Positions 1 to 64,000 of a stretch of 64,000 nucleotides of DNA are shown here, in pieces (the first letter of the stretch is position 1; each line of letters opens with the position of its first letter). The stretch comes from Azolla caroliniana. Its lineage: Eukaryota; Plantae; Polypodiophyta. Both the position numbers and the translations under genes were made by a program. Under the pieces are notes generated by a model. The model searched no databases. It saw only the letters and a list, made by a program, of their open reading frames with translations, and was not told the DNA's origin. Location: positions 10,168,001 through 10,232,000 of the forward strand of contig JBHGNT010000020.1 of NCBI GenBank assembly GCA_043228905.1, given 5' to 3'.

Positions 1-2
1 TT

Positions 3-541
3 GGTTACAATCTTCACCCAACTGAGTGGATAGAACAACAAAAAAATACAACACGAAGGAACCTAATACATATGGACAAGAGAGGTGATGTACAGTCATG
101 GGTTCTTGATAGCACGAACAACCCCTCACAGATCTCTGTCTTCTCTTCTGTAGAACACTCTTGCTCTTGCTCTCGTACTCTGGCACTCTGTCTCTTCGTT
201 TGTTGTTTTTCTTCTCTCTTTTCTCACTTTTCTATTTTCTCAGTTGTTCACACATCTGTGTATTCACCGTTCTCTCTCTTGTTTTGTGTTCTTTCTTTTC
301 CTTTTATATGAGTGTCCTCTCCCAGTCACACATTTTTCTTTTGTGTAACATTTCTTTTTTAATCTGGTTTCACACACACATGTATGTATATATTTATAAA
401 TAAATATAACAATTACTTTTTGGACCTTTAGCTGATTCGGCACTCAACTAGCTCCCAACTAGTAGTTGGCTCTCAGCCCTCAACCAGCTCTCAGCCGGCT
501 CTAGGCACTCAACCAACCCTAGATAAGCTTGTAGTGTAACA
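3..541 (-). mobile_element. Possible solo LTR / LTR fragment
   Basis: Minus strand begins TGTTACACTAC (541) and ends ...TTGTAACC near the window start. It has a TATA-like TATTTATAAATA and short GGCACTCAAC-type repeats (435-520). No TSD can be tested at the window edge. Confidence 0.35.
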
Positions 542-567
542 ACTTACCAATAAGGTAAACTAATTAC

Positions 568-571
<4 letters not shown>

Positions 572-608
<37 letters not shown>
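572..608. repeat. (GA)n microsatellite
   Basis: Direct inspection. Confidence 0.95.
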
Positions 609-610
<2 letters not shown>

Positions 611-2835
611 ACTTAGTCCATTGTTGTTTTCTATTGTTTCTAATCCCTTGTTGCAACTAATGGTGACATTATGGACCATGCACCTTCCATCTAGGTGAAG
701 CTAGTAGCGCAACCTTTGACAAATGATTATTTCATGATTCTACATGTCTAACATGAGAAAAAGAAGGGATGCTTGTATGGAACCAGTTTGCATTGACATC
801 CGGATTGCACATTAATTAGAGGATGTCTAATTTCATCTAATGTACTAAGAGGGGTTTGGAATGTCAAGGATGACAAGGCTTAGTTAGGGAAGGAAGGCTC
901 TATTTTTTTCCACTTGGGATATCGATTAGAATGGATGACATGGATGGCCAATTGATTAAATGGATGACAAGCTAGCTGAGGGATAAGTTCATGAATTCGA
1001 AGTCGCTACCTTAGCCATTTCATGTATGGGTGAAAGCCATACAATTTGTTATGGACCCCATGATGTTATATGATTTGTCACTACAACCATAGACAAATAA
1101 GGCTTTGCAGTCCATTTTGCAATCTCTTCTCATAGAGAAAGAATGATAAGATGGGAAACACATGGATTGTGTGAACCATCTAGCAACCCTTAAGTGCTTG
1201 GGGTGAGTTGAAATGTAAAACGAAAGAAGCTAAAAGTTTGTAGTTTTTTATGTTACTTAAAGAGTCTCTTCATTAACTTTTCTCTTAGGCTTTCCTATCT
1301 CTCGCTCACTTCTCATAAATATTAAACTTGGGAACTGGGTTGGGTATTGATGCCCATGCTTGTGTTGTGGGAAAGGTGACAAAAGGGAAGATAAATGCAA
1401 ATAACAAGAAGCCAACGCCAATTACCATGCCTTTGATATTGTAAATGCAAGCACAAATCACCATCATAGATGACAAACCATGATCACACACTTCAATAAA
1501 TTAGTACTCTTAAGTAATATGGGATGGGGAAGAGGAAGATATCCTTATTGAGAACCTAGAAAAGATGTCCGTAAATTGCAAGCTCGGAGTCGAGGAAATC
1601 ACTCTTTACTCACAGATTCCCCCAGAAATTGGGATTACTTACACCCAATGAAAAGAGGGCTTGATGAGAATCCACAATGGCAAAAGGTCGAAAAAGGCAA
1701 ACAAAAGGAAAATTGCATAATTCCATATGAGCACATGACACCTAATAAATGCTTAAGATGTGTTGACACAATTTGAGCTACCTAGTACCTACTAATGACA
1801 TACTCATTATGGACATTTGAGCATGCATTGTAGATGCAACCATGACCAAATGGAATGACCATGCTAGGACCAAGAACTTGCATTACTATTACACCCACAT
1901 AAATCCAACATGTTGTTACACCTAAAGGAAATGATGGGATGCAACTAACCACGAGTTATGAAGGAACGTGTAATAATGTGATAAAGAGGAATGTTTAATA
2001 ATATCATCATGGACACCACATAAACAGTATAGGCACTCATACCATACAAGTTTTTAAAAATTTTGAAAGAGAGGGAATGGCAAGACATGTAGAAAACAAA
2101 CATGGGAAAATAAAAAGAAGCAATTACTCAGTGACGCATAATAATTGTCATTCGAACTACATTATTTTCCAAGTTCATTAGTAGGGAAAAGTGAAGAATA
2201 TCAAAGGATCACAACTAAAAGTTTTTCATACTGAAACCATGACTTCCCACTCATTTTCAAAACATAGCTCCAACTATGTCCATGGAATTGAACTACGATG
2301 ATATGCCCTAAATATGACATTTTCCCAAGATTATTGCACTACATGATACTTGGTACTAAATCCACACACAAACATGACAATTAATCCAAGAAAATATAAC
2401 TCTCATAAGAGTACTCTTGCATAACCAAGTAACTAAAAGCATAGATGAGTTCCCACGCCTCACATTGGCAAGACAAAGGCTCCTATAGCCTTTTAGCCCT
2501 TTTGAGGCATGAGAAGGTTAAGAGCAAAGAAGCTTAGAAATTCCTTGTCTTGCCCTCTTATATGTAAAAACGCATACAACGGTTTTTGACTAAATCTCAT
2601 GTAGTGAGTGAGAATTTTAGTCAATACATCATAAACATTTACAAATGAATCAAAAGAAAGACAAACTATAAAACTAGAAACTATAGATCTCATTAGACTT
2701 AACCTTTTAACCCAAAACCAATGCCCCCTAAAGATTGTGATGGACCATAGAACCTCAGGTGTTGACTCTATTCAGGAGATATAACACTCTTATGTGTCTA
2801 TATCTCTATCATCAGCTGCACATGGAATCTATCTA

Positions 2836-5800
2836 TCACCTACCTAAAGAGGGATCACAAACAGGAGAATTTGGAAAATGGGCATCGCCACATTGTTTAG
2901 GCCTAGAAGATCGTACACTTACACCTTGACGAGGTTTAGGTAATGAAACTTGAGTATCCAACGTTTTCGTTGTGACACGATACCCTTGGTTACTACAAAA
3001 TGATGGTGACATAGAGTCTGAGTGCGTGTCTTCCGAAGCCCAAGATTTGGTCTTATGATCTGACTTTCTCGGATCAGGTGACAATGGATTTTCTTCAACT
3101 TCGTCTGGACTTCTACCCAAATGCAACGACTTCAAATTTGCACCAAGTGATGAGCTCAAAGTGGGAGTACTATTATAACCATCGCTCTTCGAAGAGTCAC
3201 AAGCATCAATATTTTTTGAGTGCCACCTAAGCCTTCTATATGGCTTGTGGTACCTATCGACACCGCCAATCATATAATTAGCTATTGTATCACTCACAGG
3301 TGAGCTCTGACTAAGCAAACTATAATCATCATCATCAATTTGTCTGCTTCCTACACAACCTCTGTGTGCTCTAATGCTCACCAATGCATGGGGAGCACTC
3401 GTTCGAGGTTCACAAGTATAAATATCCATTGATTTTGCATTAGGCATGTGGTTGTCTTGTTGGTTTTCATAATATGACAGCTTTCTTGCCGCTTCTTTAG
3501 CTTCCTTCTCCATATCAAAGGGCAAGTCATCACTTATATACTCATCAAATTGTGGCCATTTTGAGAAATTGTCATGTTTACCCAATTTCGGCATTTCCAA
3601 GTCATTGTCATGGTGATCATATCGTGACCCTTTCTGGTCATCCTCGTGCTTATCGAATTTCAGCATTTCTGACTCATCTTCATGCTCATCGAATTGTGGG
3701 TCATCCTTATGTTGATCAAATTTAGGCATTTCTGACTCGTCTTCATGTCTATCAAATTGTGGGTCATCCTTAGGTTGATCAAATTTAGGCAATTTTGAGT
3801 CATCCTCATCGGACTCGAGTTCACCAAATTTCGCTATTACTGAATCCTCCTCATGTATATCAAGTCTATGCAAATTTGACCCATCCTCATGCTCATCATC
3901 ATATTGAGGCATTTCTGAGAAATCTTCGCGTTTATCAAAATGATGCAACATTTCACCATCAAACTGAACTGTTGCCAAGACATCGGCATGATCTTCTTTC
4001 TCATTAAAAATATCATGCTCCAAATGTACACCATGTTTATTCCCATGCTCAGTATTCCTTAAAGAATGCTCTTCTAAATTGATACCTTCAGGACTACCTT
4101 CCTTAATTTCCTTACCATCTTTGGCATTTGGTGAACCAGCATTAGCCACATGAGAGCTACTTTGGTGAACTACTTGCAGCCTTTGTTCTTCCTTTTGGTA
4201 ATTTCTCTCTTTGGAGCACGTTTTAATCATAATCAAAACTGTTTTTGCTGCTTCAGCAGCCTCGGATGCGGATAAGAAAGCAACTCTCGCTGCCATTTCC
4301 GCATCTACAAACTCCGGATTGGCTTTTCCTCTCTTCTTCCACTCTCTTGTTCTATTCCCAATAGCTTGAGATTCATTCATTAACACATCACTTTCTGGTT
4401 TTAAAGGAGCCTCAAGGTTTCTCTTATTCAGATTGTCATCAGTGACACTCTCTTCAATATCTTGATCTAAGTTAGTTTTAGTTTCATCATTCATTGTTGC
4501 AAAAATTTCTCTATTAATAGTATCACTTGTAACTGTTGAAGTATATTGCCTTTCGGGTTTATCAATATCCAAAGAAGGAACAATTTTCTGATCATCAATC
4601 TTATCCACTGCCGAGACCAATTGGACTTCACTTGAGAAATGATGTGGTTCACTCTGGGAATTCAAGAATCACAATTACGGAAAGCTTTATTTGCCACCTA
4701 GCATCCATTGAATCTCAATAATATATCAAGAGGAGATATATTGAGCTTGCAAGTGAACTTACTTCCAATTTCGAAGTATTTAGAGTATCAATTTCATAAT
4801 TCCACTTCAGCTTGTATTCCTCAGCAACCTCCTTCAATAACCTTAGCTTTATCTCAGGCCTTGCAGGTTGTACTGATAATCTCTCTATAATCTACATAGT
4901 CAAATAATGAAAATATTAATACATAATATGCTTTGCTAATGTTGAATAAAGACTTTATTAATCTGTGCATAATAAGCATACTGTTATCTCAATGATTCAC
5001 TTATCTACATTTGTCAATAAGGCAATGAGCTACTATTCGACATTGTCATTCCGGCAAATCCTAGACAAATGAACTATTAACAAAATAAACTATTTATCTA
5101 GATAAATGAACTGCTAATATACATATACTGCAAAAAGCAAAGGGTTGAATGAATACTAAAATATACTTCAATAATTTACACAACCAAAGTCACAATAGAA
5201 GAAAAAGGAAATTAGCGCACCTGTGTATTAACTCTACAATCTGATCCGAAATCCTTTGCTACATGTAAAAATTCAGATCCATACTTTGACATAAATATTT
5301 TCTGGACTTTCTGCAATTCTTGTAGTTCAGTGCAATGTTCAGCAGCAAAAATCAAGCTTGCAATCGCTTCTTTCAAGTCGATCGGGCATTCTCTGAAATA
5401 TAAGTGGATTTATTATTTTTCGTACTTTCATACTTGTGACTTTTTAAGTAAAGTGCAACATGAAAGCATCATTGAATCTCGATACTAACCTATAATGTCG
5501 CCGAAGAATGTAGTTGGGAACTTATAGCAAGTGCAACATGATTAAATTATAAATCTGAAGACATATGAATCATAAATGTTTGTGTTTTTCAAAAGAGAAT
5601 GTGTATGTATATGCATGATTGCTTTGCATTTATAATTGTGAATCAAGCACGCTTCCTACAACACGTTGGGAAATCCTCTCAGTGGAACTGAATATTATTA
5701 TGTTTGATCATTGAGAACTTCATAATAAAGTTCGTCGTAAGAGCATTAGAAGTCAATATAGTTAATGTCTTTTGCTGCTTTCCTTTTATTTTTGAGCTTT

Positions 5801-6812
5801 AAAGAAAGGAATGTATTGAGATAAAGCGGAAACCAAATAAAATAAAATAATTTGAAATAAAAAGAAGAACAAGCAATACATACTTGTGTGATTTAATGGT
5901 TGCTAACTGGTCGATTGTAGTTTGACAATAGTGTTCTATTAAATCATATGCACATTTAGTGTTCACCTCTCTTAATAGGTGTTCAACCTATCATGTACAA
6001 AATACACCAACATGTATATACCCAAGATTACAAAACAAATTGAAAATTGTGATATGTACCTACCTATGTATATATGATAGGAACTCTTTTCACATACCAT
6101 TACAGTTGTGTTATTATAACTATCTCGGTCACTCTCAAGGACCTTTGCAATTGCGCCACGCAATTTATTGATGGAAATGGAGTTCTTATTCCTCAAAACT
6201 TTGATTCTTTGAATGGTAAGCTGCAGCAGAGTCTTGCTGTGAAAATAATAAATAAAAGGATAGCATTTTTATTACAAGATGTCACTTTTGAAAGGAATGC
6301 AATCCTAAACCATAATCGCTAAAACCCGAGGTTTCAATATCCAATCAGTTCTTCAAACTTCAAAATGCAATTGTAATGAATCCTAAAACCTTAAACTTCA
6401 TTATAGAATCAGTTCTCAAACTTCAAAACCCAAATGTAAAGAATTGTAAAACCTTAAAACTCAAACCTTAGACTTCAATATCCTTTTAGCTATGAATCCT
6501 AAACCTTAACCCCTAAAACCCTAAACTTCAATATCTAAATGCCTATTAATCCTAAGACCGTTATAATCCCTAAAACCTAGAACATGAATATCCATTTCCT
6601 TAAAGGTCCTGAAACCCTAAACCTCAATATCTATTTGTCTATGAATCCTAAACCCTAAACTTCAAGAGCCAATTGTCTATGAACCTTCAATGTCCAATGT
6701 GCTACAAATCCTAAACCCTAAACTTGACTATCCAATTGTCTACAAATCGTAAGAAGCTAAACTTCAATATCAATTAGTTAATGAATCCCAACGCCTTAAA
6801 CACTAACACTAA

Positions 6813-6845
<33 letters not shown>

Positions 6846-6897
6846 GATTCTCTTACCATTTTGCTGCATCAAATTTCCTCTTCAGGAAAGGGCTCAT
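2836..6897 (-). CDS. IST1-like protein (regulator of Vps4 activity in the MVB pathway) with long acidic C-terminal region
   Basis: Six phase-consistent GT-AG exons: 6897-6857, 6236-6098, 5987-5884, 5392-5221, 4891-4763, 4653-2836. Translation MSPFLKRKFDAAKCKTLLQLTIQRIKVLRNK...VEHLLRE...ECPIDLKEAIASLIFAA..C.EL.EL...KYG..F...RLS...P..KL.LLKEVAEEY matches the Ist1 domain. The later DAEMAARVAFLSASEAAEAAK motif is typical of plant IST1-like proteins. Confidence 0.9.
3595..3915 (-). repeat. Coding tandem repeat (about 21-aa unit SEMPKFDQHKDDPQFDEHEDE) in the IST1-like last exon
   Basis: Repeated P[KQ]FD-acidic units in the 609-aa ORF, with matching ~63-bp DNA repeats. Confidence 0.85.
6300..6810. 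repeat. Degenerate ~39-bp minisatellite containing telobox (AAACCCTA) motifs in IST1-like intron 1, followed by (AC)n
   Basis: Recurrent AATCCTAAACCCTAAACTTCAATATC-like units. Confidence 0.8.
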
Positions 6898-7085
6898 CCT
6901 CTGTAGGCCAACTCTTGTGTAAACCTTCTTCAAGCAAATCGAGAAATCTCTGTCTCTGTGTGTAACACACCAAAGAAAAGCTTAGAAAGGGCAGGGTAGT
7001 GAAACAAAAAAAAATGGAAAAAGAAAAGAAAAGAATTGTAACACTTGGCAATCCCTCACAAGAGCATGACCATTCTAAGGTCCAC

Positions 7086-7129
<44 letters not shown>

Positions 7130-7249
7130 CCTTTTCACACCTTTGGGTGCGTGTGGCGCTAGAAGAGAGAACGACCGGGTTCGCCGACTACTCGTCACAC
7201 TCGAGGCTTACTCACACACCACACGTGCGGAAGAAGGCACGTACCTGAT

Positions 7250-7665
7250 GAACCATTTCATGCTCATGCTCGTGATTGTGCTTCTGATTTTGCTTGTGAT
7301 TGTTCTTGTGATTTTGCTTATGACTTGTTCTTGTGATTATGCTTGTGATTGTGCTTGTGATTATGCTTGTGACTTTCCTTGTTATTGTGCTTTGTGCTTG
7401 TGCTTCTGATTGTGCTTTGTGATTTTCCTTGTTATTGTGCTTGAGATTTTGCTTGTAATTTTCCTCGTCATTGTGCTTGTGATTGTGCTTGTGATTGTGC
7501 TCGTGATTTTCCTTGTTATTGTGCTTGTAATTTTCCTCGTTATTGTGCTTGTGCTTATGCTAGTGCTTCTTATTGTGCTTGTGATTTTCCTTGTGATTGT
7601 GATTGTGATTGTGCTTGTGCTAGTGATTTTGCTTTTTATTGTGCTTGTGCTTGTGCTTGTGCGTG
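7250..7665. repeat. Degenerate hexamer/12-mer array (GTGCTT/GTGATT/TTCCTT)
   Basis: Direct inspection; it produces spurious V/L/I-rich ORFs. Confidence 0.9.
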
Positions 7666-10017
7666 GAGATATTTAATTTTACCAAACATACACAAAGATG
7701 AGTGTTCTCTACTTCTACAAACTCCAATTTTTTTTCTTCTTCTGAGTGATGAGCTATGAACATGCCTAGGATAGAGGGGCTTGTAATAGGTGGTTTGGTT
7801 TATTTAGATCTTTGTGTATATGTGGGTGTGAGAGAGATAGATAAATGATGTATGTAACCAAGTTGGTAAGTTTTTCAAACATATACAATAAGTCAATGTG
7901 TCCAATGCCTTAATTCATTTCGTTATGGCATGCATTAACCTAGTGAAGTTAGTTTGCAGTAAATGGGAAACTCAACCCTAAGTACAATAAACGGAGGAGA
8001 AAGGCCTATACGTCAAAATCCAACTTCTAATGGAAACGGAGTTTTGATAATCCACTTGTAATGAGGTGTTGTCCATAGTTCTTGTGTCTATCCAACTTCT
8101 ATTCCAATCATATAGGTTATTGCAAAAAATGATGTGTTTTAGAGGCTAATTAAAATGATCTTCCTTGGCATAGAATGAAAGCAAAGGCGGTGGTAGAAAG
8201 TTAGCGTTTGTGGGTGGAGGGCTTTTGAAATGTATAATCTAGAATCTTTTTCTGTCATTATCGAAGAATCGCCAACCTACACACATACCAAGATAAAGAC
8301 AAAAAGGAATATTAACTAGCTACTATTCAAATTTCAACATATAGATTGCTTATGAATGACATTTCGCAAATGGATTAGAAACATCATATTTAGGAATGGG
8401 TTCGTGTACATCTAAATGTAGTCCCGTAGTGTTTGTTCTCCCTAAGGTCACCTTTTCACTTCATGTAGCATATAGGGTTTACGATGTTACACGCAAACCA
8501 TATCTATCATGTGCTTCCTAAAGCACAACATGTAATAACATGCTTGTTGGTATGATGACCGACGGTCAACAGAGACACCTTGTTTGTGGGTTCTAGAAAC
8601 TACAAGGGTAAACTATCCAACAACCGAGTGCACTTTGTGATTGCATATTAAATCAATAGAATTAAATTTCATACCTCGATCATAAAAAAAAAACCTCGAG
8701 ATTGAACCCTTACAATGAGCTTTATATTTACTTTGATATACTATATGCATGAAAACTTTACAGCTAAACACCATATCCTAAACCAACCCTTGTACGAGCA
8801 TGTTACCATTGTTAACTATGGATTTTATTGATACAAGTGTGTTTGTGGTGCTTTTTTTTTTTTACTAGGAATTGGTTTTTCCACTTGATGTGACATTTGC
8901 TTCACCTTCAAGCATTCATAATAAATCATGATAAACCTTGACAAATATCATTTTAGTTCCTTTAGAGTACATTCCCAATAGTTCATTTAGTATGACAAAG
9001 TGTAAAAGGGTTCGCTATACAAGTAAGTGATAGTGGTATTGAAGGAGCTTTGTTTGTAAGGTTTAAAGAAGGTTGGGCCAAATCGATCATTGATCTCTCA
9101 TGTGCTTCCCATGCCATGCTAGCAACACCATTACCATTGGGTGAAGCATTGTACTCCGGAATGATAAAAACTTGCAAGGCAATGTTTTCGTTGAGAGTTT
9201 TCGAGGTGATCACTTGGGCGGGAAGCCTCAAAAAGAGGTTTCGGTTTTAAGCATAATTACCCCCATGGACCATTAAATATACTTTGTTACTGCGTCTACG
9301 ATGGTAACGAGATATTGAAACAAAGTTCAACTTAATTGTCTATGTTCTTATGTATAGCTCGTCTTGTCCCTTCAATATTTTAAAGTATTTAGAAATCGTA
9401 GACACATAAATAAAAGCAATAAATGACACATGGTACAAAACACTCCATGGGTGGACCTTTTATAGACCTTATCTTAGGCGATGCTTATAGTTTGGTAGTT
9501 GATAAATTATGTCAGTTGAAGCTATGGAGATAACATAAGATTGAACCAATCATAAGAATTTACATTGTTAAAACATGTTATAAATAATAGATAGCCATAC
9601 ATCGAGCGACTTACACCTATGATGCAATAAGGCATGATCATCAAAACAACGTAATGCAAAAACTAATCCACCTAATAGATATTTACAGAAACATTACATG
9701 CTTTTTCGTTCATTAACATCTCATATGTTTCAATTATCATGATCACTTACCATCATCCAAACAAAACCTGTTAGTATGAACTAACCAAGATCCAATGAAG
9801 TTCTCTACACATTATTGGTGTCATAATTACTTTAGAAGTATGACAAAGGGAACCATGCACACAATGTTTTTTAAAGATAATGTGACACGCACTTCTTGAT
9901 ATTGGAAATGTTGTATTCTTTTATGTATGTGCACATTCCTTGCGAGAATTAGATCAAGAGACAAGACATTTACACGTTTGGTCTCATAGGTCATATTTGA
10001 CCTCCAAAGACGATAAT

Positions 10018-10021
<4 letters not shown>

Positions 10022-10082
<61 letters not shown>
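10022..10082. repeat. (CT)n(CA)n compound microsatellite
   Basis: Direct inspection. Confidence 0.95.
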
Positions 10083-11015
10083 AACCATTAGTCATGTCAA
10101 AATAAATAGTCGTCACAAGCAGTGATCAGTTTGGATACTCCACTTTATCCATTAAACGAGAACAAATATGAAAGACCCCCTAATACCTATTAAACACATC
10201 CTTAGTAGAGCGCAATTACAATATTCAACCAACATTAACCAATATCCATTAATATAATATTGAGTCATTGTATCGTGGACACAAAATCCATTAGGAAAAT
10301 AATACTCAAAGCACTCTTTGCAAATTGGGCATTGCATAACTTAAACTCCTCGAGAAATATATTGTACAATGAAGTAATGGCTTTGAGGTTAATTGGTAAT
10401 CCACAAATTATTATATTATTGAGGTCATAGGGTTGATGTTCCCACAATTCGAACCTTGACTCTTGAGGCTCGACACTCAGTTATGAAACATATTCATGCT
10501 TTCTAGGAGCCTATAAATGTCTTGACAATACCCATTAGAACAAAAGAAAAAAGATGGCCTCCAAGATGAAAGCACATCAACCCATTAATACGTCTAAATA
10601 ATCTAAGAACAAAAACTGTTGCAAATGAAGGTTCCCCCCCACCCCCTCATATGTATTCAAAATATAAGTCTCAAACTACTAACAATGTTAGATGAAGTTC
10701 CTTTTAAGAGTGGGACAAGTTTCAGCCATCTTTGGTCTATGATAACGAGAAAGGATGTAATGTGTGCATTCTAGACTTCGAAGCCCAAGTCACATCACTG
10801 GGTAACATCTCTCCTACCTCAGTGTTAGATGGACGAGAATGCCTATTATTTCTACATTCTCAAGCTATGGCAATCCCCACATTGGATATGTGGTGTAGTT
10901 TCTATACGAGCACTAGACACGTGACATCATCTCCCTTATTGAGGATGGCCAAGAGTGGGCATTGCACTACGATGACACTCTTGATCATTACGTTCTTTGC
11001 CCATAACAATCACCA

Positions 11016-11891
11016 GCATCAAGTTGCATCTCTCCTTGGATATGTGGTGTAGCAACTATATCCTAACAACAAAAGCATGACATTGGGTCCCTTATTAGGG
11101 ATGGACCAGATTTGGGCATATCAACATTCTTGACTTCCGAGCAAGTTCCTCACTCAGGGGAATGAATGGATAGACAAACAACATACACACTCTATAGTCC
11201 AAGATGGATGAGAATTGACAATCATACATAGTAAATCTTTAGTAGTCCAAAGTAACAATCGGCAACAGTTTGGTTCGGTTCGAGAGTGTCAAACTCAAAC
11301 CATTTAAAACCTCATTGTTTAAAATTTTTGAAACCTAAACCAAGCTGAACTGAACCACGAACCCATTTAAACTGAACCGTCACAAAAAATTCAAGCTCAA
11401 ACCAAATGGTTTTAGAGACTTTCAAACCGTTAAACCGTTACAACCGATGTTTTGCATCAAGTTGCATCTCTCCTTGGATATGTGGTGTAGCGACTATATC
11501 CTAACAACAAAAGCATGACATTGGGTCCCTTATTAGGGATGGACCAGATTTGGGCATATCAACATTCTTGACTTCCGAGCAAGTTCCTCACTCAGGGGAA
11601 TGAATGGATAGACAAACAACATACACACTCTATAGTCCAAGATGGATGAGAATTGACAATCATACACAGTAAATCTTTAGTAGTCCAAAGTAACAATCGG
11701 CAACAGTTTGGTTCGGTTCGAGAGTGTCAAACTCAAACCATTTAAAACCTCATTGTTTAAAATTTTTGAAACCTAAACCAAGCTGAACTGAACCACGAAC
11801 CCATTTAAACTGAACCATCACAAAAAATTCAAGCTCAAACCAAATGGTTTTAGAGACTTTCAAACCGTTTAACCGTTACAACCGATGTTTT
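11016..11891. repeat. 438-bp tandem duplication (11016-11453 / 11454-11891)
   Basis: The copies differ at about 4 positions by eye. Each contains the left end of the hAT-like MITE. Confidence 0.95.
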
Positions 11892-12114
11892 CACGGTTCA
11901 GTTTTGGTTTTCAAGTTAGGTCAAAATTCAAAATTTCACATTGTAATTTAATAATGTTTAATTTTTAATTTTTTAATCCTTTTAAATTGTGGTTTCAAAC
12001 CGTTAACAGATAAAGGCTCAAATCGGTAAACCCTCGAACCGAACTGAACCGTTTAAATTGTTATGTCGTTAAGCCATGGATTCACGGTTCGGTTCGAACC
12101 GTTGCCGATTGTTA
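11691..12114. mobile_element. hAT-like non-autonomous element (MITE) in the ATPD promoter
   Basis: TIRs TAACAATCGGCAAC / GTTGCCGATTGTTA, many subterminal AACCG/CGGTT motifs, degenerate 8-bp TSD GTCCAAAG / ATCCAAAA. Confidence 0.8.
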
Positions 12115-12419
12115 ATCCAAAGTGTGGGAGCACGATTTGTGCTCTCAGGAACTTGTGGGGGGCTACTTTTGAGATTTTTACTGAATTTGACCCACAACCA
12201 AGAGAGAGGGGGGCAGGGGCATAACGTGTAAAAAAGGAAAACCTGATTTTTGGTTCCAATGAAAGGCTAGCATTTGTTATCTTGTTTGACATGAGACGAA
12301 AAACAAAGCAAAACTAAAACTAAAACTAAACAAAAAAAGAAGAAAAGAAAACCCAAGAAGAATCACTTCAGAGGAATCCCACACATTGTAGAAAAGAAGA
12401 AGAAGAAGAAGAAGCTGCC

Positions 12420-13208
12420 ATGGAAGCTCTATCACATTCACACCCATCAAGCTTCCATCACTCTTCTTCTTCCTTTTCTTCATCGGATCTACGCGGCACC
12501 CGTAACAACTACATTCGCTTGGGGCGCGACAACATTACCTTCTTCCATGGCTCCTCTAACCTCACCCTAAAGGTAAATGGGGACACTTGCCCTTCTTCTC
12601 CAAGGAGGAGGAGACCCATTGTTCGGGAAATTGTCGTGATGAGCCATAGTGCGGCCGCGGGTGGCTATGCGGCCGCATTGGCCGAGACCGGCCGGTCCCA
12701 AAATGTCCTAGACACCATCAATTCCGACATCCACAACCTCGGCTCTCTCTTGAATGACCCCAATCTCCACTCCTTCCTAGTCAATCCGACGGTCCTCGAC
12801 CAACACAAGAAGAGTGTGTTGGAAACCCTAGCCCGAAAAGCGGGCTTCTCCCCTTACACTCTCAACCTGCTTAACCTAATTGTCGATCGCAAGCGGACCA
12901 AGATCCTCAAAGATATAGTAGCCAAATTCGAGGAGCTCTACGACGAGATGACCGATACCGAGGTCGCCATTGTGACTTCGGCCGTGAAGATCGAGACGGC
13001 CCGGCTCGCGGAAATCGCGAAGAAGGTCCACAACCTCACGGGAGCCAAGAATGTGAGGATGAAGAATATCGTCGACGCCTCTCTTGTGGCTGGGTTCGTA
13101 GTTCGGTTCGGCAAGGACGGGTCCCGATTCGTCGATATGAGTGTCAAGAGCCAACTCGCCCGTATCGCCCAAGAGATAAGCTCAGTCGAATCGGCCATCA
13201 CAGTGTGA
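12420..13208 (+). CDS. ATPD: ATP synthase delta chain, chloroplastic (CF1 delta)
   Basis: Intronless 262-aa ORF with a Ser/His-rich transit peptide, then GYAAALAE, FLVNP, NLLNLIVDRKR, EVAIVTSAVKIE, NVRMKNIVDASLVAGFVVRFG, VDMSVKSQL (OSCP/delta family, plastid type). Confidence 0.95.
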   Translation: MEALSHSHPSSFHHSSSSFSSSDLRGTRNNYIRLGRDNITFFHGSSNLTLKVNGDTCPSSPRRRRPIVREIVVMSHSAAAGGYAAALAETGRSQNVLDTINSDIHNLGSLLNDPNLHSFLVNPTVLDQHKKSVLETLARKAGFSPYTLNLLNLIVDRKRTKILKDIVAKFEELYDEMTDTEVAIVTSAVKIETARLAEIAKKVHNLTGAKNVRMKNIVDASLVAGFVVRFGKDGSRFVDMSVKSQLARIAQEISSVESAITV

Positions 13209-14597
13209 ACTCATGAGTCTCCCCTTTGAACTTTGTATGGCCATTAGCCATCACAATGTGAGCACAAGGACCTTGGTACACACCTTGATTAATTGTTACC
13301 CCCCTCAACTTTACACCGGGTCTCTATTGCTTAGCTTGACCTACTTTATCTTCGATACTTTTCATAGTGTGAACATGGTCTCCCTCCGAACTTCCCCATC
13401 AATTATTGCCTTAGACTTTGTAGTCTCAATGATTTATCTTTACATAGTGTATCTTGTCATTTTCTTTTGTTTTAGACAAGTACTAAGGGTGGACCCATTT
13501 GTCTCATTGGCTGAGTTTTGGACTCTCATAGATATAAAAGAAAATTTTATTCCTCTCTATTCACATTCTGTCAAGATAAAATGTAATATGTTGGGAGCAA
13601 AGACATGGATTGATGCATTGATCTTTAGAGACAAACAGTAATGCACTTTGCTCACAAATGTATATTTCATTCCTTTGGATGAGAAAACATCACGTTTTGT
13701 CCCGCCGGACAACTTGAGCATGGAATAGAATATCATTGTAGCCTAGTAGGGCATGGCATGGCAAGGCAAGACTTGATATTGAGAACATCTCTGAAAATGC
13801 AGTGTATAAAACCCGTCTCATTGTATACAAGTACATAGTTGAACTGGGCAATTTTGTTCAATTAAGGATCTAGCTAACTTCAAGATGTTAAATCTTTCAT
13901 TTTGCACTAGAACGTTTGAAGCCATGTTAACACCTGAAAAGAATTGTTTGTTTCTCTCTTGGGCCACATTTTCATGACTCATTTGAGCGTAATTTTGGTC
14001 ACCACTTATGCCTAATTTATACAGCTTCTCGTGAATGTGTCCTGCTCATAATTTCTCAATCATTTCAAGATAAGAATTTAACCACTTTTGAACAAGTATC
14101 ATCACAACTTTTACATCTCCCAAATAAAAACATAAAACATTAGGAGTTCAATCTCGTCTTTTCTTGTGCAACATGACATAACGTAACAGCACAAGCACAT
14201 AATTTTACATGCAGCATTATGGAATACATTCCCACAAAAAAAACAGGAACTTAAAAGTAAAACCTTGAAAAATAATTACACACAATATAACAAATGCTAA
14301 ACAAACCCCATATATATATGCTAAGATATTTCAAATACATTCTTTCTAAACAAGAATTATAAATCAAAATCCGTTTCTCCACATCAAACATGTTTTTGTC
14401 ATCAATTTCAATAAATCACTTAACATTTTGAGCTATACATCAATAATGATAAAGTGTTGTTATTCATACCAACCATGATGAAAATAATAATCTATACATA
14501 AAATGAAACTTTTCTACAATGTTGCATTTATAATAAATGAATATATGGAAAACTTATTTGCAAAACTAAAGAATTCAATCAAATAATTTGCAACTTT

Positions 14598-17500
14598 TTA
14601 ATTGGCAAATGCAGCAGCTTCTTGCAAGTTCTGCAATGCCTTATCGTAATTAACAAATCCCATGAACCAGAATTCATGATTGTCCACAGTCAAAATTTCA
14701 ATGTATTTCTCAGCAGCATTGTTGGGATTTGATGATGGATTTGCCGCCTGTAGACTATCCAACGGAACTACGACCTGGAAAAGAAATACTTCTCTACATA
14801 TATGTATGTGCGATTGGGTTGGACGTATGTGCATGTATGCATTGGATGTATGAACGGATGTGTCTGCATGGTTGGTTGGTTGGTTTGGTTGGAAGTGAAC
14901 ATGCATGTTGGACTCTAGTTCTAGTTACAATCACTATCCTTAACATGACCCAAACCATCAGAATGGATAATCACAGTTTCACATAATAAAAACCCCACAC
15001 ATCCAATTAACTTAATCCTAGGAATAATCACATAACAAATCTCTCACAAGAAATAACAATCGAGTGACAGTATGTATGGATGAGTGGACACCATTATTTG
15101 AAGTGTTTTCACATGGCTTACTGACCTTGGGTTTTTTATTTCTTGTTACATTTCTAGTCCAAATACAATTACAATTACGAGAGATGGGTGTCCCATTTTA
15201 TAAGAATAGAGAAGTATCGGAGCAAATAATCATATCATTGGGACAATATAAGTTTTACATTATAGTAACACCCTCATGTAGCAATATAAGTTGTTCCTAG
15301 ACATTTAATAATTAGTTATTAAATGTCTAAGAGCAACTTATATTGCTACATGAGGGCCTTACAGTTACAGTTATTACACAAGAAACTACTCAATTTAAAA
15401 TGTTTACCTTGTAGTAGATCGAAGCTGTTTGCCCAGACTCCTGTTGGTACGATAGTGGCCGATCGCTACAAAATGCAATCTTCTTTGTAGATATGTATAA
15501 AGTACCAGGAATTGGACCGGATGAGGTTGAAAGAAAGCATGCATAAGTCTTGCGGAGTTCCTCTTCTGGGAGTGTATCAAAATTTTGTTTAAAAACTTTG
15601 TCAAGTCCACCTTCTGTTAATAATTTTGTTCCTTGGCTTAACCTTCCCAATGCAGTCTCTGCCATGCTGGGACCTGTTTTAACTATAGAAAAAAAACACA
15701 AAAAAGATAAGTGAAATGTAAGCAATAGGTGAAGTCACCAAAATGCCCGTACTTGTTGCGCATTTACTAGAATATCACCTAAGTTTTCCAATTTTACCAA
15801 ATATACCCTCTCGAGTACAAATTTCGCTACTCCAGAGGGGTATTTTGGTAATCTTTGAAACTTTCTGAGTATTCCAATAAATAATCAACAAAATTTAGGG
15901 GATATTGTGTCCTAATTTGGAACATGGGGCTTGGCACAGTGGTTCAGGTTCAAGTCCTATAAACTATAGGTCGGGAGTTCGACTACCGACCCTGCAATAA
16001 AATGTTCCATTAAGAGAAAATACATAAATATATTAGCCAGATGCACAAATGTAAATATGCATATAAAGCCATTTTTGTGTTGATAAAAGAAGATATGCAC
16101 AATACTCAAGTAGGGAAAGACCCTCTTACGATGTTGCCAAACATTTCCAGCAGTCTCTTCAGCCTTCTTTGAAATCTCATCAACCTTTAATTTCCACTTG
16201 GAAGTATAATCGGTTATGATATCTATTGGACCTGACATGGAAATATATAAGATAATGTTTTGTTAGACATGTTTTGCTCTTATCCAATGTATGATAAATG
16301 TCGTTTGAGAAGTTTTTACTCTAAGATGGCCATTTGACTTCAGTCTCAAAACCATGCACCTTTCCTAGTCCATTTGACAACTTGTAGAGTATCACTGATA
16401 TGGAAGTAAGTCATACACTAATGACAGAGAGCATGCATAATAAGAAAATTGAAGAGAATGAAGGATGTAGAGTACAGGTAGTGCGCCATTTTGATAACCA
16501 CAAACCCTAGGTCTATGTCTATAACATGGCCATGGACAATATGGTTGGCCAAAGGTTGTACAATACCTTATGGCCCTACTTTAACCTAAATTAACTCCTA
16601 GTAAAGTAATTATGCATATACACACAATAACAGAACTCTCAGGTAACTCGATGGCATTTTATCGCATCCCACATGCATAGCTATGCCACAGTGGCTATGA
16701 TCATAGCTCATAACAAAAGGTTATAACAACCTGACTATGGAGAGAAGTGGTTTTCAACACCAATGGAAGATTACCTTCTCTCAGATGTATCAAAACGCTC
16801 AATATATCACAATCGAAAAGCACTTCTCTCAGACTCAGTCCAAGCTATCAATTGATCAACATTAACAACCCAAAATATTCAGTTCCCCTGGATTATAGTC
16901 ACGTTATTAACACATCAACCTAAATCCAACCTCCACTATTGCTGATTGCATCCAAGCTATCGATACATCCGCATCAAGGCAAGATTCACTTCATTTGACT
17001 TGCATTCAACCTATCTAGTGCCAATACATTAAAACTAACCTAACATTCAAGCGATCAAATTGAAAATCTAGAGTTTCCCACACCCTTTATGCTTCTTGAG
17101 ATTAATTTTGGAGAAGCCTTTCCAATGAATTCAAAGTCAACATCAAACTAAGCTTCACTGAATCTCTTGGATTGCATTCAAGCTATGCCAATACAGCAAC
17201 ATCAAAGCCACAATTCAATGCAATGCACCAAATCCAAATCTAACTTCCCACAGCCTACAAGGAGAATCAACATTCACATGGTCAACCACATAATTTCTCC
17301 GATCATATTCACATGAATCACTTAATGCCACAATCAAACATCGTGTATATTGAGTCTATCCTGTTGTTGCTCTCTCTTTTGCTTAATCAACATTAGGCAT
17401 ATTCTTAAGATTGTTATCATGTATGATCTGATCTGATCTATGATAGCAAGTTTCCCACACATCTTTTACTCTTTTCCCAATGTCAATTTCGCACGTCTCA

Positions 17501-18144
17501 TGATTAAACAAGCAATTAATATGAACTCAACCTAAATAGCTACAAATCGAATCACATGAAAACAAGATACGTAACTATTTATAGAAGCTTAGGAAATCAA
17601 TGTATAACGACACACTAAAACATACAACATCAATATACGATCACACAAAGAAAATCATATGAAATCAGCATGAGGTTACGCATAGAATATTATGAAATTA
17701 ACATATGGCTAAACATAGAATCATATGAAATCAAAATAGAAATTACACATAGAATCATATGAAATCAAAATGGAGCAACGCATATAGCATAGTTATATAT
17801 GTTGATTTCACATGATTCTATGTAGATGTGTATATGTAACATACGATCATGCAAATTCCCTAAACCCTAAAGCACCACCACATATATATATATATATATA
17901 TATGAGATGAACAAATGTCACACTTACTTTTCCCAGTGAAACCAGAGGCAGGGGAAGCAGTTATATAAGGATTTGCAGTAGCAGGGGGAGGGCAGGAGGC
18001 CGATTCATGTTGGCCGACACCCTGCCCAATGGAGGGATCCTCTGGCTTAGAAGGTGCTCCCCATTGCCCTGTTTCTGCATATGAAGATGAGGATGGGGGA
18101 TCTAATTGAGGATAAACAATGGGGTTCTGCTGGCTTGAGCTCAT
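14598..18144 (-). CDS. GRAM-domain GEM-like (GLABRA2 expression modulator / ABA-responsive) protein
   Basis: Phase-consistent exons 18144-17928, 16231-16130, 15682-15408, 14774-14598. Motifs NVWQHLKTGPS, GRLSQGTKLLTEGG, KTYACFLSTSSGPIPGTLYIST..IAFCSDRPL, YYKVVVPL, EKYIEILTVDNHEFWFMGFVNYDKA. Confidence 0.95.
15271..15356. repeat. Near-perfect 86-bp palindrome (tiny MITE-like hairpin) in a GEM-like intron
   Basis: CCCTCATGTAGCAATATAAGTTG...ACATTTAATAA pairs with TTATTAAATGT...CAACTTATATTGCTACATGAGGG. Confidence 0.85.
15735..15912. mobile_element. Degenerate Mutator-like MITE in a GEM-like intron
   Basis: Inverted core TTACCAAATATACCCTCTCGAGTA / TACTCCAGAGGGGTATTTTGGTAA, resembling the 19534-19662 element. 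Ends and TSD are not resolved. Confidence 0.55.
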
Positions 18145-18244
18145 CTCCTCTTCTTTTCTTTCTTTCTTCACTTGGAAGTTGGATAGGAAAGGGGGGGGCA
18201 GCTTCTGTCTGATTGTCAAACTTCGATCAGCAAATGATTGATCT

Positions 18245-18246
<2 letters not shown>

Positions 18247-18292
<46 letters not shown>
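18247..18292. repeat. (GA)n microsatellite upstream of the GEM-like ATG
   Basis: Direct inspection. Confidence 0.95.
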
Positions 18293-18296
<4 letters not shown>

Positions 18297-18511
18297 TCAG
18301 TGGAGACACCCCCCCTGTTCTAATTGTGTGCTTCTCAAGAATGGTCCCAAGGGCATTTCAGGAAATAAAGAAAACACAACTCCACACATACATATGTACT
18401 TAATTATAGCTTTAAAGATTAGACCAAAAAGGCCCACTACCTACCCTATCAGTACCTTATACTATGTGTCCATTTGGTTGAATAGAGTCTAGATCGTTTG
18501 TAGGGTCAAAG

Positions 18512-18752
18512 TCGAGGAATCGGCAATAGTTTGGTTTTGGCTTAACCGGTTTGGGCTTGTCAAAAACCAAACCCGATTAAGCCTAAACCGGTTTGGCCCA
18601 AATCGGTTCGCTTTGACTTGAGCCATCCCAAACTGAGCTCAGACCGTGTTAAGGAAGCTCGAGCCTTAACCGAATCGAACTGAACCACCAAACCGTTTGA
18701 AACGGTTCAACGGTCGAATTTTGGCTTGAGCCGAGCCGTTTGCTGATTCCTA
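18512..18752. mobile_element. hAT-like MITE
   Basis: TIRs AGGAATCGGCAA / TTGCTGATTCCT, AACCG/CGGTT-rich interior, 8-bp TSD GGTCAAAG / GGTCAAAT. Confidence 0.75.
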
Positions 18753-19533
18753 GGTCAAATACAGGTATTTTGCTCTTTACCAACATTTGGATAACTGTGG
18801 TCTAAGATAAGTTAATCGAGAGTAGTAAGGCAACCGTGATTTTGTCTGCTAACATGCATTGAAGCAATCCAAAAAAAAAATCCAACAATGAGAATTTCTA
18901 GAGCAATCTATCATTCAACCATTGGATATATCTTTGCACCCCGTATTGGGCATCAAAGACAAATTCATTTCATGTATGCCAAATATACCATAACCATGAA
19001 TATCTCAAGAAATGTTTAAACTCCAAATAACTTTTTTGTGAATTTCATACACGTAAAAGTGATTGATACCTTCCAAGATCTCGAGAAAAAGGTTAACATT
19101 TTGACTGAGGATGTTACAAAAAAGAAGAAGCAATGTTCCCTCATCAACTGAGATTCCCTTTCATGCATGAAACAACAGAGAGAAGAATAGCGATATTTAT
19201 GTATGTAAAAAAGGAGTAACGCAAACTAATATCTCAACCGGCAAGAGGTATTTTCGAATGGAAAGTGTTCCCCAAAAAATATCCGTTTGGCTTTATCAAA
19301 TCGGATTCGTTTTTTCATGAATGAAACAACACAAAAAAGCATTGCTACGAATCAAGTAGGAATTCTTTGAGCAATGTTTGATCGGACGCTGGTTCACCCT
19401 TCAAGACAGATTTGTGGCCAGACAATCTCAATAAAGAGAAAAACCAGAACATGCAGCTAGACAAATGAAGGCGAGCATTTTTTTGTTTTTTCACCCGAAA
19501 AGCGGCACCACCGATTTATAGAGGTATTATTAA

Positions 19534-19662
19534 GGGAAAAGTACCAGGATACCCTTGGAAGTTCCAAATTTACCAAACTACCCCTATGTCCAAAAAAATA
19601 CCCTTGGAAGTGTATTCTGGTAAATAGACGAACTTCCAGAGGGGTATCCTGGTACTTTTCCA
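19534..19662. mobile_element. Mutator-like MITE (129 bp)
   Basis: TIRs GGAAAAGTACCAGGATACCC..GGAAGTTC / GAACTTCC..GGGTATCCTGGTACTTTTCC. Perfect 9-bp TSD TATTATTAA at 19525-19533 and 19663-19671. Confidence 0.9.
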
Positions 19663-20133
19663 TATTATTAACTACCACATCACAAACGAAAAATGTGGTA
19701 ATGATGCCGATAGGCCGGTGATAGCTTTGGGGGGTATTTGGGTAAAATAATTGAAAGGTGAGACACGTAGGGGGGGGGGGTAATTTGTTTTATATATATC
19801 TAAAGAGGGGAGATAGAGGCTGCTATTCTTGGACATATTCTAAAAGGGGAAGGTAGATATAGAGATAGGGGTATTCCAGGAAATATGGAAAATTTGGAGG
19901 CCCCAGAGAGGCAGGGGAGGGGCATTTTGCGAGAAATATTCCAGAAACCTGAGGAACAGAGTAAATCTGATTGAATAGGCAGGCAGGCAGAGGCGCCCAT
20001 TTGAATCACCCCTCTTTGCATCTCCCTTCTCCCTCCCTCTCCCCTAATCAATCAATCAATCAATCAATCAATCTGCTGTCTCTCGCCGTCTTCCCCCCAA
20101 ATCCGTTCTTCTCTGCATCTTCTGTGTTGATCC

Positions 20134-23100
20134 ATGGACAAGACCAGGCGAGACGAGCAGGAGGCTTATGAGTACTCAGAGGATGTGAAGAGGAAGATCC
20201 ATCGCTTGAGTAAGACCCCACATCCATCCATCCATCATCATTCATCATCATCCATTATTAATCGGCACTTCAATGATTCCTCAAAATCATAAAAATCAAT
20301 AAACTTTAGCCTAAATAAGAAGAAGAAGAAGAAGCGGCAGATGGTGGCAAATGGTCATTTGTACATGTATATGTATATGCATACCATGAAGATAAATCTC
20401 AGTATTACCTGAACCCCAATGGGATGCTGTTTATCTTCTCTTTTTAATGACCAAATAAACATGCAGATTGGATCTTTTAATAGGAACAAAATGGAATAAT
20501 AATCACAAAGTAACGTAGAAATCTGATGGCAAGAAAGAACTTTAAAACAAAAATGGGCGATGGACTTAATCCTAAGGCAGAGCCAAGGAAGTTAAGACAA
20601 AACAAATTAACAGAAATGTGTGATGGTCGCAGAATGCTACATTAGATATGACCAAAATGATCTCCAAATGAGCAAAATGGGAGCAATAAACTATGCACAT
20701 TAATATTCGGAAAAGTACTTAATTTGTTTGATGTGTGTGAACGAAAAGATGTTCAATTTTTTGTTCAGGTCTGAGCAAGAGATTCTACCTAAGAGCTTCA
20801 CAAATCAAGGTTCAAAGAAACAATGGCGCGATTGTGGCTGCCAAGCTACGGAACCGACAACTTCGGGCCACATTGGCGGCGTTACGAGAGAAGGAGCGTA
20901 ATGCACTCGGAGCCAATGACCTTGTCCGAATGCAGAAACGTGTGGCGTGTCTCAAAGACCTCCATAATCGCCTCCTCGAGGAGGGGAAAACCAAAAGAAA
21001 GCTTGTAAGTGTTGCCATGCTACACAACTACACTCTTATCTTGTTCTCCTTGTTTTTTATATCCTTGTTGATACTTGTTTATTGACCATACTAGATAAAT
21101 TCGATGCCCCCTACAACATGTAACGATTGGTTTGTCGACAATACTTTTGCTTAGACATGTGCGCTCTCCATCGCTACTTCCTAGAATACAGTACACATTG
21201 GTTATATGTGACATGTCCTTGTTTTAGCTGATTTCAAGCTTGGTTCTACTGTTGATTTGACTTGTAGCATGAGTGGGAGTGATGGGGCTAAAGAAGTTGT
21301 GATTGTTCTTTGTTGATGAGCTTGCGTTGTTGTATTTGTTGTCCAACAACTTCTCCTCATATCACTTGAGTTCTAGCAAGAACAGCCCCAAGCACAGTTG
21401 GTTCTCATATTCCATTACTTTGTGTAGTGGACATAAAGCAATGGTTAAAGAGGCAATCATATCTCCCTCTTATTTAATGAAAAACAGTAAAAAAACATAG
21501 TGTTCTTCAGATTCCATTCGCTGATGACACAATCAGCAAATTCTTTCTTCTAGAGAGAGAAAGAGACAGATTTGACCAATGTGCATGGGTTAATAATAAA
21601 TACACTAAAGTGAGAAAGAAAGAGAGGTTTATATATATAACCCCATTTCTATTTTCTCTATTAGTTGGCAGAGTGTAAAACAGAGGCGGAGATGGCAGAA
21701 ATCGATGCTCAAGATGTACTGGATCAAAAGAGCCCACCTCTGTGCAAGTATAAGGAGCTTTCATCCCAAGTTCAAGAGTTGAAGTCTCAACTTAGAAAGG
21801 CTCGTGACATGGACTCGAAATATCAAAAAATGCTCAAGCCTATGCTCGATGAACGTACCATCTTCGATGCCAAAGTATGAATGACCATACAATTTGCATA
21901 ATTTTAGTGACATTATGTGTCTTGGAAATTCATAATCCTTTATCTTTATATATAGGGGTGTGCTATATGTGTGAAAGAATACATGCATGTGTCTGTATGT
22001 ATGTATTATGCACATGTCTCTGGCCATGTGTCTATAAGATTCATATTTTAATACTAAAATATAGGGCAGTGTATGTGTATGTAGATGTATGTATTATATA
22101 TCTCTCTTACAATATGTGTGTTTAAGATACATATATTAATATTTACATATTGGGGTCTGTATGCGTATGTATGTATGTATGTATGTATTTCTGTGTGTAT
22201 GTATGTCTATGTCTATATGTACATACGCATGTAATGTACATTCTACATGAGTGTATGTATGTAGGATAAAGGAATAACACATAGCATATTGATAATGTGA
22301 TTTAAACCATATTTCCTATTTATGTGCATAAAGGAGGATGTTATACACATCATGATTCACTGCACATTTATCTTATAATCGAATAGGTAGATACTATGGC
22401 AAGAAATGTTGCAAAGAAGCATCAAGAGTTTGATGAGCTCACGTTTATGTACCATGATGCGACACGAACACGCGAATTAGCTCGAGGAAAACTTCACCAA
22501 GTAGGTATGAGTCCCTTATAAAGGAAATAATGATGTATTGTGCTTATTGTCGCTGCATGTATGATTCTCATACTCTTTGAAAGAGGAATCAATCATTAGT
22601 GAGAACACGACAAACTCATCTCTTTTCTCTGAAAGGAATTCGGGACGAGTTAGGGTGGTTTCTTATCTCATCTCATGTCAAATAGTCTAAAAGTTTTCCA
22701 TAGGAAAATTATTCTTATTTCATAATCTAATTTTCTTTTCTATTCATGCATTATCTGAAAATATATTTGTTGAATGGTATAGTACTGACTATTTTTCTTG
22801 GCTACCAATATATAGCTTCTTAAGGAAAACTTCCCTCCTGGAGTTCGATACCATCTTCTCTTTGTAAAGGTTCTGATTTCTTACCTATAAGACATTCTGG
22901 TGACATAACCAATCAAAACTTTGCTAATGATATATAAATGGTGTGCACAAATTGAACTCACTTTAGTTAGGATTTGAGAGAGTTATCAGCAAATTGATTT
23001 GAATTTTGTGACCATATAGTCTAGCAAAAGCAAGAATAACAAAACTATACTTGAATTGGAGGAAGCTATAGCAAATATCACCACAAAGTTTCGAACGAAG

Positions 23101-24427
23101 AATATGAAGGAGCTCTACTTACACTTAATTGAAGAAGAAAGAAAAAAACTTTACATGAGCTATTATATTAATGAATTAAAGGAGATGGTGGAAAAGCTCA
23201 AGGATGGCTCTACATCTTCAAAGGTATTTACATATACGAGATTTATAATTGTTTGAGGTCATGTGATGCTCTTTATAATGTTTGGTTGTAAAAATGTGGC
23301 TTTACAAATCACTTTCCACTACTATTTCCCCTTAAGCAGGAATGATAAAAAACATATCAGACGCAATAATAAGATCATGACATGATGATATTCTGATACA
23401 AGAATAGAGGATTGGTTTCATTTTGAATTCTGTAAAGATGGTGAAATATAATCGTGTCACAAGAAACCAAATGTAACTGAAATGTTTCTTCTCTGATTTG
23501 ATTTCATAGAATTTGCATGAGAAAGTGATCAAATTAAGAAGGAAGATTTGCAAGCCATCGGACACTAAAAGAGAAGAGGCACAAACGGATGCCAAGACTT
23601 CTTGCAAGCCCAACAGTATTGCAAACAATACAGTTACAAAAGGTCATAGGGAAGTAGGTGTGAAACATAAGCTTTTCAAGATGGTCAAAGGATTACAAAA
23701 GCTTATTGATAAGATCCAAGAAGGAAGATTATACAATGTGAGCGGAAAGATTTGTGTAAAGTTATTCAAAATCTTTGGGTTCATTACTATTCTAAGTATT
23801 TTGTAATTGGCCTACATAGGAGAATCTAGTCCATCCAGAGTTTGCTTGTTTATATTGTCTCATGTAAAAACAGGGTCATTGTGTATGTGCATGCATGGAT
23901 GTATGTGTATGTCTGTGTGCATGCCAACTCTATAACTCAAACACATATGTTTATGTGTGCACATTCAATTATAAATGGATGGATGGTTATACATCAGGGA
24001 CATAAATGAATGTACATATACATGCATTTTCACTATATACATAACCTTGTATGTATATAAGTTTTTATCTTCTTACATTTCATGAAATTGACAGAGTGAG
24101 AATGAACAAGTAAAGAGAATGTTGTTGCAGCTTGAGCAAAAACTAGTCCAAATACTACAAGTAAATATATTCTATCCATTTAGCATAGTATTAGAATGTT
24201 AGAGTTTATGATCAATACAATATACTATTTTATAGTTAAATGTTGCAAGTAATTTGACGCATTTTACATTATAACATGACTAGGGAGTCCAACAATGGAA
24301 TGATGAAATGAAAGCTGAGAAGGCTAAGGAACATTATGCAAAATTTCATAGAACAAGCATAATGATACGAGAGAACTATGAGAAAAAACTTGGATCATCT
24401 CAAGATGATAAAAGTCCACGAACATGA
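20134..24427 (+). CDS. Coiled-coil protein resembling CCDC151/ODAD3 (outer dynein arm docking complex DC1 family)
   Basis: GT-AG exons 20134-20209, 20769-21004, 21665-21874, 22387-22500(or 22504), [possible small exons ~22584-22654 and ~22816-22869], 23020-23223, 23510-23737, 24095-24160, 24284-24427, open throughout. Motifs ERTIFDAK..KHQEFDELTFMYHDATRTRELAR, LEEAIANIT, YINELKEMVEKL, GLQKLIDKI, LLQLEQKLVQIL resemble, in order, the CCDC151/CCDC114 family as recalled (not searched). The gene is well supported; the family call is moderately supported. Confidence 0.65.
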
Positions 24428-25296
24428 GACATACATCAAGTTGATAGAAATGTTAATGTCAAGTAGGCTGGGACACGGGAACACTTTGTATACTGAAAAT
24501 AAATTGTGTACCATTACCGTGTCACTGCATGGAACGGAAAAATTTGTGAGGAAAGGAGTACTTTCATGAAACTATACTAGTTTGCAAAGAGTATTCTTGT
24601 GATAATTTTAGTAGTGGACATTTGTTTGTTACTAATGGTAAACTTTTTGTTAATATGTAAGTTAAACTTCAACATGTTCCATAATAACTATTTCTTGGTA
24701 TGTGTATGTGGGAAAAATCTTCCAGTATGACACAATCACATGTATGGGTTAATTTGAAATGTTAATCCTTGCTCCAAAGAAAGACTGTACTCTGTGCTAC
24801 TTTACATAAACATATTCAAAGGCTTCTTTAGCTTGTTCAACTACTCTTTACATCAAGAATTTTGGTCTCAAGAACCAAATAAGATTTCAAGCTACTTCCA
24901 GAATGAGTAATGTTTATACATGAGTTGAATCTTGTGGAACCTAGATTTTCCCATTTTTTTATGAAATGATATAAATTGTCATTTCATAATTTCCATGGAT
25001 CAAGTATTTGGAATCACGAACAGTGTGTTACTTATATGTGGATGCATGGTTGAACAATGCAAGTATTACATCCAGATTATCTGCAATGTGGGCAGAAAGT
25101 TTGACAGTATAGAAAACTTATGTTCTTTGGATCATATAGAGCACTCCAGGAACTGAGACTTCTTATCAAAGCCGAAGTATATCCAAGTAAAAATTATCTA
25201 CATGAGGCAGGAAAGCATTTTACTTCAGCATATATATTTCTTGAGAAACAAAGTTTCTCTTGACTAGTGTTACATAGCATTTTTTGGGTTTTCCTC

Positions 25297-28200
25297 TTAT
25301 GAAAGACGCAAAGCGACTTCTTGCAGAAGTGCTCGTTTCTGTGCAGCACTAAGAACACCTTTGCTCTCAGCATCTTCCAATACATCTGCCATGATTGCTG
25401 CTGCATGTTGTAATGGTTCCTCTGCAGTCCTCTTCAACATGAATACCTTTACATCCATTGATTACAACATTCATCAAGAAATTTTCTTTTCTTTTGAACT
25501 GTCATAATTCAAAGAGAGCACCCATCTAAAGGATTATTTGATAGATTCAATATTCATCAAGATTCTGATATTTTTTGAACTGTCTACAGGATTATATATA
25601 CTGTATAGATTAAATATCTGTTACTTTTAAACAAACAAAGACTCAAAAGAGCAAGCATTGAAAGGATTATTAATTTCTTCCTATACCTGTCCATGATGAG
25701 TAATCTCAAGGATACCAGGTTCTTGAATCCATGGCTCTCCATCAATTTGGACAGGAAAAGCATTATCTATGTGGATTTGGATGACCTGACCTTGACCAAG
25801 TCTCCGTGGACTTGAAAATCCCATCTGTATTAATCAAGGACATATAATCCATGACAAAAGAATGAAGAACTCCCAAAGATTTACAAAGCAAAAGTATGCA
25901 GGCAAATTTTTAACATATGAATCCCCAACAGTTCCAGCGTTTCATATATATTTTAGCTTTTTTTGCCGAATATTACTAGTAAATTATTCAAAATTTTGTA
26001 AATCTGGGGATTCTTTCTGAAACTGTCATCATAAGAATATCCTAGAGTTTCCAAAACCTTAACATATAGTGATCTGGGAAAAATTCAGCCCTAATTTTAT
26101 CCATGGCTGCCACAAATGGCAACATCCCTATTACAAGAAAAATAAAGAGTGTATACCTGGAGTTTGCCTAAATGCCATGTTCCACAAATCCCAATAACTT
26201 CAAGACGTTTATCATGCATCGACTGTGGAAGAAAATCACCCAGATAATCTTCATTCTGCCATAAATCAACACCTCCCATGTAGCTTGGAATGTTTATCAC
26301 AACAATACCCTCGAGATCCTGTGGATGATATAAACGTAATTTGCTGTGGTCACTGAAAAGACACTTACATGGTTAAATACAAAGCCAAATGTTTATGGTT
26401 GCAAGTATTACCTCCAGTATCGGTACTTCTGACCCGTCGACATACAAGTGAAGATGCTTTGGCAAGTTAGCACATGCTCTATCCAAAATGTCTTTAGCAC
26501 CTTCCTTGGCATAAAGCATTTTGTTCATGAACTATTTTGAGATGAAAGGTTAGCATCAATAAATGGCAAATGTAAGATGTTTACTATTTGGATAATCTAA
26601 GCTATATGACCTACTACGATCACGTGCTTATATGATGGCAGCATATCTATATGCAAAACCACTGTAGTCTCCTGCACCTGAGCATCGAATCTAGTACTAG
26701 ATTCATTAAGATTAAAATGGATATCATGTATAGCAAGTTCCAGGTCTATGGAACAGAACAATCCCTCATGTATAAGACAATTCATATAATTTAATGCATC
26801 TGTACAGTAACTAGTTGTGCGGTCCAATCATGATAACATTGTGATTAATTTTCTTAGTTACTCTTAACACGAACGCTCATCAATCTTCTAACTTACTTGA
26901 CTGTAGAACCTCTCTGGATTCTCTTCTCGCAATAAATGGATGTCCAGCGCGACCTTTGCATCACATCCAATACCTGAATGTTTTGCAAAAATGTTGAGCC
27001 CCAGTTCATGAAGCTTAAATTTGAGGGACGTCAACAATACAGGAAGCATTACCTAGGTAATTGTTCATACCCTTCTTCCTTCTGGATTCTATGTTGTTAT
27101 TGGAGCTTTTATCAGTAATCATTACCTTCCATCTATCCAGCACCGTCACTGCAGCATGATCAATTTGGGTCAATACCATTGATAGCCCACCTTTCCTCTT
27201 CACAACTCCATAACCCCCACCCCACGAGAGAACCCTTGCAAGATCATTTCCGGTTCCTATAGGGAGAATAGCAACAGGAGGGGGAGAATCGTAGTTTTGT
27301 TTTTCAATCGCATCAAGCACCCAACCAACAGAGCCATCGCCACCGCATACAAGAACCCTAAAATGCGATACATTTTTGAAGAATTCTAACCCTACTTCTG
27401 GACCTTCAGTTGCACTTATTTCAAAAACCTGTTAGTTTCAAAAAGTAGAAATTGATGTTCTGTAAGCTCAATAGAGACTCAGTAAACTCTTGGATTTACA
27501 GATTGTGAAAATTTAATCTTCAAAAAATTAGTATATTAATTTATAAACTATGCAGGCTCTTTTTCATATATTCAAAGCTGAACTTTCTAATTAATATGGA
27601 ATGCTAATCGGCTGCAATACACTTGTTACATAAACTATCACCAAAGATTTTAGAGTACCACATACATATGGTCACCTCCAACAACCTCGGAAAAGATGTT
27701 AATATCAAAGACATAACAATTGGTATGTTGTGTGAATGCTGAGGTGGATTCAAACATTTCACATTGTGTTAAATAATCTAGATACATGCACGAAAAATGC
27801 ATAGAAGATCCTCATCCTAACATTCATATAGTCTAGCGAATGTAGGTGTCTAAAAGATAGATATAATTATATTTTTTAAATTGGTCATTTGTTTTGAAAA
27901 ACTCCTTGTCAGATGTGCCTGTTTGGATGTTTCATTTCATGTTTGAAACCAAATTCCAACGATTATGTATAATCAGACAACTTCATCCTTTTAGCCCATT
28001 AAGCCAAGGAAAAGCTAGTTAGATACCAGCTAAAATCACATGTCAGTACTTTCTGGAGAAAAACAAGTAAGCCAAGGACCTCGTCCAATAATCAAGAGGC
28101 TCATCTCATATATGGTGACTACATTATCCCAAAACCTTCGAGGAAGTTGTGCATGATGTCGATCAACAATGATCACAAGTGGATACTAAGCATCCTAGTT

Positions 28201-31200
28201 TGGATTTTATAAGTTGCATCCTGAATGGAAGTTATCAGTCCGTTTTGTAATTTCAAGGATCACTCTCGTCAGGGACAAGCATGATCAGCCTGCACACAAA
28301 GAGTCGGGCATATGACCTGTATAAAGTATCCCAATACAAAAGCAATTTTGTCTAGCAAGGCAATCTAACCTCAGAACATGAATCATCAATCTGTTTGATT
28401 GGTGAAGCTACATGTCCTGCTCAAGACTTCTCCCTTGGGTGAATAGTTTGGAAAATAACTGAATACACTGTTGGCCATACTTGATGTTGGGAAAGCATGG
28501 ACACAGGTATAGGGGACACTGCTATAAGAAAACCAGTATTAAAAACCTGCACAATACTCGGTAGCTAGGGCATCACCTCCAGATTAATTTGAATAATACC
28601 ATCACCGTCTCGCAAAGCTCTAACAGAAGAACAGGCCTGACACGCTTTGCAGAGAAAAATCTATGCTCATGTTATCAGCCCAAGATGTCCAATGACCTTG
28701 TTGACCTTAACCAGTCTTCTTGGTCCTGCAAACTTCAAACTTTATAGTAAACATCATACATGTGCCTGCATCAAATTTTCTATGTTTTCAAGACTGACAT
28801 GTAAAGCAGTTTCTTTGTAGTGTTGCAATGTTTCCGAATGCACTATACATGATCCAAACTGTCATTAGATAGGCTTATGAGGCAATAAAGCTGAAAAATA
28901 TTGCATAGGAAAATCTGAACGCCTCGGACCAGCACACTACATGTTACAAGCTGAAACTGTGAAGGCTTCCTTTGGAAGAAAGTTGACAGACTAAACAAGG
29001 TAATACAGAATGTTGATGTAGACTCTCTTTTTAGAAATCATGGGAGCATGATACATGGCATCTCCCACAAATTGAAAGATATGCGTCATGCTCTAGATGG
29101 ATGCCAAACATTAGGAATTACCAAGGTGCATGTACAAGAGGACAAGACGGAGTCTCCATTATGTATGAGAAAGTAATAAACATCGTAGTAATCATTTGCA
29201 AATTTGACAGAGGCCAAAGATACATATGGGTCACCATCATGAAACTCTAAAATGAGAAGGCAGCTTAATCTTTGCTCTGAAACACTCAAATGGGCAGACC
29301 CCTCAGCACAAGAATGGATGGATGTTTTGCCCAACCAGGCAATTAGACCAACGTATTACCTAGGTCAATGTATTAATACGATAGCATCACATAATCCTCA
29401 ATATTGAGTATATTACAAGTGACGGAAAGCTTAGGCCAGACCCACATTCAGACATCCATGTCCAACAGGGTACAACGTGCCATTATGCTAGTGTGGCTCA
29501 CAAATTTGGGTAACATGCTTCCTAATCATTGCAAACAATCCACCTTTTACACGTGTAGTTGTTAACAAATATAGGATTCCACGTGCCTACAACATATATA
29601 TTAACTTGTAAAACTCCATATGTGACTGTCTTTGCAATGGGAAAATAGTAGATGCAAAATAAAAGTAAGCTAGAGAAAAAAACTGAAGGCAAAAAATGAC
29701 AGTTTACATAACACGTTGAGACACTATAGTGTACCATGCTGATGCTAAATGTTCTTCCATGCTGAAAATAGAGATGTGTGGCTGGAAAAATACTAAGGAG
29801 AAAGAAGAGAATGTTAACCTGTGCAGTCTTAACCAGCCTGAGATAGAAGTACATGCAGCACTCTTGTACATGAAATACACTGAAATTAGAGAGGCTTTTC
29901 ATCAGTTACAACATAGGTAGTGCACTGCATTTCAAGAACTCATAAAGAGGACACCCCCTTCACCTGGAGGCTTTTTCAAGCATTAAGACATGGGTAGTGC
30001 ACTGCATTTCAAGAACTCATAAAGAGGACAGACCCTTCACCTGTAGCTTTGGGTATCTTTTTCCATGTTAAGTAGAGTTCTGAGCAGAGCTCACTTACAC
30101 TTTGATTCCCAGTTACAATTAGATAGTGCATTTGATTTTTTATATCACTTCTGTTTGGTTCTTAGTTTCCTCACATTAGTGCTGCAGAGAGTACTTTGTA
30201 AAAGCTTCAAGGTCCCATGGGTTATTTTAGTCCCCTGCAGATCATCATTGTACAAAGCTGAAGCTGTGTTCCAAGGAATGAAGCTCTATTCAACTAATGA
30301 GGTATTCTCACAGGTTTTACAGTGGAAGATAACCATTATCAAATATACAAGAGAACCAAATGGCCTCTGACAAGACTAAGACAGTGAAGCTCCAGTAAAG
30401 TACATACTCCTCTACTCTGATATATTCTCCAAAAGTTGGTCACCACCACCTTTCTCTGGATGGGCAATTGATATCACAAGTTCATGAACGAAGAGAACAA
30501 CAAACCAGCATATTTGCAAACGAAAATTGCTTCACAGACGTATTTTCCACAAGTACTGACTACAAGTGGGAGATAATTCACTGACATGCTGGACATAATA
30601 TGTAAAGCCATAAAAGATATGTATATGATTTGAAAATATTCCTGATTTTCTGTAGTATCAGACATATGGACCAAAACACTAGGCCCTACCTATTCCATTA
30701 TCCATACACAAAGAACAATGGGTGACCCTATTCCTACTTGAGGAAGATAAACCATTGTGAAGAACCAACACTGAAGAGAATATGCTTTCTGGCCACGAGA
30801 CCAAGCCAAACATCAAAGATATGTTATCATTTTTCAACTGTGCCATGCAAGCCTCCATTACCTAACTTTTTTATAGCATTGTGTTCAGCGGCATGGTGAA
30901 GGTGAAAGTATGTATAGGATAGTGTGCAATGCACAAATAACTAAGGAGCATCCCATAATGATAATTGGCACTATTCAAGATGAATCAACAATTAGCAGGC
31001 TCTTTGACACTCCTACTAGATACCATAATTATCCTGTTATATGGTCCTTGTTTTTACATAAGGTATCACAGAAAATCTCATTTTAACATGGCTTCCTCTA
31101 AACATTAATATATAATGTACCTATCTTGCTTTCTCATCAATATGAAATAAAAGTTTACCATTTTTACATTGCAATAGATGAATGAAATAAAAATATAAAC

Positions 31201-32446
31201 ATTCTCCAACCTGAATAGGATTCAAAAGCATATTTAGTTGTCTCTTCAGTGTTCCCCCAAGTTGAGCTCCACTCTTTTTGTTCACAAAAACAAGTAAAGG
31301 TCTGGCATCGGAAGAAATATCTACCAATGCATATCTAGAACATTTCTCAGCCTCCTGATTCAAGTTTCCACTCGACTCAACACGTGGTGTCTGCTCATTT
31401 TGATTGTCAACTGTCAATTGAGATTTGCCCTCTCTCTGAAGACCATTCTCAGCTTGATTATCAACTGACGATTTACCCTCTCTTTGAGATCCATCGAGAG
31501 TACTGTTGAGTTTAGAATGAGCATCAGCATCTGATTTAGCATTAACTGAATCTACAGTATCACCAACTGCCTCAACATTCAAATCTGAACAATGAGAAGG
31601 CACTCCACTGGTATTGGAAGAACTACTCAAAGTGCTAGATTGAGATTTCCGAGGTTTGCTTTTTCCTCCTCTTTTACTTATTTGTCGCACAGTTGATGCA
31701 ATCTCAGTAGCACCATGCGTGATTGAGCTGAAAAATCCTCCACCGATATTCTTATCTAATGTATCCTTCACAGAGAGAGGAGATACAATAAGCCTCTTAA
31801 AAGCACCAAGATCGCATAAATCATCAGTCTCTCGCTGGGGAACAGAATGACAACCAACGTGAACTTGTCTTTGGCACCATACACATTGCCAAACAGCAGC
31901 CGGAGCAAGAAAAAAACCCGTGCAAGGCTCATTACAAATCATGCAAACATTAGGTTCGTCTTCTTTATCATCCCATTTCTCGATCCATTGGTGCTTGAGA
32001 AACTTACATTTCCCAGCTAAAGCAACATTCTTACAATCTTGATGGGCACTCTTAGAGCAACTCAGGTGAGCTCCAAGACCGCATATAGAGCATCGACATA
32101 TTGCCGACATGGAGGTTGAAAGTGTCTGGGATGGTATAAGAGACTCTAAGCAAACACAACAGGTGGAAGAGCTGCCAGTCTTTTGTGTCGATTCTTGCGT
32201 CCATTTATGACGTATTGATGAGATGCCACCAGAGCTTGATCTATGCTTTGCATATGCAAACTTAATCCAATGAATAGAAGCTCTTCTTTGCAATTGAAGC
32301 ATCAATACAGAGAAGGTAAAGATGCCCACAAGCACTGTAGTGAACCATGCTGGAGCCTCGATGAATCTATGGATCGCTATGCGAAAGAATCCATATGCTT
32401 CATTAAATGAAGGTGGATACAAGAACCTTATATAAGGATTTTCCAT
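25297..32446 (-). CDS. Diacylglycerol kinase, plant cluster I (DGK1/DGK2-like: N-terminal TM, two C1 domains, catalytic and accessory domains)
   Basis: Exons 32446-31211, 27428-27053, 26973-26897, 26531-26412, 26318-26157, 25824-25687, 25446-25297. Motifs [89 protein letters not shown]. Confidence 0.95.
29891..30045. repeat. 77-bp tandem duplication inside the large DGK intron
   Basis: GGTAGTGCACTGCATTTCAAGAACTCATAAAGAGGACA at 29916 and 29993. Confidence 0.85.
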
Positions 32447-33212
32447 CCAGAATTACCTCCCTACATACACATATAAAGTAGGCATAATCTTAATTTCATT
32501 ACATTTGCAAAAAATTCAGTAAATTGTTTTCGTGTCTGTTAAATGTCACTCCTTTTAAGTGATTCCCAGAAATGCCACAGTTTTCCTTAATGAATAACTG
32601 GTCACTAACAGGCTTAACAAAGTAGTATGCCATATAAGGAATACAATGTTGAATCAAGATTCGGACTGTAATTACACAACACGCCACAAAAATATCAATG
32701 TTCATTAACAGACGCTTTATGCTGATTAGTCAGGATTTGGACACAATTTGATTTGTTGGTCTTGATTAATCGATTCATTAGAGATAACATTACTTGATTA
32801 ATCAATTATATTAGTTGAACATTATCTATTTCGCCAATTAATCAACTTAATCAACAACTCATTACTTAATCTGCACATTACTCAAATGATAATCAGTTAA
32901 TTACCATCCAAATCTTGACAATAATCTGTGAATTCTTTAGATAACCGGCTACTTAATTATATCTATTGGTTCTCAGGGTATTTCAGAATAATTAAGAAAA
33001 AAGAATGGCATTTTCAAAATCAATACACACACACACACACAAACACACGTGAAGAACTCCACAGCCAAATCCAGAGCATCAGATGAGCTCATTGTGCGTG
33101 AATACATTCACGGGTATATCAAGATTTGAACCGAGAAAAGGCCGAGTTCTTCTTCTTACGTATACATATACATAAGAAATAACGGTTGAACGCAAACAAA
33201 TCAAATATGTAC

Positions 33213-33570
33213 CTGATCAGAAAAATAGAGAGATGAAGAATTTCATGAGCAGAAATGAAGCCCCAGGAAAAGGAAAAACCGGATCTTGCTTCTTAAAATA
33301 ATCCATTGTCCTCAGCACGTAAATCTTGGCCTGTTCTTCATAGTCTCCGACATCTGCTAATAAATAATGCATAACGAGTGGCGATGGAAAGGTAGCAGAT
33401 GGGGAGAGGGAGCACAGAATACAGAGATCATATTCATGTGTTCCTCGCGCCGAAGGGAAAATCTGAATCAAGATCTCTTGTGAACAGAAGGCAAGGAAAG
33501 GTTTAATACATAAACTAACAAACTATATAAGAAAAAAGCAGCAAACAAGAAGAAGAAGAAGAAGAAGAAC
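33213..33570 (-). other. Probable non-coding 5' UTR exon of the DGK gene, containing uORF(s)
   Basis: Donor CAG|GTAC at 33213/33212, acceptor GTAG|G at 32461/32460 just upstream of the DGK ATG, CTT-repeat typical of 5' UTRs at 33547-33569. The upper boundary is approximate. Confidence 0.55.
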
Positions 33571-33607
33571 GCTAGCCCATACATATAAATTTATAATGAT
33601 ATATCAT

Positions 33608-33764
33608 ATATGTATGTAATGTATGTATGCATTGTATGTATGTATTGTATTGTATTAAATTTGTATGTATATGTATGTATGTGTGTATGTAGGTACGTAC
33701 GTACGTATGTATATGTATGTATATGTATGTATGCGTGTGTGTGTGTGTGTGCGTGTATGTATGC

Positions 33765-33795
<31 letters not shown>

Positions 33796-33798
33796 TGT

Positions 33799-33838
<40 letters not shown>

Positions 33839-33941
33839 ATGTATGTATGTATGTATATATATGCGTGTATGTATGCATATGTATGTATGTATGTATGTAT
33901 GTGTGTGTGTATGTATGTATGTATATATGTATGTATGTATG

Positions 33942-33975
<34 letters not shown>

Positions 33976-34016
33976 TGTATGTATGTGTGCATGCATGCAT
34001 GTATATATGTATATAT
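33608..34016. repeat. (TATG)n/(TG)n microsatellite array
   Basis: About 400 bp of TATG/TG repeats; source of the HTYI/MYVC ORFs. Confidence 0.97.
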
Positions 34017-34184
34017 TTGATTCAGCTATAACAACCATGGAAAGGATTATTGAATACGTGTTTTAAGGTTCGAAAAAAGTCCATCAGATCGACTTCCTAG
34101 AATTGTATGGGAAGCAAGTAAAAAGATTCAAAAGACGCATTGAAAGAAAGAAAAAATTGTAGATGGGATGCAAGATATGGAAAA

Positions 34185-34655
34185 TTGGTTGGGTAGATGG
34201 GATGCAACACACTTGCTTCATGATGCATCACTTAGAGATTTCTCTGTAAATGAGGCCTTTTTGCAACATCAATGTATCATGACATGGGACAAATGTGGAG
34301 GCGCACGCTTCATACATTATACTACACATGTTGCATCTAACTACAAAACCATATTCTTTGTAGAACGGGAAACTGTACACGTCGATACATGTTAGAGCCC
34401 ATCCTATTGTCTGTAATTCAAACCATTGCTTCCACGTGACTTACCTCACATGCATTGCGATATAAGACGAAGCATTTGGGGCACAAGTGATAATAGTGCT
34501 CGACTATGCACACTTTGCCCTAAACTAGCACGAATTTCTCTCACAACCACAATGTGCACTCTCAATTGCAACATTCATTAGTAAAGTTCTTGAACATTGA
34601 GAGTCACTACTCACTTTCACATGTATCACGTGAAATGTAATATTTTTGGTCTCAT
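34185..34655. repeat. Dispersed repeat, copy 1
   Basis: Aligns by eye with 35812-36376 (GGTAGATGGGATGCAACACAC...TATTTTTGGTCTCAT). Confidence 0.85.
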
Positions 34656-34658
34656 GGG

Positions 34659-35204
34659 TGTTACGAGCATGGCCATATAATATCCAGTGGTAAGATTGTA
34701 CCGTAGTATTCTATACACATGGATAAAGTGTTAGGGTTAAACAAGAGTGTAAATAAGGGAATGATTACTTTTAATCCTTGGGATTGAGACAACCCATTAA
34801 GGCCAAGTGTGAACTTGCATGGGGGCCTTAGGTCTGGCTATAAATATGAGGCCTAACTACCCTCATTTGACACATGATCGACTACGTCGAGACTCTATGC
34901 TCATGGTGATCAACTCTTGAAGCGAGTGCGACAATACAAAGATCAAAAACCTAGGCAACCCGAGGATTGAGGCAAATTAGTGGAAGAGTTTGTTACCTGT
35001 ATAGGTGTACGGGAGGGTTAATGGTGTAATGTATAAGGTGTAAGGTGTAATATGAAATGTTAATGTGTGAGTGTGAGGTGGGGTAAGTAGGTGTAACTAC
35101 CCCCACTCGGGTTTTTGTAATGTCTTGATCAGATCTTGTACTATTTAAACCCCACCCATGGGGCATGAAGGAAAGGAGAATATAGTGAAGTTACCCCATC
35201 AACA
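34659..35204 (+). mobile_element. Possible solo LTR
   Basis: TGTT...AACA ends and an internal CTATAAATA box. It starts exactly where repeat copy 1 stops matching copy 2. The 5-bp TSD is not conserved. Confidence 0.45.
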
Positions 35205-35222
35205 TTGTGTCGTTTTCCCTCT

Positions 35223-35282
<60 letters not shown>

Positions 35283-35811
35283 CATGTTCGAACCTCGGCT
35301 CCACCCCCCACCCATCAACAAAGTTGAACCATGTTGCTTCGACCTTTGTTGGCAAAACTAGTCGATCAACGAAATTTACCACGAATGATCTAATAGTAGA
35401 TGTGAACATCCTTACTTTGGAGAATGCCATTGAAGCAGGAGTTTATGCTAACGATGGGTGAAGCTACTAATTGGCATCTTGACTAAAATGCCTCCTATCA
35501 TGTTCCTCCATTGCAATCAAAATTATGGCAATCTCCTCCTAAGAATTTCAAGCTAGTTCGAGTAAGAAACTCACAACATTGTCACTACTGCAAACATGAC
35601 ATTAACGACTCTGAAACACGTCACTAATTGTGTTACTTCAACATTGTCATTGTGTAATGCAATTACCAACTTCACATGAGCGTCACACTGGACACTCATG
35701 TGTCATAATGCAATGTATCTGGAAATGTCGTATAATGATGCCATGAAAAGCTCTCTTGTTATTGACCCTATCTCTCCCTTTAGCTCTCTTGCCCTCTCTC
35801 TCTCTCTCTAG

Positions 35812-36410
35812 ATGGTTTGGTAGATGGGATGCAACACACTCGCTACATGATCCATCACTAGATTCCTTTGTAAATGAGAACTTTTTGCAACGCCAATGTA
35901 TCATGACATGGGACAAATGTGGAGGCTCACACTTCACACATTATACTACACCTGTTGCACCTAACTACAAAACCATATTCTTTGTGGAACGGGGAAACCG
36001 TACACATCGATACATGTTAGAGCGCATCCCATTATCTGCCATTCAAACCATTGCTTCCATGCGACTTAGCTCACATGCATTGTGATCTGAGACGGGGGCG
36101 TTAGGGCCCAAGTAATGAGAGTGGTCAACTATGCACAATTTGCCCTAAACAAGTTCGAGAGTCTAAGTATCACATATTGATACAATGTTCTACCTTTGAT
36201 AATATTCAACCATGCTTTCCACACATCTTCAACCATGCCCAATCCTTGCACGAACTTCTCTCATAACCACAATATACACTCTCGATTGCAACACTTATTG
36301 GTAAAGTTCTTGAACATCGAGAGTCACTACTCACTTTCACATGTATCACGTGAAATGTAATATTTTTGGTCTCATAAGTCATATTTGACATCCTAAGACG
36401 ATAATAGAAT
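35812..36410. repeat. Dispersed repeat, copy 2
   Basis: Similar to 34185-34655 with an extra ~90-bp segment. Its 3' end (GTCTCATAAGTCATATTTGAC...GACGATAAT) also matches ~9981-10020. Confidence 0.8.
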
Positions 36411-39400
36411 CTATCTATCTATCTCTAGCTCACACTCACATTCTCGCTCTCCGACTGACTCACTCTCGACGTATTTTTCATAACGAAAAAACCGGGTAAG
36501 ACAACTAAATTTGGTCAAATATAAATTTCATAAATTAGTGTCATGAATTAAAAATAAATATGTCATCCATATATTTACAGTTGTCAAAGTAGAAACAAAA
36601 ATGGAGATTATCTCCACTAATGTGACAATTCTTCATCACCACCCCATGAGGGATTATCATTATCTTCTCTTGAGTGTTCCACCATATACTCAACTGGATC
36701 TAGAACACTTTGGCCAACCCATTCGTCTTGTTTGACCTCAACATCATCTTTGGTTCTATGAATTTCTTGAGCATGTAAATGTGTATTATTAGGGCTTTGT
36801 AAAATGAAGTGTTTCATAAAATGCACTTACCATCGGATTCAATGGGGGATATGTGGTTCTCAAATATTTAAAGCCTTTGTATGAGGCAAGTTTTGGTCAT
36901 CTATCATATCTGAGTCCCATAACCTTTCATCTAGAAAAATAAAAACTTGCATTAGGACTAAAAAGAAAAAGATTTCATGAAGGAAAATCTTAAAACACAA
37001 ATTTATAGTTACATATTGGGCCTTAAACCCTTTTATGTTGCCTCTTCTCATGTGAGAACTTAGAAGTATGACCGATGCATACATGAACCATAATGGCTTC
37101 CTATTTTAGAACACAAACACATATAATTAGTGATACAAGGGATCTAGCATAAAATATAGAATAAAATAAAGTAGCTAACATGATAAATAATGAAGAAGAC
37201 ATACATTTTGTTGTGGGGATTGATACTTAAATGTACTTCTTTGGGAAAATGTGTCCAATAATTGGCCTTGTGATCATTTTTCCCGATTTGGAAATTTGCC
37301 GGTTATACAAGTGAAAACTTATCTTAAATTGGTTCAATAATCTAATGTTATCTTATGTACAATACAAATTCAGATTCAAGTGCACAAATATTGTCTCCAC
37401 CTCTTTGTTGTATACCACCTCCAATCTTGTGGTTGCAACGCATGAACTTACCGAGGATGGATGCACCATGTTCAAATGCTCGATAGACGGAAGATTCCTT
37501 CGAGGAGAAGATAATATGTTGATTGAATGCTAGAGGGCTAATATGTTGAATTGTGCATAAATGGCTAATGTGTTGCATTGAGTAGCAAGTCACTTTGAAA
37601 CATTAATCTCTCTACAAAACTCTTATCAATTTAAGCTTGTGAGCCTACTCCCACTATTTAGCTTAGACGTCGACAATTTTTATGCTATACATAATACACT
37701 AATGTACATATACACGTAAATGCAAATGCAAATGCACACACACATCTATGCACATAAAAAATAAGAAGTTAAATAACATCCAAATGCAAACGCTTGAGCA
37801 AGTGTGAACGTGTGATATCATTATTAACAAAATCAATTCACATTTACATATTTGAGCACAAAATCATATAAACACATATCAGCACACACGGTCACCGGTA
37901 TGAACATACTACCTACACACTTAGTGCATGTTCACAAGGATCCATAGATTGGAACGAGAGGCTACAACTTGAGGAAGGTTGAGGAGGTTCCATCAAACTA
38001 ACATAATTCATAACTCTTCCACAACAAATCCATCTTCCTTGGTTTAGGTCATTATGGTCTCCTCATCTTTCACACGCACGTGAGAACTTATGCGACAATT
38101 TTTATCATATAGTATTCCATAATGTCATGCATCGTAACATCTTATGTTAGAGGAGAGGAGCCTATGGGGAAGAAAGGGTAAGGGAACAAAAATATCCTCA
38201 TTGACATGCCCAACTGCTGGTGGAAAAGATGTATCAATAGCTCCACTACTAACAATGGGACTTTCTAATGGTGGTATGATGAGCAAAGATGTACTACTAA
38301 GAGCTTGTTATCTTGGGACAAAATGGGGGCATTGATGATTGTGGCTCTAGTCTGGTTGATGAACAATGGGAGAATGGAATATTCAACACACATTTACATG
38401 TCAACCATCATAAACACTCAAATTTTGAGATCAATAACAAGAAATGAGGACATAATTAATAAGTTTGAGCTTTCATAATGGAATGGAGTCTGCATCTTCT
38501 AATCTTGAACTTAGAAAATGGTTTGGATGGAGCAATCTCTCAATTATGACGTTGAAATCTTCAGTATAGGACTCGAGGTGCTTATATGTCATAGATAAAC
38601 TTCTCACCTTTTGATATATTTATGTTGTTACTTGTTTTGATTCACCTCATTGATGAAATTGGGCTTGCAAGTGTAATGAGTATCTATTGGATGTTTTGAG
38701 TATAGTGATTCATGAGCATATTGAAGAGGTTTGTTCACCAAATATCATGGCTAGAGGGATCAATAGCAGAGAGTTGGCTACATAAGGAGTGCATATACTA
38801 CCTCTTAGAGTATTTGTTAGATGTAGACGAAGATGGGTCATATTATGTGGACACATGATAAAGAGGACACAATATCTGAGTAGGTGCTTTGTGACAAAGA
38901 AACTCCAATTCGATTTTCACGCGTGGAGCAAGACAATATATGAACTTCCATCATAAGTCCAAATATATGGACGACTTTGTGAAGGAGTTCAAAGACAAGG
39001 TCTCAATGAGAAGAAGAGGTACCAATGCACAAAAAACACCTTCACTCCTTGAGTCAAACAAGCAAAAGCGAACAATGAGTGGATTTTGAGGATCAATTTG
39101 AGCTTTGTCTTGGATGTGACAAAACAATAGACATTGTCCTTTTTCCATATCTCGTTTGAATTAGATTTATTAATTGTAAAAAATACTAAGTTGTATATCC
39201 TTAGCCATAGGTGAGCTTATAATAGCCTATAGGCAAAATTTGCGAAGACATAAGATAGATGATCTACGGATTACAAAATTTGAAATGGGGTTCACAAGAT
39301 GCCTCGTTCTCTATATTTAATTCAATTCACATCAATTTTCCATTTTTTGGTATAAGTTATTGTTGTAAAAGTATATTGTTTTCGGGCACCGGTCAGTTTC

Positions 39401-39681
39401 AGTCCGAACCGGGTCTCGTACCTCTGCGGGGGACCGACCCCTCCGGCCTTTCCTGCCCGTTTGTCTTCCACCAGAACCTCGTAGTTCTGGCAAGCGGCTT
39501 CTATGAAGCCCGTTTTCTCTTCGACCGGATCGTCCCATCCAGTGACCTCCTGGACCCGTTGTTCCGCGCGGTCCGCCTCTTCCTTCTTCAGCCGAACTCC
39601 GGAGAGGCCTTCTAGCACTAGCAGCCAGAATCCGGAGTCCTTCGCTTTCCGGGTCTCATCACCCCCGACCCGAATTCCCGC

Positions 39682-40731
39682 TTACACTGAGTAGCTAACG
39701 ACTTCTACATGCCGTGCCGCGGCCTCTTCCATCAACCTTTTCATTCCACCGTGCCCCATATTCAGTTCTAGGGCTCTCCGGGTCTCGCTCGCGTGCACCC
39801 GCCCGATCCAGAGGTACACCACGTTGGTCCTGAGTGCGTCGGCGAAATCCGCGCAATCCTTCCAAATGTGACCGATTGCGTCACACCACATGCACCGCTG
39901 CCTAGCCGGCGGCCTCCGGTCGTGAGGTTGTTCGCCGCTGTCTCTCTGGGCCTGTGCAATCTGCAGGTCGCACACCATCTGGGTCAGCTCCTCTAGAGCC
40001 GCTCCTCCGGATGGGCCTTTGACCATGTCGTTCGATGCCGACCTCGACTCCAGCCAAATTCGGGTCTCTTCCTTCCTTCCGGCTGGCACCGATACCGGCT
40101 CCTCGAGTCTCCTCGCCGGGACCGGTCCTGACTCCGACGAGCTTTCGTCTCTCCACTCGCGCCGTTTGCCGAAACGACTGCAGACCCATTTTACCACGGC
40201 CGAGTCTGCCGTGAGCCCTTCGTCCGTCTCCAATAGGGGACCCACCTTTTCCCTGTCGAGCGCGTCCACCGACTTGACAAACAGTAGTACTCGACTCGTT
40301 TCGAGCACGGTCCGGTCCAGCGTCGACAGCCGCGCGAATCGTTTTTCAAACTCTTGGAGGAGCGCCGACATGTTCCTCCCTTTTCCGGGGCTTTCCACCC
40401 ACGTCATGAAGTCCCGCCTCGACAGCCAAAGCGAGTCATCAAACCTGTACTTCTCGAGGAGCTGCAGCTCGAACTCCTCCCAAGTCTGGCATCCGGCCAG
40501 CACCTCGAGCACCTCCGCGTGGATGCTCGACGTCACCACCCGAGGGAATCCGGACAGCCGCCTGTCCATCGGAATATCCCTCATGATCATTTCGGCCCGG
40601 TAAGCCTCCAAATAACTTATGGGATTCTTCCCACCGAATCGGCCTATGCTGCCGACAATCGATTCAATGGCTCTGTCGAGGGTACCCGTCCCCTCGCGAG
40701 CACTCACCAGCCGGTTGACGGCTACCGCCAT
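39682..40731 (-). pseudogene. Retrotransposon gag with CCHC zinc knuckle
   Basis: 349-aa ORF with CMWCDAIGHIWKDC (CX2CX4HX4C). The same frame continues past a single TAA (39684-39682) to about 39381. Confidence 0.8.
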
Positions 40732-40780
40732 TGCCTATGCTAGTTCCGATCCCCTCATCTTCCGACTCATTTGCCGCCTG

Positions 40781-40798
40781 TTCACGTCGGGTTCACCA
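40781..40798 (-). promoter_or_regulatory. Primer-binding site complementary to tRNA-Trp
   Basis: Plus strand TTCACGTCGGGTTCACCA equals the 3' 18 nt of plant cytosolic tRNA-Trp(CCA) as recalled. It lies 4 nt from the LTR end. Confidence 0.75.
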
Positions 40799-41870
40799 AT
40801 TATGTCGCGAAGTTTCGCGTTCGCGTGCAGGAAGAGGCGGGATCAAGGAGAGAGTGAGAGAGAGAGAGAGAGAGTTGCAGACACACAGAAAGAAAATAAG
40901 AGCAAGAAACAGGAATCCGATTACTATAATCAATAGCTTACAACTCGAACAATTACAACCGGCAAACCGGTAATGGACCTGACACGGGGTCCTACTCACG
41001 CACACAGACGACAACCACTCAACTCGAAGAAACAAAAAAAAAAAAAAAGGGAAGGGGGGGGGGGGGGAGAGAGAGAGAGAGAGAGAGAGAGAGCCTCTCC
41101 TGGAAGCACACGGGCTGTCCACGAAGCAGAGGCAGCGAACTCCCGACACCCATAGAGAACGACGATCGGAGGAGAGAGAGCTCAACACTCGGTTCTGCAG
41201 CTGCACTTCGTGCTCGCCAACGCGCGATACCTTTCTTCCTTCTCTCCCTCCTTAAATAGTTCGCAAAGGGGAGACCCTTCTTCCCTAGTCCAATCACTTT
41301 ATTCCCTGTCCCTTCCGACAGAGATACACACAAATCCCCTAATAAATGTGTACTACTTAGTATTTACATCAGCCGACCTAATTACGAATTATGTACAAAA
41401 TATCAATTCGCGCGTCCACCCGTGTAAGAGCTGGTTCATGCGTCTTTTTCTCTGATTCCGCCCATGGCCGGTTTTCTTCACGACAACGTGGGCCCTCGTG
41501 GTTGACCACCAAAGTCTCAAGAACCGGTGTGAGCAAGGACTCAACACCACTGCTCATCATGTCTGTAGCCACCTCCATCCGGATGTCGTTGTCCGTGGCT
41601 ACCCCATCCCCGATCGCGCAAGCCTCGATTACACTTGCTTCCTCCCCGCTCGATGTTTCTTTCCAAAGCCACCAACACACGACCTCTTCATGGTGAAGAA
41701 GAAGACCCAAGAATCCTCAAAGTAGGAATGGGGGGGGGGGGGGGGGTATGGAGGAGAAGAGGTAGTCCAACATCCAATCTTGCTCTCACCACTCGCCAAC
41801 CCCATCAAAAAAAAAAAAAAACTATACCTCAAATGCCCAAAATTCTCCTAATAAAGAAAACTTAGTTGAA

Positions 41871-42475
41871 CACTTGAATGAGCCCTCCTCCCCTCTTTTT
41901 TGTAGGGGAGAGGCTTTTGCATTATATGGTTACGTACCCCCAAATGCTTGCTTATGTGTGCGGACAAACTCAACCCCTTTATACATGATCAATGACCTTA
42001 ACCATTAGAGTAATTTTTCAAGACATTTGTATATAATGTGTCCAACGTCCCTCCTTTTTATCTATTTCTACCTTAGTTACCGCCACATCATAACAACATC
42101 ACAAGAAAAGTAACAAAAGGGGATCGACGACGACGACCAATGACTTTACCATTGTCTGTCGATGGCTATTGGACCCTTGAATGAGCCCTCCCCTCTTTTT
42201 TACAAGGAGGGAGGCACCTCATTTTGCATTAAATCGAAAATGCTTACCAAGCGCTGACAAAGATTCAAACTCTACATCCCTTCATACATGATCAATGACC
42301 CTAATGATTAGATTAAAATTTTAAGACATTATATTTAAGGTGGCCCACTTCCCTCCATTTTATCTATTTCTACCTTAGGACCCGTCACATCACAACAACA
42401 TCACAAGGGAGGTGACAAAAGAGGTCTGACGCTAATGATAGTAAGGTCTGACTAGTGACCTTACCATTGTTTGTC
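41871..42475. repeat. Old ~300-bp tandem duplication
   Basis: CTTGAATGAGCCCTC...ATACATGATCAATGACC...TATCTATTTCTACCTTAG...TTACCATTGT occurs twice, diverged. Confidence 0.8.
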
Positions 42476-42698
42476 TATGGCACTTGGCAACTAATGATGG
42501 TGTCAACATCAATGGATGGCAACAAGGTCATCCACAAGGTTGGAAATAGGGGTTCAAAAACCCTTGACTCCAATGTTGGAATCAAAGGTTCGAGAATCCT
42601 TGGCCCCAAGGTTGAAATCGAGGGTCCGACAACCCTTGACTTCGACGTTGGAATGGGGTTCAACAACCCTCGTTAAGGTGCCATTTGGTAGACAAAAC

Positions 42699-43291
42699 TA
42701 ACAATTGGCAACGGTTCGGTTCGGTTTGAGAGGGTCCAAATCGTTTAAATTTTTTGAAACCTGAACCGAACCGCAAAACCGTTAAACCATTAAACCGTAA
42801 AAACCGCAGTTTCGTGGTTCAGTTTCGGTTTTCAACATAGGTCAAATATGTAATTTTTAATTTTTAAAAATTTATAATATTTCATTATTTAGAATTTTAA
42901 ATTTTTTTTTTTTCAACATAGGTCTTCTTCTTTTTTAAACAATCTTTTCATTTTTACACCTTATTCTCACATTTTAGGAACATCTTAAAAAATTTTAAAA
43001 TTCTAAATAATGAAATATTATAAATTTGTAAAAATTAAAAATTAAAAATTACATATTTGACCTATGTTGAAAACCGAAACTGAACCACGAAACTGCAGTT
43101 TTTACGGTTTAATGTAAAAAAATTTAAAATTAAAAACCATTAAACCGTTTTAACCACGGTTTTTTATTGTTGAAACCAAATCGAACCATTTTTTTTAACC
43201 TGAACCTGAACCGAACCGTTGAAACCATTAAGCCTTTAAACCGCGATTTCGCGGTTCGATTCGGTTCAAACCGAACCGTTGCCAATTGTTA
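42699..43291. mobile_element. hAT-like MITE with internal fold-back
   Basis: TIRs TAACAATTGGCAACGGTTCGGTT / AACCGAACCGTTGCCAATTGTTA, degenerate 8-bp TSD GACAAAAC / GATGAAAC, internal ~120-bp inverted arms 42788-42907 and 42987-43114. Confidence 0.85.
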
Positions 43292-44069
43292 GATGAAACG
43301 TTGGCCTTGGTGAACGGAGTAGGTTCGACTCCTAACAATTGAAATTTACACATTCCCTCATAACTTTTCGCTTGTAGGATGGAATCAAGATCCCAAAAAT
43401 TTGTTGGCAAAATATTCATGTAGAGTAGTGAGTTTTTGACACGATAACTCAAGGACTCGTCTTTTTTTTTTCTATAGAAATTATCCTCCATTAGTATTAA
43501 GATTAAAGTAGCCAAAGGCAAGATACAAAATAATCCAACATTACAATGAATAATGTGTAGCCAATCTTTCTAGATAAAGATAAAGGCAAGATACAAGATA
43601 ATATCGGTGAACTTCTCCCAAAGTAATATTGTTGCCCTACCATCGTCCATATCACCAAGTAATGTTGATGCCTCAAGGACTCGTCTTTGCGTTGATTTGC
43701 TCCCAAATTGTGTAACTTCATGCCCTAAGCTTGGAATTTTAATGTGAAAAGTCCACACGATCTCTGCACAATAATGAATAACAGTAGAAAATAGAAATTT
43801 GTCACAATTAATTTTATACAAAAAATCAAAAAGTTTGATTACATCAAAGGATTTATTTGAATCATATGTAACGAGATTATCTTAACTCCATTACATGGAA
43901 TGGCTTAAAAGATAGGTTGATAAAGAAGATAAATTATCTTTTCATTTAGGTTCTCGTATACCTTCTTTATGTATTCTTCCAAATTGGATGTTGATTCTCG
44001 CTCCCTTAAGGGGTGCTTTATCATTACATGAGTCAGCACTGAGTTGCCTTGACTTGTTCGTGATTGACC

Positions 44070-44592
44070 CAATGAGGCGTGAATTTTTGGCTTGTCATAT
44101 TGTTGACAGGTCCATTCGACACCATCCCAATTCTTGATTAGCCCCTACCATTATCATATTCAAGTAGTATACTGAGCATCATCATTTCACCTCGATCGAC
44201 GGACTTGAGGAACGTTAATACTTTCTTCATCCTCACCAATCTTTGGTCTCAATTCGAAAGTCAAGCAAGTTGGTGCTCAAACTGAAGGAATGCCACTATT
44301 GTACTCTTGTAGGGTTTCTTCAATGTGAGCCATTTATCAAACTCATAGTGACTTGTGCTAGTCATATCTTCGTTCTCGAACTCTTTTACCATGATGTATG
44401 GGCCCATTGAAGTTTTATGATTTGTTTATGTAGAGCCAAGAATACCACTCGATTGAAGTACTTCAATTTTGTTGGCTTGCTCATACCCTCTTGAAGCATC
44501 AAACTTTGTATTTATTTAAAAAATGTGAGAATATGATGTCGAAGTCTTTGAACCAGATAGAGAGGATGGATTGACTATGCAGTTTATTTCCT
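44070..44592 (-). pseudogene. Decayed gypsy-type gag fragment (host of the copia insertion)
   Basis: Minus translation ..LKYFNRVV..AFLQFEHQLA*LSN*DQRLVRMKKVLTFLKSVDRGE...LLE..NWDGVEWTCQQYDK parallels the gag at 39682-40731 (FPRVV..QEFEKRFARLS..RVLLFVKSVD..LLE..VCSRF). Confidence 0.6.
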
Positions 44593-45048
44593 TTTAAAGA
44601 ATCAATGGTGATTCTTGTGTAGTGGAAGAGATGTGTGTTATGTGTATGTGTGAGAGGAAAGAGGAGAGGAGAGAAACACAAGATGGATAAGAGACAAAAT
44701 GAAGTACTCAAGAAGAAGGAGATGTATATTAACAAGGAGATTCATATAATAAATGAAAATGTAGCATTAGAAGGAGTCACAACTGACTTAGTATGGAGTA
44801 TGAGGGTGCTTTATATAGAGTCACCCTCTCTCTTCATTAACTTACAACAACCACTCTCTCTCTTGGGGAATGCGAAGACTCATAGTCATGGGGAATATGT
44901 AACTCATTAGTTATGTGTCATAGAATATGATTCTATGACACATAGTTAATGTATAGAGAGTAGTGGTGTGACTCTTGACCTTTGAGTAATCACGGATTCT
45001 CAAAAAGTGTGTTCACACGTTGCACTATGTTGAGCTTGATTCTCAACA
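44593..45048 (-). repeat. 3' LTR of outer copia
   Basis: Matches 51375-51833; the terminal TG is mutated or lost. Confidence 0.9.
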
Positions 45049-46372
45049 CGCCCCCTCAAGCTCAACTCGGGCTCGTATCCGGTTCGGACGATCTCCAGTG
45101 TCCGCTTCGACTCGTACCCGGTTCGGACGGTATCCGGTTCTTGCTTGTACCCCCCCTCAAGCTTGGCAAGTCAGGAATCGTCAATCCAAGGTCTGACATG
45201 AATTGCCGAAGCTTGTCGGCTCCTAAGGCTTTGGTGAAGATGTCGGCCGTCTGAAGATTCATGTTGATGTGTTGAAGGTCGACATCTCCGGCCTGTACGC
45301 GCTCCCGAATGAAGTGATAGTGCACTTCGATATGCTTCGTGCGTGCGTGGAACACCGGGTTTCGAGCCAGATAAATACTGCTCATGTTGTCGCAGTAAAG
45401 GGGAGTCGTATCCTTGATGGGAACGCCCAGATCCTTCAAAATCCTCTTGAGCCATACGGCTTCACATGCAGCTACGGTTGTGCCCTTGTATTCCACCTCC
45501 GTACTCAAAAGAGTGACGATAGGCTGCTTCTTACTACTCCAAGAAATCGCTCCACTACCGAGGGAGAAGACAAATCCGGAGGTCGATCGTCAATCGGCTT
45601 TGTAGCCATCCCAGTCCGCGTATGTGTACCCTTTGAGTCGTATTGGTGTGGTTGATGCGTATAGAACGTCGTAATCCATTGTTCCGCTCACATATCGTAA
45701 TACTCGCTTAGTGCAATCCAAGTGAATGCCGTGTGGTTTTTGCATGAATTGGCTGAGGAGTCCGACTGGATAGCTAAGGTCGGGTCGAGTGATCGTGAGA
45801 TAGATGAGGCTCCCAATCAGTTGATGATATTGGGTCGGCTCGCACTCGTTTGTGCCAGAGTCAGCATCTAGTTTGAGGTTTCGATCGAGAGGCGTGGCGA
45901 CCGATTTGCACTCAGTCATCCGGAACTTGTATAACAAGTTGAGAATGTAGTGCCGTTGAGAGATCGTAATGCTGGCCGGAATCCGAATTACTTCGATGCC
46001 AAGGAAGTAATGGAGCTCCTTCATGTCCATCATCTCAAATTTTCCGGAGAGGAGGGACTTGGCCTTGTTGATGTCGACTAGACTTTCACCTCCAATGACT
46101 AGATCATCCACATATAGGATGATGACAATTAGGCTTCTAGAGTCGTGTCATACGTAGAGGGAGTTGTCGGATTTCGACATTCAAAAGCTAATTTGATGAA
46201 GATATTGCGTAATATTCGAATGCCAAGGACACAGTGCTTGCTTGAGGCTGTAGAGAGGCTTCTTGAGTTGGCATACGGCTTTTGGATAAATGCGCAATTC
46301 GAAGACGGGTGGTTGTACCATGTACTCCTCCTCGTCTAATTCGCCTTGAAGAAAAGCGTTCTTGACGTCCAT

Positions 46373-49300
46373 TGTAAGGACCACGGTATACATCCAGAAC
46401 CGGATTGGAGACAAAGTGTCAGCGCATGAGCTATATTTCGGAACGAAGCCGAACTTGCGACACTTGAGGGTGTTCGGTAGCATTGCGTATGTGCATGTAC
46501 CGAAGGAGAAAAGGAGGAAGCTAGACGCAAAGGCCGAGAAATGCATCTTGGTCGGTTACTCGGATGAGTAGAAGGGTTATAAGTGCTATAACCCTCGCAC
46601 CAAACAAGCGTGTGTCAGCCGCGACGTTGTGTTTGACGAGTCCGCGTCCTGGTACCTGCCCCCGACTCGGAACCCCGACTCCAATACGAGTTCTGACGAT
46701 GACGTCAGCGAGGCTGAGATGCCTCCGGATGAGCCAGAAATCGAGATCCGCGAAGAGAGTCCGATTTCACTCCGGTTAAGTGGACCGATTGGACGACAGA
46801 GTCGGTACGACCAGTCCGATGAAGAGCCGGCGAGTAGTGGAGACTCGACCGTGCATTCCCCGCGCAGGAAGCCGAGGAGACGGCTTACGCGCAAGGAGAA
46901 AGGGAAGAAGAAGGTGTCGGATTCCGGCACGGAAAGGAACGAGTCAGACCAACGCGAGTCCGACTCCGAGGGAACCGGTGACAGGTCTTTAAAGATGAAG
47001 ATCGCGTCGGCCGAGAAGGCCTCGACATCGGCTAATGTGAGATTACGCCGATCTACCCGCCAAAAGAACCCAGTTGTGCGGTTCGGATACAACGAGTACA
47101 TGGCGCATCATTATGCGTACATGACCCGTGTAGCGGAAGTGCGTGAGCCGGAGAGCTACGCAGAAGCGGCTAAAGACGCGAATTGGCACGCCGCGATGGA
47201 GGAAGAGATGCACGCACTGGCAGAGAACGAGACCTAGGACCTGGTTGACGCACCGAAGGGTGTAAAGCCGATCGGGTGTAGGTGGGTGTACAAGGTCAAG
47301 TGCAACACCGATGGCTCGGTCAACCGGTACAAGGCTCGGCTAGTGGCAAAGGGCTACGCGCAGAAACACGGCATCGACTACGATGAGACGTTTGCGCCGG
47401 TTGCGAAAATGACGACCGTCCGTGTTTTGCTCGCAGTAGCTGCAGCCAAGGGGTGGCACTTACATTAGATGGATGTAAAGAATGCGTTCCTGCAAGGTGA
47501 CCTTGAGGAACAGGTGTACATGGTACAGCCCCCCGGATTTCACTCCGGAACGAACTCCTCAGCAGTATGCCGACTGAAAAAGTCCCTTTACGGACTGAAG
47601 CAAGCCCCACGAGCCTGGAACGTGAAGATCACACAACAACTGCGTCGGATGGGCTTCGTCTCGTCAAAATCGGACTCTTCCCTGTTCATCCGGAAAGGTC
47701 GACTCGGACCGGTTAGTATTTTACTGTATGTTGATGACTTGGTCATCACCGGCGCCGACCTAGGTGAAATCGACCGCGTGAAGCTCCAGCTTGTGGTATC
47801 GTTCGACATGAAGGATCTAGGGGACCTTCATTACTTCCTCGGGATCAAAGTGATCCGTACCCCCGAAGGCATATTGATCAGCCAACGCCATTACGTGCTG
47901 AGTATGCTCTTCAAGCTCGGGATGGCCGACTGTAAGTCCGTCTCGACTCCTCTAGACAAAACCGTCAAGCTTCGTCCCGATACGGGAAAGGTATGCGACC
48001 CGACGAGGTTTCGACAAATTATCGGAAGCCTCATATACTTGACTATCACCCGACCCGACCTAAGTCACCCGGTCGGGGTGATCAGTCAGTTCATGGCACG
48101 ACCTACCGAGGAGCACCTTCAGTGTGCGCAACGCGTACTTCGGTACGTAAGCGGCACTAAGGACCGCGGGCTGCTATATCGGACCGGTGCAGCCGTGCAG
48201 TTAGTCAACTACACCGATGCTGATTGGGCTGGCAACGCCGCCGATCGCCGATCCACGTCTGGATACGCGTTCTCCCTCGGGAGTGTCGCGATCGCGTGGA
48301 GCAGTAAGAAGCAGCCGACAGTTGCACTGTCGAGCACCGAAGCTGAGTACCGAGGAGCGGCTGTCGCGACCGCAAAGCCATATGGTTGAAACGGCTACTT
48401 AAGGACCTGCAAGAGAAGGTGTCCGATCCAACGACGATCTACTGTGACAACCTCAGCAACATCCAACTCGCGAAGAACCCCATTTTCCACGCCCGGACCA
48501 AGCACATTGAGGTGCACTATCATTTCGTCCGTGAGCGTGTCCTTTCCAGTGAAGTCGAACTTCAGTACGTTCCGACAGATCGGCAGACTGCCGACATCTT
48601 CACCAAGCCTCTTGGTCTGGACAAGTTGCGGCAATTCTCAGGTGCGCTCGAGTTGCGTCACCTTGACGTGCCGAACTTGAGGGGGAGAACAGACACCGAG
48701 TCGGTTGACAAGTTCGACATCGGATCGGCTGAAGAAGCCGAGGGCGGACCCGCGGAAAAGTTCGGAAGCAGACAAAAGGGGAGCAACCGAAGGAGAGAGC
48801 CGAAGCCAACCACGCATGGGGAAGATGACACCATCAAGGGCGAGAAGACCGAAGACGAGTTGGAGACAGCCAACTCGGACGAGAGCGAAAACCAATCGGA
48901 GGTAGCCGAGTCGGTTCGGATGTTTGATTCGGACACGCTGAATCAACCGAGGCCCAAGCGGAAGAAAAGGCAGCAGGAGAAGCGTCAACACCGCAACAAC
49001 AGAAGAGCTTATAAGGGCCGCATGAGCAGACAAGCCGACCGGAAGGGTCGAAGCGCGCGGAGTCGAACAGGTCAAGGAGCGCGAGCGAGGCGAGAAGCCA
49101 GGAGGAACCGGTGTTGTGAAGATCTCGAAGAGCCTCAAGTTGAGCTTGAGGGGGAGTGTTGAGAGACAAGCTCAACATCGGCCGGATCGGCTGAAGAAGT
49201 CGAGGACCCGATCGGTTAGGCCGAGTACATAAACTGGGAGGCCGTTAGGAAAGATATTCCGTGAGGAATATATTTGGGAGTTAGTGTAGGAGCTCTTGAT

Positions 49301-49528
49301 GAGCATTGAAGTACTGTTAGTACTTCGGTCAGTCCTTCTAGGACTTGTATAAAAGTGCTCACTGAGCACGTCTTATGTACAGATTGAGTATTATTGTTGA
49401 ATATAGTTTTTTGTGTTTCTCTCTCTGTCTCTCCTGTGTATACCGTGTAAGCTCAAGCTCTCCATTAAACCTGAGTTTCCTCTCTTCTGTTCGTTCTTCA
49501 TACTTGCTTCCGCACGTTTCTTTTTACA
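46373..49528 (+). mobile_element. 5'-truncated Ty1/copia element nested in opposite orientation (integrase C-terminus, RT, RNase H, 3' LTR)
   Basis: [68 protein letters not shown]. Several TAG stops and a frameshift. PPT CTTGAGGGGGAG then LTR TGTTGAG...TTTACA (49157-49528). Confidence 0.92.
49157..49528 (+). repeat. 3' LTR of inner copia (372 bp)
   Basis: TG...CA ends, preceded by a PPT, internal TATAAAA. The outer integrase resumes at 49529. Confidence 0.88.
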
Positions 49529-51374
49529 GTAGATCCAAGTGTGCCTTGAGAAGTCATCGATGAAGGTTACATAATATCGGCATCCATCAAATGTTGTTGT
49601 TTGGGCCGGTCCCCAACATCAGAGTGAATTACGTCGAGTATGCCTTTGCTCACATTCCTCTCCTTCGGAAATGGTTGCCGAATTGGCACGCCGCACATAC
49701 GCCTTCAATCTCTCGCTCTTTGAAGGTCGGGAGTCCGATGACGACTCCTTTCAATTGCGTTGCCTTGAGCTTTTGAAGATTGATATGGCCAATCCGCTTG
49801 TGCCATAGCTCTATGTCGGTGCCGGGTTTGAGGCCCTTTGTGTACATGGCCGATTTCACCTCGTTTGACTCGAGGATAAACATTCGACCTTCCTTTCAAC
49901 CCCGAGCAATGAGTCGGCCTTCCTTCTCGATGAAGCAACCACCTTGGTTGAATCGAACTTGCATCCCTTGCTCCACAATTTGGCTGACCGAGACCAAATT
50001 CTTCGTTATGGTGGGTACATGTAATACATTTTTGATGCAAGTTTGTTTGCCATCTTTCCCGAATGGGACATTCCCGACATGCCAAATCGGATGAGTGGTA
50101 TCGTCTCCGGTCTCGACATAACCGGGTTGATCCAGCTTCCGCAAGTCTTGGAACAACTCTTGATGGGACGTCATATGGTTCAAAGCACCAAAGTCGACGA
50201 ACCGTACGTCTTCCGGACCGGAGGCATTAGTTGATGTAGAAGCCGACATAGAGTTTGCTTTATGTCTCATCACGAATAGTGCTCCGTAATCATCGTACTC
50301 GGAGTTGGTGGTGTAGTTCGTGAGTTGTCGGCTTGTGGACGCCGACTCACGCATCTTCTTTCGGCACTCTTCTTCACGGTGGCTAACTTTGCCGCAATAT
50401 CCGCATTCGATTGAGGTTTGTCGGCTCAGACCGGAATGGTGGCTCCCCCCTCTTCCGAAGGTTCCTCAATGGCTTCCGTCTTGATGCCGAAATTGCGAGT
50501 TGTTTTCGTAAGTCAGGCCTCATCCGTCTCGTCCTTGGCCGAACCGGCCTCTTCTTGCACAACCACGTCCTCTTCCTTCGTCTGAATGCGTGTAGAGGAT
50601 GTGGCCTTCCGAGGCATTGCTCCTCGTTCGAACATGGTTTTCTTCGACCAACAACATGGATTGAAGATCGAAGAAGGAGGGTGGATTCTCCCGTGCTAGT
50701 ACAAAAGTCCGCATCGCGCCGAATCGTGGTGTAAGTCCGCCAAGACATATTTGCACCATCTCATCATCCTCCAGGTTTACGCTTATCGAGCCGAGCGAAT
50801 CACAAATCTCCTTGATCTTCAAGGTGTAGCTCGTGACAGACATATCCTTTTGTTGGATATTATTCAACTCTTGGCGGAGTTGAAGCTTCCTCGCAATTGT
50901 GTTGGCGGCAAAAATCTTTCATAGATTCTCCCAAGCTTTCTTTGGCATCCCGGCTTCGCAAATGTAGCCAAGCATGTGGTCATGTACATGTCATATCGCC
51001 AAGCAATACATTACTCGACTGCCGCTTGCTCCCATGTTGCATAGTCAGTGTCTTTCGGGTCGGGCCGATTTTCTTGTGCTCCTTTGATGTAGCTCCAATA
51101 CCCTTGGCTGACAAGGTATTGGTGCATCTTGTACTCCCAAGATGCAAAGTTGTTACGATCCAACTTCTCGCTAGGGAGAGCGCTCTCCATTTGAGTATTT
51201 ATTGTCGATGTAGATTTCTTCCTTCTTTTCTTTTCCTTCTCTCTCGAACACGAGCTATGTAATCGCACTACGATAGTGATGAGCCAGTTCTTCTTGAACG
51301 TTGGCGTAGAGCACAACACACGATCATGATGAGGCGAGTGGGCTAGATCGAGCTACCAAATCACTCTAATACCA

Positions 51375-51833
51375 TGTAAAGAATCAATGGTGATTCTTGT
51401 GTAACGGAAGAGATGTGTGTTATGTGTATGTGTGAGAGGAAAGAGGAGAGGAGAGAAACACAAGATGGATAAGAGACAAAATGAAGTACTCAAGAAGAAG
51501 GAGATGTATATTAACAAGGAGATTCATATAATAAATGAAAATGTAGCATTACAAGGAGTCACAACCAACTTAGTATGGAGTATGAGGAGGGTGTTTTATA
51601 TAGAGTCACCCTCTCTCTTCATTAACTTACAACAACAACTCTCTCTCTTGGGGAATGTGAAGACTCATAGTCATGGGGAATGTGAAGACTCGTAGTTATG
51701 TGTCATAAAATATGACTCTATGACACATAGTTAATGTGTAGAGAGTAATGGTGTGACTCCTAACCTTTGAGTAATCACGGATTCTCAAAAGGTGTGTTCC
51801 CACGTTGCACTATGTTGAGCTTGATTCTCAACA
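51375..51833 (-). repeat. 5' LTR of outer copia
   Basis: TG...CA ends, adjacent to the PBS. Confidence 0.92.
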
Positions 51834-54300
51834 CCTCTCTTTATTTCGTCATTTGCATCATCATCTTCACCATCCTCCCTTGCCACTTGTTTTATGCAAT
51901 GTCTGCATTTTGGGTAGTCATCCTCCCTTGCCACTTGTTTTATGTTGGGGTCACCAAATACGCGTGTGCTTTAATGTGAGGGGGCAACTGGGATGTGAAC
52001 CAAATAGAGAGGATGGGTTGACTAGAGTCATCATCTTTGAACCTTGTAATAGTTTTGCTCTCGATGATTGTGTATGTTTGAAGATGTATGTGTGATGCCT
52101 ATGATTATATATGTTCAAGACGTGAGTATTTGTAAGTGCAAGCTTGGTAAGATAGAGTATGCATATAATTAATTTCCTTATAATTAACTTGTACTTATAT
52201 ATATGTATGTTTTTACACGTTTTTATAAGTATATATATATATATATATATATTATATTTATATTTATATTTAAGTGTATAGGTTTGAGGGCACATGCATA
52301 CGTTGTGTGTGCGGATAATTTGTCTTTAGAGTGCATTTTTGTGGATGAGTACATGTAGGTACAAGTATTTGAATGTAAGGGGTGAAATGCAACTTTAACC
52401 TAGAGCTCATTAGGTCTCCTCGAAATGTGTTGAGGCACAACCATTGTTGGGAGATTGATATTTGGGTCCTTGGATGAGATTTGTACTCTTCAAGCTTGTT
52501 GCCACAAAGATTACAAACATGTTTTTTGTTGAAATATTATTTGGGATTGCTCATGTTGTTCTTGTGCCTTCTCAACATTGACTTGTTGCCATATCCCTAA
52601 GTAGCTAGAACTATTATTTGTGCTCTAGTGTAATAAATTTGGTTGTTATACACTTTAGATATGGCAAAACACATGTGTATGCTTTTGGATTAACAAACTC
52701 CACGACAATGAGAAGGCTCAAGATTCGCCAAACTAAAGGACTTTCACTCAAACTATCAAGGTTGAAACAATAAATAATACTTATTTGAAGAGGAAACAAG
52801 TAAATGAATCTTTATTGTATGTCCAATAAGCATAAGAATATAAGAGCAATTTTGAACGCATTCATTGAAACCTTGCATTGAACCGTAATGGTTTGACAAT
52901 ATTGGAACCTCCCTATATATAGTACCCCTACTATGCATCCTAATTTTCATGTATGTTCCCCACTTTGCTATTAGCTAAAACTCTACAATAATTATCATGC
53001 TAAATGTTATAACGATTAATGCCAAAGTAATAAAGATATAACCATTGGCCATTGATTAAGATTTAAAGCATGTGTCAAGGTCATAGGAACAACTTCCCTA
53101 CGTGTTTATGACCATGAAAATAGGGTTAGAACATGTGCATGTCAATTTCAAAGAAATACTTGTATCTAATGGAGATTAAGTGCATTGGAGCACCACCTTT
53201 CTTGTGCTCAATCAACATGTCTGAGAAAAAACAAAAAAATTTATACCCTTGTATATCACCATATCCACATGTATTTGGTGACGGATTACGTACATTGGAT
53301 CATGGTTTTCTTGTGGTATGGGTAATACACAGATTAAGTGATGTGTGCATGAGATCAAAAGGCCCACCTATATGTGAAACAAGTACAAGGGAGCATGAAC
53401 CTCATGTTCCAAAGAACTAGTTAAAAGGATGTGAATGTCATATAAGAAGTCTTGCATTTAAAATTCATTGCCGTACAATGAAAGTAGTAAGTACACTGAA
53501 AAAAATGGCTCCATTGCACCAAACAAGTGTAGGAGATGTGTATCTAATCAAAAGCTTCATACTTCCATATCCACCTATATATAGCATGGGACTCTTTGTG
53601 GTTACGAATGTGGAAATTTATTTATTTTAGTTTATTAACACCGTCTTTCCATTTTTTGGGATGGCAAACTACTTTTATGCCTTAATCAAAAGTAAAATTA
53701 GTTATAAGAGAAGAAGTAACATCAAAGTTATGCCACAAGCTAGAACCCCCATTGTTAATGTTGAAATGTGTTAATTTTACCACCACCGTTGTGTTATTCT
53801 TTCAAATCTTCGAATTTTATTCCAATCAACATAATTATGATAAAAAAAGGCCATGCATTTGCGTTGTGATTTTCGCACACAATGAATCATCGTCATCCTC
53901 CAATATGAAATAGCAACTCTAGGTTCCATCTCTCGATTGATCTCATAGGCTACTTTGGGCTATCGAGAGATGTTATATATTCTTTCTTTCAGTCTCTCTT
54001 TTCATGCATACAAACATTTATTGACTATTTTCGAGGCCAACGCGTGTGTTAAAAAAGTATTTGTATCGTAAATAAAGGCTTATTTACATAGATTGTTGCC
54101 ATGACAATTGAAAGGGTAATTTCTAAGCAAGTGTGGATTGAAAAGCTGGAGTGACATCAACTTTTCGAGCGATAAAAGAACTCACATAAGGGTGTACCAA
54201 AAATTGCCAAAAATCAAACCAACCTCACTAAAGGCATGCCATGTGTGGGCACACCTCTGTATCATACATCATCAGACAATAAACACATTCATATTTCGTT

Positions 54301-54337
<37 letters not shown>

Positions 54338-54438
54338 ATCCACCAAAATGAATTTGTAGAATTCCCGATATGTAACATCAACTTGATGATCCCCACACAC
54401 TAACTAAACACTAACTTTTAAGAGGCACCTTTTTTGGT

Positions 54439-54543
54439 AAGGAAATCAAGTGGACATTACTTGTGTCTCGAAGGAAATGAGGACATCAATCATTGCATGA
54501 TGGGTTACGAGTTTGCAGATGATTCTCCAAGCTTTATCAAGAG

Positions 54544-54584
<41 letters not shown>

Positions 54585-54713
54585 AACGAAGATGGAACCA
54601 TGGCCAACTCTTGATAAAGCTCGGAGAATCGTCTGGAAACTCGTAACCCATCATGCAATGATTGATGTTCTCATTTTCTTCGAGACACTAGGAAATGTCC
54701 GCTTGATTTCCTT
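54439..54713. repeat. Long inverted repeat (~105-bp arms, microsatellite loop); candidate hairpin RNA
   Basis: Arms 54439-54543 and 54608-54713 are ~90% complementary; the loop contains (CT)n(CA)n. Confidence 0.9.
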
Positions 54714-55269
54714 GTGGGGGGCTCTCTTTCTGTGTTCTACGGTATTAAGAACGATGGATGCGATCACGGCTTCTTCTTTTTGCTCGGGCCGGGCGTATCC
54801 CATGATTCGGAATTCCCATATGATTCCCATGGGAAGAAGAGGCAAGGTGTGAAATGGGCCTCCCACAAGATTCCACTCTCTCTTCTATCCAATTTTTTTC
54901 ATGTCTTTTGGAGGAAGAAATCTATGAAAGAAGGAAGAAGAAGAAGAAGAAGAAGGAGACATAACAGAAATTTATTTATTTATTTATTTATATATTTATT
55001 ATTTATTATTATTCAAGTCTTATTCTTCTCTCTCTGTTTCTTTCTCTTCTTCCCCTGTTCCTCTGCCTCTGCCTCTGCCTCTGTGTCTGTCTCTTGTTTC
55101 TCTCGATTCATCTGATCTTACCCATCTCTCTCTGTTCTCGCTTCCCCTCTGTTTGTCTGCTGATCCGATCCGAGGCTTCACTACCCTAACTCTGATCAGA
55201 AAAGAAGAAGAAAAGAAGAAGGCAAAGAACAACAAGAAGAACAGGAATTTCTGAGCGAGAGAGCGAGAG

Positions 55270-59884
<4,615 letters not shown>

Positions 59885-60309
59885 ACTTTGGAGTTCAGAT
59901 ATGTGCATGTATGAAATCGTTATCACAGAGCAACAAACTCAAGTTTCTTCATTATGGAGGAAGAACTTGCAGTGATTTGTTTGGTTGTAGTGAATGAATG
60001 ACAAAATTATGATTTTATATTATAATCCTTGTGTCAAAAAAGTATATCAGGTACATTCTATCGTATTGTATAAAAGATTCATATTAAAGTTTCCATTGTA
60101 AGCTCTGTTATTGCTTTGAATACGATACAGTAATTCTTATCTTTGTTATGTATTTAGTAGCTTTTGTATGCACAAAAAAATTGAATTAAGAGGACAAGGA
60201 AATTAATGCATGAAATCCATGTTAATCAAATGGCATATTGTGGAACACTGCTTGGCCCTTTGTCTCTAGATTCTAAGGATGAATCAACTCTAATACGTAT
60301 GGGTCTTCA

Positions 60310-61410
60310 TGGATTGTTTACCCTCCAAACTTGCTCGTTTCAACAGTAAAGAGTTTCTAATTGATGTCTGATCATGACAAAGCTGGAGGGGATTGAGTAA
60401 ATGGGCATTGTCTACCCTCTAAGCTTTTTAGTTTCAACAGTAAAGCGTTTCTAATTAATGTCTGCTCAAGATACAGCTGGAGGGAATTGAATAAAGGGGA
60501 TTCTGTTACCTTACATCTAAAGAAAAATATATATAAATTCAGTGTCCACTGAATACTTCCATGTGGTCCCTAGTATCTGTCAACAACTATTCTAAATATA
60601 GTTTCCTGTGAAGAAAAGTAATAGGAGGTATTGTATGCAAGTGAGATGAGAAAGTTTGTTCGTAGAGAGTTTTGGTATAAGCATGTTCAAGAAATCCCTT
60701 GATCTCCCTACAATATTGATCCATACTCTATGAATACACCGATACTCTCTGGTTTTGATTTTTCTCGCAATGTCATAACTTCAAACCAGGTTTGATCAGT
60801 AAAAATGCATGGTGGCAAAAAAAATTAATATGACGTATTGTATGCAAGCAAGGTGAGAAAATTTGTTCAACAAGAGATTGGGTATAAACATGCTTGTGGA
60901 TCCACTTTATCGCCTTATGACACTCTACTCTGTAAATACCCCCTATGATACTCTACTCTATAAATACCCCCTACGATACGCTACTCTATAAATGCCCCCG
61001 ATACTTCCGGTTTTGCTTTGTCTCATAATGTCATAGCTCCAACCCAGATTTGATCAGTAAAAGGCATGGAAAACCTTGATGTCAAATGAAAGATATAAGT
61101 CATTGCATCCAGAAAGTTCAGAGAGTTTCAATTGAAAACCCTTTGTGCGAGGAACATAAACTATGGTAATTATTCAGAATCAATGTTAGTTAGGGTAATG
61201 AAAGTGTTCCAAAACTGTCTCATGCTTGCTTCCAAAGTGAGGAATGTTAAAAACGGTCATTATTCAGAAGCAATGTTCGTTAAGCTAATGAAATGCTCCA
61301 AAACTGTCATGCTTGCTTCCAAAGCAAAGGAAGTTAAAACAGTAATTATTCGGAAGCAATGCTAGTTAAGCTAATGAAAGTGTTCCAAAACTGTCTCATG
61401 CTTCCAAACT
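60310..61410. repeat. Cluster of degenerate local tandem repeats (~90-bp, ~210-bp and ~28-bp units) between RAB5 and PPR
   Basis: TTTCAACAGTAAAG..TTTCTAATT x2; GTATTGTATGCAAG..GAGAAA x2; TACTCTATAAATACCCCC x3; TATTCAGAAGCAATG..CCAAAACTGTC x3. Confidence 0.8.
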
Positions 61411-61797
61411 AGGGTTTAGGGTTCCAAAACATTCATCACTATTAGACAATGGAAAAAGGTATCTACCAATTACAGCTCTCACTAATTTGATCTTTTATCT
61501 CTAATAATATAAGAATATTTTGTTCACACATGTGATGTGTTTTTTTTCCATATTTCATGTTTTTTGGGCAGTGTGGCTTAATAATCAAGTCCAACCAAAT
61601 GAAACTAATAAGCTTTTTTGGTAGGGATCAGCCTCTGCCCATTTTCAGAGATTGCAAGCCTTTTGTCACAAGTGAACATTAAATTCAAGTAAATCCCCTG
61701 CATGGGTGTTTGAGATTTTCGTTGGTTGATAATGGGATTGATAACACCCAGACATGACCACCAATGTCTATGCTTTTAGTGGCAGGTGAAATGTCCC

Positions 61798-63879
61798 TCA
61801 TGATTGTATTGTGTCAGATCCTTTGCATATGCTTGACATGAGCAGCATATATCCAGCAGCATCACCAGGATCCATCTCTTGCAATTCATAAAAGCAATTC
61901 CTTCCCAGCCTCACATTCCCGTAGGCCACACATCCGGTCAATAAAGCTTTCCACCCTGTTATATCTGGTAAGGTTGGTATGCTTGTAATCATGTCTTTAG
62001 CTTCATCTAAGCATCCACCACGACAAAGAAGATCAATTATAACATTGAAGTGACTTTGATTAGGCCCTATTTCCTTGAATTTCCTTACTGTAGAACTAAA
62101 GAATTGATGACCTTCTTCCAAAAGCCCAGCTCGAGTATATGCTGTGAGCACTGAGGTTAAAATAACTTTATCTGGCTCAATGCCTTCTTCTTGCATATCT
62201 TCGAGAGATGCTTCTACTTGAGAATGCATACCAGAATGAACATAAGCTCCAATCAAAGCACTCCATGATACTATATTTCTCTCTGGTAACATTTGAAACA
62301 CTCTGTGCGTGGCTTCTGGCTTCTCACATTTTGCATACATGTCAACAAGTGTGCTTCCCACAACAACATCTAATGCAATACCACATCTGATTATTTTATC
62401 ATGAATAAGTTTACTATGCCTGCATGCTCCTATGCTACTGCATGCCCTCATAAGATTGAGGAAAATGACTCTATTCGGGACAATGCCGCTTTCTTGCATC
62501 TTATCGAAAAGACAAAGTGCGCCAAGGTTTTGTTCATGTTCAACATATGCTCCGATGATTGCACCCCATGATACAACATTTTGATGTGACAAGCTTTCAA
62601 AGGCATAGTAAGCATCCTCAAGACAACCACACTTAGCATACATATCAACCAGAGTCGTGCCTACATTTATATCTGATTCATACCCATATTGAACAGCATG
62701 ATAGTGCACAAATCGTCCATCATTCACGGCTTCTATATTACCACAAGCTTTCAAGCCACTTACCAGTATCACTTTGCTAGGCATTAATAATCCTTCACTC
62801 ACCTTTTTATAGAGTTCCAATGCAACCGAACTAAGTCCATCACACTTTGCATATCCTGAGATCATCACACCCCAAGATACAACATCCTGACAATTCCGCA
62901 ATTTGTCAAAAATGTCTCTTGCATCTTCTAGGCTCACACATTTTGCATACATATCCATAACAGTATTGCAGATAACAATATCATAATCTAGCTCCAATTC
63001 CATGATATGTGCATGAATGAGCCTTCCCTGTACCAACATGTCTAAATTACTACATGCTTTTAGCAGGCTTAGGATAAGAACCTTGTTTGCCTCAATTCCC
63101 TGATGATGAAGAAGCATCTTATTGTATAGATCAAGTGCTCTTTCTGACTCGCCGAGATCTGCATGGCCTGCGATGATGGCTGTCCATGTGTATATGGATG
63201 GTTCCTTAATCTTGTCAAACACTTGGTTTGCTTCCTGTAGACTACAACATACTACAAAAAGCCGAATGAGGTAATCAGCCAAGAAAGCATTAGAATCAAG
63301 GTGAGAAATGACCATAAGTGAGTAAACATATCTTCCTCCAACAATATCTCTAGTTTTCAAACAACCTTGAAGAAAACATAAAATGATGTTCTTTGATATA
63401 GGAATACCCTGTTTGCCCATGAGATCTGATGCTTGGAATGTTCCCATGATACCTTCAGAAGAGCATGCTTTCAAGATGCATATAGACATGAACTTACTTG
63501 GTTCTTCCATTTTTTCATACAATTCAAGAGCTTTCTTAGCGTCACCGATGCAAACATGGGCAAAAACAATAGCATTCCATGTTTGAATTGTCTTAGGTTT
63601 TATGCCAGAAAACAACGCATTAGCATCTATAATGCTTCCACAGAGAGCATATGCTCTGATAAAATGTGCATCTAGAGATGGGTCTGAATGGCCATACCTA
63701 GACATGAGAGTATACATTTCCTTTGCAGATTGTAAATCCTTGACTTTTGAGCATTCTTGGAGAAGAGAATGCAATGTCTCTTGGGTTAAAGAAGAACCTC
63801 CTCCTTGATCAAGCAGAAAATGGTGGGCGATCTTGATGGCATCATGAAGCCCTGTGGTCTTCTTCGTCTTGAAGTTCAT
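61798..63879 (-). CDS. PLS-class pentatricopeptide repeat protein ending in E1/partial E2 (no DYW)
   Basis: Intronless 693-aa ORF with repeated P-L-S motifs (VVSWxAxIxAY, LVDMYAKCGxLEDA, LLKAC). C-terminal HFNVIIDLLCRGGCLDEA..WKALLTGC..GNV.LG..CF...DP.DAAGYML. Confidence 0.93.
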   Translation of the reverse strand: MNFKTKKTTGLHDAIKIAHHFLLDQGGGSSLTQETLHSLLQECSKVKDLQSAKEMYTLMSRYGHSDPSLDAHFIRAYALCGSIIDANALFSGIKPKTIQTWNAIVFAHVCIGDAKKALELYEKMEEPSKFMSICILKACSSEGIMGTFQASDLMGKQGIPISKNIILCFLQGCLKTRDIVGGRYVYSLMVISHLDSNAFLADYLIRLFVVCCSLQEANQVFDKIKEPSIYTWTAIIAGHADLGESERALDLYNKMLLHHQGIEANKVLILSLLKACSNLDMLVQGRLIHAHIMELELDYDIVICNTVMDMYAKCVSLEDARDIFDKLRNCQDVVSWGVMISGYAKCDGLSSVALELYKKVSEGLLMPSKVILVSGLKACGNIEAVNDGRFVHYHAVQYGYESDINVGTTLVDMYAKCGCLEDAYYAFESLSHQNVVSWGAIIGAYVEHEQNLGALCLFDKMQESGIVPNRVIFLNLMRACSSIGACRHSKLIHDKIIRCGIALDVVVGSTLVDMYAKCEKPEATHRVFQMLPERNIVSWSALIGAYVHSGMHSQVEASLEDMQEEGIEPDKVILTSVLTAYTRAGLLEEGHQFFSSTVRKFKEIGPNQSHFNVIIDLLCRGGCLDEAKDMITSIPTLPDITGWKALLTGCVAYGNVRLGRNCFYELQEMDPGDAAGYMLLMSSICKGSDTIQS

Positions 63880-64000
63880 TCAAAAGATGCCATTAACGTA
63901 AAACACAGGGGTAATAAATACTGACCAAATCATGATAAATTTGCCACATTTAGCCATCAAGATAAATAAAAAGCAAAAAACAAAACACTACCCAAATCGT

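What the first reader, a model, noticed from the sequence alone, without database searches (positions are those of the whole stretch)
20134..24427. Intact outer-dynein-arm docking-complex-like (CCDC151/ODAD3) gene in a plant lineage thought to lack outer dynein arms
Seen: eight to ten GT-AG exons splice into one open coiled-coil protein of about 400 aa that the ORF track only shows as fragments. Motifs (ELTFMYHDATRTRELAR, LEEAI, YINELKEMVEKL, GLQKLIDKI, LEQKLVQIL) occur in the order recalled for the DC1/CCDC151 and DC2/CCDC114 family. Established: land-plant sperm flagella lack outer dynein arms, and these lineages lost outer-arm heavy chains. Inference: a docking-complex subunit retained without its cargo may have been repurposed, for example as an axonemal 24-nm ruler or a multilayered-structure or spermatid protein. 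The central part looks shortened and divergent, and one motif is more DC2-like, so a chimeric or fast-evolving paralog is possible.
Basis: partly seen in the sequence, partly recalled or inferred. Interest (0 to 1): 0.8.

Follow-up and report, generated by a model that had tools for sequence, protein, structure and literature searches.

The report
Fern docking-complex-like gene without outer dynein
This fern gene is intact, spliced and conserved in three other fern species, and is likely a diverged subunit of the complex that anchors outer-arm dynein motors in flagella; searches of this genome found no such motor but two likely partner genes, so the pair would have a different, untested job, probably in sperm flagella.

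Summary
The gene is real: nine GT-AG exons (20134-24427) give an open 443-aa protein. Transcript-type contigs join 7 of 8 introns, and orthologues in Adiantum and Ceratopteris are about 60% identical. It is probably (about 85%) a diverged ODAD/DC1-ODA10-type coiled coil. One exon hits Pfam ODAD1_CC (E 7e-4, below cut-off), another has a docking-complex-1 chain as its only PDB hit (E 0.013), and ESM-Atlas neighbours are ODAD1_CC in 3 of 3 queries. Against: none of 4 fern orthologues hits that Pfam model, and full-length profiles and the fold search find no docking-complex chain. Searches found seven dynein heavy-chain genes and no outer-arm type. A complex prediction gives only weak support for pairing. 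Best guess (45%): a dynein-free docking-complex-like heterodimer on sperm doublet microtubules, like Chlamydomonas ODA5/ODA10 on armless doublet 1. Location, tissue and function are untested. My ten searches found no report of a DC1/ODA10-type gene in land plants; a weak moss DC2 hit is in print.

The parts
19991..20133 (+). 5' untranslated region (at least this long), CT-rich with TCAA repeats
   Evidence: An X4 contig covers it from 19991 and runs on into exon 1; sequence
20134..20209 (+). Exon 1, aa 1-25, start codon
   Evidence: 18 of 25 residues invariant in the window protein and 3 fern orthologues
20769..21004 (+). Exon 2, aa 26-104, basic N-terminal helix
   Evidence: no ODAD1_CC hit
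21665..21874 (+). Exon 3, aa 105-174, start of the main heptad coiled coil
   Evidence: Atlas 22 of 30 neighbours ODAD1_CC, top 0.96, low recognition value; found the Adiantum orthologue; no docking-complex hit in PDB; heptad signal p 0.002-0.004 uncorrected
22387..22500 (+). Exon 4, aa 175-212, DC1/ODA10-type motif region
   Evidence: Only PDB hit of 177,635 sequences at E<=10 is 7moq_X 'Docking complex 1 protein', E 0.013; no Pfam hit
22816..22869 (+). Exon 5, aa 213-230, short exon at the shortened centre
   Evidence: Joints on both sides in X4 and on the 3' side in X1; matched in Adiantum and Ceratopteris
23020..23223 (+). Exon 6, aa 231-298, helix-break-helix region
   Evidence: Pfam PF21773 positions 146-205, E 7.2e-4, 19.2 bits, cut-off 27; Atlas 24 of 30; no docking-complex hit in PDB
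23510..23737 (+). Exon 7, aa 299-374, variable linker predicted non-helical, then a conserved helix
   Evidence: 5 of 25 invariant at aa 326-350, 18 of 25 at aa 351-375; model of the orthologue; joints
24095..24160 (+). Exon 8, aa 375-396
24284..24427 (+). Exon 9, aa 397-443 and stop
   Evidence: an X4 contig starts at 24284

Best explanation
This is an intact, spliced, fern-conserved gene that likely encodes a diverged DC1/ODA10/ODAD3-type coiled-coil protein, predicted with weak support to pair with a DC2/ODAD1-type protein of the same genome, and the pair would bind sperm flagellar doublet microtubules as a dynein-free structural strand. Shown: gene structure, splicing in close relatives, conservation in three named fern species, two DC2-type genes, no outer-arm heavy chain among seven dynein genes. 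Inferred: ODAD ancestry (about 85%) and pairing with the C10 or C19 product. Untested: sperm expression, axonemal location, 24-nm spacing, and the job itself. Of the possible jobs I favour restraining or patterning doublet sliding in place of the lost arms.
For: The complementary subunit type is in the same genome. C10 exon 4 passes the Pfam cut-off (32.2 bits), and a C10/C19 exon profile has 7moq_Z, the other docking-complex chain of the same entry, as best PDB hit (E 1e-4). The C10 gene is spliced in 3 of 4 runs, including X4, which also splices the window gene. Purifying selection: 14 synonymous of 28 displayed exon differences against 20% synonymous sites, p 4e-4; C10 11 of 24, p 0.003. 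Complex prediction, Adiantum orthologue residues 135-217 with C10 exon 4: weak support, 0.48 against best control 0.01; runs agree in at least 75% of contacts, partner pLDDT at least 81. The mark was reached by 51 of 78 solved and 2 of 108 mismatched pairs, but at 0.60 or under by only 5 of the 78 and by all 4 mismatches that passed (of 180). A like complex is solved, so the pass may come from memory. Net charge is +33 for this protein, -13 and -5 for C10 and C19. No outer-arm heavy chain: DHC_N1 hits only the I1-beta and I1-alpha loci, and Dynein_C gives 7 distinct genes, the number of core inner-arm chains in PMC9237703. Precedent: ODA5/ODA10 sit on proximal doublet 1, which lacks outer arms, independent of them, with gold spacing peaking near 24 nm (PMC4603930).
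Against: The best Pfam score is below the cut-off, and only 1 of 8 exons scanned hit the family. None of 4 fern orthologues hits PF21773 at E<=10. The orthologue and two full-length fern profiles find no docking-complex chain in PDB, nor do exons 3 and 6. The genome search with PF21773 did not list this gene. The fern DC1-like profile against C10/C19 scores 14.1, below 26 of 30 block-shuffled controls. Atlas recognition values for the exons (2122, 1979) are under the 2300 mark. The central spans differ (66 aa here, 108 in the model, 131 in C10), which strains an in-register dimer. In X4 and X6 the main C10 contig skips exon 5, which shifts the frame. In Chlamydomonas the shown role of ODA5/ODA10 is cytoplasmic maturation of outer arms, and loss of ODA10 left the 1-2 bridge unchanged. 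No tissue or localisation data were found.
Confidence: 0.45

Rival explanations
1. Same ancestry and partner, but the pair would act in the spermatid cytoplasm as an assembly or maturation factor, now for inner-arm dynein I1/f.
For: ODA5/ODA10 mature outer-arm dynein in the cytoplasm (PMC4603930). I1/f and outer arms share many structural features (PMC10266980). Both I1 heavy chains are in this genome.
Against: No paper I read reports an inner-arm role for this family. Human ODAD1 loss left the 96-nm repeat apparently unaffected. I1/f has its own coiled-coil anchor, MIA, and a FAP100-like gene lies on C11 (name recalled).
Confidence: 0.18
2. An ODAD-derived coiled coil co-opted for a plant-specific sperm structure (spline, multilayered structure, basal bodies) rather than the doublets.
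For: Basic, helical and shortened; conserved in ferns but strongly diverged from solved docking-complex chains.
Against: No direct evidence. The likely partner is kept too, which fits the ancestral lattice-binding dimer at least as well.
Confidence: 0.13
3. Not an ODAD homologue: a fern-specific coiled-coil protein whose weak hits come from coiled-coil composition.
For: All full-length HMM and fold searches are blank. Coiled-coil exons also hit unrelated families at E 0.03-0.13. No significant match to C10/C19.
Against: The family was named before testing and came first in three different methods on three different exons, in collinear order. The full-length Atlas score is 0.97, which shuffled proteins reach about once in 100.
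Confidence: 0.13
4. ODAD-derived but now non-flagellar, for example a microtubule-binding protein of meiotic or vegetative cells.
For: The tissue of the runs that hold spliced contigs is not given.
Against: All named orthologues come from ferns, which have flagellate sperm; no seed-plant hit among 5703 candidates (a word-limited search that also found no bryophyte or lycophyte).
Confidence: 0.08
5. A decaying relic with no current function.
For: About 42 residues lost from the centre; the frame-shifting exon skip in the C10 gene in two runs.
Against: Open frame, splicing, excess of synonymous changes and about 60% identity with near gap-free alignment to Pteridaceae.
Confidence: 0.03

Closest known systems
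Chlamydomonas ODA10/ODA5 complex (ODA10 is homologous to CCDC151/ODAD3)
   Same: A DC1-type and a DC2-type coiled-coil pair; sits on a doublet region without outer arms, independent of them (PMC4603930, passages).
   Different: It serves outer-arm assembly, and no outer-arm heavy chain was found in this genome. PMC3842995 (passages) reports no ODA10 orthologue in Physcomitrella and takes that as support for an outer-arm role. Orthology could not be tested.
Outer-dynein-arm docking complex DC1/DC2, ODAD3/ODAD1 (PDB 7moq chains X and Z; Pfam PF21773)
   Same: Window exon 4 is closest to chain X, the C10/C19 exon closest to chain Z; long helices with heptad signal.
   Different: Below the Pfam cut-off; 443 aa against 555 for chain X; centre about 42 residues short of the Pfam model; no cargo found.
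Unannotated fern proteins KAI5075533.1 (Adiantum capillus-veneris), MCO5559077.1 and MCO5556442.1 (A. nelumboides), KAH7404496.1 (Ceratopteris richardii, KP509_15G028900)
   Same: Orthologues; the three full-length ones are 60-62% identical with the same shortened centre.
   Different: All are named 'hypothetical protein' with no Pfam domain on record. Ceric.15G028900 has no GO term in a supplement of PMC13434465.
MIA complex (FAP73/FAP100), anchor of inner-arm I1/f
   Same: A heterodimeric dynein-docking coiled coil, proposed to share origins with the docking complex (PMC10266980, passages).
   Different: No DUF4200 hit on 8 exons scanned; a separate FAP100-like gene lies on C11.

Membership tests
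Pfam PF21773 ODAD1_CC (ODAD1/ODAD3 sequence family) | Score at or above the curated cut-off of 27 bits | tested here: not met
   Best exon 19.2 bits, 1 of 8 exons scanned; 0 of 4 full-length orthologues hit at E<=10. The spliced window protein itself was not scanned.
Pfam PF21773 ODAD1_CC (ODAD1/ODAD3 sequence family) | Remote homology by language-model features | tested here: met
   24, 22 and 27 of 30 neighbours carry ODAD1_CC; top scores 0.93, 0.96, 0.97; leads only, no E-value
Pfam PF21773 ODAD1_CC (ODAD1/ODAD3 sequence family) | Long alpha-helical coiled coil | tested here: met
   Eight helices in a low-confidence model of the orthologue, mean pLDDT 51.5; heptad signal at p<0.05 (uncorrected) in 5 of 20 windows. 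Not specific to the family.
DC1/ODA10/ODAD3 subtype | Closer to DC1-type than to DC2-type chains | tested here: inconclusive
   Exon 4 sole PDB hit is 'Docking complex 1 protein', E 0.013; no significant match to the genome's DC2-type genes; full-length profiles blank
DC1/ODA10/ODAD3 subtype | Orthology in a tree with ODA3, ODA10, CCDC151, ODA1, ODA5, CCDC114, CCDC63 | not testable with these tools
   No search returned these reference proteins as usable sequences
Outer-dynein-arm docking complex (functional) | Heterodimer of a DC1-type and a DC2-type chain | tested here: inconclusive
   Candidate partner genes on C10 and C19; cross-species fragment prediction weak, 0.48 against 0.01
Outer-dynein-arm docking complex (functional) | Outer-arm dynein present as cargo | tested here: not met
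   DHC_N1: 19 matches of 21 candidates, all at the I1-beta and I1-alpha loci; Dynein_C: 7 distinct genes. The five without DHC_N1 were not classified directly, and the assembly may be incomplete.
Outer-dynein-arm docking complex (functional) | Binds doublet A-tubules with 24-nm periodicity | not testable with these tools
   Needs localisation or cryo-electron tomography
MIA complex (FAP73/FAP100, DUF4200) | DUF4200 domain | tested here: not met
   No PF13863 hit on 8 exons or 4 orthologues; the best genome hit is a different gene on C11, 28.7 bits, under the cut-off

The most novel reading that the evidence does not exclude
Ferns kept both chains of the outer-arm docking complex, remodelled and under selection, long after losing outer-arm dynein. 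The complex therefore has a dynein-independent function of its own in the axoneme, and fern sperm isolate that function naturally.
Probability: 0.45. Interest if true: 0.78.

Novelty: new variant of a known kind. Interest (0 to 1): 0.58.

Why it matters
Docking-complex proteins are treated as dedicated outer-arm factors, and the reported absence of ODA10 from moss was used as support (PMC3842995). A conserved DC1-type gene plus DC2-type partners in plants without outer arms would break that rule. It would make an open question testable: what ODA5/ODA10-like dimers do on armless doublets. Ceratopteris has the orthologue (Ceric.15G028900), and gene editing in this fern is reported (PMC11638000, seen as a search listing only). 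It would also show that profiles built on BLAST or Pfam thresholds undercount ciliary genes in land plants. If the ancestry is wrong, this is an ordinary conserved fern coiled-coil gene.

Tried and rejected
Word-index search with exon 6 found nothing among 95 candidates, although the 62%-identical Adiantum protein is in that database. Blanks from this tool, including the DC2-type exon search that returned only one unnamed fragment of 79 candidates, therefore say nothing about absence. Run search: no RNA holder listed on record; the contigs were laid instead. A stop-containing candidate exon near 20633 was not included; the X4 joint skips it. Alignments A2 and A3 were misaligned and not used. 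The AlphaFold model was low-confidence (pTM 0.20); Foldseek found nothing at E<=0.001; the wide structural search was busy twice and not run. JGI metagenome scan: 187 pattern matches, none confirmed. CCDC103 (one match, E 0.82) and PIERCE (none, controls silent too) searches are inconclusive. Metallophosphoesterase, SKP1 and Nup107 hits were rejected as scattered or weak. No tissue expression for Ceric.15G028900 was found in the supplements of PMC13434465 (12 files searched, 2 cut, 4 too large to read) or PMC9477723 (9 files, 1 unreadable). Two papers were not held and bioRxiv supplements are closed; any of these could hold expression data or a plant docking-complex listing. Earlier-findings look-ups returned nothing.
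Full report
Observation. Reading the region gave an 8-exon open model. Laying four public runs on it showed contigs that skip exactly introns 1-7 and revealed a ninth exon at 22816-22869. Two of four runs (X4, X1) show spliced joints; X2 looks like DNA and X11 holds little. The runs are guessed RNA from close relatives, kept as contigs, so they give neither tissue nor level. Intron 8 was not among the displayed joints; it rests on the orthologue alignment. Two exons searched in the genome found only themselves, which argues against a processed copy as the source of the joints.

Conservation. A full HMMER search with exon 3 gave 4 hits at E<=0.001: a 95%-identical exon fragment, Adiantum capillus-veneris KAI5075533.1, and two hits I dropped as unrelated (a repetitive bacterial-type LysM protein and a short repeat protein). 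The Adiantum protein aligns to my model at 61% over 446 columns. Searching with it gave 4 proteins among 5703 candidates, itself included, all from ferns: two from A. nelumboides and one from Ceratopteris richardii. The three full-length ones are 60-62% identical to the window protein, least so in the linker at aa 326-350 and the C-terminal tail. Of the 28 exon differences displayed for X4 (40 of 221 rows were shown), 14 are synonymous against 20% expected, p 4e-4; that is a rough dN/dS near 0.25 on a subset. I infer that the host is a fern from these orthologues and from plant-type neighbours (neighbour names recalled). I did not determine the genus.

Family. Evidence for ODAD ancestry is consistent but individually weak. 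Exon 6 hits PF21773 at E 7.2e-4, 19.2 bits against a cut-off of 27, the only ODAD1_CC hit among 8 exons. Exon 4 has one PDB hit, 7moq_X 'Docking complex 1 protein', E 0.013. Atlas neighbours carry ODAD1_CC in 24, 22 and 27 of 30 for exon 6, exon 3 and the Adiantum protein. Against this, none of 4 orthologues hits PF21773; the orthologue, two profiles and exons 3 and 6 find no docking-complex chain in PDB; the genome search with the family missed this gene; and the fold search on a pLDDT-51 model was empty. Because the family was named in advance and tops three methods on three exons, I put homology at about 85%. I do not file the gene as a formal member. By an indirect register (read by eye, positions) the centre spans 66 residues against 108 in the Pfam model. 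A chimera is neither shown nor excluded.

Partner genes. The family search of the genome found two other loci, on C10 and C19. They give models of 490 and 464 aa, 55% identical, with matching intron phases. C10 exon 4 passes the Pfam cut-off (32.2 bits) and C19 exon 4 scores 22.3; the other 6 of 8 exons scanned do not hit the family. Their joint profile has 7moq_Z as best PDB hit (E 1e-4) and a CCDC114 chain at E 6, so they are DC2/ODAD1-type. C10 is spliced in 3 of 4 runs with 11 synonymous of 24 displayed coding differences. X3 holds the in-frame form; the main contigs of X4 and X6 skip exon 5 and shift the frame, which I cannot explain. C19 was not tested for splicing. The window family and C10/C19 do not match each other above shuffled controls, so this is not a recent duplicate. 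The complex prediction gave weak support only (0.48 against 0.01; calibration counts are under Best explanation). It used an Adiantum fragment with a C10 exon, and a like complex is solved.

Cargo. DHC_N1, which outer-arm beta and gamma chains carry (established knowledge; such chains appear as hits), matches only a C1 locus whose best PDB hit is I1-beta and a C13 locus, duplicated on C745, whose named best hits are I1-alpha/DNAH10. Dynein_C gives seven distinct genes plus four near-identical copies of one on contig C53. This fits the core of seven inner-arm chains and no outer-arm chain reported for land plants (PMC9237703, part 1 of 2 read). The five genes without DHC_N1 were not classified directly. 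A FAP100-like gene lies separately on C11 (name recalled).

Mechanism. Shown steps: gene, splicing, conservation, partner-type genes, no cargo found. Inferred steps: ancestry, dimer, flagellar location. Chlamydomonas ODA5 and ODA10 form a complex on proximal doublet 1, which has no outer arms, with spacing near 24 nm, although their shown role is cytoplasmic dynein maturation (PMC4603930, passages). I commit to a dynein-free dimer on sperm doublets that patterns or restrains sliding (0.45). The rivals are an inner-arm assembly factor (0.18), a spline or multilayered-structure protein (0.13), a non-homologous coiled coil (0.13), a non-flagellar role (0.08) and a relic (0.03). Whether the missing central segment is the dynein contact is untested.

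Print. PMC3842995 (passages) states that Physcomitrella has no ODA10 orthologue. The supplementary table of PMC4361367 (passages and table; column order was not preserved in the text) appears to give best DC2 BLAST hits of 5e-10 in Physcomitrella and 2e-4 in Selaginella, so a weak DC2-like plant hit is in print; I could not see whether it was scored as an orthologue. PMC10266980 and PMC4415241 were read as passages. Term look-ups in PMC3268115, PMC12849711 and bioRxiv 10.1101/2021.07.25.453666 found no 'docking'. PMC12012697 was read whole and adds nothing. Ten library searches listed no paper describing a DC1/ODA10-type gene in ferns or other land plants. The library lacks most subscription papers, and genome-paper supplements were only sampled.

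Verdict. A real, conserved gene, probably a new variant of a known kind, more interesting as one half of a retained pair than alone. Interest 0.58; 0.78 if the dynein-free complex is confirmed.

Noticed in passing
G000:C10 about 15097500-15103200 (-), L005/L006; G000:C19 7248049-7251720 (-), L007: Two DC2/ODAD1-type genes, 490 and 464 aa, 55% identical. C19 needs one GC-AG intron. The C10 exon-5 skip in runs X4 and X6 shifts the frame (253 aa); X3 has the full form.
   Followed up: partly
G000:C53 64-154 kb and G000:C12 0.78 Mb: Four near-identical copies of a dynein heavy-chain 3' end about 29.7 kb apart on a small contig, 97% identical to the C12 gene: a tandem amplification or an assembly artefact.
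   Followed up: partly
G000:C745 3-14 kb and G000:C13 10.06 Mb: A second, near-identical copy of the I1-alpha N-terminal region, probably a haplotig.
   Followed up: no
window 21257-21566: High-copy repeat fragment inside intron 2; contig depth in the hundreds to thousands in all four runs.
   Followed up: no
L060 (G000:C11 19.18 Mb): DUF4200 gene that reads like FAP100/CFAP100, the MIA anchor of inner-arm I1 (name recalled).
   Followed up: partly
window 14598-18357 (-), about 25400-32452 (-), 12330-13208 (+), 61798-63879 (-): Neighbours that read as a GRAM/GEM-like gene, a diacylglycerol kinase, chloroplast ATP synthase delta and a PPR protein (names recalled, not searched). None suggests a flagellar cluster.
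   Followed up: no
window 39682-40734 and about 44600-51700: Retrotransposon pieces, including what look like nested copia-type elements with similar terminal sequence near 44600 and 51400 (label recalled).
   Followed up: no
window 57608-58090: A Rab-type GTPase exon flanked by an apparently duplicated intronic stretch (label recalled).
   Followed up: no
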